From NCBI GenBank assembly GCA_963789955.1, contig CAWBMV010000020.1, forward strand, positions 64,001-128,000: 64,000 bases of DNA. The letters run 5' to 3'. The notes under the pieces are model-generated. The model saw only the letters and a list, made by a program, of their open reading frames with translations. It had not been told where the DNA came from and ran no database searches. This document shows, piece by piece, positions 1 through 64,000 of the stretch (positions within the stretch are counted from its first letter, which is position 1; each line of letters opens with the position of its first letter). The position numbers and the translations under genes were made by a program. The stretch is from an uncultured Candidatus Rokubacteria bacterium (lineage in GTDB: Bacteria > Methylomirabilota > Methylomirabilia > Rokubacteriales > CSP1-6).

Positions 1-167
1 CCAGTCGGTATGAGTGAATGCTCCCTGCGTCGGGCGCGGCGGATCGCGGTCGCCTCAAGGTAGGGCGTAGGCCAGATGAACCAGGCGAATCCGAGCGCCA
101 GAGCCACGAGCACGGTCTTGGCGAAATGCTGGCGGCCGAGGTCTTCGATCAGGTCGAAGGGGTTCAC
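1..167 (-). CDS. Hypothetical membrane protein, truncated by the window edge (MNPFDLIEDLGRQHFAKTVLVALALGFAWFIWPTPY...)
   Basis: Manual translation. The GTG start overlaps the stop of the upstream ORF (GTGA), and there is one hydrophobic segment. Confidence 0.45.
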   Translation of the reverse strand, partial: MNPFDLIEDLGRQHFAKTVLVALALGFAWFIWPTPYLEATAIRRARRREHSLIPT

Positions 168-317
168 GACCGCGTCTTCCCCTTCCCCCATCGCGCCCGC
201 GCCGCCTTGCGCGCGATCTCACGGCGCTGCTCGGCGGTCAGCTTCTTCGCTCGCGCCTTGCCGCCGAGACGCGCAAGCTGAGCAGCGTACCGGGCAAGTG
301 AGTCGCGCTTAAGCCAT
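164..317 (-). CDS. Small basic protein with GGKARAKKLTAEQRREIARKAARARW motif (KGG-like, mobile-element associated); needs a 1-nt correction near the start
   Basis: Manual translation MA(K)RDSLARYAAQLARLGGKARAKKLTAEQRREIARKAARARWGKGKTRS. As given, ATG GCT TAA stops at once; removing one T restores the frame. Confidence 0.55.
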
Positions 318-491
318 GCGCCGAGAATAAGCGAAAGGTCCCTGCCGGTCGAGCCCGCTGCGCGCTGACCGCCGGCCCTGCGCGAGGTGACCAGGAGCGC
401 GTCGCCGTTCCGCGGGCCGAGGCGTGACGCCGATCTGCTGGGCTGTTCGGGCTGCCCTCAGCGATCATGGAAGATCAGGAGGGTTGAAAGA

Positions 492-722
492 ATGGCATTC
501 GAGATTAGCTGCCCAACCTGTACATCGCTTCGCACCGAGCGCACGATTGCGGGCGCGATGAAGCTCGCCCTCGCCCACGCGCCGCAGCATTCGCCGGTGT
601 ACATAGCCGGCGACGGGGCCAGGTTCACCATCCGCCACGACGGCAAGCCGGCCATCGAGGTGCGGTTCGACGATGCTCTGCCCGACCTGCACCACCTGGC
701 GCGACCGTGGGACGAATCCTGA
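492..722 (+). CDS. Small hypothetical protein with CxxC...HxxxH possible zinc-binding motif
   Basis: AGGAGG upstream of the ATG at 492; CPTC and HAPQH. Confidence 0.5.
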   Translation: MAFEISCPTCTSLRTERTIAGAMKLALAHAPQHSPVYIAGDGARFTIRHDGKPAIEVRFDDALPDLHHLARPWDES

Positions 723-1248
723 GCCGGTGCCGCCGCCAACGCGCACGTCCAGTCGGCCTCGGCCACGATGCGGTCGGGGACCAGACGGAGCTGTTTCTGG
801 AAGCGATCCTCGCTCGTGATGCCGTTAGCGCGCGAGCTCGGTTGCCGCGTAGGTGAATACGCGGAGAAACTCGCGGAGCGAGTAGGCCAGTTGAATCGCG
901 CCGTCGGCCACGCGCCGACTGCACCAGTTGCGCGGCCACCACGGCGTCTCGCCCAGCCAGGCGCTCGCCGGGCACAACGCACCCGGGTTATGGCCGAACA
1001 CCTCGTAGCCGGCGGCCGCGAGCGCGCACGTCGCCTCGGCCTCCAGTAGTAGCGCAGCGACGCGGTCGGGGCACACGCGAAGGTCGACCACCTCGCCCTG
1101 GCCATGCCACCAGGAATAGAACTCGTTGGGCGCGACGGGCAGCGCGTTGCGCGCGGCGTTGCGGTCGTGCTGTTTCATCGGCTTCGGGAAGCGGTCGGCG
1201 CGGGTGATGCCGGCATACGGCGCGCTCGATGGCGGCTGCGACGGCCGA

Positions 1249-1521
1249 CTACCTACGCGAGCGAACTGAAATGGCGTCGCTGGGTGCACTCCTGTTGTAC
1301 GAGAAGCTCTCCGGCTGCGACGTCGGTCTGATGAAGTGACGCTCGCCGCCGGGTCGGTCAGCGGCCCAAGTCGAGTCGCTTGGCGCTCCGCAGCAGGGTC
1401 TCGGCGTGCTCCCGAGACAGCGGGGCAATTTGAGGTCCTCCGATGCGCCCGGCGCGTGCCGGCCGCCCTGCGCGCCGATCTTGGCCAGGTAGGAGCGCAC
1501 TTCGGCCGGGACTTTCGACAT
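1249..1521 (-). CDS. Small hypothetical protein with YLAKIGAQGG (KGG-like) N-terminus
   Basis: ORF track. Motif resemblance only; the 3' part may be frameshifted. Confidence 0.3.
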   Translation of the reverse strand: MSKVPAEVRSYLAKIGAQGGRHAPGASEDLKLPRCLGSTPRPCCGAPSDSTWAADRPGGERHFIRPTSQPESFSYNRSAPSDAISVRSRR

Positions 1522-1686
1522 CCATTAGTTCGAGCGGAGGATAACTCAGCTCGACACGCTGCAGCCGACTCAACGCGGCGTCGCTCGCCGTCCGCGCAAC
1601 AGGCGCAATCCTTCTTGCATAATCGGCGGCACTCCTCGCACTGGGCGAGGCCGGCAGTGAACATCTAACGACGGAGGGAATAGCCA

Positions 1687-2838
1687 ATGGCGCAGGTCAA
1701 CCAGCGGCTGTGGAAGATCCCCGGCCAGCGCACCAAGCGCAAGGCCTGGGGCTTCACGGCCCAGATCAACGGGAAGCAGGTCCGCCGGTACAAGGCCGAG
1801 TGGACCCAGGACGACGCCGAGGCCGAGCTGGCCAAGGCGCTGCTGCAGATCGAGCCCGAGAAACCGAAGGGCCGCCGGCATCACGCTGGCGCAGGCGGCT
1901 GACCGCTACCTGGCCAGCAAGGCGCGGAAGCGCACGATCGAGGCGGATCGGCGCCAGCTCGACCTGCTGAAGGCCGAGTTCGGCGCCGAGACGCCGCTAG
2001 CCGAGATCACGGCCAGCCGGATCAGCGAGTACAAGGCCAAGCGGCTGGCCGCCGTGCGGAAGATCGGTGAGGGCCAGGCTGCAGTCGAGCGGCGGCTGAC
2101 CGCGGCTGCGGTGAATCGCCCGCTGGCGCTGCTCCGGCACCTGCTCCGGCTGGCTCACGAGGAGTGGGGGGAACTGGACGTCGTGCCCGAAGATCCGCAC
2201 TCGAGAAGGAGCCTCAAGGACGGCTGCGCTGGCTAACGCAGGAAGAGGCCACCAAGCTGCTCTCCGTCTGCAAGAAAAGCCGGAATGCCGCACTGGCCGA
2301 TCTCGTCGAGTTCGCTCTGTTCACTGGCGTCCGGCGGGGCGAGGCCCTTGGTCTCACCTGGGACCGGGTCGATCGCGCTCGCGGCGTCATTCGCCTGGAG
2401 CTGACCAAGAGCGGCCGGCGCCGCGAGGTGCCACTCAGCTCAAATGCCGACGCCGTCCTGGCTCGGCGCTGGACGCCCGAGGCTAAAGGCTACGTCTTCG
2501 GGAGCCGGAACTGGAACTCGTTCCGTAGCGCTTGGGAGTCGGCCCTGGTCGTGGCGGGTATCGAGGACCTTCGGTTCCATGACCTGCGCCACACATTCGC
2601 TTCCTGGCTCGTGCAGCGCGGGCGCACCCTGAGGGAGGTGCAGGAGGCGCTGGGCCACCAGACGATCACCATGACGATGCGCTACAGTCACCTCGCGCCG
2701 GATCACCTGCGCGCGGCTGTGGCCGTGCTCGACGATGTGCTTCCTCCACTGCAGCTCGCCGAGTCCACCGAGGTTTCAGCGCAAGCTTCAGCGCAAGAAC
2801 TCGTTCCCGCCGGTGAGGTGTCTCAGAAGTTCTCGTAG
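1687..2838 (+). CDS. int: Tyrosine recombinase/phage integrase (two apparent frameshifts, ~1870 and ~2190)
   Basis: RBS GGAGGG before ATG 1687. Catalytic motifs TGVRRGE (R), LTKSG (K), FHDLRH, LGH, MRYSH (Y). Core-binding domain ITASRISEY...VNRPLALLRHLL lies in another frame. Confidence 0.9.
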
Positions 2839-2842
2839 TTCT

Positions 2843-2918
2843 TGGTGAGCCGTGTGGGACTCGAACCCACGACCCCCTGATTAAAAGTCAGGTGCTCTAC
2901 CGTCTGAGCTAACGGCTC
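2843..2918 (-). tRNA. tRNA-Lys (anticodon UUU)
   Basis: Reverse complement GAGCCGTTAGCTCAGACGGTAGAGCACCTGACTTTTAATCAGGGGGTCGTGGGTTCGAGTCCCACACGGCTCACCA. 76-nt cloverleaf, anticodon stem CCTGA/TCAGG, TTC loop, encoded CCA. Confidence 0.97.
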
Positions 2919-2960
2919 ATCGAGTACGTACGAAGTGCTAGGCGCCGATTCTACCGCTTT

Positions 2961-3720
2961 GTGCCAGTCCCTGGGCCATCACCGATCGCCGCGGGCGCGA
3001 CACCAGAAGGCTGCACGCGGGCATCCGGGCACGTGATCGACGCGCCCGGGAAATGTTGGCAAGAGTTCCTCAAGCCCGGGGGACGTCCTGGGGCTCGTCC
3101 TTCCCTGAGTATGCAGACGTGCCGGCGCGCCATCACCGTCAACGGCACCGCTGGCAGTCCGATCACGATTCGTGCGGCCGACGGCGAGACGCCGATCGTC
3201 ACGCGGCCGCAACCTGCCGACTTCAACTACGACCAGAACAACCTCGAGATCATCCACTCGTCCTTTCTGGTCATCCGAGGCCTGCACTTCAAGGGCGGCG
3301 ACGGCGGAGTGAGCCTCGTCGGAGGCCACCACATCACCTTCGAGGCCAACGAGGTCTACGAGACCGGTAACAACGCGCGCTTCGTTACCGGCGGCAGCGG
3401 ACTCGCGGCGTTCACCAACCCGTCACAGCTCGACTTCTGGCCTCCGCCGACTTCGATCCTGATCGGCAGGGCCGACGCCTCGTTCGCGGCGGCTCTTGAT
3501 TTCAACGAGAGAGTGCCGCATGAGCCCGTTCGACGTCGGCGCATACGAGACCGACGGGCTCGCCACGAACCCGGGGTGGAAAGTCGGCCCGGGCTTCAAG
3601 CAGCGTGGCCCGGCCGACTTCGGTACCGCCCCTGGCGCCCATCCAATCTTCGACTGCAGTAACGCGGGCCGCCCTCGCCGCGTCCTCCGGTCGGGTGGTC
3701 AAGTTGGGTGGTCAGTGGGT
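2961..3720 (+). pseudogene. Remnant of a right-handed beta-helix (pectin-lyase-like) protein with an internal deletion
   Basis: GTAGSPITIRAADGETPIV...LVIRGLHFKGG...HITFEANEVYETGNN jumps directly to a C-terminal-type segment LDFWP...LIGRA...DVGAYE. The frame is broken and there is no clear signal peptide. Confidence 0.55.
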
Positions 3721-3927
3721 TGAGCCAGTGAAGCGCCGGTGCCGAGCCCAGGACCCCGCCTGACGGGTCCAGTCGTACGGTGCGCGGCCGCATGTGATCG
3801 CGAATCGCGGCCGTGAATCGCATTTTCGGTAAGTTGTACATGGCGCGAGAGTGTAGCTTCTACACTTCCAGCGCTCATCGATCGAGATCGGGCCTCGGCG
3901 AGCGCGCACCTGCCGCTATTTATCTGC

Positions 3928-3943
3928 GGGCACACGGCTTGCA
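3928..3943 (+). promoter_or_regulatory. Putative sigma54 (-24/-12) promoter upstream of arc
   Basis: GGGCAC-ACGGC-TTGCA matches TGGCAC-N5-TTGCW with exact GG-N10-GC spacing. Confidence 0.55.
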
Positions 3944-4032
3944 CCCTCGCAGAATCTCAAGGGCACAGCGTTGAACCGACGCACAGAGAGGGCGGGCGAG
4001 GCCATCGGCCCGACGCCCGGAGGTCGCGGACG

Positions 4033-5731
4033 ATGAGATCGAAAGAAGTGTTCTTCGGTACGGACACTGACAGATTCGAGACATCGAAGGGAATCGCGGA
4101 CACGTCGAAGAGCTCGCGTACTTTCGATGCCGATCTGCGTGACGTCGATCGCCGGCTCGCTCAGGCGCACAATCAGAACGAGATCCTGGTCACGGCCCTG
4201 CACGAGGCTCGCGAGCAGATCGCGGCGCTCAAGGAGGAGGTCGACAAGCTCTGTGCTCCGCCCTCGACGTACGGCGTGTATCTCGCCGCCAACGAGGACA
4301 GCACCGTCACCATCCTCTCCCAGGGCCGCAAGGTGAAGGTCAACCTGCATCCCTCGCTCAAGCCCGAGATGCTCAAGCCCGGTCAGGAGCTCATCCTCAA
4401 CGAAGGCCTCAACGTCATCGAAGCCGCCGGCTACGAGATCCAGGGCGAGGTCGTCATCCTCAAGGAACAGCTCGACGCCGAGCGCGCGCTGGTCACGCTC
4501 CGCGCCGACGAAGAAAAGGTCGGCATCATCGCCGAGCCTCTGCGCACCCAGCGCCTCAAGACCGGCGATCATCTCCTGCTCGACGCCAAGAGCGGCTACC
4601 TGCTGGAGAAGCTTCCGAAGAGCGAAGTCGAAGACCTCACGCTCGAGGAAGTGCCCGACATCGGTTACGAAGACATCGGCGGTCTCGGCGATCAGATCGA
4701 GGCCATCAAGGACGCCGTCGAGCTGCCGTACCTCTACGGCGACTACTACAAGGAGCACAAGCTCACGCCCCCCAAGGGCGTGCTCCTCTATGGTCCTCCC
4801 GGCTGCGGCAAGACCATGATCGCCAAAGCCGTCGCCAACAATCTCGCCGAGAAGATCTCCGAGAAGCGCGGCGAGAAGATCAAGGGCTTCTTCCTCAACA
4901 TCAAGGGCCCCGAGCTCCTCAACAAGTACGTCGGCGAGACCGAGCGCAAGATCCGCGAGATCTTCGTCAAGGCCAAGGAAAAGGCCGCCGAGGATGTCCC
5001 CGTCATCGTCTTCTTCGACGAGATGGACGCCCTCTTCCGCACCCGCGGCACCGGCATCTCCTCCGACGTCGAGACCACCATCGTGCCCCAGCTCCTGGCC
5101 GAGATCGACGGCGTCGAAGGGCTCAAGAACGTCATCGTCATCGGCGCCTCCAATCGCCAGGACCTCATCGATCCGGCCATCCTGCGCCCCGGCCGGCTCG
5201 ACGTGAAGATCAAGATCGAGCGCCCCGATCGCGGCGCCGGCCGCCGAGATCTTCGCCAAGTACCTCACCGACCGATATCCCGTTCGCCGAGTCCGAGACT
5301 CGCGGCCGCGACGTCCGCCAGCGCCATCACCGTCGATGATCGCCGCCACCGTCGAGTCGATGTACGCCCTCAGCGAGGAGAACCGCTTCCTGGAAGTCAT
5401 CTACGCCAACGGCGACAAAGAGGTCCTCTACTTCAAGGACTTCTCCTCCGGCGCGATGATCGAGTCGGTCGTGCGCCGGGCCAAGAAGCTCGCGCTCAAG
5501 CGTTACATCGGGCGCGGCGAGAAGGGCATCATGGCCGACGACCTCCTGACGGCCGTCCGCGAAGAGTTCAAGGAGAACGAGGATCTTCCGAACACCACCA
5601 ACCCCGACGACTGGGCGAAGATCGCCGGTAAGAAGGGCGAGCGGATCGTCTCGGTGAAGCCGCTGACCAGCGAGCCGTCGAGCCAGAAGCGAAGCGTCGA
5701 GCAGATCGTGACGACGGGCCAGTACCTGTAG
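4033..5731 (+). CDS. arc: Proteasome-associated AAA+ ATPase ARC/Mpa (frameshifts ~5240 and ~5330)
   Basis: N-terminal coiled coil + PP, OB domains, Walker [27 protein letters not shown], Walker [31 protein letters not shown]-terminal GQYL. Confidence 0.93.
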
Positions 5732-5762
5732 AGTCGCGACCGAGGGGAGTCGCGGCCGCGCC

Positions 5763-6059
5763 CTACGTCCGGGATCTCGGGCGTAGGGCGCCTGCTTCCG
5801 ATGACGGCACCCCGACGACCGCGTACCCCCGCGAGCGCAGCTGACGCTGGATCTCGAGCTGCGCGCGCCGGTCGGCGCCGCGTTGCTCATCCCCCACTCG
5901 GCTCCGACCCGCACGACGCGGCCCGCGCCGCTCCCCGCGGCGCCGGTCGAGAACGATCTGCACCGTGTCGTCGCCGCGGAAGGTCCGCCGCAGCGATTCA
6001 TAGAAATCCGGCCGCTTGCTCCCGACGATGAAGAGGAGCCGCCGGATCGCCTCGGCCAT
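5763..6059 (-). CDS. Small Arg-rich protein, 'FIV...VLDRR..ERR' family, copy 1
   Basis: LLFIVGSKRPDFYESLRRTF...VQIVLDRRRGERR...DRR...LRSRGYAVV; paralogous to 35722-35955 and 49402-49641. Confidence 0.7.
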   Translation of the reverse strand: MAEAIRRLLFIVGSKRPDFYESLRRTFRGDDTVQIVLDRRRGERRGPRRAGRSRVGDEQRGADRRAQLEIQRQLRSRGYAVVGVPSSEAGALRPRSRT

Positions 6060-6063
6060 ATGC

Positions 6064-7398
6064 CTACATCAGGCTCGACCTGACCGACGGGAACCAGCGC
6101 GTCAGCGGCGAGTCCTCGCACAGGATCGTCTCGTCACGCTGGGCGCCGGTCGAGATGAGGCAGAAGCGGGTGCCGATCAGCTCCTCGAGGCGCTCGAGGT
6201 AGCGTCGCGCCTTGGCCGGCAGATCGGCCTCGTTCTTCGCTCCGGCCGTCGGCGCGCGCCAGCCTTCGATTTCCTCGTAGATGGGCTCGGCCGCCGCCAC
6301 GACGGTCTCGTCCTCCGGGAAGTCGGTCAAGGTCTCGCCGCGATGCCGGTAGGCGACGCAGACCTTGACCGTCTCGCACTGGTCGAGGACGTCCAGCTTG
6401 GTCAAGGCCACCGTGTCGAGCCCGTTGATGCGCGTCGCATAGCGGCCGACCACCGCGTCGAACCAGCCGCAGCGCCGCGGCCGGCCGGTCGTGGCGCCGT
6501 ACTCGTGACCGCGCGCCCGGATCGTCTCGGCGATCGCGCCCGTCATCTCGGTCGGGAATGGTCCGCCGCCGACGCGGGTCGTGTACGCCTTGCTCACGCC
6601 GACGACGCCGTGGATCTTCGTCGGCGGCACGCCCGTGCCGGTGGACGCGCCGCCGGCGGTCGTCGAGGACGAGGTGATGTAGGGATAGGTCCCGTGGTCG
6701 ATGTCGAGCATCGTCGCCTGCGCGCCCTCGAACATCACGCTGTAGCCGGCCTCGATCCAGCGTGAGAGCAGGAGCGCGGTGTCGGTGATGTACGGCGCCA
6801 GCCAGCCCGCGTACCGCAGATACTTGTCCAGGATCTCCTCGACCGTGAAGGTCTCCGCGTCGTAGATCTCGCGCAGCAGCCGGTTCTTCTGGGCGACGTT
6901 CAGCTCGAGCTTCTCCCGGAAGAGCCGCTCGTTCAGGAGATCGGCCATGCGGATGCCGACGCGCGCCGCCTTGTCGACGTACGCGGGCCCGACGCCGCGT
7001 CCGGTCGTCCCGATGCGCCGCTTGCCCAGCTTGGCCTCCGAGGCCAGGTCGAGCGCCGGGTGGTAGGGCATGATCAGGTGCGCGTTCTTGGAGATGAAGA
7101 GGTTGCCGTCGAGCTGCACCCCGCGGCGCACGAGCGCCTCCATCTCCTCGATCAGCGACCCGGGATCGACGACCACGCCGCAGCCGATGACGCAGCGACA
7201 GCCCGGATGCAGGATGCCGGACGGGATCGAGTGCAGGACGTACTTCTCCCGCCCCACGACCACCGTGTGGCCCGCGTTGTTGCCGCCGGCGAAGCGCGCG
7301 ACGACGTTCACGTGCGGCGCCAGCATGTCGACGACCTTGCCCTTCCCCTCGTCTCCCCACTGCGTCCCGACGACCACGATGTTAGGCATGGCTTTCAC
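6064..7398 (-). CDS. purA: Adenylosuccinate synthetase
   Basis: GTQWGDEGKGK, GGNNAGHT, GATTGRPRRCGWFD. Confidence 0.97.
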   Translation of the reverse strand: MKAMPNIVVVGTQWGDEGKGKVVDMLAPHVNVVARFAGGNNAGHTVVVGREKYVLHSIPSGILHPGCRCVIGCGVVVDPGSLIEEMEALVRRGVQLDGNLFISKNAHLIMPYHPALDLASEAKLGKRRIGTTGRGVGPAYVDKAARVGIRMADLLNERLFREKLELNVAQKNRLLREIYDAETFTVEEILDKYLRYAGWLAPYITDTALLLSRWIEAGYSVMFEGAQATMLDIDHGTYPYITSSSTTAGGASTGTGVPPTKIHGVVGVSKAYTTRVGGGPFPTEMTGAIAETIRARGHEYGATTGRPRRCGWFDAVVGRYATRINGLDTVALTKLDVLDQCETVKVCVAYRHRGETLTDFPEDETVVAAAEPIYEEIEGWRAPTAGAKNEADLPAKARRYLERLEELIGTRFCLISTGAQRDETILCEDSPLTRWFPSVRSSLM

Positions 7399-8686
7399 CT
7401 CTGAATATGCGCTCTGGATGGTCGAGGATCTCCGCGACCCCCAGCACGCGCTCCGATCCGTCCGCGAGATTCATCGCGACCACCTGCTCCGCCCCGGCGC
7501 GCGGATGGCCGATGACGAGGATCTGACTCACCCGTTGCGCCCGGGCGTACGCCACCGACTCGTCGAGCCCGCGGCTGATGATGTCACGCGCCACCGAGGC
7601 CCCGAGATCGCGGAGCCGTCGCGCCAGCGAGAGCGCCGCGTTCTTTTCGCGCGTGAAGTCGATGATGAAGAAGTCGGGGCCCGGCAGCGGCACCGGCACG
7701 CCCTGCGTCTCCATGACCGACAGCGCGCGCCCCACGTCGAACGCGAATCCGACCGCGGCGCAGTCGTAGCCGAATCGCCCGAGCATGTCGTCGTAGCGCC
7801 CGCCGGCCGCGATCGACGCCCCGAAGCCCGCCACGTACGCCTCGAAGTACGTCCCGGAATAGTAGTCGAAGCCACGCACCTCACCGAGGTCGAGCAGCAC
7901 GCTCTCGGCGAGCCCGTAGATCTTGAGCAGCCGGTACACCTCGGCCAGGTTCGCCAGCGCTCGCGACGACCGCTCGTTGCGCGCGAAGGTCGCGGCGCGC
8001 TCCAGCACCGACTCACGTCCAAAGAGGGTCGGCAGCGCCAGAAGCGCATCGCGAACGTGCGCCGGCGGCGCGAGGTCGGCGACCAGGCGCTCGAGCGTGG
8101 ACCCGTCCTTTCGGGCCAGCGTCAACCGCAGCTCGCGCCCCTGCGCGGCATCGGTCTTGGCCTCGTCGAGGAGTCCGCGGAAGAAGTCGGGATGGCCGAG
8201 ATCGATCTGGAACCGCTCGAGCCCGAGCACGCGCAGCCCCTCGATCGCCATCGCGATGATCTCGACCTCGGCCTCGGGCTGGTCGAGCCCGACCAGCTCG
8301 ACGCCGGCCTGGTAGAACTCGCGGTAGTGCGAGACGCGCGGCTCGTCGTAGCGGAACACGTTCGTCAGGTAGGCGAGCCGGATCGGCTTGGGCTCGTCAC
8401 GCAGGCGCGTCGCGACCACGCGGGCGATCTGGGGCGTGATATCCGGACGCAACGCCAGGGTTCGGCCGGTCTCGCGGTCGACCAGGGTGAACATGTTGCC
8501 CTGCACGTCGACATCCGTGCCGGTCGCGAGCACGTCCGAGAACTCGAACGTCGGCGTGACGATCTCGCGATAGCCCCAGCGGCGGAACACGCCCAGCAGC
8601 GACGCCTCGACGTGCCGCTTGCGCTCCGCCTCGTCCGGCAGGTAGATCCGCGCGCCCTTCGGAAGCTGAGTCTGGCGCGGCTTCAC
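7382..8686 (-). CDS. hisZ: ATP phosphoribosyltransferase regulatory subunit (HisRS-like)
   Basis: LRPDITPQIAR, REFYQAGVELVG, DYYSG, GGRYDDM; adjacent to purA. Confidence 0.9.
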   Translation of the reverse strand: MKPRQTQLPKGARIYLPDEAERKRHVEASLLGVFRRWGYREIVTPTFEFSDVLATGTDVDVQGNMFTLVDRETGRTLALRPDITPQIARVVATRLRDEPKPIRLAYLTNVFRYDEPRVSHYREFYQAGVELVGLDQPEAEVEIIAMAIEGLRVLGLERFQIDLGHPDFFRGLLDEAKTDAAQGRELRLTLARKDGSTLERLVADLAPPAHVRDALLALPTLFGRESVLERAATFARNERSSRALANLAEVYRLLKIYGLAESVLLDLGEVRGFDYYSGTYFEAYVAGFGASIAAGGRYDDMLGRFGYDCAAVGFAFDVGRALSVMETQGVPVPLPGPDFFIIDFTREKNAALSLARRLRDLGASVARDIISRGLDESVAYARAQRVSQILVIGHPRAGAEQVVAMNLADGSERVLGVAEILDHPERIFRGESHA

Positions 8687-9308
8687 GGCGTCACCGCGTC
8701 CAGATGCGCCACGGTGTTCATGCGATGCACGGTGGCCCAGCCCGGCTCGTACTCGATCTCGGTGATCCCGGCCGGCGCCGCGTCGAGTGTCCAGAGCCGG
8801 TCGAGCCCGAGACCGAGCGCGTCGAGCACGATCAAGCGCGCCACGACGCCGTGGCTCACGAGCACGACCGTCTGCGAGTCATGCGCGTGCTTGCAGCGCC
8901 GCGATGCCGGCATTCACCCGCGCCGCCACGCCCGGGATCGTCTCACCGCCGGCCGGCTCGAGCAGGTGCGGCGCCGATCGCCACTGAGCCCACGCGTCGG
9001 GATAGCGCGCCCGCACCTCGTCGCGCGTCAGTCCCTCCCACGACGCCGAAGGACATTTCGCTGAAGGCCGGCACGATGCGGACCGGGAGACCGTGCGGCG
9101 TGGCGATCACCTCGGCCGACGCCCGAGCCCGCTCGAGCGGACTCGCGTACACGGCCGCGACGGCGGTGCCGGACAGCGCACGCGCCACGGCCACGCACTG
9201 GTCGCGTCCCACCGCGGTGAGCGGAATGTCCCGCGAGCCGGCAAACCGCCGCTCCCGGACCCAGTCCGTCTCCCCATGCCGTACTACGAAGATCCTCAGC
9301 CTGCCCAC
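8683..9308 (-). CDS. Histidine phosphatase family protein (possible PspA-type phosphoserine phosphatase), frameshifted
   Basis: RHGETDW, ASPLERA, LVSHG, MNTVAHL spread across two or three frames. Confidence 0.8.
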
Positions 9309-9395
9309 AAGCTCGCCATTCTACGGCCGAAACTCGAGAACCGCACGAACTCCGCAGGGCATATCCAGAGGGCGATCCGGGGGGAGGTGGGCTCG

Positions 9396-10046
9396 TCAGA
9401 GTGCCGCCAGAAGTCTCTCCTCGTTCAGGCGCTCGCCAGGTGTTCGCTCGAGGTGCACCCACCGCACGATTCCGTGAGGATCGATCAGGAATTGCCCGAT
9501 CACGAGCGCCTGGTCTCGCTCCCGGTCTTGCCAGTCGCTCTCGACCGGCTCGAACCCATCGAAGCGCAGAATCGCCTCGCTGGCCTGACCCGGCATGGCC
9601 GGTATCTCCAGCTCACGCGCCATCTGCGCGGCGGCCGTTTCGACCATCTGCGCGACAGCAGGCGTCTTGGCCAGCCGCGGCATTCCGTACGCTCGGTGCG
9701 TCCTCAGATCCGGGTCCGCGGCGACGCGAAAACGTGAGGGATGGAAGCGATAGTACAAGCGTGCGCGGTCGGGCGCAGTAGCCACAACCGCGAGCGTCGC
9801 TACACCGACTTTCTCGAGCCGCTCGGCGCTGAGCGCCAGCTGGCTCATTTGACGGCGACAAAATGGGCAGTACAGACCGCGGAAGAGGGCGAGCAATACC
9901 GCCTGCTTCTCGCGGTAGTCCGTCAGGGAAACGACGCCTTCCCGATCCGCGGCGGGAAGCGTCACATCGGGTGCCCGGTCGCCCGCTCGCAGCCTCGGTG
10001 GTCTCTCGTCCGGCCTACTACCCGATGGCGTGAAGTAAGAGGTCAC
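9396..10046 (-). CDS. AhpC/TSA (peroxiredoxin-like) redoxin
   Basis: LRAGDRAPDVTLP...VSLTDY...LFRGLYCPFCRRQM...FLIDPHGIVRW. Confidence 0.8.
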   Translation of the reverse strand: MTSYFTPSGSRPDERPPRLRAGDRAPDVTLPAADREGVVSLTDYREKQAVLLALFRGLYCPFCRRQMSQLALSAERLEKVGVATLAVVATAPDRARLYYRFHPSRFRVAADPDLRTHRAYGMPRLAKTPAVAQMVETAAAQMARELEIPAMPGQASEAILRFDGFEPVESDWQDRERDQALVIGQFLIDPHGIVRWVHLERTPGERLNEERLLAAL

Positions 10047-10072
10047 GTCCCCGTCAGCCCCCAGTCGTAGCG

Positions 10073-11657
10073 CTAGAGCTTGACGAGCTTGGCGAGAACG
10101 ATATCGGGCATCGCGCGAATTTCGTCGAGCGCAGCCGGCGGCATCGGATCGTCGAGGTTCAACACCGACACCGCGCGCCCCCCGCGACGTTCGCGCCCGA
10201 GCTGCATCCCGGCGATGTTGATCCCGTGGCGCCCGCACAAGGTCCCGATGCGGCCGATGACACCGGGCACGTCGAGGTTGGCGAACACGAGCATCCAGCC
10301 GTGCGGCACGGCTTCCAGGGAGAAGCCGTCGACCTGGACGAAGCGAGGCTCGCGCTTGAAGAAGACGGCGCCGGCGACCGACGTCGAACCACGATCGGTG
10401 TGGAGCTCGGCGGTCACGAGGCTCGCGTAGTCCGAGCTCTCCGTCGTCGAGGTCTCGGTGACCCTGAGGCCGCGCGCCTTGGCGATCAGCATCGCGTTCA
10501 CGTCGGTCACGTGCTCGGACAGGATCGTACCGAGCAGACCTCGCACGAGCGCAAGCGTCAGGGTGGCCGTCGTCCGTCCCACGATCTCGCCCGCGTACGT
10601 GAGCCGCACCTCCTGCATCCGGCCCTCGGCCATCTGCGCGAGGAAACGGCCCATCTTCTCGACGAGCCCGAGATAGGGCGCCTGCTCCCGATGCGTCTCG
10701 GCGTCGACCGCCGGCAGGTTGACCGCGTTGACCACGACGCCGTGAAGGAGCGCGTCGGCGACCTGGTCGGCGATGGCGAGCGCGACCGCCGTCTGCGCCT
10801 CGTCGGTGGCCGCGCCCAGATGTGGCGTCACGATCACCTGCTCGAGCTTCAGAAGTGGATGATCGGCCGGCGGCGGCTCTTGCTCGAACACGTCCAGCGC
10901 CGCGCCCGCGATCTTGCCCGACTGGATCGCGCGGGCGAGCGCCTGCTCGTCGATCAAGCCGCCGCGCGCGCAGTTGATGATGCGCGCCCCCGGCTTGAGC
11001 CGCTCGAGCTCCGCGGCGCCGAGCAAGTGGCGCGTATCGCCGGTGAGCGGCGTGTGGATCGTCACGAAGTCGGCGCGCGCGAGCAGATCGTCGAGCTCGA
11101 CGCTTTCCACGCCCAGTCGCTCGGCGGCCTCGCGCGTCAGATACGGATCGTAGGCGATGACCTGCATCCGGAACCCGAGCGCGCGCCGCGCGACCTCGGA
11201 GCCGATCCGGCCGAGGCCGACGATACCCAGGATCTTGCCGAGCAGCTCGACGCCCTGCAGGCGGTTCTTCTCCCAGCGGCCGGCCTTGAGGGTCGACGTC
11301 GGCGGCCGGCAGGCGGCGGGCGAGCGCCAGCAGGAGACCGAGCGTGTGCTCGGCGACGGCGGTGGTGTTCCCGCCCGGCGTGTTCATCACGATGATGCCG
11401 CGTTTGGTCGCGGCGTCGACGTCGATCGTGTCGACACCCGCTCCGGCCCGGCCGATCACTTCGAGACGCTGGCCCGCCTCGATGGCGGCGCGAGTGACCT
11501 TGGTGGCGCTGCGGACGATCAGCCCTTCGTACTCGCCGATGCGCTCGACCAGCTCGCGCTCGCCGAGCGAGCCGGCCACGTCGACGTCGAGCCCGTGCTT
11601 GCGGAGCGCGTCGACGCCGACGGCCTGGAGCCCGTCGGCGACCAGAACCCGCTTCAC
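10073..11657 (-). CDS. serA: D-3-phosphoglycerate dehydrogenase with ASB/ACT domains (frameshift ~11300)
   Basis: IVRSATKV, GRAGAGVD, NCARGGLIDE, AALDVFEQEP, TPHLGAAT, ACT domain DVPGVIG. Confidence 0.92.
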
Positions 11658-12797
11658 GACTTTTCGGCGAAGATCTTCTGGGCGGCGCGGACGCTCGACC
11701 CGAAGTCTACCGGCTGGCCGATCTCGGCGAGCACCTGCTCGAGTCGCCGCGAGCGCGTTGATGACGTCGAACTCGGCGCAGTAGCCCATGTGGCCCAGGC
11801 GGAAGAGCTTGCCCTTCATCTCTCCCTGCCCGCCGGCGATCGTGATGTTGTGGCTGCGCGAGTACGTCGCGGCGATCTTCTCGCTATCCACGCCTTTCGG
11901 CGCGGCGACCGCGGTCACCGCCGGGCTCGGCGTGGCCTTGGCGAAGAGCTCGAGCCCGAGCGCCTCGACACCGGCGCGCGTGGCGCGGGCGAGTCGATCG
12001 TGACGCTTGAACACGTTGGCCAGCCCTTCGGCCTCGAGCAACCCCAGCGCTTCCCGCAGTCCGACGACGATCGACACCGCCGGCGTGAAGCGCACCTCGT
12101 TCTTCGCCACGTACTTCAGCTCGTCCGGGAGATTGAAGTAGAACTTCGGCAAGGTCGAGCTCTTGGTCTTCCGCCAGGCCTTCTCGTTGAGCGCGCAGAA
12201 CCCGAGGCCGGGAGGCAGCATCAGCCCCTTCTGCGAACCGGACACCACGACATCGATGTCCCAGGCGTCCATCGGCAGATCGGCGATGCCGAGACTCGAG
12301 ACCGCGTCGACGACCAGGATCGCGTCGTGCTGCCTCGTGACGGCGGCGTAGGCTCGGACGTCGTGCAGCACGCCGGTCGAGGTCTCGCTGTGCTGGACGA
12401 GCACGGCCTTCACGTCGGGGTGGCTCTTGAGCGCCTCGGCGATGCGGCCCGCGTCGACGGTTTGCCCGAACGGAGCGCTCAGGTCGACCACGTTGAGGCC
12501 GTACGCCTTGGCGAGATCGAGCCAGCGGTCGCCGAACTTCCCGGCGCGGACCACCACGACGCGATCACCCGCGGACAGCGTGTTGACGACGGCGGCTTCC
12601 ATCGCACCCGTGCCCGAACAGGCGAGCGGAATGACCTCGGCGCTCGTCTGGAAGAGCTTCTTCAGCGCGGCGCGCACTTCGACGAAGAGCGCGTCGTACT
12701 CAGGGGTGCGGTGGTGGATGATCGGCTTGGCCATCGCGAGCAGAACCTCGCTCGGAACTGGCGTCGGCCCCGGCGCCATCAACTGATACTTCTTCAT
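11654..12797 (-). CDS. Class V PLP aminotransferase (serine-pyruvate/alanine-glyoxylate type; possible phosphoserine aminotransferase), frameshift near the 3' end
   Basis: MAPGPTPVP, SGTGAME, HSETSTG, DAVSS, GSQKGLMLPPG, RLGHMG. Confidence 0.9.
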
Positions 12798-14337
12798 GCA
12801 GACGGCCTCCTTCGAGTGGTCAGGTTCGATTCGATGGTAACACGGCCTCCCACACCCGATCGGCCCAGCGCGGTCACGAAGATCGCGTCTTTGCGCGCGG
12901 CGTGCGGCGAGAAGAACTCGACCACGTGACCGTCGTAGAACGTGAGCCCGGACGCGCCGAATCCCTGGGCGTAGGCCGCGAGATAGGCGCGGCCGCCCGC
13001 CAGCCCCGCCTCGAGATTCGCGAGGCGATAGCCTCGATCGCCGAACGTGCGCGTGAGCTCGTCGAGCCGCGCGAGCCAGTAGATGGTGGCCGCCGCGTCG
13101 CCGCCGAGCGGCTGCTCGAGACAGAGGTACGCCGACCGGTTTCGGAACTCGCCGGTCGCCAGGGTCTCCAGCGCGTGTGCGTCCGGCCGGTAGAAGTAGG
13201 CGCCCGACGGCACGCCCTCGACGGCGTTGACGATGAGATAAAGATCCACGAGTCCGCTGGGGACATCGGCATCGAACGGTCGCGCCGCCGCCCAGAGCGC
13301 GGTCGCCAAGCTCCTCCGCGGTGAGCGACGCGTGGCCGAACTCACGGGTCGAGCCGCGGCGCTGAATCGTCTCGCCGAGCCCGCGCCCGGCCCGAGCGCG
13401 CGGCGGCGGCAGCTGAACCAGCTTGGCGCCCACCGGCGGCATCGGCACCGTGCGCGACCACTCGCGCCCACGCCAGGTGCTCACGGCAGAGGCAGTGCCG
13501 AGTCCGGAGGCGGCGTGCATCTCACGAATCAGCGGATAGTCGACCTCGGACGACGACAACGGCAACGTCGCGTGATCGATCGAGTCGAGCACGCGCGCCA
13601 GCCGGCGCGGCCGCGGCCTCGGGACCGAGCACGATCAGCTCGAGCGCGACCTCACGCGTCGTATCGAGCCCGAGCAGGCGATCGACCTCGACGTCCACGA
13701 AGCCCGTCAGCACTCTCGGCGCGAGCCCGAGAGCCCCGCCGACCGCCAGCACGTTGGCGAGCATGGTGCCCGAGTCCCAGAACAGATGACGGTAGGCGCG
13801 CGCCTGATATTTCCAGGCGTTCCGCCAGTAGATCGCGGTGAGCAAGACCGTCGCCGAACGGCGGGCGATCGAGTCGTCGGCCGCGGCGGCGGAAAGCGCC
13901 GCGCGAACGTCCCCCTCGCGCAGGCGGCGCAAGGTGAAGTCGCCCGGACAGAAGTGATAGAGGCCGGGCTCGAGCCCGACGACCTCGCCGACCGCGACGT
14001 ACACCTCGGTCTGATAGAGCGCGCCCGTCGAGGCCGCGGCGCGGAAGAGGACCTCGCCGCCACCCGGATACGTCTTCTTCCTCGTCACGCCCGCGGCGTA
14101 GTAGAGAAGCGCCGCGAGCTGGCTCAGGCCAAGCGACGCGGCCGCCGGCGCCGGGTCGGCGAGCGCGGCGAGCGTGTCGGCCCCGACCGGCTCGATCTCG
14201 CGCGGCAGCGGAATCGCCGGCAGGTCCGTGTAGACCTTGAACGGGAACGGCTTGATGTCCCACTCGAGCGTGTGACCGCTCGTGCGAACCGACGCGGGCG
14301 AGTGGGTGGTCCGGTCGTGATATTCGCGAGCGGTCAA
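12794..14337 (-). CDS. SagB/ThcOx-family tandem nitroreductase-like dehydrogenase (frameshifted)
   Basis: FRAAASTGALY, WKYQARAYRHLFWDSG; second domain RRGSTREF, GDRGYRLANLEAG, GASGLTFYD. Confidence 0.82.
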
Positions 14338-15353
14338 AAGCGGTACGGCGGACGCACGACGCCGCGCTCGGTGATGATGGCCGCAATCAGACGAGCCGGT
14401 GTGACGTCGAAGGCCGGATTGAACACCGGTGAGGCGCTCGGCGCGGTCTGCTGCGCGCCGACCCGGCGGACTTCCGCCGCGTCGCGCTCCTCGATCGGGA
14501 TCTCGGCGCCCGAGGCGAGCGAGGGATCGATCGTCGAGTACGGCGCCGCGATGTAGAACGGCACATGGTGATGGGCGGCGAGCACCGCCAGCGAGTAGGT
14601 GCCGATCTTGTTGGCGGTGTCGCCGTTGGCGGCGATGCGATCGGCGCCGGTCACGATCAGGTCGACCTCGCCGCGCGCCATCACCGACGCCGCCACCACG
14701 TCGGCGATCAGCCGATGCGGAATGCCTTCGCGCACGCACTCCCACGCCGTCAGCCGCGAGCCTTGCATCACCGGTCGCGTCTCGTCGACCCACACGAGCG
14801 CCACCTTCCCCTGCTCGTGCGCGGCGCGCACGACGCCCAGCGCGGTGCCGTACCCGGCCGTCGCCAGAGCCCCGGCGTTGCAGTGGGTGAGGATGCGCGC
14901 GTTCGGCGGCACCAGCGAGGCGCCGTGGGCGCCCATGGCGCGATTCGCGGAGATGTCCTCGTCGCGGATCGCCTGGGCTTCCGCGAGCAGGCGCGCCCGC
15001 AGCTGATCGAGCGGGAGCGCGCCCGACGCGACCGCGACTCGGCGCATCCGGTCGAGCGCCCAGAACAGGTTCACGGCGGTCGGCCGCGTCGCCGCGAGCC
15101 CCTTGATCGCCGTCTCGAGGTCGGCCATCAGACCGTCGAACGTCGTCGCGCGGCTCTCACGGGCCGCCAGCACCACGCCGAACGCGGCGGCGACGCCGAT
15201 CGCGGGAGCGCCGCGCACCACGAGCGCGCGAATCGCCGCGCCCACGTCCTGCCAGCTCTGGTAGCCGCGCTCGACCTCGCGCTCGGGGAGCACGGTCTGG
15301 TCGACCAGGATCAGTCGGTCGGTGTCCCAGCGGACAGGCGCGATGACGGTCAT
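14334..15353 (-). CDS. mtnA: S-methyl-5-thioribose-1-phosphate isomerase
   Basis: VRGAPAIG, RPTAVNL, THCNAGALAT, ETRP, ANKIGT, NPAFDVTP. Confidence 0.95.
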   Translation of the reverse strand: MTVIAPVRWDTDRLILVDQTVLPEREVERGYQSWQDVGAAIRALVVRGAPAIGVAAAFGVVLAARESRATTFDGLMADLETAIKGLAATRPTAVNLFWALDRMRRVAVASGALPLDQLRARLLAEAQAIRDEDISANRAMGAHGASLVPPNARILTHCNAGALATAGYGTALGVVRAAHEQGKVALVWVDETRPVMQGSRLTAWECVREGIPHRLIADVVAASVMARGEVDLIVTGADRIAANGDTANKIGTYSLAVLAAHHHVPFYIAAPYSTIDPSLASGAEIPIEERDAAEVRRVGAQQTAPSASPVFNPAFDVTPARLIAAIITERGVVRPPYRF

Positions 15354-15637
15354 GACGCTCTCGTGAGGATCGTGTCCAGGCGGCGCTGAATCTCGGCGTG
15401 ACGCCAAGCCGGCGATCTCGACGATCTTGCTTCTCCCGTGAAGGCCGCTCACCACACTGACGGAGGAGGGCGGGACGCCCGAGCGCGCTGGCCAGGAGGC
15501 GGGCCACCGCGGTGTTCGCGGCGCCGGCGACGGGCGCCGCCGTGACGCGAAGGCGGAGCGTCGCGTCCTGCCAGCCGACGATCTCGTCGCGCGACGCCCG
15601 CGGTTGGACGCGGAGCGACAGCCGCGCCGCCTCAGCT
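15350..15637 (-). CDS. DUF167/YggU family protein (frameshifted, start uncertain)
   Basis: Manual translation LRVQPRASRDEIVG...LRLRVTAAPVAGAAN...VSG..GRSKIVEI. Confidence 0.75.
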
Positions 15638-16105
15638 CTTGCCTTCGTCCTTGTCCTCGCCGAACTCGGCCGACATCATGCGGTAGTAGCTCTCGAGCGT
15701 CGCGCGAAAGTCCTCGATCAGCTGGCGGCGGACGCGTCGCAGGGTCTGGATCTCGCTCCGGATCCGCGCCTCCTCGGCCCGCCCTTCCTCGATGATCTTC
15801 TCGCTGCGCAGCTCGGCCTCGCGCATCAGCAGCTCCGCCTCGCGGCGCGAGGTGGCCTTCATCTCGTCACCGAGCCGGTGGGTCGTCACGAGCGTGTCCT
15901 GCAGCGCCCGCTCGCGCTCGGCGAGGCCGCGCGCCCGGTCCTCGAAGGTGGAGACCTGCTCCTTCAGCTGCGCGTTTTCCTTGAGCACCGTTTCGTAGTC
16001 CTCGGCGACGTCGTCGAGGAAGGCATCGACCTCGTGGACGTCGAATCCACGAAACCACTTCACGCTGAACTGTTGCTGACGGATATCGAGCGGACTGATA
16101 CGCAT
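15632..16105 (-). CDS. divIVA: DivIVA domain protein
   Basis: ISPLDIRQQQF...RGFDVHEVDAFL followed by a coiled coil. Confidence 0.9.
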   Translation of the reverse strand: MRISPLDIRQQQFSVKWFRGFDVHEVDAFLDDVAEDYETVLKENAQLKEQVSTFEDRARGLAERERALQDTLVTTHRLGDEMKATSRREAELLMREAELRSEKIIEEGRAEEARIRSEIQTLRRVRRQLIEDFRATLESYYRMMSAEFGEDKDEGKS

Positions 16106-16121
16106 GAGGCCTCCGGCGTCC

Positions 16122-16424
16122 CTAGCCCATCTCGGTAGCGATTCTGTACAGCACCGGGACCAGGAATTCCTTCAAGAAATACAGGACCAGAATGACGATC
16201 ATCGGTGAAAAGTCGAGCCCCATCTGGGAGATCGGCAACCGCTCGCGCACGGGCCGCAGCACCGGCTCGGTCACCCGATACAGGAATCGCACGACCGGGT
16301 TGTAGGGGTCCGGACTCACCCACGAGATGATCGACCGCGCGATGATGATCCAGATGTAGGCCACGATCACGAGGTTCACGAGATTCGCCAGCGCCATGAC
16401 GAAGTAGTTGATGATGAACATCAC
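16122..16424 (-). CDS. yggT: YggT family membrane protein
   Basis: SWVSPDPYNPVVRFLYRVTEP...LDFSPMI. Confidence 0.9.
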   Translation of the reverse strand: MMFIINYFVMALANLVNLVIVAYIWIIIARSIISWVSPDPYNPVVRFLYRVTEPVLRPVRERLPISQMGLDFSPMIVILVLYFLKEFLVPVLYRIATEMG

Positions 16425-17245
16425 TTCGGCCCCTGGCCGAGCTCACGCGAGCGCACGGTCGCCCGCTCGACGGCCTTGATGAAGGTCGTGCGGATGCCGC
16501 CTTCCTCGAGCGCGGCGACACCGGCGATCGAGGTGCCGCCCGGCGAGCTGACCATGTCCTTGAGCGCGCCCGGATGCATGCCGGTCTCCAGCAAGAGCTT
16601 GGCGGCGCCCAGCACGGTCTGGGTGGCCAGGGTCATCGCGGTGATCCGATCGAGCCCCATCCGCACGCCCCCGTCGGCCAGCGATTCGATCACGACGGCC
16701 ACGTACGCGGGCCCGGAGCCCGACAGTCCCGTCACCGCGTCCATCAGGGCTTCGTCGAGCACGACCACGCGGCCGACCGCGCTGAAGATCTCGCCCGCGG
16801 TGTCGAGGTCGTCGGGCTCGAGACCGTCCGCCTTCGCGATGGCCGTCACGCCCTCGAGCACGAGGGCCGGCGTGTTCGGCATCACGCGGATGAGGCGCGC
16901 GTCCTTGTGCAGCACGGTGCGGATCTTGGCGGTGGAGACGCCCGCGGCGACCGAGATCAGGAGCTTGCGCCGCGTGACGGCCGGCGCGATCTCCTTCAAG
17001 ACCGCGTCCATGATCTGCGGCTTCACCGCCAGGATGACGATGTCGGAGTGGCGGACGACGGCGGCGTTGTCGGAGGAGACCTGGATCCCGTACAGCCGGT
17101 CGAGCTCCTTGAGCCGCTCGAGGCGCACGTCGGTCGCGTGGATCGCGCTCGCCGGGACGAGGCTCGCTCCGAGGAGGCCCTTGATCAGCGCCTCGCCCAT
17201 GTTGCCGCCGCCGATGAACCCGACGGTGAGGCCCTTGATCGTCAT
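16421..17245 (-). CDS. proC: Pyrroline-5-carboxylate reductase
   Basis: GFIGGGNMG, LAVKPQ, RVMPNTP, TGLSGSGPAY, VSSPGGTS. Confidence 0.96.
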   Translation of the reverse strand: MTIKGLTVGFIGGGNMGEALIKGLLGASLVPASAIHATDVRLERLKELDRLYGIQVSSDNAAVVRHSDIVILAVKPQIMDAVLKEIAPAVTRRKLLISVAAGVSTAKIRTVLHKDARLIRVMPNTPALVLEGVTAIAKADGLEPDDLDTAGEIFSAVGRVVVLDEALMDAVTGLSGSGPAYVAVVIESLADGGVRMGLDRITAMTLATQTVLGAAKLLLETGMHPGALKDMVSSPGGTSIAGVAALEEGGIRTTFIKAVERATVRSRELGQGPK

Positions 17246-17937
17246 CGCTCCTCCGCCCCGGGCTCTGGCCGCGGCGCGCGCGGGCCGAAGATCGCCGTGC
17301 CGACCCGGACCATCGTCGCGCCTTCCTCGATCGCCACCTCGAAATCGCCGCTCATCCCCATCGAAAGCTCGCTGAAGCTGTAGCGCTCCCCGAGCTTTCG
17401 CAGCGCGCGGAACCACACGCGCGAGTCGTCGGGATCCTTCGCCTCGGGCGGGATCGCCATGAGTCCCCGCACCTTCAGGGACGGCATGGCCGCGACCGCG
17501 TCGAGGAGCTCGCCGAGCCCGTCGGGCGCCACGCCGCCCTTGGACGCCTCGGCGGCGACGTTGACCTCGACCAGCACGTCGACGGTCCGGCCGCGGGCGC
17601 GCGCCCGCTTGTCGAGCTCCTTCGCCAGGTCCAGGCGGTCGAGCGAGTGGATGACGTCGAACAGCTCGAGCGCGTCGCGCACCTTGTTCGTCTGCAGGTG
17701 GCCGATCAGATGCCACGGCACCGGACGTCCGAGCTCGCTCACCTTGTCGCGCGCCTCCTGCACCCGGTTCTCGCCGAGCGCGGCCACCCCGGCGTCGATC
17801 GCCTGCCGGATCCGCGCCACCTCCACGGTCTTCGAGACACCGATCAGCAGCACGTCCGAGGCGCGCCGGCCCGCGCGCTCCGCGGCCCGGGCGACCCGTT
17901 CACGTACCCGATCGAGATTGGCGCGAATATCGGTCAT
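17242..17937 (-). CDS. yggS: PLP homeostasis protein YggS
   Basis: VSKT, GENRVQE, HLIGHLQTNK, SMGMSGD, VRVGTAIFG. Confidence 0.95.
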   Translation of the reverse strand: MTDIRANLDRVRERVARAAERAGRRASDVLLIGVSKTVEVARIRQAIDAGVAALGENRVQEARDKVSELGRPVPWHLIGHLQTNKVRDALELFDVIHSLDRLDLAKELDKRARARGRTVDVLVEVNVAAEASKGGVAPDGLGELLDAVAAMPSLKVRGLMAIPPEAKDPDDSRVWFRALRKLGERYSFSELSMGMSGDFEVAIEEGATMVRVGTAIFGPRAPRPEPGAEER

Positions 17938-18009
17938 GGCAGGGTGATTCTAACAGGGGGCGGTCTGGCGGGGGAGGGCAAGGGCCGGGCCGCACCCCGA
18001 GCCCCGGCC

Positions 18010-18760
18010 TCAGGGCAGCGCGGCGAGCGTGACCAGGCGGCCGCGGTTCCCCCGCCGGTACGAGTACAGAAGCTCCGGATGGCACGCGGTGCAGAGCCTC
18101 GGGTTCTCGATCGCCGACGGCGCCACGCCCGCTTCGACCAGTAGCGCCTCGTTGGCCGACCAGAGATCGAGCATCACGTGGCCGGCGCGTGACGGCGTAG
18201 CCCACGCGCGCCAGCGCTCGCCGAACGCGCGCGCAAATTCCGCCGTGACCGGCTCGTCGACCTCATAGCAGCACGGTCCGATCGACGGCGCGATCGCGAC
18301 CCGCAACGAGCCGACTTGGCCGCCGACCTCACCGATCGCCCGCACCGCCCTCTGAGTCGCACCCTTCACCGTGCCGCGCCAGCCGACGTGCGCGACCGCC
18401 AGCGCGCGCGCCAAGGGATCGCAGAGCACGATCGCGAGGCAATCGGCGGTGAAGATCGCGAGCGGCACGCGGCGTTCCGCGGTGACGAGAATGTCCACCA
18501 ACCCCGCGAATCCCCCAGCCGGCCGGGACCCGCGCCACGTCCGCCCCGTGCACCTGCCGCGCATAGCCGACCCGGCTCAGCTCGAGCCCAGTAGCTCCGA
18601 GGATCTCGACAGCCTCAGCCCGAAACGGCGGCTTCGGAGCCTCGGGAACGATCGGCTCCGCAAACGAAGTGATCCCCGGACAATGGCGAGTCGTCGTCGC
18701 ATGCGGCACGTCGAGCTCGGTGAGCGAAGCGAACGTGAAGATACTCGGCCGGCCGACCAT
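18010..18760 (-). CDS. pgeF: Peptidoglycan editing factor/purine nucleoside phosphorylase PgeF (YfiH), frameshift ~18520
   Basis: RQVHG, TADC, HVGWRG, PSIGPCCYEV, CT...YSYRR. Confidence 0.88.
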
Positions 18761-18803
18761 GGGAAACGAGCTGTGCAGTCACGAGCGTCAAGTATGAACC
18801 GAC

Positions 18804-18862
18804 GGGTCGCCGGCCGGGGGACGGGGTTGGGAGGGGGAGTTTGGTCCCCCTCCCGGTGACCC
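18804..18862. repeat. G/C-run hairpin immediately downstream of ftsZ
   Basis: GGGAGGGGGA (18829-38) pairs with TCCCCCTCCC (18845-54); outer GGGTCGCCGG/CCGGTGACCC. Confidence 0.6.
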
Positions 18863-20037
18863 TAGTCGGCTTGACGGCGCAGGAACGCGGGGACTTCGAG
18901 ATCCGCGCCGTCGCCCATGGCCTCTTCGGCTTCGCCCCGCGGATCGGCGAACTTCCGCCGCCACGGCGCCACCGGCGCGGGCGCCGACGACGGAACCGAG
19001 CGCGACGGCCGCGGCAGATCGACGACCTTGCCGCCGAGTCCCACCGTTTCCTTCTTGTCGGCGAAGCCCGTCGCGATCACCGTCATGCGCACCTCGTCCG
19101 AGAGCTGCGGATCGATGACGGCGCCGAAGATGATGTGCGCCTCTTCGTGCGCGGCTTCCTGGACGATGCGCGCCGCTTCCTCGACCTCGTGAATCGACAG
19201 ATCGGCGCCGCCGGTGAAGTTGATCAAGATGCCGCGCGCGCCCTCGATCGAGGTCTCGTCGAGCAGCGGACTGGCCACGGCTTTCTGCGCGGCGTCCAGC
19301 GCGCGATTCTCGCCCTTGCCGGTGCCGGTGCCCATCATCGCGAGCCCCATGCCGGACATGATCGTGCGGACGTCGGCGAAGTCGAGATTCACGAGCCCGG
19401 GCACCAGGATCAGGTCCGAGATGCCCTGCACCGCCTGCTGGAGCACCGAGTCGGCGACGCGAAACGCGGCGATCAGCGGCGTGCCGCGATCGACCACCGA
19501 GAGCAGCCGCTGATTCGGGATCGTGATCAGCGTGTCGACGACGCCGCGCAGCGCCTCGAGGCCGGCCTCGGCCTGGAGCATGCGCTTGCGGCCCTCGAAC
19601 GTGAACGGCTTGGTCACGACGGCGACCGTCAGGATGCCGAGATCCTTCGCGAGCGACGCGACGACCGGCGCCGCGCCGGTGCCGGTACCGCCGCCCAGGC
19701 CCGCGGTGATGAAGACCATGTCGCAGCCGGCGAGCAGTCGCGTGATCTGATCGGGATCTTCCTGGGCCGCGCCGCGCCCGACGTCCGGGTTCGAGCCGGC
19801 GCCGAGGCCTTGGGTGAGCTTGGCGCCCAGCTGGATCTTGACCGGCGCCGGGGAGGCAGCGAGGGCCTGGAGGTCCGTGTTGGCCACGATGAACTCGACC
19901 CCCGTGAACTGCGCGGCCATCATGCGGCTCACCGCATTGCCGCCGCCCCCGCCGAGCCCGATGACTTTGATCTTCGCGGCCTGTGTCGTTTGCGGTTCGA
20001 GCTCGAAGAGCGGGCGCCGCGCGCGATCCTTCTCCAT
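18862..20037 (-). CDS. ftsZ: Cell division protein FtsZ
   Basis: GGGGGNAV, tubulin signature [17 protein letters not shown]-terminal [12 protein letters not shown]. Confidence 0.98.
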
Positions 20038-20138
20038 CCCATCCTCCTGTGAGTGATCGCCGGAGGGTACGCCTCCGGCCGCGTGAACGGTTCATGTCCG
20101 GCGTGAACAAGTGCGGCTGACGCCCGTCTCGACCCGAC

Positions 20139-21377
20139 TTAGAAGAGGTCACCGAGGAATCCAGTCACGAGCCGTGCGAACCGGCCCACGGGTCCCGGAA
20201 CTCCGGCGGACTCGCCGGACCCGCGTGTCCGCGCGCCGTAGAGCGCCAGGCCGACTCCGGTGGCGTAGATCGGGCTCTCGATCACGTCCGCCATGCCGCC
20301 GATGCCGATCGGCACGCCGCGGCGCACGGGTTGATCGAAAATACCCTCGGCGAGCTCGGGAACTCCCTCCATGATCGACGTGCCTCCCGTGACGACGACG
20401 CCCGCCGTCGCCGCGTCCTGGAATCCGGCGCGGGCGAGCTCGCGCGCCACCAATGTGAAGAGCTCCTCGACGCGCGGCTGGATGATCTCCGAGAGGAGCT
20501 GCCTCGAGAGCTGTCGCGGCTTGCGGCCGCCGACCGACGGAACGTCGACGGTCTCCTCGGCCGGCACCAGTGCCGTCAGCGCGCAGCCGTAGCGCTTCTT
20601 GATGTCCTCGGCGTCCGCGGTCGGCGTGCGCAGCCCGATCGCGATGTCGTTGGTGATGTGGTCGCCGCCGAGCGGCAAGACGACCGTGTGCCACACGGCG
20701 CCGTCGCGCAGCAGCGCGACGTCGGTCGTCCCGCCGCCGATGTCGATCACGAGGACTCCGAGCTCCTTCTCGTCGTCGAACAGGACGGCCTCCGCGGAGG
20801 CGAGGGGCTCGAGCACGATGTCCTGCACGGCCAGGCCGGCGCGATTCACCGAGCGCACCACGTTCTGGACCGACGTGACCGTCCCCGTCACGATGTGCAC
20901 CTCGACCTCGAGGCGCACGCCCGACATGCCGATCGGCTCACGGACGCCGTCGCCGTCGTCGACGGTGAAGCTCTGCGGGAGCACGTGGATGATCTCGCGG
21001 TCCTGCGGGAGATTGATGGCCCGCGCCGCCTCGATCACGCGCTCGACGTCGGCGTCGCCGACCTCGTGGTTCTTGCCGGTGATGCCGACGACGCCGCGGC
21101 TGTTCACGCCGCGGATGTGGCCGCCGCCGATGCCCGCGAACGCGCCCGCGACCTCGACGTGCGCCATCAGCTCGGCCTCGGCGATCGCGGCCTTGATGGC
21201 CTCGACCGTCGAGTCGATGTTGACGACGATCCCGCGCCGGAGCCCGCGCGACGGCGCGGTCCCGACGCCGAGCACATTCAGGACACCGCGCGGTCCGGGC
21301 TCGGTGATGATCGCGCACACCTTCGTGGTGCCGACGTCGAGGCCGACCACCAGGTCCGGCGCCTTCGAGCGCTTCAT
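20139..21377 (-). CDS. ftsA: Cell division protein FtsA
   Basis: VGLDVGTTKV, PIGMSGVRLEV, DIGGGTTD, VTGG. Confidence 0.96.
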   Translation of the reverse strand: MKRSKAPDLVVGLDVGTTKVCAIITEPGPRGVLNVLGVGTAPSRGLRRGIVVNIDSTVEAIKAAIAEAELMAHVEVAGAFAGIGGGHIRGVNSRGVVGITGKNHEVGDADVERVIEAARAINLPQDREIIHVLPQSFTVDDGDGVREPIGMSGVRLEVEVHIVTGTVTSVQNVVRSVNRAGLAVQDIVLEPLASAEAVLFDDEKELGVLVIDIGGGTTDVALLRDGAVWHTVVLPLGGDHITNDIAIGLRTPTADAEDIKKRYGCALTALVPAEETVDVPSVGGRKPRQLSRQLLSEIIQPRVEELFTLVARELARAGFQDAATAGVVVTGGTSIMEGVPELAEGIFDQPVRRGVPIGIGGMADVIESPIYATGVGLALYGARTRGSGESAGVPGPVGRFARLVTGFLGDLF

Positions 21378-22225
21378 CGGGCGGCGCCCCGCTGGAAGAC
21401 CACCTGATCGCGGAACCGGAGATCGACCGTGCGCACGTCCTGCGTCGCGATCTGCGTCAGCACGCCCTCGAGGCGCGCCAGACGCTCGTCCCAGTCCTCG
21501 GTGCCCAGCCGCACCTCGACGCCGTCGATCGTGTAGAGGACCGGCCCCTCGCGGCGGCTCATGTCGATCTCCGAGATCTCGGCGGTGAGCCCGGTCCCGC
21601 TTCGCAAGAGCGCGCGGATCACGCCGATCGCCGCGCGGGCCTTCGGCCCGGGCGAGGTCCGCATCGACGCGAGCTCGTCCGCCGACAGGCCGCTGATGAC
21701 CGGCATCGGGGGCGCCACCGCCTCGGGCGAGGCGCCGAGCAGGCGTCCTTCCTCGTCCATCCAGTGCAGCCGCCCGCCGTGGACCAAGGTGAACGGCCGC
21801 CGTTCCTCGACGCTGATCACGACCCGGTTCGGCAGCTCGCGCACGACGTCGGCGCGGCGTACCTCCGGCAGCGACTCCACGCGGCCGATCACGCCCATGG
21901 TGTCGAGCTTGAAGATGTTGCTGCCTCGCGGGATCGCGGCCACCGCGAGGATCTGGTCGGCCGGGACGCGCGAGACGCCGCGGACCTCGACGCTCGCCAC
22001 CGCGAAGCGCTGCGTCGTCAGCAGCCAGTGCAGCGCTCCACCGCCCGCCGCGGTGATCACGACGATCGCGAGGACGACGCCGAGCAGCCGGCGCACACGG
22101 GCGCGCCGTGCGGGCCGCGGGCGCTTCGAGCGCCCCACGCGCTGACCGGCGACGAATACCGAGCGTTCGCCCATATCGGCGAGCACCGACGCTCGGCTCC
22201 TCGGCGAGCTGAGACCGCTCGGCAT
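21374..22225 (-). CDS. ftsQ: Cell division protein FtsQ/DivIB
   Basis: Single TM, POTRA domain, VEERRP, C-terminal VDLRFRDQVV; position in the dcw cluster. Confidence 0.9.
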   Translation of the reverse strand: MPSGLSSPRSRASVLADMGERSVFVAGQRVGRSKRPRPARRARVRRLLGVVLAIVVITAAGGGALHWLLTTQRFAVASVEVRGVSRVPADQILAVAAIPRGSNIFKLDTMGVIGRVESLPEVRRADVVRELPNRVVISVEERRPFTLVHGGRLHWMDEEGRLLGASPEAVAPPMPVISGLSADELASMRTSPGPKARAAIGVIRALLRSGTGLTAEISEIDMSRREGPVLYTIDGVEVRLGTEDWDERLARLEGVLTQIATQDVRTVDLRFRDQVVFQRGAAR

Positions 22226-23104
22226 CTACTCGCCGATGATCCTGATCTCGTTCTCGAGCGCGACCGAGAAATGCGACTGCACGCGCTCGCGCGTCAGGTC
22301 CATGAGCGCCAGGATGTCCGCCGCGGTCGCGCCGCCGCGGTTCACGATGAAGTTGGCGTGCTTCGACGAGATCTCGGCGCCGTTGATGCGCTTGCCCTTG
22401 AGACCGCACTTCTCGATCATCCGCGCGGCGACGTCGCCGGCCGGGTTCTTCCAGACGCAGCCGGCCGAGGCGAGCGCCAGCGGCTGGGTGGACTTCTTCA
22501 CCTTGAGCCGCGCCTTCATCTCCTTCTGAATCTCGGCCAGGGGCTTGCGATGCAGGCGCAGGCGGCAGCCGATCAGCACGGCGCCGACCGGTGCGTTGAA
22601 GTTGCGATAGGTGAACGCGCCGGGCGCCGGCTTGAATTCACCGAGCGAGCCGTCCGGATGCAGGAAGTACACGGCGCTGACGAAATCGCCGATCCAGCCG
22701 TCGGCCGTCCCGGCGTTCATCGCCAGGGCGCCGCCGATCGTGGCCGGAATCCCGACCAGGCACTCGATGCCGCCGAGATTGAGCGCGGCCGCTTCGCGGA
22801 TCAGCGCGGAGAGCGACACGCCGGCGCCGGCGATCGCCTCCTCACCGTGGAACTCGGCGCGCCCGAGGCAGCCTTCGAGCCGCAGGACGACGCCGCGCAC
22901 CCCGCGGTCCTTCACCAGCAAGTTGTTGCCGCCGCCGATCACCGAGACCGGCAGCTGCTCGCGCTCGGCGAACATGAGCGCGTGCCGAATGTCGTCCACG
23001 TCCTGTGGCACGACGAAGATGTCGGCGGTGCCGCCGATGCGGAGCGAGGTGTGGAAGCTCAGAGGCTCCTTGAACCGTACTTCCCCCCGAATCTCTCCTA
23101 GCAT
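22226..23104 (-). CDS. murB: UDP-N-acetylenolpyruvoylglucosamine reductase
   Basis: SLRIGG, GIPATIGGALAMNAG, SAGCVWKNP, KHANFIVN, LENEI. Confidence 0.95.
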   Translation of the reverse strand: MLGEIRGEVRFKEPLSFHTSLRIGGTADIFVVPQDVDDIRHALMFAEREQLPVSVIGGGNNLLVKDRGVRGVVLRLEGCLGRAEFHGEEAIAGAGVSLSALIREAAALNLGGIECLVGIPATIGGALAMNAGTADGWIGDFVSAVYFLHPDGSLGEFKPAPGAFTYRNFNAPVGAVLIGCRLRLHRKPLAEIQKEMKARLKVKKSTQPLALASAGCVWKNPAGDVAARMIEKCGLKGKRINGAEISSKHANFIVNRGGATAADILALMDLTRERVQSHFSVALENEIRIIGE

Positions 23105-23117
23105 GTGGCCCTCCCAG

Positions 23118-24497
23118 TCAACGAGTCGCGTCCAAGCGCTTCAGCAGCTCCGGGCCGAGCTGGCTCACGTCGCCGGCGCCGAGCGTGATCACGAGATCGC
23201 CACGACGGACGATCTCCGCGAGATGCTCGACGATGCGCGTGCGGTCGCTGCCGAGGTAAGTGACATCGCGATGGCCATGCGAGCGGATCCCGTCCGCGAG
23301 ATCCCGGCCCGAGACACCGGGGATCGACGGCTCGCCGGCCGCATAGACGTCCATCACGATCAGCACGTCAGCCAGATTGAACGCCGTGAGGAACTCTTGC
23401 CGCAGGTGCAACGTTCGCGTGTAGCGGTGCGGCTGGAACACCGTCACGACCCGGCAGTCGAACCCGGCCTTGGCGGCGGCCAGGGTCGCCCGGATCTCGG
23501 CGGGATGGTGGCCGTAGTCGTCGACCACCGTGACGCCGCGCGAGCGGCCGAGGATCTGAAACCGGCGCTGGACTCCGGAGAAGCCGGCCAGCGCTTTCTG
23601 GATCGTGGCGAACGGGATTTCGAGGTCGAGCCCGACACCGACCGCCGCGAGCGCGTTGAGCACGTTGTGGCGCCCCGGGATCTGGAGGGTGACCTCGCCG
23701 AGCAGGCTCTCGCGCTGATAGACCTCGAAGCGGCTGGTCATGCCCGAGAGCTGCAGCCGGCGCGCGACGAGGTCCGCGCCCGACTCGAGCCCGTACGAGA
23801 TGATCCGCTTCTCGATGCGCGGGATCAGGAGCTGGATGTTCGGCTGATCCAGGCACAGCACCGCCGAGCCGTAGAACGGCACCTTGTTGACGAACGCGAC
23901 GAACGCGTCGCGGATCGCGTCGAGGCTCCCGTAGTGGTCGAGGTGCTCGGCGTCGACCGTCGTGACGACCGCGATCGTCGGCGCCAGCTTCAGGAACGAC
24001 CCGTCGGACTCGTCGGCCTCGGCGATGAGGAATTCGCCCTGGCCCAGCCGCGCGTTCGAGCCGAGGCTCGACACTCGCCCTCCCACGACGATCGTCGGAT
24101 CGAGGCGGCCCTCGGCCAGGACGGCGCCGACCATCGACGTCGTGGTCGTCTTGCCATGCGTGCCCGCCACCGCGATGCCGTACTTGAGGCGCATCAGCTC
24201 GGCGAGCATCTCCGCGCGCGGGATCGCCGGGATCTGGCGCTCGCGCGCGGCCTGGACCTCGACGTTGTCCCGCGAGACCGCCGAGGAATAGACGACGACG
24301 TGCGCGCCCTCGACGTTCGAGGCCTGGTGGCCGATGAACACCTTCGCGCCGAGCTCGGCGAGCCGCTCGACCGCGTCACCCTTCTTCTGATCGGAGCCGG
24401 TCACGCGATAGCCGAGGTTCAGCAAGATCTCGGCGATGCCGGACATGCCGATCCCGCCGATCCCCACGAAGTGGATCTGCTGGTAGCGCTTAAACAT
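23118..24497 (-). CDS. murC: UDP-N-acetylmuramate--L-alanine ligase
   Basis: [39 protein letters not shown]. Confidence 0.97.
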
Positions 24498-25587
24498 GGG
24501 CTTGCTGGGAGATGTTCAGCAGCACTCCCGTCGAGAGCATCGTGACCAGCAAGGCCGAGCCGCCGAACGAGATGAACGGCAGCGGCAGTCCCTTGGTCGG
24601 CAAGAGCCCGGTGACGACACCGAGGTTCACCAGCACCTGGGTGGCGATCAGCATGGTGATCCCGAGGGCCAGGTAGCCGCCGAAGGGATCGGGCGCGCGC
24701 AGGCCGATCCGGAGACCGCGCCAGATCAAGACCACGAAGAGCGCCACGATGATGAGCGCGCCCACCAGGCCCAGCTCCTCGCCGACGATCGCGAAGATGA
24801 AATCCGTGTGCGACTCGGGAAGGTAGAAGAGCTTCTGGCGAGACGCGCCGATGCCCTGGCCGAAGATCCCGCCGTTCCCGAACGCCAGCCACGACTGGAT
24901 GATCTGGAATCCGCTGCCGCGCGGATCCGACCACGGATCGATGAACGCGACGATGCGGCGCAGCCGGTACGGCGCGACCCAGATCGCCACCGCGAGCGGC
25001 GGCAATGCCGCCAGCACGATGAGCCCGAGGTGGCGCGCGTGGCCGCCGGCCAGGAACAGCAACGTGAACGTGAGCGTGATGAGCGTGAGACAGTTGCCGA
25101 GATCCGGCTGCGCCAGCACGAGCAGCGCCAGGAGCCCGGCCACGGCGAGCGGCGGCACGAGCCCGCGCCGGAAGTCCGAGATCTCTTCGCCCTTCTTCGC
25201 GAGGAACGCCGCGAGATACACGACGAGCGCCAGCTTGGCGAGCTCCGCCGGCTGAAACGAGACGGGGCCGAGGCGGATCCAGCGCCGGGTGCCGTTGATC
25301 GCCTGGCCGAACGGCGAGACGAGCACGAGCACCAGGAGCACGCCGGCGAAGATCAGGAGCGGCAACACGAACCGCTCGAGCCGGCGATAGTCGATGCGGA
25401 TCGCCATCCACATGCAGGCGGCGCCGAGCAGCGCCCAGAAGATCTGCTTCTTGAGGAAGAAGTACGGATCGTGGAAGCGATCGGCCGCGACGATCGCGCT
25501 CGCCGAATAGACCATCACCACGCCCGCCGAGAGCAGGACGACGGCGACGCCGAAGAGCCAGATGTCGGGCGCGAGCTTCCTGGGCAT
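24490..25587 (-). CDS. ftsW: SEDS peptidoglycan polymerase FtsW
   Basis: [41 protein letters not shown]. Confidence 0.96.
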
Positions 25588-25589
25588 TA

Positions 25590-25638
25590 GGTGGAATGGG
25601 GGGGAGCGAGCGCCGCTCCTCCCCCATCCCCCCCCACC
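25590..25638. repeat. G/C-run hairpin between murD and ftsW
   Basis: ATGGGGG-GGAGCG pairs with CGCTCC-T-CCCCCAT; outer GTGG/CCAC. Confidence 0.6.
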
Positions 25639-25672
25639 GTTCGGAGGAACGTGCGACGCGGCGTTCTCGACA

Positions 25673-27079
25673 TCAGTCGAGCCGCTCCACGATTTTTTTG
25701 AAAACCTCACCGCGATGTTCAAAGTTGTCGAACATGTCGAACGAGGCGCAGGCCGGCGAGAGCAGCACGATGCTGCCCGGCGTCGCGACCGCGCGCGCCC
25801 GATCGACGGCGTCCTGGAGCGACGGGGAGAACGTCACCGGAACGGACGCGGCCCCGAGCGCGGCGCCGATCTTCGCGGCGTCCTCGCCGATGAGGACCGC
25901 GTGCGCGACGCTCCGGCGGGCCGCGGCGGCGAGCGGCTTGAAGTCCTGGCCCTTGCCCTTGCCGCCCGCGATCAGCACGATCGGCTCCGAGAAGCTCTCG
26001 AGCGCCCGCAAGGTCGAGTCGACGTTCGTGCCCTTCGAATCGTTGTAGTACTTGACGCCGGCGAGGTCGCGTACCCATTCGATCCGATGGGCCACGCCGC
26101 GGAAGCGGCCGACCGCCGCGCGGATCGCCGCCGGTGAGACACCCGTCCAGAGGGCGCACGCCGTCGCCGCCAGCACGTTCTCGATGTTGTGCTGGCCGCG
26201 CAGGAAGATCTCCGACAGGGGGCAGATTTCCTCGACGTGACCGTTGAGCTTCGCCGCGATCTGGCCGTCGCGGACGAAGACCCCGTGCGACAGCTCGCGG
26301 CGCCGGCTGAACCACACCACCGGCGCCTTCGCCCGCGAGGCCATCGCCCGTGTCGCCTCGTCGTCGGCGTTCAGCACGGCGCAGTCGGCGGAGGTCTGGT
26401 TGGCGAAGATCCGCGCCTTCGCATCCCCGTACGCCTCGAAGGTCCGGTGACGATCGAGATGGTCGGGGGTGAGGTTCAGCACCACCGCGACCCTCGGCTG
26501 AAAGAGCTCGGTGGTCTCGAGCTGGAAGCTCGACACCTCGCAGACGACCAGCCCGTCGGCCGGGAACGTGAGCGCGTGGGCGGCGAGCGGCGTGCCGATG
26601 TTGCCGGCCACCAGCACCGGCCGCGGCTGCAGCGCCAGGATGGAGCCCGTCAGCGCGGTCGTCGTGGTCTTGCCGTTGGTTCCGGTGATCGCGATCGTGT
26701 CCGCTTCGGTCGCGCGCCAGCCGAGCTCGAGCTCGCCGATGATCGGCACGTGCCGGGCGCGCACCGCCGTGAGCGGCGGCGCGTCGAGGGGGACGCCGGG
26801 GCTCACCACCACCAGCTCGGCGCCGGCGAACGCCGCCATCGGATCCGCGGGCCCGGTGACGAGGCGCACCCCGATCTCGGCCAGCGCCGCCACCTCGCGC
26901 CCGAGGGCCGCGACGGGCTTCGCGTCGGTGCCCACGACGTCGGCGCCGACCGCGCGCAGGAGGCGGGCCGCGGCGACGCCGCTCTTGGCGAGGCCGAACA
27001 CCGTCACGCGACGTCCCGCGAGCGAGCGCAGATATGCCTGACCGCGAGTGGCCATGTCGACCTCGTCGAGCGCGTTCAC
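25673..27079 (-). CDS. murD: UDP-N-acetylmuramoyl-L-alanine--D-glutamate ligase
   Basis: GLAKSG, SPGVP, TGTNGKTTT, EVSSFQL, DHLDRH, NDSKGTN, SPACASFD. Confidence 0.97.
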   Translation of the reverse strand: MNALDEVDMATRGQAYLRSLAGRRVTVFGLAKSGVAAARLLRAVGADVVGTDAKPVAALGREVAALAEIGVRLVTGPADPMAAFAGAELVVVSPGVPLDAPPLTAVRARHVPIIGELELGWRATEADTIAITGTNGKTTTTALTGSILALQPRPVLVAGNIGTPLAAHALTFPADGLVVCEVSSFQLETTELFQPRVAVVLNLTPDHLDRHRTFEAYGDAKARIFANQTSADCAVLNADDEATRAMASRAKAPVVWFSRRRELSHGVFVRDGQIAAKLNGHVEEICPLSEIFLRGQHNIENVLAATACALWTGVSPAAIRAAVGRFRGVAHRIEWVRDLAGVKYYNDSKGTNVDSTLRALESFSEPIVLIAGGKGKGQDFKPLAAAARRSVAHAVLIGEDAAKIGAALGAASVPVTFSPSLQDAVDRARAVATPGSIVLLSPACASFDMFDNFEHRGEVFKKIVERLD

Positions 27080-27086
27080 GCCGCCC

Positions 27087-28166
27087 TCATCGGAGCTTCA
27101 ACGTCGTGATGGCCAGGAGCGCCAGCGCGAACGAGACGATCCAGAATCGGACGACGATCTTCGGCTCGGGCCATCCGGACAGCTCGTAGTGATGGTGCAA
27201 GGGCGCCATGCGAAAGACGCGGCGTCCGGTCATCTTGAAGCTCGCGACCTGGATGATCACCGAGAGCGCTTCCACGACGTAGAGTCCGCCGATCAGCGGC
27301 AACAAGAGCTCGGCCTTCGTCAACACCGCGAGCGTGCCGATCGCGCCGCCCAGGGCCAGCGAGCCCGCGTCGCCCATGAAGATCTCGGCCGGATGACAGT
27401 TGAACCAGAGAAAGCCGATCGCCGCGCCGATCAGCGCGCCGCAGAAGACCGTCAGCTCGCCCGCCCCGCGCACGTTGAGAATCTTCAAGTAGTCGGCCGC
27501 CCGGAAGTTGCCCGTGAGGTACGCGATCACCCCGAAGGCCGCGCCGGCCATGATGACCGGGCCGATCGCCAGCCCGTCGAGGCCGTCCGTGAGATTCACC
27601 GCGTTCGAGGCGCCCACGACGACGAGGATCGTGAACGGAATCCAGAGCCAGCCGAGGTTCACGAGCCAACCCTTGAAGAACGGAATGGCCAGCACCGGCA
27701 GCCAGGCGCTCGGCGGCTGCCAGAACACGAGCTGCAGCACGGCGAAGGCCACCACGACCTGGGCGACGAACTTGACGCGCGTCGAGATCCCCTTGCGGCG
27801 CCGCAGCTTGGTCGCGTCGTCCCAGACCCCGATGAGCCCGAAGCCGCCGGTCGCCAGGACCGCCACCCAGATGTAGCGATTGGCGAGGTTGGCCCAGAGC
27901 AAGGTCGTCGCGATGAGCGCCGTGAGGATGACGAGCCCGCCCATCGTCGGCGTGCCCTTCTTCGTGCGATGCCGCTCGGGCGTGTCCTCCCGGATCGTCT
28001 CGCCGCCGTGCTGCGCGATCCGGAGCCGCCGGATGATCCACGGGCCGACCACCAGCGAGATGATGAACGCCGAGATCAGCGCCATGAACGACCGGAAGGT
28101 CAGATAGCGAAAGACGTTGAAGACGATGTGGTCTTTCGCGAGCGGGACGAGGAGGTAATAGAGCAT
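27087..28166 (-). CDS. mraY: Phospho-N-acetylmuramoyl-pentapeptide transferase
   Basis: KKGTPTMGG, NAVNLTDGLDGL, FMGDAGS, MAPLHHH. Confidence 0.97.
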   Translation of the reverse strand: MLYYLLVPLAKDHIVFNVFRYLTFRSFMALISAFIISLVVGPWIIRRLRIAQHGGETIREDTPERHRTKKGTPTMGGLVILTALIATTLLWANLANRYIWVAVLATGGFGLIGVWDDATKLRRRKGISTRVKFVAQVVVAFAVLQLVFWQPPSAWLPVLAIPFFKGWLVNLGWLWIPFTILVVVGASNAVNLTDGLDGLAIGPVIMAGAAFGVIAYLTGNFRAADYLKILNVRGAGELTVFCGALIGAAIGFLWFNCHPAEIFMGDAGSLALGGAIGTLAVLTKAELLLPLIGGLYVVEALSVIIQVASFKMTGRRVFRMAPLHHHYELSGWPEPKIVVRFWIVSFALALLAITTLKLR

Positions 28167-28175
28167 CCGTCCCTT

Positions 28176-29565
28176 TCATCGGGCCAGGCGCGCCACCAGC
28201 GCATCCACGACCCGCTCCATGCGCATGCCCCGCGAGCCCTTGACGAGCACGACGTCACCGGGGGCCACGCCCTTGAGGAGGTGGGCAACCGTGTCCTCGA
28301 ACGTCGTTGCGTGGTGCGCGCCGGCCAGGCCCGCGCCGCGGGCGGTCTCGACGGCGAGGCGCGCGAATCGTCCGACGCCCACGAACTCGTCGGCGCCCGC
28401 CGCGACCACCGAGCGTCCCATCTCCTGGTGCGCTTCCTCGGCGATCGCGCCGAGCTCCAGCATATCGCCGAGGACGACGATGAGCCGGCCGGACGACGCG
28501 GCACGGCGCGCGGCGACCGTCTCGAGGGCCGCGCGGACCGACACCGGATTCGCGTTGTAGGTGTCGTCGAGAATGCTGACGCCGCCCGCATCCCGCCAGA
28601 CGCAGCGGCCGGCCGCCGGCCGCGCTTCCGAGAGGCCGCGCGCGATCTCCTCCAGCGGCCAGCCGAGCGCCACCCCCACGCCGGCCGCGGCCAGCGCATT
28701 CGTCACGTTGTGACGGCCGGCGAAGGCCAGGGTCACGGGCACGCGGACACCGCCGCTCTCGAGCGTGAACGCGAGGGACTGCCCGCGCTCGACGATGTCG
28801 CCGGTCGCCCGCACGTCGGCGCCGGCCGCTCGACCGTAGGTGATGACGGGCGCTCGCGAGTCTCGCGCCATGCTCGCCACGCGCGGATCGTCGGCGTTCA
28901 GCACGGCGCGCCCCTCGGTCCCGAGCGCCTTGACGAGCTCGACCTTCTCGGCGCGGACGCCGTCGAGCGAGCCGAGAAACTCCGTGTGAGCCTGCGCGAC
29001 CGTCGTCACGGCGGCCACCGTCGGCTGCGCCAGCCCGGCGAGCGTGGCGATCTCGCCGGGGTGCTGGGTGCCGATCTCGAGCACGAGCGCCTGGTGGTCC
29101 GGGGTCAGCTTGAGCAAGCGTCAGCGGAAGACCCCACTGGTTGTTGAAGCTCCCGCTCGGCTTCAGCACGTGCCAGCGCATGCCGAGCACGCCGGCGATC
29201 AGCTCTTTCGTGGTCGTCTTCCCGTTCGAGCCCGTCACCGCGACGACCGGAATCGTGAACCGGGCGCGGTGGTACGCCGCGAGCAGGCCGAGCGCGCGGG
29301 TCGTGTCCTCCACGAGCACGAGCGGGACGTTGGCCGGCACGTCGTCGTGCAGCGTGTGGACCACCAGGCACGCCGCGCCGCGCGAGGCGGCATCGGCCAG
29401 AAACGCGTGACCGTCGAGGCGATAGCCACGGATCGCGAAGAAGGCTTCACCGACCCCGAGCGCTCGGGAATCGATCGAGACCCCGGTGATGGGCACACCG
29501 AGATCACCCGCGACGAGGGCGCCCTGCGTGGCGCGCACGATGTCCTGGACGGTGAATAGTGGCAC
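28176..29565 (-). CDS. murF: UDP-N-acetylmuramoyl-tripeptide--D-Ala-D-Ala ligase (frameshift ~29120)
   Basis: DSR, TGSNGKTTTKE, FNNQWGLPLT, DDTYNANP, GDMLELG, KGSRGM. Confidence 0.93.
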
Positions 29566-29572
29566 GGTCGCT

Positions 29573-31063
29573 CTAGGTCCTCTCTCCCGACAGGATCCGC
29601 CGCGCGACCTCACGGTCGTCGAACGGCAGCACGTCGGCGCCCACGATCTGATAGGTCTCGTGACCCTTTCCGGCGATGACCACCGTGTCACCCGCCTCGG
29701 CCCAGCCGAGCACCGCCCGGATCGCGCGCGCGCGATCGGGCTCGGTCGCGAAGCGGCCCGGCGCCGTACCGGCCCGCCGCACGCCGACGACGATCTCGTC
29801 GATGATCGCCTGCGGACGCTCCGAGCGCGGGTTGTCCGAGGTCACCCACACCTGGTCACACAGGCGCGCGGCGATCTCGCCCATGATCGGGCGCTTGGTG
29901 CGATCTCGATCGCCGCCGCATCCGAAGACGACCGCGAGCCGCCGGCGCGTCAGCTTGCGCGCGGTGGTCAGCACGCGCTCGAGCGCGTCGGGCGTGTGGG
30001 CGTAGTCGACGACCACGAGAAATGGCTGACCGGCCCGCACCTGCTCGAAGCGGCCGGGCACGGTGCCGACCTCGCCGAGCGCCCGTGCGATCGCGGCCGG
30101 CTCGAGGCCCAGCCCCAGACCTGTCCCGACTGCGCCGAGCAGGTTCATCACGTTGTGCTCGCCGATGAGCGGCGACGTGAGCGTCAGCCGGCCGCGCGGC
30201 GTCTCGACCGTCATCCGGATGCCGTCGAGCGACGACTCGTGCTGGACCGCTCTGACCCGCGCGGCCGCGCCCAGGCCGAACGTGAGGACGTTCAGATCGA
30301 GCCCCTCCACCATCGACATCCCGGCCGGATCGTCCGCGTTGACCACGGCCGTGCGCGCGGGCTTCGGCGATTCGGCGAGCAGCTCGAAGAGCCGGCGCTT
30401 GGCGAGCCGATAGCTCTCGAGCGTGCCGTGAAAGTCGAGATGGTCCTGGGTCAGGTTCGTGAAGACCGCGACGTCGAACGCGATCCCGTCGGCACGGGCC
30501 AGCGACAGCGCGTGCGACGACACCTCCATCGCGACGCCGCGAACCCCTCGGTCACGCATGTGCGCGAGCATCGCCTGAAGGTCGAGCGCCTCCGGCGTCG
30601 TCTGATTGGCCGGTCGCGTCTCGTCACCCAGGACGTACCCGATCGTGCCGATCACGCCCGTGGCGAGGCCGCGCGCGCGCAGCAGGGCCTCGATCAGATA
30701 CGACGTCGTCGTCTTTCCGTTGGTCCCGGTGATGCCGACGAGCGAGAGCTGCCGCGACGGGTGGCCGTAGAACGCGCCCGCGAGCCGCGCGAGCGAGACC
30801 CGCACCGACGGCACCAGCACCTGAGCCACCGGCAGGTCGGCGACCGGCTCACCCTCGGTGACCACGATCGCGGCACCGCGCCGGATGGCGTCCGGGATGA
30901 AGCGGCGCCCGTCCTGCTTGAACCCGGGAACCGCCACGAAGCAGCCGCCGGGCTCGACCTTGCGCGAGTCGCCGGCGATGGACGACACCGAGCGCGGCGG
31001 CTGGCCGATCACGCGCTTCTCGGGGAGCGCCGCGAGCAGCTCGCTCATGGCCGCACCCGCCAT
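29573..31063 (-). CDS. murE: UDP-N-acetylmuramoyl-dipeptide--meso-DAP ligase
   Basis: TGTNGKTTT, MEVSSH, DHLDFH, DYAHTPD, DNPR (DAP-type specificity motif), GKGHE. Confidence 0.96.
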   Translation of the reverse strand: MAGAAMSELLAALPEKRVIGQPPRSVSSIAGDSRKVEPGGCFVAVPGFKQDGRRFIPDAIRRGAAIVVTEGEPVADLPVAQVLVPSVRVSLARLAGAFYGHPSRQLSLVGITGTNGKTTTSYLIEALLRARGLATGVIGTIGYVLGDETRPANQTTPEALDLQAMLAHMRDRGVRGVAMEVSSHALSLARADGIAFDVAVFTNLTQDHLDFHGTLESYRLAKRRLFELLAESPKPARTAVVNADDPAGMSMVEGLDLNVLTFGLGAAARVRAVQHESSLDGIRMTVETPRGRLTLTSPLIGEHNVMNLLGAVGTGLGLGLEPAAIARALGEVGTVPGRFEQVRAGQPFLVVVDYAHTPDALERVLTTARKLTRRRLAVVFGCGGDRDRTKRPIMGEIAARLCDQVWVTSDNPRSERPQAIIDEIVVGVRRAGTAPGRFATEPDRARAIRAVLGWAEAGDTVVIAGKGHETYQIVGADVLPFDDREVARRILSGERT

Positions 31064-31064
31064 G

Positions 31065-33032
31065 TCACCTGGTACCTCCCGATGCGGTCAACGTCAGGCG
31101 TGCGACGGCACCGGGCTCGAGGGGATCGCCCGCGGCCGGCAACTGGCGAACGACACGCCCCTGGCCGGCAAGACGCACGTCGATACGGAACGGCTCGAGG
31201 GTTTCCAGCGCCTGACGCAAGGTCTTGCCGCCCAGGTCGGGCATGCGCCGTGTCCCGTCCGGCTCGCGCGCCTCCGCGGTGCTCACGAGCCGCATCCGCG
31301 CCGGGGCCAGGGGCTCGGCGGGCGGCCCGGTGACGATCTGCACCGGCTGGACGTCGCGCGGCGGCACCTCGAGATAGCGGAGGATCTCGCGGCCGATCGC
31401 GCTGAAGATCGGTGCCGCCGCCTCGCTCCCCCACTTCTCGTTGCGAGGCTCGTCGAGCGCCACCAGCATGACGAAGCGCGGCTCGTCGGCGGGCGCGAAT
31501 CCGACGAAGGACAGGACGCCCGGCGCGTGAGAATAGCGCTTGGTCGACGGGTCGAGCTTCTGCGCCGTGCCGGTCTTGCCGGCGACGGCGTAGCCGGGGA
31601 TGGCCGCGAAATGCCCGGTGCCCGACTCGACCACGCCCGTCATCAGATTCGTGAGCGTCCGCGCGGTGGTCGGCGAGATGACTTGCCGCAGCGCCTTGGC
31701 TTCGAAGCGCCGTGTCTCCTGGCCGTCGGCGTCGAAGGTGGAGCGGACGAGGCGCGGCTGCATCAGGGTGCCGCCGTTCGCGATGGCGCCGAACGCCGTC
31801 ACCAGCTGGAGCGCCGTCACCGAGATTTCCTGGCCGATCGACATCGTCGGCAGCGACAGGAGCGACCAGCGCTGCGGCTCGCGCAGGAGCCCGCGGCTCT
31901 CGCCGGCGAGGCCGACGCCGGTCGGCGCGCCGAAGCCGAACGCCTTCATGTAGCGGTAGTAGCGATCGCGGCCGAGCGACATGCCGACCTTGATCGAGCC
32001 GACGTTGGACGAGTTCTGCAGCACCTCGGCGAAGGTGAGCCAGCCGTACTTCTTCCAGTCGCGGATCGTCGTCCCCGCCAACGTGATCGCGCCGTTCTCG
32101 GCGTAGATGCGGTCGTCGGGCCGGACGACGCCTTCCTCCAGCGCCGCCGCGGCCATGATCACCTTGAACGTCGAGCCCGGCTCGAAGGGATCGGTCACGG
32201 CCCGATTGCGCCAGGCGTCCGACGACGGCACGTCCAGGAACGCGTTCGGATTGAACGTCGGCCGCATCGCCATCGCGAGGACGTCGCCGGTGCGCGGATC
32301 CAGGACCACCGCCATCGCGGCCTTCGAGTGGGTCCGCCGATAGGCCGCGTCGATCTCGCGCTCGGCGATGTACTGGATGGTCTTGTCGATCGTCAGCATC
32401 ACGCCGTGCCCGGGCTGGGGCTGCTGGAGCACGTGGGGCGCCGCCACCTCGCGGCCGAGCGCGTCGCGGCCGACGATCGCCTTGCCCGGCTGGCCGGCCA
32501 GATCGGCGTTGAACGCGCGCTCGACCCCCTCGAGCCCGCCCTCGCCGCCCTCGAAGCCGAGCACGTGCGCGCCCAGCTCCCGGTTGGGATAGAGGCGAAG
32601 CGGCTCCGGGAGGAAGCCGAGCCCCGGCTCGCGCAACGCCCTCACCTGCTCGGCCATGGTGGGCGGCAGCTTCCGGCGCAGCCACACGAACGAGCGGGCG
32701 CTGGTCAGCGCGGCGTGCACTTCCGACTGTGGCTGGCCGAGGATCGGCGCCAGGCGCGTGGCGACGCGAACCGGGTCGCCGACGCTACGCGGCTGAACGA
32801 AGAGCGACTCGGTCGCGGTCGATGTCGCGAGGGCTCCGCCCTGACGGTCGACGATCGGGCCACGCTGCGCGTAGAGAATGACCGTGCGGGAGTACTGACG
32901 CTCGGCGAGCTGGTTGAGCTCACCGTGCTTGACCACCATCAGCCAGCCGAGGCGACCGACGAGGCCGCCGAACGCGAGGGCGAGGATCGCCGCCAGCATG
33001 AGGACGCGCGTCCGGACGGCCGCATCCTTCAC
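31065..33032 (-). CDS. ftsI: Penicillin-binding protein 3/FtsI with C-terminal PASTA domain
   Basis: RGPIVDR, STFK (SxxK), SSN (SxN), KTG; PASTA MPDLGGKTLRQA. Confidence 0.95.
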   Translation of the reverse strand: MKDAAVRTRVLMLAAILALAFGGLVGRLGWLMVVKHGELNQLAERQYSRTVILYAQRGPIVDRQGGALATSTATESLFVQPRSVGDPVRVATRLAPILGQPQSEVHAALTSARSFVWLRRKLPPTMAEQVRALREPGLGFLPEPLRLYPNRELGAHVLGFEGGEGGLEGVERAFNADLAGQPGKAIVGRDALGREVAAPHVLQQPQPGHGVMLTIDKTIQYIAEREIDAAYRRTHSKAAMAVVLDPRTGDVLAMAMRPTFNPNAFLDVPSSDAWRNRAVTDPFEPGSTFKVIMAAAALEEGVVRPDDRIYAENGAITLAGTTIRDWKKYGWLTFAEVLQNSSNVGSIKVGMSLGRDRYYRYMKAFGFGAPTGVGLAGESRGLLREPQRWSLLSLPTMSIGQEISVTALQLVTAFGAIANGGTLMQPRLVRSTFDADGQETRRFEAKALRQVISPTTARTLTNLMTGVVESGTGHFAAIPGYAVAGKTGTAQKLDPSTKRYSHAPGVLSFVGFAPADEPRFVMLVALDEPRNEKWGSEAAAPIFSAIGREILRYLEVPPRDVQPVQIVTGPPAEPLAPARMRLVSTAEAREPDGTRRMPDLGGKTLRQALETLEPFRIDVRLAGQGRVVRQLPAAGDPLEPGAVARLTLTASGGTR

Positions 33033-33418
33033 TGAGCCGGCGGCCTCGCGCCGCGGAGCGACGCCGCCCGGGTCGTGTCGGCCGCCAGGCCGGTGCCACC
33101 GGCCACGTACTCCTTCGCCAGCCTGATCTGATCCCGTCCCGCCGCGACCAGGCCGATCTGCCGGGCACGCGCCTCGATGCGGCTCGGCGAGCGCAAGGTC
33201 GCCACCTCGATCTCGAGCTGCCGGATCCGATCCTCGGCGCGCCCGCGCTCGGTCTTGATGGCGTCGAGCCGATAGGCGATGTGCACCTGCTCGACCCTGA
33301 TGCCGACCACGGTGAGGGCGCCGGCCACGAGCAGCGCCGAGGTGGCGAACGCCACCACGAGCGAGCGCCGCACCCGGGGATCCTGTTCGCGATGAAGCCG
33401 CTGGTCCTTCTTCTTCAT
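33029..33418 (-). CDS. ftsL: Cell division protein FtsL
   Basis: TM helix + coiled coil + LRSPSRIEARARQIGL, between rsmH and ftsI. Confidence 0.85.
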   Translation of the reverse strand: MKKKDQRLHREQDPRVRRSLVVAFATSALLVAGALTVVGIRVEQVHIAYRLDAIKTERGRAEDRIRQLEIEVATLRSPSRIEARARQIGLVAAGRDQIRLAKEYVAGGTGLAADTTRAASLRGARPPAQ

Positions 33419-34293
33419 GGGAGCCGCTCCAGCACGCGCAGCTTCGCGCTCCTGGCGCGGGGATTCGCCCGCACCTCGTCGTCGCTGGGCTGACGCGGCG
33501 ACGGCTCGAGCTCGGCGAATCCCGCCGGCTCCAGAGCCCGGAACGTCTGCTTCACGATGCGATCTTCGCCCGAATGAAACGAGATGACGCCCAGACGGCC
33601 GCCGGCCGTCAGGAGAGCGGGCGCCTGCGCCAGCGCGTTTCGGAGCGCGCCGGGCTCGTCGTTGACCGCCATGCGGATCGCCTGGAAGGTCCGCGTGGCG
33701 ACGTGCAAGCGGCGCGGCCACGCCGCGCGAGGTACCGCGCCGCGGACCGCCGCCACGAGGTCGCCCGTCCGCGCCAGGGGGCGGCGGCGGACGATGGCCC
33801 GCGCGATCCGCCGCGCGTGCGGCTCCTCGCCGTACTCGAAGATGATTCGCGCCAGCTCCGCCTCGGGGACGTGGTTCAGGAGCTTGCCCGCCGGCTCGCC
33901 GCTCGAGGGATCCAGCCGCATGTCGAGCGGCTCGTCCCCCTGGAACGAGAACCCGCGCCCCGACTGCTCGAGCTGCCACGACGACACGCCCAGATCCATG
34001 AGAATCGAGCGCGCGCGGTCGACGCCGCGCTCGGCGGCGGCCTCGGCGAGACGGCCGAAGCTCGAGTGAGCGAGGGCGACGCGGTCGCCGAACGGCGTCA
34101 GGCGTTCGCGCGCCTGCGCGAGCGCCGCGGCGTCCGTGTCGAGGCCGAGCAGGCGCACGGAGCTGGCGCTGGCGCTCAAGATCGCCTCGGCGTGACCACC
34201 CATACCCACCGTCGCATCGATCACCCACCCCTCGTCGCGCGGTCGCAAGAAGAACACGACCTCGTCGACGAGCACCGGAACGTGAACCGCTAC
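33415..34293 (-). CDS. rsmH: 16S rRNA m4C1402 methyltransferase (start codon unclear)
   Basis: HVPVL, DATVGMGGH, DLGVSS, PLDMR, FQAIR, SFHSGED, NPRARSAKLR. Confidence 0.95.
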   Translation of the reverse strand, partial: VAVHVPVLVDEVVFFLRPRDEGWVIDATVGMGGHAEAILSASASSVRLLGLDTDAAALAQARERLTPFGDRVALAHSSFGRLAEAAAERGVDRARSILMDLGVSSWQLEQSGRGFSFQGDEPLDMRLDPSSGEPAGKLLNHVPEAELARIIFEYGEEPHARRIARAIVRRRPLARTGDLVAAVRGAVPRAAWPRRLHVATRTFQAIRMAVNDEPGALRNALAQAPALLTAGGRLGVISFHSGEDRIVKQTFRALEPAGFAELEPSPRQPSDDEVRANPRARSAKLRVLERLP

Positions 34294-34733
34294 ACTCCCA
34301 GGCCCGATAGCCTTTCGAACAACGTCGGCAGCCGCTCGGCGCGTGTGCGCTCGTACTCGTCGAACCGGCTGCGATCCCACACCTCGAACTGGGGAAGCCC
34401 GCCGCCCACGAGCGTGACTTCCTTCTTCGAGAGTCCCGCCTGCTCGCGCACGTCCGGCGGGATGAGCACGCGCCCTGCCGCGTCGAGCGTCGCGTCCTTC
34501 GCGCGCGAGATGTAGAGCCGGCCCAGCTCACGCACCTCGGGATTGAAGATCGACTGCTCGCGCAACTTCGTCTCGATGCGCTGCCACTCCTCCAACGGAT
34601 GCACCTCGAGGCAGTAATCATTCGGGACGACGACCAGCGCGCCGTCGTACTGCGCGAGCGTGTCCCGGAATTTCGCCGGCACGCTCAGGCGCCCTTTCGG
34701 ATCGATCGTGTGCTGGTACCGTCCTCTAAACAT
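34290..34733 (-). CDS. mraZ: Transcriptional regulator MraZ
   Basis: Two DxKGR/DxxGR repeats (IDPKGRLSVP, LDAAGRVLIP). Confidence 0.96.
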   Translation of the reverse strand: MFRGRYQHTIDPKGRLSVPAKFRDTLAQYDGALVVVPNDYCLEVHPLEEWQRIETKLREQSIFNPEVRELGRLYISRAKDATLDAAGRVLIPPDVREQAGLSKKEVTLVGGGLPQFEVWDRSRFDEYERTRAERLPTLFERLSGLGV

Positions 34734-34768
34734 ATCCGGATTTCGCCGATCCCTGTCTAAGCCTTCAT

Positions 34769-34783
34769 CCCACTTTGCCCCAC
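34769..34783 (-). promoter_or_regulatory. MraZ-binding direct repeats (GTGGG x2, 10-nt period)
   Basis: Minus strand AAGTGGGGCAAAGTGGGATG, between the promoter and the mraZ start. Confidence 0.7.
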
Positions 34784-34793
34784 TTGAAATGCG

Positions 34794-34823
34794 AGATTAG
34801 CTGTTAGCCCAAACCCCTGTCAA
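34794..34823 (-). promoter_or_regulatory. Sigma70-type dcw promoter
   Basis: TTGACA-N18-TAATCT on the minus strand in an AT-richer patch. Confidence 0.65.
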
Positions 34824-35090
34824 GGGTAAAAGAGACGATTTTGAGCGTAATTAGCCTCCGGTGACCCCTGACGACCGGTGGTGTCAGCTGACCCACTTTT
34901 ACCCCGGGAATGGTGGGTAGGCCGGGATCGGGTCTCGGCGAGCCCCGGATCGCCGGGAAACTGGAGGGGTTCAGCTACCCGGCGGGCCCTGGACGTGGGC
35001 CGGGTGGACGGGCCGGCGGGCCGGGAACAGATCGGATCCGGCACGAGCGCGCCGAATCTCGCGAGGCGCGCTCGCGGAGCAAGCGCTGGA

Positions 35091-35618
35091 TCAGCGATTG
35101 CGCAATCGCACCCGCGTCGAGAATGTCGTCGCGACCGAGCGATCGGCAAGATCCCACGCGGCCTCGGTCACGAGCGTGATCACGACGGTCCGCACGTCGT
35201 CGGCAACCGCGACGGTGTTGCCCGCTGCGTCGAGGTACTCGAGCGTGAATCGCCTGACGCCGTCGATGACCGGCTGAGCGCCGCCGCCGGCGTCACGACG
35301 TAAGGTCGCCCCGACCAATCGCCAGGCGATCGTCTCGCCGGAGCCGGCGATGACGCCGTTTCCGTCGAGGTCGTGATGCAGCACGATGTGCGTCGGCTCG
35401 GCCACGGCGATCGCGGCAAATGCCGCGGGACTCGGCCCGAGCCCCGCCGTCCGGATCTCCCCTGCAAGACGCTCGACGGCGACGCGCGCGCTTTGCTGAG
35501 ATTCGGCGCGAGCGGCGCCGACCATGTAGACCCGGAGTCCTTCCTGGAGCACGGTGAACATGCCCGCCGAGGCGACTCCGAAGACGGCCACGGCGACGAG
35601 GAGATCGGCGAGGTGCAC
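35091..35618 (-). CDS. Type IV pilin-like (PilW/PulJ-like) protein
   Basis: N-terminal hydrophobic helix LADLLVAVAVFGV, QQSARVAVERLAGEIRTAG, C-terminal VRLRN. The prepilin motif is degenerate. Confidence 0.6.
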   Translation of the reverse strand: MHLADLLVAVAVFGVASAGMFTVLQEGLRVYMVGAARAESQQSARVAVERLAGEIRTAGLGPSPAAFAAIAVAEPTHIVLHHDLDGNGVIAGSGETIAWRLVGATLRRDAGGGAQPVIDGVRRFTLEYLDAAGNTVAVADDVRTVVITLVTEAAWDLADRSVATTFSTRVRLRNR

Positions 35619-35721
35619 GAAGCCAAGGTCGCCGTGGCCGAGCGCCTGGTCAATGCCCGAAAACGCAGACAGCTGCGGGTTACAAACCTCGCGACTTCGG
35701 CGTCAGCCGCGAAGTAGGCGC

Positions 35722-35955
35722 CTACGGCAGCCGAACCACCGTCCAGCCGCGCGTGAGCATCTCGGAATCCTCGAGCGGTCGAGCACGGCGCCCATACCGA
35801 CGGCGCTCGGTCGCCGGCGGAACCTCGTGGCGGCGACGCTTCACGACGCGGCGGTCGAGGATCACCTCGACGTCTCGTTCCTGCCCCAGCACCACGCGAA
35901 GCGATTCGTAGAGCTCTCGCCGGCTCTGCGACACGATGAAGAGGAGCCGCTCCAT
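35722..35955 (-). CDS. Small Arg-rich protein, 'FIV...ILDRR' family, copy 2
   Basis: MERLLFIVSQSRRELYESL...VEVILDRRVVKRR...ERR...MLTRGWTVVRL. Confidence 0.75.
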   Translation of the reverse strand: MERLLFIVSQSRRELYESLRVVLGQERDVEVILDRRVVKRRRHEVPPATERRRYGRRARPLEDSEMLTRGWTVVRLP

Positions 35956-35959
35956 CGCC

Positions 35960-37372
35960 CTACTCCAGCACGGGACGGTGCTGGGCCCATGGACGCGCGC
36001 GCTCGAACGCCGCCGAGGCGCGCAGCACGGTCGAGTCGTCGAAGCGACGGCCGACGATCTGCAGCCCGATCGGCAGACCGTCCTTCGTGAATCCGCACGG
36101 CACCGACGCGGCCGGCTGGCCCGTCACGTTGAACGGATACGTGAACGGGATCCACGCGTAGGCCTCGACCGGCTTCCCCGCGATCTCGGTCGGGTTGTCG
36201 AGCCCCACCTTGAACGGCGGACACGCGATCGTGGGCGTCAGCAGGAGATCGTACTTCTCGAAGAACGCGCGCGGGTGCTGCCACCAGGCGAGACGGTCGA
36301 ACCACGCCTGCACGTATTTCGACGGCGGATTCTTGAGCGTCGTCTCGATGATCCGCAGGAGCCCGGGCTCGATGTCGCTCGGCCGATCGACGTACGACGC
36401 CATGCGCGTCGCGATGCCGCCGCAGAAGATCTCGCCCCACGCCTCGCGCGGCGAGGGCCAGCCCGGCTTGACCTCGTCGACCTTGCAGCCGAGCTCGCGA
36501 AACGCGCGCGCCGCCTTGGCGCACGACGCGCGCACCTCCGGGTCGACCGCCTCCACGAAGCCGAGGTCGTCCGTGTACGCGACGCGCAGCCCCTTCACGC
36601 CGCCGCGCATCGATTTCAGATAGTCCTCGCCCGCGGCGGGCAACGAGTACTGATCGCGCTCGTCGGGGCCGGCGCACACGGTGAGCATCAGCGCGGCGTC
36701 GGCGACGGTGCGCGTCAGCGGGCCGATGTGCGAGAGGCTCCACGCGCCGCTGGCCGGATGCGTCGGGATGCGGCCGTACGACGGCTTGTGGCCGAAGATC
36801 CCGGCGCACGACGCGGGGATGCGGATCGAGCCGCCGCCGTCGGTGCCGATGTGAAGCGGTCCGAGACCGGCCGCCGCGGCCGCCGAGGCGCCGCCGCTCG
36901 AGCCGCCCGGCGTCCGCTCGAGATTCCACGGATTGCGCGTGATCCCGAAGACGAGGTTGTGCGTGGCGCCGATCCAGCCGAAGGTCGGCGTGTTGGTCTT
37001 GCCGAGCATGATCCCGCCGGCGGCCTTCATGCGCTCGACCATCGGCGCGTCCTCGGCCGGGACGTTGTCGCGATAGAACGGCGTGCCGAACGTCGTCCGC
37101 ACGCCCTTCGTGTTCACGAGGTCCTTCACCGAGAACGGCACGCCGTGCAGCGGCCCCAGCCGTGCGCTCCGCTTGCCGACCGCGCGCTCGGCGGCCTTCG
37201 CCTCGCGGCGCGCGGCGTCGTCGGTCAGGGTCACGAACGCGTTGAGCCGAGGATTGATCTTCTCGATGCGGTCCAGCACCGCATCGACCACCTCGACCGG
37301 TGACACCTTCTTCTTCTGGATCAGCGCCGCCAGCTCGGTCGCCGGCAGCCACGCGAGCCTCGTGTCAGCCAT
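35960..37372 (-). CDS. Amidase signature family protein
   Basis: GVPFSVKD, GGSSGG, GTDGGGSIRIPAS (Ser-cisSer-Lys triad). Confidence 0.93.
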   Translation of the reverse strand: MADTRLAWLPATELAALIQKKKVSPVEVVDAVLDRIEKINPRLNAFVTLTDDAARREAKAAERAVGKRSARLGPLHGVPFSVKDLVNTKGVRTTFGTPFYRDNVPAEDAPMVERMKAAGGIMLGKTNTPTFGWIGATHNLVFGITRNPWNLERTPGGSSGGASAAAAAGLGPLHIGTDGGGSIRIPASCAGIFGHKPSYGRIPTHPASGAWSLSHIGPLTRTVADAALMLTVCAGPDERDQYSLPAAGEDYLKSMRGGVKGLRVAYTDDLGFVEAVDPEVRASCAKAARAFRELGCKVDEVKPGWPSPREAWGEIFCGGIATRMASYVDRPSDIEPGLLRIIETTLKNPPSKYVQAWFDRLAWWQHPRAFFEKYDLLLTPTIACPPFKVGLDNPTEIAGKPVEAYAWIPFTYPFNVTGQPAASVPCGFTKDGLPIGLQIVGRRFDDSTVLRASAAFERARPWAQHRPVLE

Positions 37373-37422
37373 CTGCGCGTCTCCTTGGGTTGCGGTCGCG
37401 GGTCGTCATCGAGCGGATCGCG

Positions 37423-38319
37423 TCAGCTTCCGCGGAGCCGAGGATCGAGTGTGTCGCGCAGCGCGTCGCCGAGCAGGTTCGAGGCGAACACGGCGAGGCT
37501 GATCGCGATACCCGGGAAGAGCACGAGGTGCGGCGCCTTCTGGGCGTACTCGGCGGCGGAGACCGACAGCATGCGGCCCCACGACGGGTACGGCTCGGGC
37601 ACCCCGAGCCCGAGGTAGGACAAGGTCGCCTCGACGAGGATCGCGCTCCCGAGCTGCGCCGTGCACAGCACGATGAACGGACCGATCGTGTTGGGCAGGA
37701 TGTGGCGGAACGCGATACGCAGGTGCTGAACGCCCAGCGAGCGCGCCGCCTCGATGTACTGCATCTCGCGGATCGAGAGCACGCTCGAGCGGATCACGCG
37801 CGCCGCCCGCGGGATGATCGGGATCGAGATCGCGATCACCACGTTCTGCACCGAGGGACCGAGGGCGGCCGACATCACGAGCGCGAGCACGAGCAGCGGC
37901 AGCCCCTGCAAGATGTCCAGGATCCGCTGGGTCACCAGGTCGATCTTGCCGCCGGCGTAGCCGGACAGGAGCCCGATGATGCCGCCGAGGACCGAGCCCA
38001 GGAGCGTGGAGGCGACCCCGACTACCAGCGAGACGCGCGCGCCGTGAACGATCCGCGAGTAGATGTCGCGCCCCAGATGGTCGGTGCCCAGCCAGTGCTC
38101 GACATTCGGCGCGCCGAGCGTGTAGGCCGCGTTGGTGGCGATCGGATCGTGGGTCTGCAGCACGTCGGCGAAGACGGCCGTGATCAGCATCAGCAGCATC
38201 AGCGCGCCGCCGGCGGCGCCGAGCGGCTTCTTGCGGACGAATCGCGCGACCACGGCCCAGGCCCCGGACCGCGGGCGCACGCCAGCCGGTACGGCGATCG
38301 CGGCCGGCCTAACCGCCAT
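37423..38319 (-). CDS. Peptide/nickel ABC transporter permease (DppC/OppC-like)
   Basis: HWLGTDHLGRD, EAA loop YIEAARSLG, EATLSYLGLG. Confidence 0.92.
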   Translation of the reverse strand: MAVRPAAIAVPAGVRPRSGAWAVVARFVRKKPLGAAGGALMLLMLITAVFADVLQTHDPIATNAAYTLGAPNVEHWLGTDHLGRDIYSRIVHGARVSLVVGVASTLLGSVLGGIIGLLSGYAGGKIDLVTQRILDILQGLPLLVLALVMSAALGPSVQNVVIAISIPIIPRAARVIRSSVLSIREMQYIEAARSLGVQHLRIAFRHILPNTIGPFIVLCTAQLGSAILVEATLSYLGLGVPEPYPSWGRMLSVSAAEYAQKAPHLVLFPGIAISLAVFASNLLGDALRDTLDPRLRGS

Positions 38320-39263
38320 AGCGGACTCGCGGGTCGAGGACGCCGTACAGCATGTCCACGAAGAGGTTCGAGAGGATCACGACGATCGCGATGAACATGA
38401 CGAGGTTCTGTACCACCGGATAGTCCCGCCACAGGATCGCCTGCACCAGGAACCGCGCGACGCCGGGCAGATTGAACACGGTCTCGGTGACCACGAGCCC
38501 GCCGATGAGAAACGCGAACTCGATCCCGATCACGGTGACGACCGGCAGCAGCGCGTTCTTGAGGGCGTGGCGCCAGATGACGATGCGCCCGGTCTGTCCC
38601 TTCGCCCACGCGGTCCGGATGTAGTCCTCGCGCATCACCTCGAGCAGCGACGAGCGCGTGATGCGCATGATGAGCGCCGACGAGCGATAGCCGACGGCGA
38701 GAGCCGGCAACAGGAACTGGATCGCGTGCAGCTTCAGATCCTTCGCGGGTGACACGTAGGTGATCGGCGGGATCCAGGCGAACCAGGAGACGAGAGTCAG
38801 GATGATCACCATGCCCAGCCAGAACGCCGGCATCGAAAGCCCGGCGAGGCTGAACACGCGCAGCGCATAGTCGAGCGTCGTGTCCTGCCGCACGGCGCTG
38901 ATGACACCCGTCGGCACGCCGATGAGCACGGCAAAGACCATCGACAGCGCCGCCAGCTCGAGTGTCACCGGCACGCAGCGGCCGGATGACCTCCCAGGCG
39001 GGCAGGTCATACCGGTAGGACTTGCCGAGGTCGCCGGTCACGATCTGATGGAGCCAGTCGAGGTACTGGACCACGTACGGCCGGTCCATCCCGAGCTCCT
39101 TCAGGATCGCCTGCTTCTCGGACGGGCTGACGTAGCCGGCGGTCGAAAAGAGAATGTCGACGATGTCGCCCGGCGCCAGGCGCAGCAGGACGAAGATCAC
39201 CACCGACATCCCCAGCAACGTCAAGAGCGCGATCGCGAGACGCTGGGCGACGTAGGTTTTCAC
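38309..39263 (-). CDS. Peptide/nickel ABC transporter permease (DppB/OppB-like), frameshift ~38975
   Basis: APGD, GDLGKS, DYIRTAWAKG, HALKNA, LDPRVR. Confidence 0.9.
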
Positions 39264-39345
39264 GCGCGGCCGTGCGCGCCGCCGGCCGGCGCCGGGCTCG
39301 AGCCCCGCCGGCCGCGGCGCACCATATCGTGAATGGCCGCCCGGT

Positions 39346-40961
39346 CTACTTGTCGCTCCACACGTCCTGCATCCGGGCGAAGTTGTAGATGTTGTGATGC
39401 GGGACCAGGTTCTTCACGTACGGCCACATCGTGAAGTAGTCGATCCGATGGTCCAGCACGGGCCGGGCCGCGTCCTCCTCGAGCTTCTTCTGAATCGTGA
39501 CCACGATGCCCAGCCGCCGCTTGACGTCGAGCTCCTGCGACTGCTGGTCGATCATCTTCATGACGTGCTCGTTGCAGTAGAAGCTGTAGTTGCGCGGCGA
39601 GCCGCACGCGAAGTTCTCGTACAGGTTGGCGTCGGGATCGTCCACGCCGAGGCCCGTCAGATTCGCGCCGATCTGATAGTCGCCCGCGCGTGGCCATCGC
39701 GTGCCACTGGGCGGTCTCGATCTGCTTGAGCGTCGCGTCGATCCCCACCTGCTTGAGCTCGTTGATGACGAACGAGGCCATGTCGACGTACACGGCGATC
39801 GCGCGCGTGACCATCTCGACGCGGAGCGGATGCTGCGGTGTCACGCCCGACTCGGCCAGGAGCTTGCGCGCCCTGATCCTTCATCTCGGACGGCTTGCCG
39901 TAGCCGGGCAAGCTCAGGCAGATCCTTTTCGGGCATCCCCCAGACGCCGTAGGGCCGGGCGCCATCGCCGCGCCGGGAACGGCGGCGCCCTGGTGGACCG
40001 CCTGGATCAGCCCGCGCCGGTCGATGGCGTAGCTCACCGCGAGCCGGATCTTCGGGTTGTCGAAGGGCGGCTTCTTGCTGTTCATGATGATGTTGTCGGT
40101 CACCGCGGTGGCGACCGGCGTGACGACGAGCTGGGGCACCGCCTTCTTGAGCTGCTCGGACGCCGCCTTGGTCGTCTCGCCCGGAAACGCCACGTCGAGC
40201 TGGCCGGCTTGAAGCGCCGCGGTGCGCGTGCCCCGCTCGACGATCACCACGTAGTGGAGCGCGTCGAGGTACGGGCGGCCCTTGATGAAGTAGTCCGGGT
40301 TCTTCACGTAGTCGAGGTACTCACCCTTGCGCCACTCCTTGACCTTGAACGGCCCGGTGCCGACGCAGCTCGTCCGGTAATTCGCGGGCGGAATGTGGGC
40401 CGCGTAGATCGGCGTGTAGCCCGACGCGAGCATCGACAGGAGTGACGGCTGCGGCCGCTTCAGCCGGAAGACGACGGTGTAGGCGTCCGGGGCTTCGATC
40501 GCCTCGACGTTGGCGTACCAGTCCTTCCGCGGATTGATCCGGAGCTTGGCCGGTGCGTCCGGCGCCTCACGCAGCATGTCGAAGGTGAACTTCACGTCCT
40601 TCGAGGTGAACGGCTTGCCGTCGTGCCACTTGACGTTCTTGCGAAGGAAGAAGACGAGATTCCGGTAATTGTCCTGCCACGACCACTTCTCGGCCAGGTC
40701 GCCGACGATGGTGTCGGTGCTCTCGATCGCCTTGGCTGGATCGAACTGCACCAGGTTGTTGAAGCAGGGCGCGGCCGGGAACACGGTCGAGATCGTCGAG
40801 CTCTCATGGATCGCGAAACCCTGCGAGAGATCCTCGCGCAGCATGATGTTCAGGTTTCCACCGGATTTCGGCGCCTGGCTCTGGGCCGGGGCGGCGAACG
40901 TGAGCGTCGCGACGATGAGGCCGAGGGCGGCGATATACGGCAAGGCGCGTGAGCGCGGCAT
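39346..40961 (-). CDS. ABC transporter substrate-binding protein, family 5 (frameshifted)
   Basis: Signal peptide, GDLAEKW, VKWHDGKPFTSKDVKFT, GTGPFK, PPFDNPKIRLA. Confidence 0.9.
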
Positions 40962-41046
40962 TGAGGCCTCCTTGGGATTCAGCGTGACGGAGTTTACGTG
41001 AAAACACCGGAGGCGACAAACCGGTTTCCGCCCGGTGCGGCGCATC

Positions 41047-42316
41047 TCAGAAGAGGCGCAGCGCCAGGTGAATCGCGTAGAGCAGCCCACCGGCCAGGCC
41101 GCCGACGACGGTGCCGTTGACGCGGATGTACTGAAGATCGTCCCCGGCGTGCTCTTCGATGAGTCGCACCGCGCCCTCGGGGCCGAGCGCCAGCACGCCG
41201 TTCTCGATGAACTCGGCGATCCGCTGGTGATGACGCTCGATGATCTCGAGCACCCGCGCCTTGCCCCAGCGGTCGAGCTGGAGGCGAAGTTCCTCGTCGG
41301 CGACCAGCGCCTGCCGGGCGCGCTCGAGCCGCTCGACGATCCAGACGCGCACCTCGGAGCGCGGCCGCTCGAGGTCGGCCAGAAGGGTCCGGTGGAGCGC
41401 CGCGGCGGTATCTTCGATGACCCGCGTCGCGATCGGCGTCGCGAGCAGCTCGCGCTTGGCGGCCTCCACGCGTTCGGCCAGGCGGCCGTCGGTGCGGAGG
41501 CGGCCGGGCAGCTCGTTCATCGCCTCCATCAGGCGCTGGCGGACCGGATGGTCGGGCTCCTGCGGCCACCTGGCGCAGCCCGGCCTGGAGCGCCGAGAGC
41601 ACGCGCTCGCGATCGATCAACCCGAGCATGCTGGCGACGCCGATCCAGAAGCGCGGATAGGCGCCCATCCGCTCGCGGTAGCGGGCCAGCAGATCGTCCA
41701 CCAGCTCCCCGACCGTCGCGCGGAACGCCGGCCGATCGAGCGCCTCCGCGAGCGAGCCGGCCAGCGCCGTGACGATCCGCTGATCCCAGTCGTGGCGACG
41801 CACCATCTGCAGAGCCCCGGCGAGCACCGGCGCCAGCGGCCGGTCGAGCAGCAGGTCGCGGAGCCTGGTGATGACGTCACTCGCGGCTTTCGGCGACATC
41901 TCGGCGGCGAGCCAGCGCGCGAGCTCCCGCGTGGCGACGTCGAGATCGCGTGACGTCAATCGCTCGGCGGCCCGCGCGATCAGGGCGGCGATGTCGACGC
42001 GGGCGATCTCCTGCGCGACATACTCCTTCGTCAGCACACGGCTGCCGACCATCGTCCCGACGCGCGCCGCCATCAGCTCCCAGTTGGCCGGAATCAGCGC
42101 GGTGTGCGGGATCGGCAGGCCGAGCGGGCGGCGAAAGATCGCCGTGACCGCGAACCAGTCGGCCAGCCCGCCGACGATCCCAGCCTCGGCGATTGCCAGT
42201 ATCCACCCGCCCCACCACGTGGCGCGCAGCGGAAAGAAGGCGACGGCCAGCGCCGCCGCCGCCAGCAGCACACCCAGCGCGAGTCGTCGCTGGCGCCGGG
42301 GCGCGCGTTCAGTCAC
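41047..42316 (-). CDS. DUF445 family protein (frameshift ~41565)
   Basis: EAGIVGGLADWFAVTAIFRRPLGLPIPHTALIP; C-terminal DLQYIRVNGTVVGGLAG. Confidence 0.9.
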
Positions 42317-42358
42317 GCTCGCTCACGGGAGGGCCTGCCCAGGGCGGCCGGCGGCCGA

Positions 42359-44069
42359 TCATCGGCGGCGCCGCGACGGCAGGAGAACTCGGCTCCGCTT
42401 GACGTCCCAGACGCCGCGGGGGGAGAGGCGCACGGCGGGGAGGAAGTCGGCGGCCAGGAAGAACAGCGAGTAGAGCGGCTCGTGATGCGCGTAGCCCCGC
42501 TCGCCGAGCTGCCGGCGAAGCTCGTCTTCGGACCGAGCCGCTTCCTCGACGGTTCCGCGCGTCATGATGCCCCCGAGCGGCAGCGCCAGCTCATAGACGA
42601 TCCGCTCGCCGTCGACGAGCACGATGCCCCCGTGCAGATCGAGGAGCCGGTTGACGGCACGCGCCATCGCCTCGGGCCGGCGACCCAGGGCGAGAATATT
42701 GAAGTCGGTGCTGGTCGTCGTCGCGAACCCGTCGAGCCGGTCGGCGAAGCCCGCCACGACACCCGGCGCGACCCAGCGCCCGGCGCGATCGAGGAGCGCT
42801 GCGTGGAGGTCGCCGGGCTCCATCGGTCGCTCCTGCAGCCGGCTGATCACCGCGCTGACGAGCTGGATGACGGGATAGCGAGCGCGGCGCGGAAGCTCGA
42901 AGTCGTCGGGCCGAGCGCGCCAGCGCACGGTGAGCCGCGCCTGGGGCGATCGGAAGACCCGCCGCCAGGGCGGCTCCGCGACGCGCGCCCATCAGGCGGC
43001 CGCCGGCGGCGATCACCTTGCCGCGCGCGATCACGGTCGACGGCCGCGGCTCGGCGAGGTCGTCGAGCACGCAGATGTCGGCGTAGCGACCCGGCGCGAT
43101 GCCGCCCAGGTCGCCGTCGAGCCCGTAGTAGGTCGCCGGGTTCAGGGTCGCCATGCGGTACGCGTCGATCGGCGTCACGCCACGCTCGAGCGCGACCCGG
43201 ATCAGGTGATCGACGAACCCGTGGGTCCGCAGAAACGCGGGCATCGAGCCGTCGTTCGTGAGCATGAGCCGCGAGGCGAGCGCCGGCGCCGTCTTGAGGG
43301 CGTCGAGGAGCCCGACGAGGTCGGGGCGCAGCGACGACTCGCGCAGCATCACCGCGATACCCTGGCGCGCGCGATCGAGCACTTCCTGCGCGGTGATCGG
43401 CTCGTGGTCCGAGGTGAAGCCCGCGGCCGCGATCGCCGGGATCTTCTCGCCGGACGCGCCGGCGGTGTGTCCCTCGACGCGGGCGCCGCGAGCGAGCCCG
43501 AGGCGGCGCAGCAGCTCGGGATCGCCGCGCCAGGCGTCGGGCCAGCGCGTGACCTCCCCGACCGCCAGCGTGCGCGGATGAGCCAGCGCTTTCGCCAGGG
43601 TCGCGACGCCGAATCGCCGCCACTCGTCCGGCGTCCGACTCTGCGCGTGCGGCCGCACCATCCAGTAGAACCGTAGCGGCGACGTCATCAGCGCGTCGGC
43701 CACGGTCCGGAACGCGGCGAGGCCGCCGAGCTCCCAGAACTGCAACGTGTCCGCGACCACCGCGGTGGTGCCGAGCGGCAGGATGAATCGGGCGAGCGCC
43801 GACGGTGTCGTCAGGGTCGCCGGATGAACGTGCGGGTCGATGTAGCCGGGGACCAGGACGTGGCCGGTCGCATCGAGAACCTGCGTGCGCGCGCCCACCA
43901 TCTCGTCGCGCACGCCGACGTACGCGATCCGCTCGCCCCGCGTCGCGACGTTGGCCGGGTACAGCTCGCCGGTATAGACGTTGAGCAGAGTGCCGCCGCG
44001 CACGTACAGATCGGCGGGAGCGGCGCCACGAGCCACGTCGGTCAGGCGCCGACGCTCAGCGATGGTCAC
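42359..44069 (-). CDS. ade: Adenine deaminase family amidohydrolase (frameshift ~42990)
   Basis: PGYIDPHVH, GTTAVVAD, EGH, SDHE, MATLNPA, GIAPGRYAD, C-terminal LALPLGGIM. Confidence 0.85.
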
Positions 44070-44105
44070 GATAGATGATTATAGCGGCGGCAGTACAATC
44101 GACCC

Positions 44106-44531
44106 ATGAGTCGCGCGATCGTCGTCAATGACCGGGTGCGCGTGCCCGACAGGGCGCTGCACGTCCGGGCCGTGCGCGCGTCGGGGCCGGGCGGCCAGAA
44201 CGTGAACAAGGTCGCGACGAAGGTCGACCTGCGCGTCGATCTCGATGCGATCGAGGGCCTTTCGGAGCCCGCGCTCGCGAGGTTGCGAGCGCTCTGTCGC
44301 CACCGGCTCGACGCCGACGGCCGATTGATGGTCTCGAGCCAGACCGAGCGGAATCAGGCGCGGAATCTGGCGGACGCCCTCGACCGGGTCCGCGCACTGG
44401 TGACCGCCGCGCTGCGCGAGCCCCGATCCCGCAAGGCCTCGCGGCCCTCGGTGGCCTCTCGTGAGCGCAGGATCGAGACCAAGAAGCGGCGGAGCGCGCT
44501 CAAGCGCGAGCGCGCCCGCGAGCAGGACTGA
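44106..44531 (+). CDS. arfB: Alternative ribosome rescue peptidyl-tRNA hydrolase ArfB
   Basis: SGPGGQNVNKVATKV, RNQARN, basic C-terminal tail. Confidence 0.93.
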   Translation: MSRAIVVNDRVRVPDRALHVRAVRASGPGGQNVNKVATKVDLRVDLDAIEGLSEPALARLRALCRHRLDADGRLMVSSQTERNQARNLADALDRVRALVTAALREPRSRKASRPSVASRERRIETKKRRSALKRERAREQD

Positions 44532-44537
44532 GCGAGC

Positions 44538-44804
44538 TCAGCGCTTGGGGGCGCGACCCGCTCGGTACGCGGCCGTGCCCGCCCGCACGCCGACGCGGAC
44601 GCTGCGACTCAGCAGCGCCGCCTGAGCGACGGCCTCGCGCACGCGCGGCTCGGTGCGGCGGATCATCCGCTCGACCTCGACCCGGGTGCGGCGCTCGAGC
44701 CGCCGCATGCGACGACGCGCCTGACCGGTCGCCCGGTCGGCTTCCGTCTTGAGCGTCTTGAGGTGCTTTTGCAGCGCCTTCATCTGCCGCTCGAGATTGG
44801 TCAT
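44538..44804 (-). CDS. Small basic coiled-coil hypothetical protein
   Basis: GAGG RBS and ATG directly after the IOR stop; helical, Arg-rich. Confidence 0.55.
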   Translation of the reverse strand: MTNLERQMKALQKHLKTLKTEADRATGQARRRMRRLERRTRVEVERMIRRTEPRVREAVAQAALLSRSVRVGVRAGTAAYRAGRAPKR

Positions 44805-44812
44805 GGGTTACC

Positions 44813-47800
44813 TCAGAAGCCCAGAGCCCGCACTTCGTCGCGGAAGCGCTGGACGTTGCGGAGCTTGATCTCCTCGTAGCCTCGGATCACATCGGGCAGC
44901 CCGGCAAGCTTCACCGCCCGCTCGTAGCTCTCCGGCGAGAGACCGACCAGCGCCTTTTCGACGAGGGCCCGATACTCGCCGACCAGCTGCCGCTCGACCC
45001 GGCGCACCGCGGCGAACCCGAAGGGATCGAGCGGCGTGCCGCGCAGCACCTTCATGCGGGCCAGCACCTTGAAGACCGAGCCGAACCACGGGCCGAGCTT
45101 GAGCTTCTCCTTGAGACCGAAAGCCCGGAGCATCGGCGGGTGGAGATTGTAGGAGAGCTTCACCCCGCCGGGGAACTCCTCGGCCAGTGCGCGGCCGATG
45201 TCGGGCTTGAGCGAGAGGCGCGCCACTTCGTACTCGTCCTTGTAGGCCATCAGCTTGAAGAGATAGCGCGCGACCGCCTCGGCCAGGCGCGACTCTCCCG
45301 GCACGGTTGCGGCTTCGGCCTCGCGCACGCGCCGGACGAACTGAGCGTACGCGCGCGCGTAGCCCGCGCTCTTGTAGGCGATCAGCTCGGGCACGCGGAT
45401 CTCCAGGAGCCGCTCGAGCTCGCCCGCGCCGCCGACCGAGTCCACGATGGTGCGTGCCTGCGCCGATAGCTCCGGCGCCGTCGCGATGGCGCCCAGGCGC
45501 CGCCGGACCACCGTGCGCGCCCACGCTGGATCCGCCACCAGCAGCCGGCCCACGCGGAACGCCTGGCTGTTCATCTGCACGGAGACGCCGTTCAACACGA
45601 TCGCTTCCTCGATCGCCGCCTCGCTCACGGGCAAGGCGCCCGCCTGCCAGGCCGCGCCGAGCACGATCATGTTGGCCGCCATGTGGTCGTCGAAGAGCGT
45701 CTCGGCCAATCCGAGCGCGTCCAGGAAGACGTTCTCGTCCTTGCGGGTCACGCGATTGATCGAGGTGATCGAGTCCGTTGGCCTCGGGGAACTCGACCGC
45801 CGTCGACGTCACCATCGCGCCGGTCGGCACCTGGCTGGTCGAGACGATCGCGATCGTGCGCTCGGGGCGCGCGTGATCGAGGTTCTGCGGCGAGGTCGCC
45901 ACGAGGATGTCGAAGCCGAGATAGCAGTCCGCGGAGCCGGCCGCGATCTTGGACGAGGCCTGCGTGGCCCGGTCGAGGATCTTCAGATGCGAGACCACCG
46001 GCCCGCCCTTCTGGCTCAGACCGGTCTGATCGAGGCCGCGCACGAGCTTGCCGTCGAGGAGCGCGGCGGTGCCCAGGATCTGGTTGACCGTGACGACGCC
46101 GGTGCCGCCGATGCCCATCATGAAGACGTTGGCCTCGGCCGGGACCTTGGCGTCCGGCTCGGGCAAGGTCCGGTCGACCTTGAAGACCCGGCGCTCCTTC
46201 TTTCGCGGATCCGCGAGCGGCACCACCGTCAGGAACGACGGGCAGTCACCCTTCAGGCACGAGTAGTCCTTGTTGCAGGACGACTGATGGATCTGCGTCT
46301 TGCGCCCGAACTCGGTCTCGACCGGATGCACCGACAGGCAGTTGCTCTTCACGCCGCAGTCGCCGCATCCCTCGCAGATCGCCTCGTTGATGAAGACGCG
46401 CATCTCGGGATCGGGCAGCCGGCCACGCTTGCGCAGGCGCCGCTTCTCGGCGGCGCACCGCTGGTCGTACACGAGGGCCGTGACGCCGGGGATATCGCGC
46501 AGCAACCGCTGAGCCTCGTCGAGCCGATCGCGATGCCACACCTCGACGCCGGACGCCCACGCGGTGCCTTTCGGATACTTGTCGGGCTCGTCGGTCATCA
46601 CGATGATGCGCTTGACGCCCTCGGCGGCGATCGAGCGCGTCAGCTCGGGCACCGGCATCGCGCCCGCGGCGTCCTGCCCGCCCGTCATCGCCACCGCCGA
46701 GTTGTAGAGGATCTTGTAGGTGATGTTGGCGCTCGAGGCGACCGCCTGACGGATCGCCAGGGAGCCGGAGTGGAAGAAGGTGCCGTCGCCGAGGTTCTGG
46801 AAGAGATGCTTCGTCTCGGTGAAGGGCGCGATGCCCACCCACTGCACACCTTCGCCGCCCATGTGCGTGAGCCCCATCGTGCGGCGGTCCATCAAGAGCG
46901 CCATGCCGTGGCAGCCGATGCCCGCGCTGGCCATCGACCCCTCGGGCAGTACGGTCGAGCGGTTGTGCGGGCAGCCCGAGCAGAAGTAGGGCTGACGGCT
47001 CAGGGTCAGCGGCGCGGGCCGCTGGCGCAACGCCTCGAGCAGCGCCACACGCGCGGTGATCGAATCGAGATGGATTCGGCGCTCGAGACGCGAGGCCAGG
47101 ATCTGGGCGATCCGGTCGGCGTCGAGCTCGCTGTCGGCGGGCACGAGCGGACGGCCCTGCTCGTCCTGCTTGCCGACCACCCGGGGGCGCTCGGCCTGGT
47201 TATAGAGGATGTCGCGGATGAAGAGCTCGCAGAACGCGCGCTTCTCCTCGATGACCAGGAGCTCCTCGAGACCCAGGGCGAACTCGCGGACCGTACCCCG
47301 GCTCCATCGGGAACATCATCTCGATCTGCATCAGACGGATGCCGTACTGCCGGAGCGCCGCGTTGTCGAGCCCGAGCTCGGCGAGCGCCTCGCGCAGGTC
47401 GTAGTACGTCTTGCCGGGCGCCGCGATGCCGAGCCACGCGTTCGGCGTCGGCAACGTGATGCGATTGAGCTTGTTCGCCGCGGCGAACGCCTTCGCCGCC
47501 TCGAGCCGCCCGTAGTGGATCTCGCGCTCGGCCTCGAGCCCCCACGGCGGCATCAAGAGCGGGGTCTGCCGCGCCTGCCAGGGCCGTCCTTCATAGAGGA
47601 AGCCCGGATCGGCGATGACGATACGGTCGGGCGCCACCTCGGCCGTGCCGATCTCGTCGGCCACGTTGGTGACGATCTTGAAGCCGACCCAGAGCCCGGA
47701 GTAGCGCGAGAGCTCGAAGCCGAGCCGGCCGAGGTCGAGGATCTCCTGCGCGCTGCCGGGATAGAGCACCGGGAAGAGCGCGTCGTAGAACGCCACTTCC

Positions 47801-48279
47801 GAGTGCGACGGGATCGTCGATGACTTCGAGAGCGGATCGTCGCCGCCGAGCGCCAGCACGCCGCCGTTGCGCCCGACACCGGCGAAGTTCGCGTGCTTGA
47901 AGATGTCGCCGGTGCGATCGACACCCGGGCCCTTGCCGTACCACATGCCGAGCACGCCGTCGTACTTCGGCTGCGGGAACAGATTGGCGAGCTGGCTGCC
48001 GTAGACGGCCGTCGCGCCGAGGTCCTCGTTGACACCCGAGAGGAAGACGACGTTGTGCTGACGGAGCAGGTCGGGGTTCCGCTCCAGGGTGAGATCCAGT
48101 CCGCCCAGCGGCGAGCCGCGATAGCCGGAGATGAGGGTAGCGGTGTTGAGCCCGCGGCGCTTGTCGGCGCGGTGCTGGTCGAGCGGCAAACGCACCAACG
48201 CCTGAATGCCCGAGAGGAAGATGAGACCTTCCTCCTGGCGGTATTTGGCGTCCAGAGTGAAATCACGCTTGATCGCCAT
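44813..48279 (-). CDS. Fused indolepyruvate:ferredoxin oxidoreductase family protein (frameshifts ~47290, ~45770)
   Basis: SGYRGSPLGG, WYGKGPGVDR, FCSGCPHN, TPP motif GDGTFFHSG, ferredoxin CEGCGDC...CxxxDCPSF, GIGGTGV, LMAYKDEYEVARL. Confidence 0.92.
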
Positions 48280-48359
48280 GGGTCTCCTCTCGAAGTGACT
48301 GCACGTATGATACGGGGCGCCACGGGTGGGGCGCAAATCGGTCCGGAGGTGCGAGCGCG

Positions 48360-48782
48360 ATGATCGAGATCAGGCCGTGCCGTCTCGAGGAGTGTGCCGC
48401 GGTGCTGGCGATGTGGGCGCGCGCGGGCGCGATTCCAAGCCCGACCGACACCCTCGAGGAGGTGAGCCACCTCGTGCGCGAGCACGCCGACTCTCTCCTC
48501 GTCGCGATCCGCCAGGGTTCCATCGTCGGAAGCATCATCGGCGGATGGGACGGCTGGCGCGGCAACATCTATCGCCTGGCGGTCGCCCCGGAGGCCCGGC
48601 GGGCCGGGCTCGCGCGGCGGCTCGTCGACGCCGCCGAGCGCATGCTCGTCTCGAAGGGCGCGCGCCGGTTCTCAGCCCTCGTCGAGCGCCACGAGGCTCA
48701 CGCGGTCGGTTTCTGGGACGCCCTCGCGGACCGTGGCTGGCACCGCGACGAGCGCATGATGCGCTACATCAAGATGGCCTAG
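48360..48782 (+). CDS. GNAT N-acetyltransferase
   Basis: GWDGWRGNIYRLAVAPEARRAGLARRL, AVGFW. Confidence 0.88.
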   Translation: MIEIRPCRLEECAAVLAMWARAGAIPSPTDTLEEVSHLVREHADSLLVAIRQGSIVGSIIGGWDGWRGNIYRLAVAPEARRAGLARRLVDAAERMLVSKGARRFSALVERHEAHAVGFWDALADRGWHRDERMMRYIKMA

Positions 48783-48850
48783 CCGGCGGCTGGAAAAGGC
48801 CCATCTGCTACGTTGGCGCCCTCGTAGCTGGACCTTTTCCAGCCGCCGGC
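48782..48850. repeat. Long inverted repeat (MITE-like or bidirectional terminator) between convergent genes
   Basis: Perfect 18-bp arms GCCGGCGGCTGGAAAAGG / CCTTTTCCAGCCGCCGGC, plus inner GCTACG/CGTAGC. Confidence 0.8.
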
Positions 48851-48867
48851 CGGTCTGCAGGCTTCGG

Positions 48868-49338
48868 CTAGGTCGGGCGCCACAGGCCGCGGTGGGCGCC
48901 GCGTGCTTCGCGCTGGAGCTTCATGAAGAGGTCCTGGTGTCGCACGTTCGGCGGGACCGTCATGACCTGGGCATAGCCGAGTCGAAGCAGCTCCGCGTTG
49001 ACCATCGTGTTGCCCACCCAGACGTAGGCCAGGAGCCGCCCGTAGCGATCCCGAGTGCGCACGTCCAGCTCGAGACGGACGTGGTGGCCATCGACGAGAC
49101 GGCGGTTCACCTCGGCCGCTTCACGACCGCCCGGCTCTTCGCCCTTGATCGGATGGTGGATCTCCGGAGAGTTGACGCCGATGTAGCGGATCTTCTCCAC
49201 GCGATCGCCGAGCTGCACATAGATCGTGTCGCCGTCGACGACCTTGACGACCGTGCCTTCGATCGAACCGGCCGCTGCCGAGCTCGCCGCGAGGAACAGG
49301 AGGAGCGGAACGAGAAGATGAGCTCGGCGGAGCGCCAC
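48868..49338 (-). CDS. Secreted thermonuclease (SNase) family protein
   Basis: Signal peptide; VVDGDT, IRYIGVNSPE, DRYGRLLAYV, GLW. Confidence 0.92.
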   Translation of the reverse strand: MALRRAHLLVPLLLFLAASSAAAGSIEGTVVKVVDGDTIYVQLGDRVEKIRYIGVNSPEIHHPIKGEEPGGREAAEVNRRLVDGHHVRLELDVRTRDRYGRLLAYVWVGNTMVNAELLRLGYAQVMTVPPNVRHQDLFMKLQREARGAHRGLWRPT

Positions 49339-49401
49339 GCCGACACGGTGTCACCGCGGGTCGACGGGTGTCAAGAATTGGAGACGGCGAAGCGTGGATT
49401 G

Positions 49402-49641
49402 CTACTGGACGCGGAACATGGCGTAGCCGAGGGACCTCAACTGCGTGTCGACGAACGGCTGATGGCGGCGATCGCTGCTTCTCCGCTCGCCGGTGTCCCT
49501 GTTGGCCTCGCCCAGGCGACGGTCACGACCGGATCGACGATCCAGGAAGACCTCGACGTTTTCTTCGGCGGCGAACTGCCGTGTGAGGTACTCACACAGG
49601 CTGGCCTGGTCGCGCGCGACGATGAAGTAGTGCCGAGTCAT
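49402..49641 (-). CDS. Small Arg-rich protein, 'FIV...FLDRR' family, copy 3
   Basis: MTRHYFIVARDQASLCEYLTRQF...VEVFLDRRSGRDRR...ERRSSDRR...LRSLGYAMFRV. Confidence 0.75.
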   Translation of the reverse strand: MTRHYFIVARDQASLCEYLTRQFAAEENVEVFLDRRSGRDRRLGEANRDTGERRSSDRRHQPFVDTQLRSLGYAMFRVQ

Positions 49642-49681
49642 GACTGCCACACGGCAATTTTCCACGAAACGCGCGCGAGGG

Positions 49682-50201
49682 TCAAGGTTGGCGGAGGCGT
49701 CCGAGGGCCCGTCGGGCCTGTCGCGCTTTCTTGGAAAGTCGGCGGGGGTTACCGCGCTTCTCCCGACCCGGCTCATCGTCGGAATCGTCCTTTGAATCGG
49801 GCGTATCCGCGCCCGACGAGCTTTCCGGAACTTCCAGCGCTTCCAGAAATTGCTCGGCCGTCAGCACCGCGCTCCCGGCCCGCCGGGCGGCGTCCTGGAC
49901 CTTCCGATCCGAGCTGACGACGACGGCGCCGTTTCGCAGCTGCCGCGCGAGCCGCATCAGCTCATCGTCGGCCGTCAGCGGCGGGCGCGAGAAGACCACA
50001 CGAATGCGTCCCGGCGGCGGCGTGCCGCCGGAGAGTCGCGCCCCGTCGAACACGACGGTGAACTCGTCCTTCGGGGCGCGGTCGGCCCGCGCGATGAGAG
50101 TGCACGAGCGCTCGCCGTCCCGCTTCCAGGCTCTCGGCTTCTCGAGCCCGGAGGTCCGGATCGCGTCGGATGAGGTTGTAGCCATCGACGAGCCAGCGCA
50201 T
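49682..50201 (-). CDS. NYN (YacP-like PIN fold) domain protein, frameshift ~50110
   Basis: WLVDGYNL, VVFDG, VVFS...TADD, VVSSDR. Confidence 0.85.
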
Positions 50202-50242
50202 GAGCCAAGTATCCTATTCTCTCCTCCGATACGGAACGATCC

Positions 50243-51421
50243 ATGGACGATCCTTCGCTGATCCTGGTCGGGGGCGGCTCCCTGACGCCCGAGTCCGCGC
50301 GGTCCCTTCCGCCCGGCGGCATCGTCCGATTGATGGTCTATCGACCCTCGATCCCGCCGGTTGACGTGGGTGACGTGGTAGAGGTCATCCCGGGAGCGCG
50401 CGGACGCGTCGGTGACCTCGTGCTCTGTGTCGACGCCGATCGATGTGAGCTCGGACGGGTTATCAGTCATGACGGACCTTCCGTCGTGATCGAAGTCGGC
50501 GCGGAGGGGATTCGCCACGCGCTCGGCGCCGGTGCCGTCCTCGGTGTCGCGGCGGCTCTCGAGCAGGGCGATCTGCTGTTCGACCTCCAGCGCGGACGCT
50601 GGCGCGCGGCGGGCCGCCTCGCGGCGACCGTCCCGGCCCGGCTCGGCGGCTTCATGACGGCCCTGTCGTGGCTGGAGCGCCTGCGCCGCCCATTGTTCCC
50701 GCCGCTCTTCATGGGCAGCGAGGCGCAGCTGCTGGAGCGCCTCACCGCCGCCTACGACACTGAGGTCGAGGTCACCGGCCGCGAGACGGCGCTCCTGCCC
50801 GAGGAGCAGACTTTGCTCGAGCATCATCTACGGCCAGGCCAGCGGCTGCTCGACGTGGGCTGCGGGGCGGGCCGCGAGGCGATCGGCTTCGCGCGCGCAG
50901 GGCTATCCGTCGTCGGGATCGACGTGGCGCCGGCGATGGTGGCCCTGGCGCGCGCGCGGGCGCGGCAGGCGGGACTCACGATCGAGCTCGCAGTTGCCGA
51001 GCCTCTGACCTTGCCCGCGAACTTCGGCCGGTTCGACGCGGTCTACTTCAGCCCGGGGATCTACGCCCACATCCCCAGTCGAGAGCGCCGCGTGCGGACG
51101 CTCTCGCGGCTACGCGAGATGCTCGCCCCAGGCGGGCTGATCGTGGTCGGTCCCGTTCTCGCCCCGACCCTGCGAGCGTTCTCCCGCGCCCGTCTCGTCG
51201 ACGCGCTCCGGAGGGTTGGCCGCCGTGCGGGCCTCCACCGGCTGGCCGAGCCAGGCGACCGCTTGTATCGCGGTCACGCGCTCGACCGCGCCGCGACCTC
51301 GCACCGCTACATCCACTACTTCAGCACCAGCGAGGAGGCCGAGATGGAGATGGGGGAAGCCGGCCTCGCGGTGACCGAGCGGCTCGACGTGACCTGCTGG
51401 ATCCTCCGCCCGCGCAGCTGA
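50243..51421 (+). CDS. Degenerate S24/S26-fold domain fused to a class I SAM-dependent methyltransferase
   Basis: Motif I LLDVGCGAGR, GIDVAPAMV, FDAV, LAPGG. The N-terminal ~140 aa aligns by eye with the S26 peptidase at 55733-56178. Confidence 0.8.
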   Translation: MDDPSLILVGGGSLTPESARSLPPGGIVRLMVYRPSIPPVDVGDVVEVIPGARGRVGDLVLCVDADRCELGRVISHDGPSVVIEVGAEGIRHALGAGAVLGVAAALEQGDLLFDLQRGRWRAAGRLAATVPARLGGFMTALSWLERLRRPLFPPLFMGSEAQLLERLTAAYDTEVEVTGRETALLPEEQTLLEHHLRPGQRLLDVGCGAGREAIGFARAGLSVVGIDVAPAMVALARARARQAGLTIELAVAEPLTLPANFGRFDAVYFSPGIYAHIPSRERRVRTLSRLREMLAPGGLIVVGPVLAPTLRAFSRARLVDALRRVGRRAGLHRLAEPGDRLYRGHALDRAATSHRYIHYFSTSEEAEMEMGEAGLAVTERLDVTCWILRPRS

Positions 51422-52597
51422 CTAGCGAAGCTGGCGTGCCGCCAGCCAGCACACTCTCAGCGGATGCACGGCGCGATAGAGCGGCACCTGCCACGGCTCG
51501 AGCGCGTAGTGGTGCCTGAGCCACGTGGCCGAGGGAAAGAACGTCCACGCGAAGACCCGCATGACGTCGGACGCGCGGTCCATCAGGAGCGTCTGAGCCG
51601 GATAGACGCGCGTGTCGTCGAGCGCGCCCGCGAGACTCGGTGGCGCGGACGCGCCGATGCGCTCCGCGACCGCCGCGCGGCGCCATCGGCCCCGCTCGAG
51701 GCGTTCGAGGAGCCTGGCAGGGAGCGGCGTGTCGAACGAGCGCGTGACGACACAGAGCGTCCAGCCGATGAGCGTCCGGACGCGCCAGCGGTCGGCCTCC
51801 TTCACGAGGAGGTCCCAGTCGAGCTCAGCGGCAAATCGGCGGACGACCGCATCGATATCGGCGTACCAGAGCGCGCGCGCGAAGTCCGAGCCGAGCGTCA
51901 GGTGCAGGACGAGGTGCAGCAGCAGATCCTCGGGCGAGAGCATGAGGCTCTGACCCTCGGGCGTGAGGAGCGGCCGGGCCCGACTCCACATCCCCTCGTG
52001 GTCGACCTCGACGACCCCCTCGAATCGGAGGTAGCGCGCGGCATGCCAGTGGAGATCGATCCGCGTCCCGTCGCGCACGAGCTCTGCGAAGCTCCGCGAC
52101 TCGCCGAGGAGATCGGCTCCTTCCCCGGGCGTCCGATATCCGAGGGCCCGCAGCGTGGCGAGCGCGACAGCGCGTTCTGTCGGACGCACGAGGAGGTCGA
52201 CGTCCGCCATCGGTCGGAGACCAGGCTCGGCGTAGACGACATTCGCGAGCGCCATACCCTTGAGGGTGAGTGTCACGACACCCGCCTGGCGAAGCGCCGC
52301 GGTCGCTTCGCCCCAGTGACGCGCGAGCACGGCGTTCGCGGCCCAGACGGCCCGCGCGACCTCGGTCAGACGACGACGCGCCGGAGTCGGCAGGCGATCG
52401 AGCAGATCGAGGCGATGAAGGTGGGAGCGGAGAAGAGGCGCCGTGCCTTCGCGAACCGCGAGCTCGACGAGAGCGGGCCAGTCGACGGCGCCGGACACGA
52501 GGGCCGCGAGCTCGACATCACCCGAGGATTCGACATGGCTGCGCGCGCCCAGGAGCAACAGTCGCGCGTCCGGATAGAGCTCGGCGCGCGGGAGCAT
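51422..52597 (-). CDS. Nucleotidyltransferase family protein (type found in lasso/RiPP clusters)
   Basis: TLKGMALA..VY...GLRPMADVDLLV, IDLHW, EDLLLHLVLH, WYADI. Confidence 0.87.
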   Translation of the reverse strand: MLPRAELYPDARLLLLGARSHVESSGDVELAALVSGAVDWPALVELAVREGTAPLLRSHLHRLDLLDRLPTPARRRLTEVARAVWAANAVLARHWGEATAALRQAGVVTLTLKGMALANVVYAEPGLRPMADVDLLVRPTERAVALATLRALGYRTPGEGADLLGESRSFAELVRDGTRIDLHWHAARYLRFEGVVEVDHEGMWSRARPLLTPEGQSLMLSPEDLLLHLVLHLTLGSDFARALWYADIDAVVRRFAAELDWDLLVKEADRWRVRTLIGWTLCVVTRSFDTPLPARLLERLERGRWRRAAVAERIGASAPPSLAGALDDTRVYPAQTLLMDRASDVMRVFAWTFFPSATWLRHHYALEPWQVPLYRAVHPLRVCWLAARQLR

Positions 52598-52602
52598 GCC
52601 GC

Positions 52603-52764
52603 CTACGACGTCGTGCTCGTCCGACTCCCCTTGCCCATACTCGTCCGCTGCGCGTTGCTGCACGTCCCGTTGGTGGCGCGGCAGCACGTGGTCGTGTCGG
52701 CGCCGAAGATACTACTCGGCTCGAGCATGGGCTTCTCGTAGGGCCGCTTGTCCTGGGTTGCCAT
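52603..52764 (-). CDS. Putative RiPP precursor peptide, 53 aa (MATQDKRPYEKPMLEPSSIFGADTTTCCRATNGTCSNAQRTSMGKGSRTSTTS)
   Basis: Strong RBS GGAGGAG before ATG 52764; YxxPxL leader motif; Cys/Ser/Thr-rich C-terminal half; lies between the rSAM and nucleotidyltransferase genes. Confidence 0.8.
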   Translation of the reverse strand: MATQDKRPYEKPMLEPSSIFGADTTTCCRATNGTCSNAQRTSMGKGSRTSTTS

Positions 52765-53899
52765 CGTCAGCTCCTCCCGCGGTACGGATCTGGTAAAGAC
52801 GGCGCTGGGCGCCGGCAAGCGTGCGCGCCCGCTCGTGGCATTGCTTCCACTCGCCCTCGCCGCGTTCGAGCAGGTTGTCGCCATGGCAGCGGTTGCAGAA
52901 CCCGACGACCTCGCAGGAGGAGCACTCCGGCAGGTCGGCGTAGTGCTGGACCGACAGAAGATCCCGGATCGCCGGCGGCGGGGCCGTCCAGAGCTCGCGG
53001 AACGGCGTTTGCCGCACGTTGCCCATGGGGACGCGAAACGCGATGCACGGGAACACGTTGCCGTACGGATCGATGCAGCAGCCATTCGTCGCGGGTCCGC
53101 ACGTGGCGCGCTGGCGGGCAACGTCCTCGGGGCGGCCTTCCTGCGGCTCGAGCTGCTCGCTCCACGTCGACTCGCGGAGGTACCGGAGCAGCTCGTCGCC
53201 GTCGAGCTGATACTCCTGCGGCACGTGACCATCGCGCGGCACAGCGCCGTCGATCCGGGGGCTCACCTCGCAGCTATAGGTGTGAGTGAACACGCCGAGG
53301 TCCTTGCCGAGCCGGTCGAGCTTCGCGAGGCCGTCGATGTTCGGCTTCATCACGACGGTTTTGAGGTAGACGCGCAGGCCGTGGCGCTGCAGGCGCTCGA
53401 CCGCGGCCATGAGCCTCCGGAAGGAGCCCGGCACGCGGGTGATCGCATCGTGCACCGCCGGATCCGCGGAGAAGATCGACAGCTCGACGGTCAAGGGCTC
53501 GAGCGCCGCCAGCCGCTCGACCTTCGCCTCTGTGAGGCCGATCCCGTTGGTGAAGATCCGGTACGCGAAGCCGCGCCGGCGCGCATGCTCGGCAATGTCG
53601 AAGAAGTCGGGCCGTACCATGACCTCGCCGCCCGAGAGCGTCAGATAAAGCCCGCCCATGCCGGCCAACTCGTCGAGGAGCCTGCGGATCTCGTCGAGCG
53701 TGAGCTCGTGGCGGCGCACCTCCTGCTCGCGACCGTGCTCGACCACGCAGTAGCAATGGACGCACTGCTCGTTGCACCGGTAGGTGAGCTCGAGATGGAC
53801 GTTGAGGGGCGTCCGATTCCGGTCCGCCTTGGCGCTGATCAGCGCCATCAGCGAGGCATCGCCGAGTCCCGCGTTCTGAGCGCAGCCTTCGAAGATCAT
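52712..53899 (-). CDS. Radical SAM/SPASM domain peptide maturase
   Basis: CNEQCVHC (CxxxCxxC), SGGE, FTNG; SPASM C...IDPYGNVFPC...CSSCEVVGFCNRC...C; ATGA-coupled to the PqqD gene. Confidence 0.93.
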   Translation of the reverse strand: MIFEGCAQNAGLGDASLMALISAKADRNRTPLNVHLELTYRCNEQCVHCYCVVEHGREQEVRRHELTLDEIRRLLDELAGMGGLYLTLSGGEVMVRPDFFDIAEHARRRGFAYRIFTNGIGLTEAKVERLAALEPLTVELSIFSADPAVHDAITRVPGSFRRLMAAVERLQRHGLRVYLKTVVMKPNIDGLAKLDRLGKDLGVFTHTYSCEVSPRIDGAVPRDGHVPQEYQLDGDELLRYLRESTWSEQLEPQEGRPEDVARQRATCGPATNGCCIDPYGNVFPCIAFRVPMGNVRQTPFRELWTAPPPAIRDLLSVQHYADLPECSSCEVVGFCNRCHGDNLLERGEGEWKQCHERARTLAGAQRRLYQIRTAGGADDGNPGQAALREAHARAE

Positions 53900-54192
53900 C
53901 GGCTCTCTCCCTTGCGCCGGCGCTCGATGGAGACCAGCTTGGCGTCGGCGAGCCGTTCGAGGAACTCGATCGCGTCGGCACGAATCGTCGGCTCGGGCGC
54001 TTCGAACTCGGCCGCGAGCACGCCGACGATCTCGTCCACGCTCCGCGCGCCGTCGCACAGATCCCAGATCCGCGCACCGACGCTGTTGAGAGGGTAAAGC
54101 AATCCGCCTTTGACGTCTACGACGAGAGCCTCCGTGTCGAGCGTCCGCCACGGCACCGATTTGCGCACGGGAAACGCGTCAGTCCCGTCCAT
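53896..54192 (-). CDS. PqqD family RiPP recognition element (RRE)
   Basis: LYPLNSVGARIWDLCDGARSVDEIVGVLAAEFE...IRADAIEFLERLADAKLV. Confidence 0.92.
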   Translation of the reverse strand: MDGTDAFPVRKSVPWRTLDTEALVVDVKGGLLYPLNSVGARIWDLCDGARSVDEIVGVLAAEFEAPEPTIRADAIEFLERLADAKLVSIERRRKGESR

Positions 54193-54982
54193 CGAGATAG
54201 CTCCAGAGCGCGGGCTCCGGTTTGAACGCGAGCTCCCACGTGGGCACCGTCGCGACGAGCGTGGCGAGCGTCTCGAGGAGTCGCGTGGTCACGCGGTCGT
54301 CGCGTTTGGGCAGCATGACCTCCGGGAACGCGCGGGCGACCGCCTCCGAGGCCGGCAGTCGCCGGCGGGCGAAGTGATCGGCCTTGCGAAGAAAGCACAG
54401 ACCACGAATCGGGGCGCGCTCGTTCGTGCGAGCCATGGACGGGCCGCCGGATCCATAGAAGGGCGTCGCGCAGGCCTCCCAGCCTCGCGGGCCGGGACGT
54501 AGCGCGATCGTCTCGTCGTTGAGCACGGGCCGGTCGCCCGCGAGGCCGGCGATGGTGGTCTTGCCGCTGCCCGAGGGACCTGAGAAGACCCACGCGCGAC
54601 CTCCGTCGACGACGGAGGACGCGTGGAGCAGGACCCCACCTTTTTGCATGAGGAGGAAGCTGCACAGGAGCCGGAACAGGTCGGGATTCAGCGCCGGTCC
54701 GGGGCCAGCACGGAAATCCACCCGGCGGCGTCCGAGATCGCCGTGCGCTCGAGAAGGATGGCTTGCGAGCGCGAAGCGACCCCCCTCCCACGTCGCCGAC
54801 GGGCGCGGCGTGCGGCCCGGACGATAGCGCTCGGTCGCCCGCACGCGTACTCCGAAGGTCGGCGCCCGTCGTGACAAGAACGGACCGTATCGATCCTCCA
54901 CCCACGCGCGCGCGGTGGCGCCGAGACCCGCGACGCCGAACACGACGCCCGCGACCTCGATCCGCGGAGTCCGTTCAGCCAA
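54179..54982 (-). CDS. HprK-related P-loop kinase (ScmC-like/RiPP-associated)
   Basis: GVLLHASSV, GPSGSGKTT (Walker A), VLNDE, TPF.G. Confidence 0.85.
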   Translation of the reverse strand: MAERTPRIEVAGVVFGVAGLGATARAWVEDRYGPFLSRRAPTFGVRVRATERYRPGRTPRPSATWEGGRFALASHPSRAHGDLGRRRVDFRAGPGPALNPDLFRLLCSFLLMQKGGVLLHASSVVDGGRAWVFSGPSGSGKTTIAGLAGDRPVLNDETIALRPGPRGWEACATPFYGSGGPSMARTNERAPIRGLCFLRKADHFARRRLPASEAVARAFPEVMLPKRDDRVTTRLLETLATLVATVPTWELAFKPEPALWSYLDGRD

Positions 54983-55736
54983 CGGCCACGCCTTCGGTCA
55001 GCGGATTGGACGCGTCAAGCCCGCGGCAGCGCAGGACCGCCACGACGCGGGTCGCGAGGTCGAGGGTGCGCTCGACGGCGGGGCGCCGCCGGTCGGCTTG
55101 CCAGATCGAAGGGAGCAATGCGCGCACCGCCTCGGCCGCACTCAGCGGTTCCTGGCCGCCGGGCAACCCGAGCGTCGTCGCGCGCCAGCCGTTCGCAGGC
55201 CGCGGGCCGTCGCCGACGAGAAACGGCGTCACAAGGACGGCGACGTGGTCCGCCGTGGGCCTCACCGCAAACCAACCAGCAGTCGCGGACGAAGGTATCG
55301 CCCAAGCCGGCAGCCCGCAGATAAGAGTCGCTGATTCGGTAGGGCCGAAGCAGGCGGCCTGAACGAGCAAGGTCTCGCACTCGGCGAGCCACAGCGCGGT
55401 CAGGGTCCGCATGAGGCCGGCGACGTCGAATCCCGCCGCTATCTTGACGGTGACACGACCGCCCGGCACGTCGACGACCGCCCGGTAGTAGCCCGTCGAC
55501 ACGCGAAGATTCCGACCGCGACGGCTCACGGTGGCCGCGTCGGCGACCGTGTCGCCGACCGATCGCCAGCCGTGGCGCCCGTCGCGCTCCTCGTAGTCGA
55601 TTCGCACGGTCACGTCGGGCCGACGGCACGTGATGAATGCGGGATGGTTTCGAGCCCAGAACCCGGGCTTCGGGAAGGGACAGGACAGCTGAAAAACGAT
55701 ACCCGCGACGTCGACCTTGTCGGTGTGGCGCCTCAC
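54975..55736 (-). CDS. Degenerate HprK-related paralog lacking the P-loop
   Basis: Same N-terminal layout as 54179-54982 (VDVAGIVF vs IEVAGVVF), LLVQAAC in place of LLHASS, TPF and AEAVRALLP retained, no GxxGxGKT. Confidence 0.6.
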   Translation of the reverse strand: MRRHTDKVDVAGIVFQLSCPFPKPGFWARNHPAFITCRRPDVTVRIDYEERDGRHGWRSVGDTVADAATVSRRGRNLRVSTGYYRAVVDVPGGRVTVKIAAGFDVAGLMRTLTALWLAECETLLVQAACFGPTESATLICGLPAWAIPSSATAGWFAVRPTADHVAVLVTPFLVGDGPRPANGWRATTLGLPGGQEPLSAAEAVRALLPSIWQADRRRPAVERTLDLATRVVAVLRCRGLDASNPLTEGVAVG

Positions 55737-56178
55737 GCCCGCGGCCGCGCGCGGCAGCGCGTACCAGCCACGCCGCCGCTCCGAAGGAGCGCGCGGCCGT
55801 GAAGATCGCCAGCGCCCGTTGGCGGAGCGTCGACAGGTCGACGGTGACGCCGCGACGCTCGAACGCCGTCACGATGCCGAGGATCTGCGGCGCGGTCACC
55901 ACCTCCGGCCCGACACCGCGATTGTCCGCGCGGGTCAGCAGCGCGGCGCCGCGCCGGCCGATCACGCGGTGACACACGAGGGTGCCCTCGCTCTCGTACG
56001 CGAGCAGATCGCCGAATCGCGCAGGCGCCGGAGGCGTGACGAAGATCCACGCGCCCGCACCGAGCAGGGGTCGCATGCTCCGGCCGCGTATCGGCAACCA
56101 GACCGACTCGCCGGCCCCGAGGCGTTCGCGGAGGATCTCGGTCACGACCGGTCGCCAGACGGCGGCGGGGCTCGACAT
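55733..56178 (-). CDS. S24/S26 family peptidase (signal-peptidase-I-like); 3' end uncertain (likely indel)
   Basis: GRSMRP (catalytic Ser), GD, VCHRV, RADN, ILGIV. Confidence 0.8.
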
Positions 56179-56229
56179 ATCGCCTCATCCTACCCCGAAT
56201 CATCGCCGCCCTCTGCTACCATCGCGCGC

Positions 56230-57846
56230 GTGACCGCCGCGACCCGCTGGCCCGAAGCCCACGCGTCGCGCGGGCTCGTCGCGACCCCGCACGCGCTCGC
56301 TTCCGAGGCCGGGCTGGCGATCCTCGCGCGCGGCGGCAACGCCGTGGACGCCGCGATCGCAGCCGGCGCAGCGATCGCCGTCGTCTATCCGCACATGAAC
56401 GGGGTCGGCGGGGACAGCTTCTGGCTGATCTACGACGGGCGCCATCGCCGGCTGCGCGCGCTGAACGCGGCGGGCCGATCGGCGGCGGCGGCCGATCTCG
56501 AGCAATATCGCGCGCGCTTCGGCGTAGCGATTCCGGTGCGCGGCGGGGTCGCGGCGCTGACGGTGCCCGGCGTCGTCTCGGGCTGGTGGGCGGCCCACGC
56601 GCTGAGCCGCGACTCGCTGGGCTCCCCCATCACCTGGAGCACGCTGCTCGAGGCGGCGATCCATCACGCGCGCGACGGCTTCCCGCCGTCACAAAGCCAA
56701 GGTCGCGAGACCGCCGACGCCACGGATCTCTTCGGTGACGCGACGCCGGCCGACCTCCGCGAGTCACTCTGGCCCGTCTTTCATCCCGAGCTCTTGAAGC
56801 GCGAGCGGTTCGTCCAGGCGGATCTGGCGTCGACCCTGGAAGAGATCGCCCGGAGCGGGGGTGACGCGTTCTATCGCGGCGCGCTCGCTCGCCGCCTCGC
56901 TCGAGCCGCTGGTGCCGCCGGCAGCCTCCTGACCGCCGACGATCTGGCGCGCCACCGGCCCGAGTGGGTCGAGCCGCTGCGCATTCCCTACCGCGGCGGC
57001 GAGGCCACGAGCTTTCCGCCGCCGACCCAGGGTTTCGCCGCGCTCGCGATCCTGTCGCTGCTCGAGGGGTTCGAGATCAAGTCCCTGGCCGAGGCCGACT
57101 ACGTGCACCTCGTCGTCGAAGCGACGAAGCTCGCGTTCGAGGACCGCGATCGCTATCTCGCCGATCCGACGGTCGCGTCCGTTCCGGTCGCCCAGTGCCT
57201 CGATCCGGCGCGCCTCGCCGAGCGCCGCCGGCGAATCTCGCGACGGGCCGCGATGCCGGCCGCCGGACCGGCCGCGAAGGGCGACACGATCGCCATCGTC
57301 ACCGCGGACGCGCAGGGGAACGCGGTGTCACTGATCCAGAGCCTCTACTGGGAATTCGGCTCGGGCGTGGTCGCGGGCGACACCGGCGTCCTTCTTCAGA
57401 ACCGGGGCGCGTTCTTCTCGCTCGACCCGGGGCACGTGAATTGCCTGGCGCCGCACAAGCAGACGGCGCACACCTTGATCCCGTCCATGTACCTCGTCGA
57501 CGGACGTCCGCGTCTCGTCTACGGCACGATGGGCGGAGAGGGCCAGCCGCAGACGCAGGCGGCCCTCGTCACGCGCATCGTCGATCGCGGACTCGGTCCA
57601 CAAGCGGCGGTCGAGGCGCCGCGCTGGCTCTTCGGGCGAACCTGGGGCGAGGAGACCCGCTCGCTGAGGCTCGAGGATCGATTTGGCGACGACGTCCGGG
57701 ACGCGCTTCGCGAGCGGGGGCACGAGGTGGAGATCGTCGAAGGTTGGAGCGATCTGATGGGCCACGCGCAGGTCATTCGTCTCGACGCGACCGGACTCAC
57801 CGGCGCTTCGGATCCACGCGCCGACGGGGCGGCTCTCGGCTTCTAG
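56230..57846 (+). CDS. ggt: Gamma-glutamyltransferase family protein
   Basis: GGNAVDAAIA, GVGGDSF, TVPG, PPPTQG, autocatalytic Thr in GDTIAI, LQNRG, GTMGGEGQPQ, SDPRADG. Confidence 0.92.
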   Translation: MTAATRWPEAHASRGLVATPHALASEAGLAILARGGNAVDAAIAAGAAIAVVYPHMNGVGGDSFWLIYDGRHRRLRALNAAGRSAAAADLEQYRARFGVAIPVRGGVAALTVPGVVSGWWAAHALSRDSLGSPITWSTLLEAAIHHARDGFPPSQSQGRETADATDLFGDATPADLRESLWPVFHPELLKRERFVQADLASTLEEIARSGGDAFYRGALARRLARAAGAAGSLLTADDLARHRPEWVEPLRIPYRGGEATSFPPPTQGFAALAILSLLEGFEIKSLAEADYVHLVVEATKLAFEDRDRYLADPTVASVPVAQCLDPARLAERRRRISRRAAMPAAGPAAKGDTIAIVTADAQGNAVSLIQSLYWEFGSGVVAGDTGVLLQNRGAFFSLDPGHVNCLAPHKQTAHTLIPSMYLVDGRPRLVYGTMGGEGQPQTQAALVTRIVDRGLGPQAAVEAPRWLFGRTWGEETRSLRLEDRFGDDVRDALRERGHEVEIVEGWSDLMGHAQVIRLDATGLTGASDPRADGAALGF

Positions 57847-59058
57847 CTCAGCGGCAGCTCCCGCTCGAAGACCGTGAACGGGAGAGCGGCGCGCGGCGTC
57901 GAGGGCCTGGCGGATTTGCGCCTCGCCGCGGCCGGCGCCCTGCTGGAGCAAGGTCTCGAAGAAGGCCACGTAGAACGCGTCCGGCTCGACGACGACGGCC
58001 ACCCGCGCCCGCAGTCCGGTCGCGTCGATCGTCGTCCGATAGGTGAGCGTCGTGCTCTTGCCGGGCATGAGGCGGGTGTCGAAGAGCTCGCGCGAGAGGT
58101 CGAGGGCCACCTCCGCGACCGATGATCTGCTCCCGCCGGCTGCCGGCGACGACCTGGCCGGTATCGTCGACCAGCTCGAGCGCTCAGGACCACGCGCGGC
58201 GTGACGTACGTCGGCAACGCGTGGCCGATGCGCGTGCTGCTCACCCGGAGCGTGACGAGCGCGAGCTCGCCGGGGCGATAGCGCGGGGCCCCCGCCTTGG
58301 CCTCGATCGTGAGCCCGGACCGCACCATGCTCGAGATCGTGGATCCCGCGCCAGCGGTGGCGCCGGTCGGGCATGTGGCAGTCCTGGCACTGCACGCCCT
58401 GGCGCGCGAAGCGGCTCGCCTTCCACTCGTCGTAGGTCGCCTGGAGCAGCTTGCCGTTGAGCGCGAACCCGTCGGGCGTGAACTGGTGGCAGCCCCGGCA
58501 GAACTCGGCCTTGAGGAACGCCGGCGTTCGCGTCACGCCGTTGTGGGGCAAGGTCTCATGCGGGGCGCCGCTCGCCAGCGAGCCGTCTCGCCGGGGCGGG
58601 CCGAAGCGTTCGTGGCCCCGGACGTGACAGCCCGCGCACGGCACGCCCCGGCCCGCGAGCGAGGCGTCGTAGTCCGGGTTCTCGCGAAGCTCGCGGCCCA
58701 CGGCCGCGAAGGGTCCCTGCTCGGCGAGCGGGGCGTGACAGACGAGACACGCGTGCGCCGACGACGGATCGCTCTCCCGCATCTCGACGAGCTGGCCGGC
58801 GACACCGGGTCCGCTCGCGGCGGCGTGCAGGCTCTCGCGCCAGTCGGCGAGCTGCGCGGGATGGCAGGTCCCGCACGACTCCGGCTGGAGCGAGGCTTCC
58901 AGCGGCGAGAATCGCGCCGGCGGCGCGCCTTGCGGCGCCAGCGGCTGGCGCCAGTGCCGTCGGATGAAATCCTGGATCGCGTCGGCGCCGGCGGCCGCCG
59001 CGGCCCCGAGCAGCACGGTCGCGGCCGCCGCGCACGCGAGACGGAAGCGAAGTCGCAT
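57843..59058 (-). CDS. Periplasmic multiheme cytochrome c (5 CxxCH) with C-terminal beta domain; frameshifted 3' part
   Basis: Signal peptide; CGTCH, CLVCH, CAGCH, CRGCH, CQDCHMP. Confidence 0.88.
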
Positions 59059-59137
59059 CGACGGGATGCATGATAGCGTGCGCCGACTGCTGTACAGTAG
59101 GATCCGCAGTCATCCTGACCGCTTCCGGAGAACGCTG

Positions 59138-61695
59138 GTGGATCCGTATCGCCTGCCGCGACACGTGCGACCGACCCGGTACGATCTGCGCCTCGAGCCC
59201 GATCTGGCGACCCTGACGTTCACGGGCGACGAGACGATCACGCTCGAGATCCAGGAGCCGACCGCGGAGGTGGTGCTCAATGCCGTGGACCTCGCGTTCG
59301 GCGAGGCGACGCTCGCGAACGCGCGCGGCGAATCGCTGCGCGGAACGCCGGTCGTCGACGAGGCCGCCGAGCGCTGCCGCATCGCGTTTCCGTCGCAGAT
59401 CGCGCCGGGTACCTGGCGGCTGCGCCTCGCCTTCACCGGCACCTTGAACGACAAGCTGCGCGGCTTCTACCGGTCGAGCTACAAGGATCCGACCGGCGAG
59501 GCGCGGCTGATGGCCGCCACCCAGTTCGAGGCGACCGATGCGCGCCGGGCGTTTCCGTGCTGGGACGAACCGGCCTTCAAGGCCGTGTTCGCGGTGACGC
59601 TCGTGATCGATCCGACGCTGACCGCGGTGTCGAACACGTCGATCGTCGGCGAGCGCGTCGAGCGCGGCCGGAAGGTCGTGACCTTCGCCGACACGATGAA
59701 AATGTCGACCTATCTGGTGGCGTTCGTCGTCGGCGAGCTCGAGGCCACCGACGCGATGATGGTCGGCCGGGCCCCGGTCCGCGTCTGGTGCGTCCCGGGC
59801 AAGCGTCATCTGGCCGCGTTCGGCCACGAGATCGGCGTCGCCTCGCTGCGATTCTTCGAGGAGTACTACGGGCTGCCGTATCCGAGCGACAAGCTCGACC
59901 TGCTCGCGATTCCGGACTTCGCGGCTGGGGCCATGGAGAACCTGGGCGCGATCACCTTCCGGGAGACCGCGCTCCTGGTCGACGCCCGCGCTGCGTCCCA
60001 CTCCGAGCTGGAGCGGGTCGCCGACGTGGTCGCGCACGAGAACGCGCACATGTGGTTCGGCGATCTGGTGACGATGACGTGGTGGAACGGCATCTGGCTC
60101 AACGAGGCGTTCGCCACGTTCATGGAGATCCTCGCGGTCGACGCCTGGAAGCCCGAGTGGCAGCGCTGGACGACGTTCGGCGTCTCGCGCGCCGCCGCCC
60201 TCTCGGTCGACGGGCTGCACTCGACGCGCCCGATCGAGTTTCGCGTCGAGGCCCCGCGCGACGCCGACGCGATGTTCGACGTGCTCACCTACGAGAAGGG
60301 CGCGTCGGTGCTGCGCATGCTCGAGCAGTATCTCGGCGCGACGGTGTTCCGTGACGGCGTGCGCGAGTACCTCCGGCGCCACGCCTACGCCAACGCCGAG
60401 ACCGGCGATCTCTGGGCCGCGCTCGGGCGGGCCGCGAACCAGCCGATCCCCGAGGTGATGGACGCCTGGATCTTCCAGCCCGGCTATCCGCTCGTGAGCG
60501 CCCGGCTCGACGGCAACCAGCTCGTGCTGAGCCAGCAGCGCTTCACCTATTTGCCGGAGCCCCTGCCCGGCTCGACGCCTTCGCCGCGCGAATCAGCAGT
60601 GGCAGGTGCCGGTGCAGGTCCGCTTCAACGCCGCGGGGCGCGTATCGACGGAGCGGCGGCTCCTCGCGGGCGGCGAAGCCCGCGTGCCGGCTCCCGAACG
60701 CCTCGAATCCGTCCTCGTCAACGACGGCGGCCACGGCTTCTACCGCGTCCGCTACAGCGGCGAGCTGCTCGAGCGCCTCCTCGGCGGGCTCGAGCGGCTC
60801 GGCGGCATCGAGCGCTTCAACCTCGTCAACGACGCGTGGGCGGTGACGGTGGCCGGCCACATGGCCGTGACCGACTATCTCGAATTGACCGACGCGCTTC
60901 CGCGGCGAGCGCGATCGCAACGTGTGGTCGGTGCTGATCGCCTCGTTCTCGATGTTGAACCGTATCGCGGAGCCGGCGCAGCGGCCGCGACTCGCCGCAC
61001 TCGTCCGCGACCGCGTCGCGCCGGCCTTCACCGAGCTCGGCTGGACACCGCGAGCCGGAGAAGACGAGCTCACGCGCCAGCTCCGCGGCGACCTGGTGCG
61101 CGTGATGGGCGCGCTCGGCGACGATCGGGCCGTGCAGGCGCGGGCCACCGAGCTCTACGCGAAGGCGGCGGCCGAGCTCGATCCCAACGTCCTGCCCGCC
61201 ATCATCGGCGTGCTCGCGCACGCGGGCGACGGGGCGCGTTACGACGAATTTCTGAAGAAGTTCCAGTCCGCGGCGACGCCTCAGGAGGAGCAGCGCTTCC
61301 TCTACGCGCTGGCCGCCTTCCGCCAGCGCGAGCTGCTGACCCAGACGCTCGCCCGCGCGATCAACGGCGAGTTCCGGACCCAGGACGCACCGTTCGTCGT
61401 GCGCTCGCTGCTCACGTCCGTGTACGGGCGCGAGCTCGCCTGGGAGTTCGTGAAGACCAACTGGGACACGATGGAGCGGCAGTACCCGAAGGCGGGACTC
61501 CGGCGACTGGCCGAGGGCGTCGTCGGGCTCGCGACGCCGGAGCTCGAGCGGGACGTCCACGCCTTCTTCCAGGCCCGCCGGCCCGAGTTCGGCGGCAAGA
61601 CCCTGGAGCAATACCTGGAGCAGCTTCGCATCGCGGTCCGCCTGCGCGAGCGCGAGTCGACGGCGCTCACCACCTATCTGGCGCGATTCGCCTGA
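59138..61695 (+). CDS. pepN: M1 family zinc aminopeptidase with ERAP1-like C-terminus (frameshifts ~60590, ~60900)
   Basis: TQFE..DARRAFPCWDEP, GAMEN, HENAH...NEAFA (HExxH-x18-E), YEKG. Confidence 0.93.
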
Positions 61696-61737
61696 GGGAC
61701 ATCGACGGATCTATCACGACGCCCGCTGGAGCGGGCG

Positions 61738-62082
61738 TTAATCCGCCGCGTCCGGCGCGTAGCGGAGAACTCGTACCTTCTCCATCGTGACCAGACCGCC
61801 CTTCATGAGGCGGTCGATCTCCGGCAGCACTGCCGCCAGATGCTCCTCGCTGTCCACGACCTCGATCACGAGCGGGAGATCCTCCGAGAGCCTCAGGATG
61901 TTCGCGGTGTGGATTACCGAATTGGCGCCGAAGCCGGCGACGCCTTTGAGAACGGTCGCGCCGGCCAGCCCCCGAGCTCGCAGCAGCTCGAGCAGCGCGG
62001 TGTGCAGCGGTCGGTGACCGGCTCGATCGGACTCTCCGACGAACAGGCGCATCAGAACTTGCTCCCCGTCGATCTTCCGCAT
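61738..62082 (-). CDS. DUF190 (PII-like) protein
   Basis: RLFVGESD, GLAGATVLKGVAGFG, LSEDLPLVIEVVD; downstream of crcB. Confidence 0.9.
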   Translation of the reverse strand: MRKIDGEQVLMRLFVGESDRAGHRPLHTALLELLRARGLAGATVLKGVAGFGANSVIHTANILRLSEDLPLVIEVVDSEEHLAAVLPEIDRLMKGGLVTMEKVRVLRYAPDAAD

Positions 62083-62084
62083 GA

Positions 62085-62474
62085 CTACACCTGCACTCCG
62101 ACGATCTGCCTGCCCACCGCGATACCGAGAAAGCACACGCCCAGGCAGACTGCGGTCGTCACCAGGACATTGACCCACGCCTCACCCCACGCGCCCATCT
62201 GCGCCAGTCGAACCGTCTCGTAGCTGAACGACGAGTACGTCGTGAGACCGCCCATGATGCCCACGGTCAGGAACAGCCGCGTCGTGTCCGGTATGAGCAG
62301 GCTCGCGTGCCGATCTGCTGGATCAGACCGATGAGGAAGGAGCCGACGATGTTGACGATCAGGGTGCCGTACGGGAAATCGGCGCCGAGCCACCGCGCCG
62401 CCAGGCCCGACGGTCAGATAACGCAGGCCCGCCCCGATCGCGCCACCGAGGCAGATCACTAGGAAGCGTTCCAC
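62085..62474 (-). CDS. crcB: Fluoride efflux channel CrcB/Fluc (frameshifted)
   Basis: GGAIGAGLRY, FPYGTLIVNIVGSF (other frame), TVGIMGGLTTYSSF. Confidence 0.88.
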   Translation of the reverse strand: MERFLVICLGGAIGAGLRYLTVGPGGAVARRRFPVRHPDRQHRRLLPHRSDPADRHASLLIPDTTRLFLTVGIMGGLTTYSSFSYETVRLAQMGAWGEAWVNVLVTTAVCLGVCFLGIAVGRQIVGVQV

Positions 62475-62500
62475 CGATCGCGTCCCCCGGTCATACGCCG

Positions 62501-63183
62501 TTAGTCGATCTCGATCGGCTCGTCGACGATACACGGTGTACGTGCGCGGCCGGCCGCGCTCGCCGTCGTCGGGTCGACGTACATGATGGACGTTCGGCCG
62601 CGGATCTCGCGCGGGAGGATCGCGACGCGAACGAAGCTGGTGGCCTCGTCCTTCGACGCGCGCGCCAGCACGGGCTCGCGTCCGCTCTCGAACCACGCGC
62701 CGCCCGGTGTCACCGTCCTGCGCGGGTGTCTCGCCCACGGTGACCTCGAGGGTCGCCGGCGATCAGACAGCGAATGCCTCCGCCGCGGTGCCGGTGCGGG
62801 AGCGCGACGCCGCCGGGCGCGAAATCGACGCGGTCGGCGCGCATCAGGTATTCGGCGCGCGGGTCGAGCTCGATCGCGTGCTCGAGGAGCACGTTCGTCT
62901 TGCCGCCCGCGACCGTTTCGGGGGCCGCGGCGCCGCGCTTCAGCTCGTAGCGCAGCACGCTGCCGCCCGCCTCACCCGCAACGACCTGGCAGGCGTGCGC
63001 GCCGTGCCACGCCTCACCCTCGGACAGGCGCGTCTCGCGCGCCGGGCTCGTGACCGTCACGCTCCCACGCCGGACGAAGAGGACGCGGTTCAACGCGCCG
63101 AACGCGCCGCGACCGGCTCTCGGCAACGTGTCTTCGCACACACTCAGCGTGAAATCACGATCTCCGGGAGGCACGGGCGTCAT
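62501..63183 (-). CDS. Cupin-domain protein (frameshift ~62750)
   Basis: VDFAPGGVALPHRHRGGGIRCLIAG, PGGAWFESG. Confidence 0.75.
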
Positions 63184-63220
63184 TGTACGCTGCGCGGGCT
63201 CCGTGATACGTTGCGGGGGC

Positions 63221-64000
63221 ATGAGAGCCTTGATGCTCGGGCTCCTCCTCGTGGGCGCCTGGCTCGGTGCTCCAAGTCTCCTCGCGGCGTACTCGGTCCA
63301 GGAAGCGATCCTGCGCGTCAAGCCGGCCGTCGTCCTCATCACGACCGAAGTGCGCGGCGACGTCACCTTGAATTGCGGGCGCGGCCCCATCACGGTCAGC
63401 CCGGCGCCGTACATCGAGACCGGCACCGGCTGGTTCGTCGACGGCCGCGGCTACGTCGTCACCAACGCCCACGTCGTCGACCCCGCCCATCGCCTGCCGC
63501 CCTGGGTCACGCACGAGCTGAAGAAGAAGGCGATCGAGCAGGCGTGCGTCGAGCCGCAGCTCAAGGCGCGCGGCCTCATGCACGGGCAGCGGCCGGACGT
63601 CGAGGAGAGCGATCCGCCAGGCCGCCGCGAGCGGTCGCCCTGGCCAGCGCCAAGCTCGAGGCCGAGCCCCAGATCACGGTGATGCTGTCGAACGGCGTGA
63701 AGCTCCCGGCGGAGGTCCAGAAATTCAGCCCGCCGCCGACGGTCGACAGCGCTGGGCAAGCCGACTCCGGACTCCGGGCGCGACCTCGCGCTGCTTCGGG
63801 TGCAGGACGGCGTCTATCCCGCGATCGGGCTCACCACGCGCGAGGTGCAGATCGGCGATCCGGTGCACATCCTGGGCTTCCCGGGCGTCGTGCTGTCCCA
63901 CGAGCTCCTGAACCAGAACGTGACGCTCGAGGCCTCCGCCACGAACGGCGCCGTGTCCGGCTTCAAGATGGACGTCATCAACCAGGACCTGGTCCAGACG
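63221..64000 (+). CDS. Trypsin-like (S1C) serine protease, partial, runs off the window
   Basis: Signal peptide, KPAVVLI, GTGWFV, VTNAHVV (His), DLALLRV (Asp), GDPVHILGFP. Confidence 0.85.

Follow-up and report, generated by a model that had tools for sequence, protein, structure and literature searches.

An eight-gene, probable RiPP cluster of uncultured soil bacteria in which a methyltransferase carries an apparently dead leader-peptidase domain

The window analysed here, a stretch of DNA of 64,000 nucleotides to which all positions refer, contains an eight-gene cluster that is real and conserved and that comes from uncultured soil bacteria. The cluster is almost certainly a RiPP pathway. 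Its new elements are a methyltransferase that is linked to the system and, within this protein, an N-terminal domain that appears to be S26-derived and dead. Our overall reading, to which we assign a probability of about 0.55 on the strength of sequence comparisons, is that of a peptide that would be cross-linked, phosphorylated, capped, trimmed and methylated, with docking by a pseudo-peptidase. In the proposed pathway, the RRE would bind the YxxP leader, and the radical SAM enzyme would form thioethers between core Cys sulfurs and other residues. Phosphorylation of the terminal Ser would fall to the kinase, and capping of that phosphate to the NTP-transferase. The S26 peptidase would cut off the leader, and its own dead S26 domain would give the methyltransferase access to the peptide.

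Results

All eight open reading frames were located where the original prediction, made from the sequence alone, had placed them. A Pfam scan returned Peptidase_S24, PqqD, Radical_SAM with SPASM, NTP_transf_5 and Methyltransf_25 above their cut-offs, and gave no match for the pseudokinase or the precursor. Catalytic motifs are intact in the S26 peptidase, kinase, radical SAM enzyme, nucleotidyltransferase and methyltransferase. The reading as a non-lasso, RRE-dependent RiPP cluster with a conserved precursor also held: neither a macrolactam cyclase nor a B2 protease is encoded among the eight genes, and the lasso B2 domain PF13471 was not found in the genome, which is 87% complete. No ABC exporter was evident by eye in the flanking open reading frames at 44000-64000, where the flanks were partly Pfam-scanned.

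Two window-specific indels, probably assembly errors, delete the stops of the peptidase and radical SAM genes. The S26 frame, which starts at 56178 on the minus strand, has no stop and continues to 55015. It contains one extra base each at about 55754 and 55767, both absent from contigs of three runs and from locus L111, and the S26 gene of relatives is a separate short open reading frame; the gene should therefore end near 55733 (corrected span, 55733..56178). The radical SAM frame overruns the precursor start, to 52712, and the relatives' enzyme is about 377 aa long. A base near 52775 that is missing in the window is present in 4/4 relatives compared and in two contigs of run X5; when it is restored, the stop falls just ahead of the precursor ATG (corrected span, 52767..53899, minus strand).

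The family spans Rokubacteria/Methylomirabilota and Acidobacteriota, occurring in 49/251 genomes of the phylum searched and at many Acidobacteriota loci; a literature search found no characterised product. Among 14 full-flank loci of the orthologous radical SAM clade, the kinase, RRE, precursor and nucleotidyltransferase co-occur in all 14, and the S26 peptidase and methyltransferase in 13, so that the gene set is not a chance grouping. Across 107 full-flank loci with the radical SAM gene, profiles derived from those same loci detected the kinase in 107, the RRE in 106, the S26 peptidase in 100, the precursor in 100 and the nucleotidyltransferase in 50. Contigs of relatives from RNA runs span parts of the cluster, although these may be DNA. 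Related clusters often adjoin genes for large secreted beta-propeller/laminin-G proteins, or Wza/Wzz export genes, and locus L026 has a PMT_2-like gene between the nucleotidyltransferase and methyltransferase genes.

The 53-aa precursor (52603..52764, minus strand) has a leader with Tyr9 and Pro12 (YxxP) and with Phe20-Gly21-Ala22 at the predicted cleavage site, followed by a core with Cys27, Cys28, Arg29, Cys35, Arg40 and the terminal Ser53. It evolves under purifying selection, with 203 synonymous and 81 non-synonymous codon differences to 14 relatives, and an AGGAG ribosome site is upheld in 14/14 of them. Homologous clusters do hold a conserved small open reading frame, whose absence had been named beforehand as evidence against the prediction. 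Common to the precursors of the family are a YxxP leader, a Cys-x-Lys/Arg motif, a further Cys downstream of it and a Ser at the C-terminus. The search pattern included neither the terminal Ser, the +2 Lys/Arg nor the second Cys, and these are found in 144/149 (against 11% Ser in the rest of the cores), 138/149 and 148/149 precursors, respectively. Precursor classes track the radical SAM clades in a quick tree, and no NCBIfam/TIGRFAM precursor model reaches its cut-off on 25 family precursors.

Of the systems characterised so far, the LPP (linear polyphosphorylated peptide) pathway, lppA-K-B-S-D-N of Bacillota (Popov et al., Nat Commun 2026, PMC13381572), comes closest. Its Phe-3 (PMC13381572) is matched by a Phe at -7 from the first Cys in 120/149 family precursors. 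The stand-alone RRE (53896..54192, minus strand; PF05402, 70.9 bits) is a PqqD-family protein of the YxxP-binding type, with TbiB1, PbaB1 (9x90) and LppB (9x8z) as PDB matches. Across 29 rows, its Asp73 is invariant and its Asn36 nearly so, and Asn36, Asp73 and Phe77 are spaced like LppB Asn33/Asp70/Phe74 (PMC13381572). The S26/SpI-type peptidase (SEC11/SipW-like, about 148 aa; Pfam S24, 25.7 bits; top PDB matches SEC11A/C, E 5e-10) retains its catalytic residues in relatives (Ser34 and His70 in 17/17, Asp85 in 16/17), and very likely takes off the leader. LppS cleaves following Phe-Glu-Thr with the RRE assisting (PMC13381572). By analogy, cleavage here probably falls after Phe-x-x, at Ala22, which in the register of the LPP motif would leave a 31-aa core.

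The HprK-like peptide kinase (54179..54982, minus strand; LHASS, GPSGSGKTT and LNDE motifs) shows only a weak PEPCK_ATP match in Pfam, and weak ScmC and HprK_rel_A/B matches fall under their cut-offs; ScmC is the most frequent match of the kinase family (11/23). His, Lys and Asp-Glu/Asp-Asp are present in 38/39 relatives, as His-Lys-Asp-Glu in 35 and with Asp-Asp, the form of lasso kinases, in three. We consider it likely that the kinase phosphorylates the C-terminal Ser of the precursor (Ser53). The spacing between the last Cys and the precursor end is 5-9 residues in 117/149 sequences and 18-23 in 25/149, while the terminal Ser stays, which suggests that this Ser is read from the free C-terminus; PadeK, ThcoK and PsmK recognise Ser in this way (PMC9266682, PMC6993621). 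The adjoining pseudokinase (54975..55736, minus strand) is a degenerate paralogue of this kinase, truly so, as predicted: His, P-loop and the Asp-Glu pair are missing in 6/6 aligned copies, all of which retain the N-terminal part and a TPF motif. No pseudokinase match was found in loci L212-L215, and locus L113 carries a single intact kinase. We give roughly even odds that the pseudokinase partners the kinase in a clade-specific and probably structural role.

The nucleotidyltransferase (51422..52597, minus strand; NTP_transf_5, PF14907, 158.8 bits) belongs to the Pfam family of PsmN and LppN and has the KG..DxD motif in 33/34 relatives. The only two PF14907 matches in the genome lie inside its two clusters of this family. 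Since 57/107 loci have no nucleotidyltransferase within 7 kb, and since the FET clade lacks the fused methyltransferase, both enzymes are accessory. The relative PsmN put a hexose on phosphoserine (PMC6993621), and LppN gave no visible product in the experiments described in PMC13381572. The NMP addition originally proposed therefore survives as one option only: by analogy, the enzyme would more plausibly than otherwise add either NMP or a sugar to the phosphate of the phosphoserine.

The radical SAM/SPASM maturase, over 35 rows, has an invariant CxxxCxxC motif, six invariant SPASM Cys and a seventh that is nearly so; the seven-Cys pattern occurs in 20/20 scorable CC-clade enzymes. With seven Cys in the SPASM domain, one auxiliary site is probably open, a feature associated with thioether enzymes. 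In the PDB, the clade profile matches the sactipeptide enzyme SkfB best (E 7e-27). Against NCBIfam, the enzyme falls under every cut-off among the 25 families shown, the top models (bits/cut-off) being AhbD 123/500, MftC 121/265, NirJ 113/515 and PqqE 103/381. These top-scoring models describe cofactor enzymes (heme, mycofactocin, PQQ), which the original prediction had named as a grouping that would speak against it; our tree was confined to members of the family plus a small number of distant loci. The enzyme is only distantly related to everything characterised. Its six residues nearest the active site, Y-S-T-S-I/V-A, match CteB (F-F-T-S-H-Q) at 2/6 positions and, in alignments read by eye, PqqE at four and SkfB at two. 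Many cores lack aromatic residues (83/149) or Asp/Glu (90/149), which leaves Cys as the remaining common handle. On balance, these features favor thioether formation, for which a fixed acceptor seems less likely than variable, sactionine-like ones.

The methyltransferase open reading frame (50243-51421, plus strand) has a stop that abuts the nucleotidyltransferase stop, as first described, and its assignment to the system is supported by its adjoining cassette genes in 27/28 genomes. In loci L029, L110, L212-L214 and L216 it lies within the operon, between precursor and nucleotidyltransferase, and in another clade (WEEDF) it directly follows the RRE gene, with L266 being a full same-strand operon. 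The class I SAM-dependent domain (50693..51421, plus strand; PF13649, 66.4 bits) contains a DVGCGAG motif and is modelled at pLDDT 86.4; its fold matches are tied at Z 17-21 and do not separate N-, O-, S- and phosphonate methylation. The N-terminal part (50243..50692, plus strand), which the original prediction did not mention, aligned to the cluster S26 profile in hhalign with 97.4% probability (E 1.3e-11), against at most 3.4% for nine unrelated profiles and ten column shuffles. In 109 homologues the catalytic columns hold His in 1, Asp in 0 and Ser in 31, and no Pfam S24/S26 model or solved peptidase matched the domain. Judged by profile-profile comparison alone, it reads as a leader-peptidase copy that is catalytically dead. 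In the AlphaFold3 model of PMC13381572, LppS touches both the RRE and the leader, which would give a dead copy of such a peptidase a docking route. By analogy, the pseudo-S26 domain could dock on the RRE-leader complex, at slightly less than even odds; at somewhat lower odds, the methyl group may lie toward the N-terminus of the core.

Alternative readings

It is somewhat less likely that the pseudo-S26 domain does not read the RRE-leader complex, and instead either pairs with the active S26 peptidase, from which the new N-terminus would pass to the methyltransferase, or is a gene-fusion remnant. Pairing would fit the dimerisation of S24/S26-fold domains such as LexA, and a free N-terminus arises only after cleavage; the tied fold matches include two N-terminal methylases, CypM (Z 19.5, rmsd 3.1, 197 aligned) and CgnL (Z 18.4). 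The domain persists in two separate radical SAM clades, as it does in 109 full-length homologues whose scaffold Gly/Asp/Arg residues are conserved, which argues against a mere remnant, and the WEEDF gene order favors a connection to the RRE. The terminal-Ser assignment meets its own challenge in LppK, whose target is the internal core Ser3 (PMC13381572). A kinase acting in this manner, with an internal Ser/Thr close to the start of the core or several core residues as its target, would find a Thr at predicted position 3 of the Ser/Thr-rich window core, but position 3 is Leu in 100/149 family members, LppK did not phosphorylate a Ser3Thr variant (PMC13381572), and the terminal Ser is the sole near-invariant hydroxyl residue. 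We regard such a kinase as improbable.

A further doubt concerns the radical SAM chemistry. The enzyme might act on the +2 Lys/Arg, or it might decarboxylate or oxidise either the C-terminal phosphoserine or the nucleotide or sugar that caps it, leaving the Cys for a disulfide or metal. The +2 Lys/Arg after the first Cys would suit the former target, and the PDB matches of the profile include BlsE, BtrN and DesII, whose substrates are nucleosides or sugars. MftC, PqqE and Ahb/NirJ score highest among the models, the active-site profile (read by eye) is nearer PqqE than CteB, and in the WEEDF clade, whose precursors retain two Cys, the seven-Cys pattern is missing from 6/6 scorable enzymes. On the other hand, the enzyme stays with kinase and precursor in the 57 loci without a nearby nucleotidyltransferase, so that a general role of the cap as substrate is not obvious; the distance from Cys to terminus varies, and SkfB tops the PDB matches. 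We regard non-thioether chemistry as unlikely. Less likely again is that the peptide is a tag or carrier linked via phosphoserine to a surface protein or polysaccharide, and not a free metabolite. The secreted beta-propeller/laminin-G, Wza/Wzz and PMT_2-like neighbours would accord with this, as would the capsule loci that host LPP clusters (PMC13381572), but the window and its closest relatives are without such neighbours, and the precursor carries neither a signal nor an anchor sequence.

Discussion

The boldest form of our reading is a new RiPP class with a thioether-ringed, methylated peptide and a capped phosphoserine end, and with a new principle of targeting: a duplicated leader peptidase, having lost its catalytic residues, would now serve as a second-tier adaptor, recognising the RRE-leader complex and bringing the tailoring enzyme fused to it to where the core begins. 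This form is speculative and rather unlikely as a whole. If true, the dead S26 domain would be a portable engineering handle and a marker for tailoring enzymes unlabelled by Pfam. The cluster unites radical SAM chemistry with a peptide-processing chassis first tested in 2026, and offers a compact, cloneable test of what PF14907 transferases (PsmN, LppN) add to phosphopeptides. It would also test how tailoring enzymes that have no RRE of their own locate their substrate, a question to which the dead-peptidase methyltransferase is a testable answer. The family is frequent in abundant, mainly uncultured soil lineages.

SynChlorMet, GeoRSP and HPr-rel-A/B cassettes bring together PqqD, radical SAM/SPASM and HprK-like genes; they differ from the cluster of the window, which has a single radical SAM gene. 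The likeness to SynChlorMet originally proposed did not hold, as all four models score well below cut-off (bits/cut-off: ScmC 16.8/125, ScmD 27.5/100, ScmE 82.4/400, ScmF 61.3/400) and the LPP pathway is closer. Sactipeptide and ranthipeptide systems (SkfB, CteB, StsB; PMC10288494) share an RRE-assisted radical SAM/SPASM enzyme and a Cys-containing core. However, the window enzyme is under all curated cut-offs shown, and its profile fits neither CteB nor SkfB well. We know of no such pathway that pairs with an HprK kinase, a nucleotidyltransferase and an S26 peptidase. The paeninodin and pseudomycoidin systems (PadeK, PsmK, PsmN; PMC9266682, PMC6993621) have in common an HprK-like kinase, a conserved C-terminal Ser, an NTP_transf_5-type DxD and a discrete RRE, whereas the window lacks macrolactam cyclase and B2 protease, has an S26 peptidase and a radical SAM enzyme in place of these lasso enzymes, and encodes a kinase with Asp-Glu instead of Asp-Asp.

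With the LPP pathway, as described in PMC13381572, the window shares an SpI-type leader peptidase with Ser/His/Asp, a discrete RRE with an Asn/Asp pair reading YxxP, an HprK-like kinase with an NTP transferase, a YxxP leader with Phe-x-x at its end (many relatives have FET) and the lack of a lasso cyclase. The original prediction did not name this pathway. The two differ in that the LPP leader consensus is YxxPxVLxHQxIxFETxxS with core Ser3, whereas the window leader is two residues shorter, is without HQ and has Phe-Gly-Ala for FET; the LPP core cluster also has an MsbA-like exporter, with none evident in the window. LPP occurs in Bacillota and the present family in other phyla. The LPP product is linear, made without a ring-forming enzyme, and in a term search of PMC13381572 'radical' appeared 0 times in the main text and once in the supplements, as a column name in a total domain matrix. 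To this scheme, the window adds a radical SAM/SPASM enzyme, a Cys core, a pseudokinase and a methyltransferase with its putative pseudo-S26 domain, and has a terminal Ser in place of core Ser3.

Gene content of the cluster and extent of the family

Re-examination confirmed all eight genes (50243..56178), seven on the minus strand plus the methyltransferase gene convergent with them, at the positions originally predicted. Pfam also supported the identities proposed for the leader peptidase (S24/S26; hereafter S26), the RRE (PqqD), the maturase (Radical_SAM and SPASM; rSAM), the nucleotidyltransferase (NTP_transf_5; NTase) and the class I methyltransferase. Two frames in the window are damaged: S26 lacks a stop, and the rSAM frame overruns the precursor start. 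Relatives and contigs from other sequencing runs carry single-base differences at both sites, and there the genes are separate. These damaged frames likely reflect assembly error, because flanking genes are also split here yet whole in L022, a related locus; L022 and L102 carry the cluster free of these indels. Neither the 387-aa S26 nor the rSAM-precursor overlap was accepted as biology, three indels accounting for both. The genes at 44808-48336 and 58964-61695, which we take from their motifs to encode an oxidoreductase and aminopeptidase N, spread across several frames here and form single ORFs in L022. The window assembly is indel-prone. An Rfam search of 48000-58500 gave zero matches, and promoter and terminator scans stayed at chance level. 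When sequencing runs were searched, at most 0.29 of the words were present in them; contigs from RNA runs are no proof of transcription.

The rSAM profile matched 49 of 251 genomes of the phylum and many Acidobacteriota, and relatives whose rSAM is 88-96% identical are mostly Rokubacteria or Methylomirabilota. Co-occurrence was counted in 107 full-flank loci using HMMs built from these same loci, which yielded the kinase in 107, the RRE in 106, S26 in 100 and the NTase in 50. The precursor, the conserved small ORF on which the original prediction depended, was present in 100 of them. Within the orthologous clade of 14 full-flank loci, kinase, RRE, precursor and NTase were found in all 14, and S26 and the methyltransferase in 13 each. 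Family-wide counts were not used for the S26-derived domain of the methyltransferase, whose profile also picks up true S26 genes, or for the methyltransferase itself (22), where unrelated unfused methyltransferases are included. On these co-occurrence counts, S26, kinase, RRE, rSAM and precursor constitute the family core, to which the NTase, methyltransferase and pseudokinase are optional additions.

The same genome holds a second cluster of this family outside the window (G000:C21, ~84900-91000; loci L018, L020 and L021), with S26, RRE, three rSAM/SPASM genes, kinase, NTase and a 64-aa precursor containing three Cys and a terminal Ser; similar multi-rSAM clusters occur in L231 and L234. A subclade with WEEDF-type leaders (L228, L229, L232, L242, L243, L245, L265 and L266) has operons that start S26-RRE-methyltransferase, and its rSAM lacks the seven-Cys SPASM pattern in 6 of 6 scorable cases. 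A gamma-glutamyltransferase gene is often found near cassettes (window, L076, L223, L227, L228, L233 and L236), as is a NYN-like gene; in the window these neighbours lie at 56200-57846 and 49682-50201. Since cassettes of different subclades adjoin the same neighbour genes, this neighbourhood suggests a variable cassette site. Many related clusters contain, or have immediately upstream, genes for large, probably secreted proteins with beta-propeller or laminin-G domains (for example L099:3907-6147, L110:1298-4669, L228:3798-6125, L242:7389-10040 and L245:6162-9647); such proteins form one family in 67 loci, with none in the window. Wza/Wzz polysaccharide export genes adjoin some clusters (L213:4374-5534 and L214:12817-15933), recalling the capsule-locus setting of the linear polyphosphorylated peptide (LPP) pathway, LppA-K-B-S-D-N (PMC13381572).

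Precursor peptides

Judged by its codons, the 53-aa precursor is a real gene. Codon differences from 14 close relatives number 203 synonymous and 81 non-synonymous, third positions take 242 of 347 base changes, and an AGGAG before the gene is kept throughout. Precursors were collected more widely with a relaxed pattern that demanded one Cys and YxxP, so neither counts as an independent finding. Applied to 247 loci with rSAM hits, the pattern gave candidates in 201 and none in 46; acidobacterial precursors found in this way lie upstream of S26. Because some places occur more than once among the 247 loci, distinct sequences were used for counting: 152 candidates, from which 3 were dropped by eye as false, leaving 149. 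Three features outside the pattern stood out: a terminal Ser (144/149, against 11% Ser at other core positions), Lys or Arg at +2 from the first Cys (138/149) and a second Cys (148/149). Phe at -7 from the first Cys (120/149) was partly favoured by the search pattern. As kin are not independent, fewer events underlie these features than the counts imply. In the 25 sequences of the window's precursor subclade, the start reads Cys-Cys-Arg/Lys, there is a third Cys, and the tail is extended by about 11 residues. The rSAM clades and precursor classes agree in a quick tree that carries long-branch warnings. Two precursor genes per cluster occur in L094:2912-3436, L116:4852-5342 and L238:7162-7612; the L094 precursors have long, aromatic-rich cores with the terminal Ser kept, and those of L116 end in Cys.

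The radical SAM enzyme and its likely reaction

The rSAM carries CxxxCxxC and seven SPASM cysteines and falls under every NCBIfam cut-off among the families listed; the cluster also scores under the cut-offs for SynChlorMet, the cassette type originally named for its similar gene sets. Its six-residue active-site profile is largely common to the CC and FET clades, which suggests a single reaction for both. The simplest reading is that the enzyme forms thioethers, to which we assign a probability of roughly 60%. Cysteines are the handle shared by the precursors, many cores lack aromatic residues (83/149) or Asp/Glu (90/149), and SkfB is the top PDB match, all of which favour this reading; the odds are held down by the cofactor enzymes that head the HMM list and by an active-site profile that fits neither of the known synthases compared, CteB and SkfB, well. 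Aromatic cyclophane chemistry was rejected as the family reaction because of the 83 cores without an aromatic residue.

A methyltransferase fused to a dead S26 domain

A methyltransferase encoded convergently might be only a chance neighbour, and this explanation was ruled out by a whole-genome profile search. The profile matched 28 of 251 genomes, 20 of them with the match on the same contig as an rSAM match and within ~8 kb by coordinates. Of the other 8, 7 adjoin S26, RRE, kinase or NTase genes, and in the single unlinked match the methyltransferase domain alone was matched. The query alignment drew on 15 of the 28 genomes; among the 13 outside it, 12 were linked to cassette genes. The methyltransferase, beside cassette genes in 27 of 28 genomes, therefore belongs to the cluster system, as originally proposed. 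Its gene may lie between precursor and NTase or directly behind the RRE gene, and in L266 all seven genes, the methyltransferase included, are on one strand.

The first 124 residues of the methyltransferase align with the cluster S26 profile (probability 97.4%, E 1.3e-11), whereas nine unrelated profiles and ten shuffles used as controls reached at most 3.4%. Across 109 full-length homologues the catalytic columns hold His in 1, Asp in 0 and Ser in 31, and the scaffold Gly, Asp and Arg are kept. With sequences clustered at 90% identity, the pseudo-S26 methyltransferase profile matches at least 124 clusters. Pfam and PDB sequence searches with the N-terminal domain gave no direct match. Fold searches with the full model covered residues 158-392 only, where class I matches, including CypM, DhpI, CgnL and NmbA, were tied and point to no particular methyl acceptor.

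An extra, frameshifted S26-RRE-methyltransferase module lies within a few kb of an intact cluster (L268:6296-8542; also L212:296-2542), which suggests that these three genes move together. A different, unfused methyltransferase is encoded upstream and on the opposite strand of FET-clade clusters (L220, L222, L227, L233, L236, L241 and L076), and a PMT_2-like membrane glycosyltransferase gene lies between NTase and methyltransferase in L026 (~10500-12480).

A proposed pathway and its relation to known systems

S26 retains Ser34, His70 and Asp85, with SEC11 nearest among solved structures, and the NTase retains KG and DxD in 33 of 34 sequences. The kinase keeps its His, P-loop Lys and Asp-Glu; none of the three survives in the 6 copies examined of the paralogue upstream, which upholds the predicted pseudokinase beside an intact kinase, and some clusters lack the paralogue. 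The RRE retains Asn36, Asp73 and Phe77, whose spacing resembles that of the YxxP-reading residues in LppB (PMC13381572).

In that study, YxxP is bound by LppB, which LppS needs in order to cut after Phe-Glu-Thr, and LppS is modelled in contact with both RRE and leader; LppK polyphosphorylates core Ser3, and LppN was without activity when tested (PMC13381572). YxxP...FET is found in many relatives of the window's precursor, in which Phe-Gly-Ala stands in the same register; by analogy, cleavage after Phe-Gly-Ala would release a 31-residue core starting at Asp23, with a monoisotopic mass of 3183.4 Da when unmodified. The rSAM would join core cysteines as thioethers. The terminal Ser is the more likely kinase target, since no other hydroxyl residue is nearly invariant and this Ser persists although its spacing from the cysteines varies; PadeK, ThcoK and PsmK likewise phosphorylate a terminal Ser (PMC9266682, PMC6993621). 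Because PsmN is needed, directly or indirectly, for a hexose on that phosphate (PMC6993621), our best guess is that the NTase would cap the phosphate with NMP or sugar. The dead S26 copy could act as a delivery domain whose LppS-like surface would place the methyltransferase at the core start.

The original prediction of an apparently uncharacterised RiPP cluster holds: the cluster is real, has one unusual, testable part, and its rSAM-bearing gene set was found described nowhere in a literature search with subscription journals mostly outside its coverage. A term search of PMC7470986, PMC12710340, PMC12257519, PMC10885120 and PMC11285071 returned nothing on this gene set; such clusters may still appear in figures or supplements of PMC13381572 and PMC10288494. 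The cluster falls outside the lasso class, and the absence of lasso machinery noted originally agrees with the lasso B2 domain not being found in the 87% complete genome. LPP is the closest tested system, from which the cluster departs in leader consensus, Ser3, an exporter that is not evident here and, given its rSAM gene, probably linearity, placing it outside that class (PMC13381572). The cluster resembles LPP, but its likely kinase target is of the paeninodin type and a radical-SAM step is added.

What the first reader, a model, noticed from the sequence alone, without database searches (positions are those of the whole stretch)
52603..52764. Hidden 53-aa precursor peptide with YxxPxL leader and a CC-x6-C, Ser/Thr-rich core ending in Ser
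Seen: the ORF track buries this inside a 209-aa ORF, but it has its own GGAGGAG RBS and ATG. The leader contains YEKPML. After FGA, the 31-residue tail DTTTCCRATNGTCSNAQRTSMGKGSRTSTTS has 3 Cys, 9 Thr and 5 Ser and no aromatic residue. Established: YxxPxL is the RRE-docking motif of lasso leaders, and lasso kinases phosphorylate the C-terminal Ser. Inference: the Cys residues form thioether links (sacti/ranthipeptide-like) rather than aromatic cyclophanes, and the terminal Ser is the kinase and then nucleotidyltransferase target.
Basis: partly seen in the sequence, partly recalled or inferred. Interest (0 to 1): 0.85.

Follow-up and report, generated by a model that had tools for sequence, protein, structure and literature searches.

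The report
Radical-SAM, kinase-tailored peptide precursor gene
This is a real, unannotated small gene for a peptide that neighbouring enzymes are predicted to trim, phosphorylate at its last serine and rework with radical chemistry; it belongs to a widespread pathway of uncultured soil bacteria whose product is undescribed.

Summary
The 53-aa peptide is real: it has its own RBS, dN/dS is 0.19 in its frame against about 2 in the other same-strand frames, and relatives sit beside the same genes. It is not a lasso precursor (no cyclase or B2). The operon holds an S26/SpI peptidase, a pseudokinase, an HprK-like kinase, an RRE, a radical SAM/SPASM enzyme and an NTP_transf_5, plus a methyltransferase. 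That is the toolkit of the linear polyphosphorylated peptides (LPP; Popov 2026), minus the transporter, plus a radical SAM enzyme. The leader YxxPxΦ-x5-F-x-x fits LPP-type cleavage after FGA. LPP's phosphosite (core Ser3) is absent; instead 125 of 125 unique precursors end in Ser, in 8 the only core Ser, so the terminal-Ser target is well supported by inference. Family invariants are C-x-[KR], a second Cys and the terminal Ser; the extra Cys of CC-x6-C is clade-specific. Thioether chemistry is unproven: no fixed acceptor, an 8-Cys SPASM domain, a poor match to the CteB active-site profile, and LPPs also carry Cys pairs without radical SAM. No paper on the family was found. The scan noted this cassette earlier in three other genomes.

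The parts
52603..52764 (-). Precursor peptide gene, 53 aa (leader 1-22 at 52764-52699; predicted core 23-53 at 52698-52606)
52771..52777 (-). Ribosome-binding site GGAGGAG, 6 nt before the ATG
52723..52740 (-). RRE-docking motif Y9-x-x-P12-x-L14
   Evidence: motif role from PMC13381572
52606..52608 (-). Terminal Ser53, predicted kinase target
   Evidence: 125 of 125 unique precursors end in Ser
52766..53899 (-). Radical SAM/SPASM maturase (about 378 aa in relatives; the window ORF reads on to 52712); 8 SPASM cysteines
   Evidence: PF04055 + PF13186
53896..54192 (-). Stand-alone RRE (PqqD family), 98 aa
54179..54982 (-). HprK-like kinase with H120, P-loop K141, D156-E157
54975..55736 (-). Pseudokinase paralogue: same fold, His, P-loop and DE lost in the window copy; found only with CC-type precursors
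   Evidence: hhalign 99.5%
55733..56178 (-). S24/S26 (SpI/SipW-like) leader peptidase with S34, H70, D85; frame shifts about 10 codons before the stop used by relatives
   Evidence: PF00717, TIGR02228 below cut-off
51422..52597 (-). NTP_transf_5 nucleotidyltransferase
   Evidence: PF14907 E 3e-46
50243..51421 (+). SAM methyltransferase with an N-terminal catalytically dead S26-like domain; convergent here, inside the operon in L008, L200, L202
   Evidence: PF13649; hhalign 92.5%, E 5e-7

Best explanation
The gene encodes the precursor of an undescribed RiPP built on the LPP/paeninodin toolkit with a radical SAM enzyme added. (1) The RRE binds YxxPxL. (2) The HprK-like kinase phosphorylates the C-terminal Ser, perhaps repeatedly, and the NTP_transf_5 protein then adds a nucleotide or sugar to that phosphate. 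(3) The radical SAM/SPASM enzyme oxidises the Cys-containing N-terminal half of the core; the single likeliest chemistry is one or more sulfur-to-alpha-carbon thioether rings (about 40% on its own). (4) The S26 peptidase, docked on the RRE-leader complex, cuts after F20-G21-A22 and frees a 31-residue core. In this clade a methyltransferase with a dead peptidase-like docking domain and a pseudokinase add a further step. Shown here: gene reality, operon, conservation. Inferred from LPP and lasso biochemistry: steps 1, 2, 4. Weakly inferred: step 3 and the methylation. The biological role is unknown.
For: The operon is conserved in close loci. A peptide-first search hit 34 of 251 genomes of the phylum; in the 33 genomes viewed every precursor ends in Ser and 32 have the radical SAM gene in the fetched stretch. 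The leader ends in F/Y-x-x (FVT 57, FGA 42, FET 19 of 125), matching LPP's F-3, E-2, T-1 cut site (PMC13381572). The peptidase keeps Ser, His and Asp at positions like LppS S29/H68/D93. Terminal Ser is present in 125 of 125 unique precursors and is the only core Ser in 8; LppK does not accept Thr; lasso kinases act on a conserved C-terminal Ser (PMC9266682). Kinase H, K, D and E are kept in 76-77 of 80 rows, 4 of which were pseudokinases. RRE-precursor complex: weak support, score 0.48 against best control 0.00, runs agree in 100% of contacts, partner pLDDT at least 54. The mark was reached by 116 of 157 solved and 2 of 215 mismatched pairs, but at 0.60 or under by only 18 solved pairs and by both mismatches; like complexes are solved, so the pass may be from memory. 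For sactionine: two Cys in every core; best PDB sequence and fold hit is the sactisynthase SkfB (E 2e-30; E 1e-14, 20% identity); the six-residue active-site profile scores 14 to SkfB and -1 to CteB.
Against: No experiment on any member. No acceptor residue sits at a fixed distance from either Cys across the family; only [KR] at Cys+2 is invariant. The SPASM domain has an eighth Cys in 123 of 128 unique enzymes (absent in 2; 3 broken or off-pattern), whereas CteB, AlbA, RumMC2 and CrpC have seven with an open site; SkfB, though, keeps an open site despite four candidate ligands. The profile score of 14 is below the StsB-SkfB score of 21 and near SuiB's 11, and the commonest two-Cys-clade profile scores only 5-6 to CteB, StsB, SkfB and SuiB. 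Of 18 LPP precursor rows seen, 8 have a Cys pair though radical SAM is not in the LPP core set. The kinase motif is H-K-D-E, not the lasso H-K-D-D. The NTase lies in only 4 of 68 two-Cys loci against 37 of 38 CC loci, though present somewhere in 5 of 5 Acidobacteriota genomes tested. No ABC transporter signature in 88 loci of 9 kb or more (crude pattern). The loci are phylogenetically clustered, so counts are not independent.
Confidence: 0.55

Rival explanations
1. The conserved Cys pair is an ordinary disulfide loop, and the radical SAM enzyme acts on the terminal (phospho)Ser, for example by oxidative decarboxylation or dehydrogenation, giving a new C-terminal phosphorylated group.
For: The Cys-Cys loop varies from 5 to 10 residues (one outlier, 43) with no conserved content. 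LPP precursors carry Cys pairs without radical SAM (8 of 18 rows). The two best NCBIfam scores are the decarboxylases AhbD (122 bits) and MftC (120), both far below cut-off. The 8-Cys SPASM domain resembles non-thioether enzymes. The terminal Ser is the one fully invariant C-terminal feature.
Against: The CC clade has three Cys, so one cannot be in a disulfide. C-x-[KR] near core position 5 is invariant, which suggests enzyme recognition. StsB shows that MftC-like sequence can hide a sactisynthase (PMC10288494). The kinase already explains the terminal Ser.
Confidence: 0.2
2. The radical SAM enzyme oxidises Cys in place (thioaldehyde, then 5-thiooxazole as SbtM does), giving a possibly metal-binding peptide rather than cross-links.
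For: This needs no acceptor residue, which fits the variable loop. There is precedent for a SPASM enzyme (PMC11002830 and PMC13638132 passages). Fully ligated clusters occur in the Cys dehydrogenase anSME.
Against: The SbtM model TIGR04082 is not among the 25 best NCBIfam hits of this enzyme. No precursor found has Sec in place of Cys, though my search broke ORFs at TGA and could not see one.
Confidence: 0.12
3. It is an LPP in the strict sense: the kinase phosphorylates core position 3 (Thr25) or other internal Ser/Thr, and the terminal Ser has another role.
For: Same peptidase, RRE, kinase and NTP transferase set and the same F-x-x leader end. The window core has 14 Ser/Thr.
Against: Core position 3 is Leu in 81, Thr in 33 and Ser in 1 of 125. 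LppA S3T was not phosphorylated. Only 1 of 18 LPP precursor rows seen ends in Ser.
Confidence: 0.08
4. It is an orphan lasso precursor cyclised by enzymes encoded elsewhere.
For: Lasso-type leader motif; the RRE is most like TbiB1 (E 3e-10); the genome has asparagine-synthetase-like genes.
Against: No PF13471 B2 peptidase in the genome (87% complete). None of the 19 PF00733 matches is on this contig. No cyclase motif in 88 large loci. 0 of 39 CC-type cores fit a lasso ring pattern.
Confidence: 0.02

Closest known systems
Linear polyphosphorylated peptides (LPP) of Bacillota, lpp cluster of Paenibacillus alginolyticus (PMC13381572)
   Same: SpI-like peptidase, discrete RRE, HprK-like kinase, NTP transferase, no macrolactam cyclase; YxxPxΦ leader ending in F-x-x (FET in 19 of 125 family members).
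   Different: Adds a radical SAM/SPASM enzyme (and here a pseudokinase and a methyltransferase). No MsbA-like transporter found. Leader two residues shorter between P and F (7 against 9). Core Ser3 absent; invariant terminal Ser and C-x-[KR]. Hosts are Methylomirabilota and Acidobacteriota.
Paeninodin / pseudomycoidin phosphorylated lasso peptides (PadeK, ThcoK, PsmK, PsmN; review PMC9266682)
   Same: RRE-bound YxxP-type leader, HprK-like kinase, invariant C-terminal Ser, nucleotidyltransferase gene.
   Different: No B2 peptidase or cyclase, no lasso ring residues, kinase motif H-K-D-E rather than H-K-D-D, radical SAM present.
Sactipeptides (SkfB, StsB, AlbA) and ranthipeptides (CteB, CrpC)
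   Same: RRE-dependent radical SAM/SPASM enzyme beside a Cys-containing precursor; SkfB is the best solved relative (about 20% identity).
   Different: No family cut-off met (StsB model 96 of 625 bits, AlbA 66 of 850); 8-Cys SPASM domain; no conserved acceptor; kinase and NTase not part of those pathways.
SynChlorMet cassette (TIGR04248-04251; architecture recalled, model names from NCBIfam)
   Same: Kinase-like protein + PqqD protein + radical SAM/SPASM; ScmC is the best kinase hit (E 0.003 here, 2e-12 for L013).
   Different: All scores far below cut-off (ScmC 17 of 125, ScmD 28 of 100, ScmE 81 of 400 bits); one radical SAM gene here instead of two; no paper found under that name.

Membership tests
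LPP | SpI-like peptidase with Ser/His/Asp | tested here: met
   S34, H70, D85; PF00717
LPP | Discrete RRE + HprK kinase + NTP transferase, no cyclase | tested here: met
LPP | Leader YxxPxV...FET | tested here: inconclusive
   YxxPxL and F-3 kept; spacing 7 not 9; FGA in the window, FET in 19 of 125
LPP | Ser at core position 3 as phosphosite | tested here: not met
   Thr in the window; Ser in 1 of 125
LPP | MsbA-like transporter in the cluster | tested here: not met
   0 of 88 loci of 9 kb or more by a crude signature pattern
Lasso peptide | Macrolactam cyclase and B2 peptidase | tested here: not met
Lasso peptide (paeninodin type) | Conserved C-terminal Ser with kinase | tested here: met
   125 of 125; kinase motif H-K-D-E
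Sactipeptide | S-to-C-alpha thioether made by radical SAM | not testable with these tools
   needs MS/NMR
Sactipeptide | Sactisynthase-like catalytic-site-proximity residues | tested here: inconclusive
   14 to SkfB, 8 to StsB, 11 to SuiB; StsB-SkfB reference 21 (only five comparators)
Ranthipeptide | Seven-Cys SPASM with open Aux I site and a fixed acceptor side chain | tested here: not met
   eighth Cys in 123 of 128; CteB profile score -1; NxxC in only 23 of 39 CC and 1 of 65 two-Cys cores, CxxxD in 0 and 5. Ligation is inferred from sequence only.
Triceptide / cyclophane RiPPs | Conserved aromatic residue in the core | tested here: not met
   no Trp/Tyr in 122 of 125 cores
SynChlorMet cassette | ScmC/D/E/F models above cut-off | tested here: not met

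The most novel reading that the evidence does not exclude
A new RiPP class in which the radical SAM enzyme acts on, or cross-links to, a kinase-made C-terminal phosphoserine, or joins Cys to the invariant Lys/Arg. The product would be a phospho-nucleotidylated or glycosylated macrocycle with a linkage not yet described, and further enzymes would be recruited to the RRE-leader complex through a dead copy of the leader peptidase (the methyltransferase's N-domain).
Probability: 0.2. Interest if true: 0.85.

Novelty: new variant of a known kind. Interest (0 to 1): 0.58.

Why it matters
It pins down the substrate, and so makes testable, a widespread orphan pathway of uncultured soil bacteria: 34 of 251 genomes of the host phylum, many Acidobacteriota loci, and 505 protein-cluster representatives at E<=0.001. 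The radical SAM enzyme is often mislabelled as heme synthase and fits no characterised maturase family, so its chemistry may be new. The family mixes the LPP way of leader removal with the lasso way of terminal-Ser phosphorylation, and offers a second setting for the unsolved function of NTP_transf_5. A dead peptidase domain fused to a methyltransferase suggests a new way of docking enzymes on RRE-leader complexes. Interest is held down because every part has a known counterpart and no product or function is shown.

Tried and rejected
The precursor has no Pfam or NCBIfam hit, and the ESM Atlas gives only unnamed clusters at 0.89-0.90. An NxxcB-type Cys-Asn link from the window's N-G-T-C was rejected: Asn is kept in 23 of 39 CC-type cores. 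Expression: two metatranscriptome runs hold contigs over the operon, three of them across part of the precursor in X18, but these are contigs of relatives at small share and do not show transcription. The first AlphaFold model (7 rows) was poor, pLDDT 54; the second (20 rows, pLDDT 82) gave only generic SPASM hits at 14-22% identity, and cluster ligation could not be inspected. The first pseudokinase profile comparison was circular and was redone without shared rows. The kinase has no solved relative beyond weak PEPCK P-loop matches. Neighbourhoods of four unlinked Acidobacteriota NTase genes showed no other pathway gene by eye. The primary papers on PadeK (PMC4919450) and SbtM (PMC8935624) were not held, so review passages were used; MftC ligand numbering could not be checked and is not used. 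The supplement search for the active-site profile table found nothing, so only five comparators were scored. Ten literature searches showed no listing that describes this family; the library lacks most subscription journals.

Full report
Observation. The minus-strand ORF 52764..52603 encodes the 53-aa peptide described, in frame at the end of a spurious 209-aa ORF. GGAGGAG lies 6 nt upstream and is the only such site before an ATG in the window. The tail composition is as stated. Forty unique same-length variants give dN/dS 0.19 in this frame against 2.2-2.3 in the other two same-strand frames. The gene is real.

Surroundings. The peptide lies in a tightly coupled operon: S24/S26 peptidase, kinase-like protein, HprK-like kinase, PqqD-type RRE, radical SAM/SPASM, precursor and NTP_transf_5, with a convergent methyltransferase. 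There is no lasso cyclase or B2 peptidase in the cluster. PF13471 is absent from the 87%-complete genome, and none of the 19 PF00733 matches lies on this contig. Most close relatives are labelled Rokubacteria/Methylomirabilota, so the host is probably of that phylum (inference). Two frameshifts near the ends of the radical SAM and peptidase genes are not shared by the close relatives compared and are probably assembly errors.

Family. Searches with the radical SAM enzyme returned 80 genome and 80 metagenome loci. A pattern on the leader and first Cys alone, blind to the last residue, found precursors in 124 of 160 loci; 123 were complete and all 123 end in Ser. Most of the 36 others are short contigs or distant enzymes. 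A peptide-first profile hit 34 of 251 genomes of the phylum. I viewed 33 of these genomes (G202 not fetched; a second weak match in G076 held no precursor): all 33 precursors end in Ser and 32 have the radical SAM gene in the stretch, the other ending at a contig edge. Over all loci, 125 unique complete precursors were scored, one truncated row dropped. All 125 end in Ser; the first Cys is at core position 5 in 116; K or R follows at Cys+2 in 125; 81 have two Cys and 44 have three; CC-x6-C occurs in 42 of the 44; 122 lack Trp/Tyr. Among 1.84 billion representatives 505 match at E<=0.001, and 147 of the best 150 end in Ser; the 3 others depart right after the conserved part and may be frameshifted or cut, which I did not check. 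The profile includes the terminal Ser, so those last counts are biased towards it, and kin are not independent.

Leader and peptidase. The closest described system is LPP (PMC13381572; I read the abstract, introduction, results sections 6-8 and 11, the discussion, and searched rows of the supplements). Its core genes are an SpI peptidase, RRE, HprK kinase, NTP transferase and transporter; the peptidase cuts after F-3/E-2/T-1 only with the RRE. Our leaders end in FVT, FGA or FET and the peptidase keeps Ser, His and Asp, so a cut after F20-G21-A22 follows by analogy. The RRE keeps the Asn and Asp that fix the leader's Pro and Tyr in LppB. The predicted RRE-precursor complex gave weak support: 0.48 against a best control of 0.00, contacts 100% in agreement, partner pLDDT at least 54. 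That mark was reached by 116 of 157 solved and 2 of 215 mismatched pairs, but at 0.60 or under by 18 solved pairs and both mismatches, and similar complexes are solved. The main text never mentions radical SAM. Its supplement lists some Acidobacteriota SpI-RRE pairs in other network clusters with precursor 'not determined'.

Kinase target. LppK phosphorylates core Ser3 and rejects Thr or Tyr there; lasso kinases act on the C-terminal Ser (PMC9266682 passages). Here position 3 is Ser in 1 of 125, while the terminal Ser is invariant and in 8 cores the only Ser. Only 1 of 18 LPP precursor rows seen ends in Ser. The kinase keeps H, P-loop K, D and E, with E for the second D of the lasso motif. The NTase step is less sure. 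It is adjacent in 37 of 38 CC-type loci but 4 of 68 two-Cys loci, though present in 5 of 5 Acidobacteriota genomes tested and only 2 of 14 controls. lppN deletion had no visible effect, and PsmN gave hexosylation.

Radical SAM chemistry. The enzyme meets no NCBIfam cut-off; best scores are AhbD 122, MftC 120, NirJ 112, PqqE 102 and StsB 96 bits. SkfB is the best PDB hit by profile and fold, at about 20% identity. The SPASM domain has the seven-Cys motif plus an eighth Cys in 123 of 128 unique enzymes. Thioether enzymes CteB, AlbA, RumMC2 and CrpC have seven with an open site for substrate sulfur; anSME, SuiB and PqqE are fully ligated; SkfB is open despite four candidates (passages of PMC6231123, PMC8188230, PMC13692751 and PMC10452713). 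[quoted passage not shown] They score 14 to SkfB, 11 to SuiB, 8 to StsB, 7 to PqqE and -1 to CteB, against 21 for StsB-SkfB; the commonest two-Cys-clade profile matches none. No acceptor is conserved, and 8 of 18 LPP precursor rows carry a Cys pair without this enzyme. Ranthionine is therefore disfavoured, sactionine is the single likeliest option (about 40%), and terminal-Ser oxidation with a disulfide loop or SbtM-type thiooxazole formation (passages of PMC11002830 and PMC13638132) remain open.

Clade extras. In loci of 7 kb or more, the pseudokinase was detected with 25 of 31 CC-type and 0 of 76 two-Cys precursors. The methyltransferase N-domain was detected with 24 of 31 and 1 of 76, that one being a cross-hit to the peptidase itself; three more methyltransferases sit between precursor and NTase in L008, L200 and L202. 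That N-domain aligns to the S26 peptidases (92.5%, E 5e-7) without the catalytic Ser and His. I infer a docking module for the RRE-leader complex; this is untested.

Novelty and verdict. Ten searches showed no listing on this family; subscription journals are largely missing, and bioRxiv supplements and figure-only tables could not be seen. Earlier notes of this scan describe the same cassette in three other genomes, and one supplied the LPP lead. It works like an LPP/paeninodin hybrid with a radical SAM step but fails LPP membership (no Ser3, no transporter) and lasso membership. New variant of a known kind, possibly a new RiPP class; interest 0.58.

Noticed in passing
G000:C21:85000-91100 (L208): A second cluster in the same genome: S26 peptidase, RRE, three radical SAM genes, kinase, NTase and a three-Cys precursor with a YxxP leader that also ends in Ser; no NCBIfam cut-off met.
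   Followed up: partly
L073:2876-3436: Two tandem precursors in a Ca. Eisenbacteria contig with the same leader and C-x-K start but long aromatic, Gly/Ser-rich cores, each ending in Ser.
   Followed up: no
window 50243-50720: The methyltransferase begins with a catalytically dead S26-peptidase-like domain, a candidate docking module for RRE-leader complexes.
   Followed up: partly
window 54975-55736: Pseudokinase paralogue directly upstream of the active kinase, confined to CC-type clusters.
   Followed up: partly
window 44808-48336, 58964-61790, about 55750, about 52775: Several genes appear split or read through by single-base indels (a pyruvate/indolepyruvate oxidoreductase-like gene named by eye, M1 aminopeptidase, peptidase and radical SAM ends), suggesting long-read assembly errors.
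   Followed up: partly
L161-L164: In four Acidobacteriota genomes the NTP_transf_5 gene is unlinked from the cassette and sits among apparently unrelated genes.
   Followed up: partly
L051, L177: Two radical SAM enzymes have Ala in place of the eighth SPASM cysteine, natural variants for testing Aux I ligation.
   Followed up: no
window 55720-57846 (+) and 49682-50180 (-): A gamma-glutamyltransferase and a YacP-like NYN gene flank the cluster in most close relatives; probably a shared insertion site rather than pathway genes.
   Followed up: no
window 57328-59058 (-): Multiheme cytochrome c (c554/MtrC-like domains) near the cluster.
   Followed up: no
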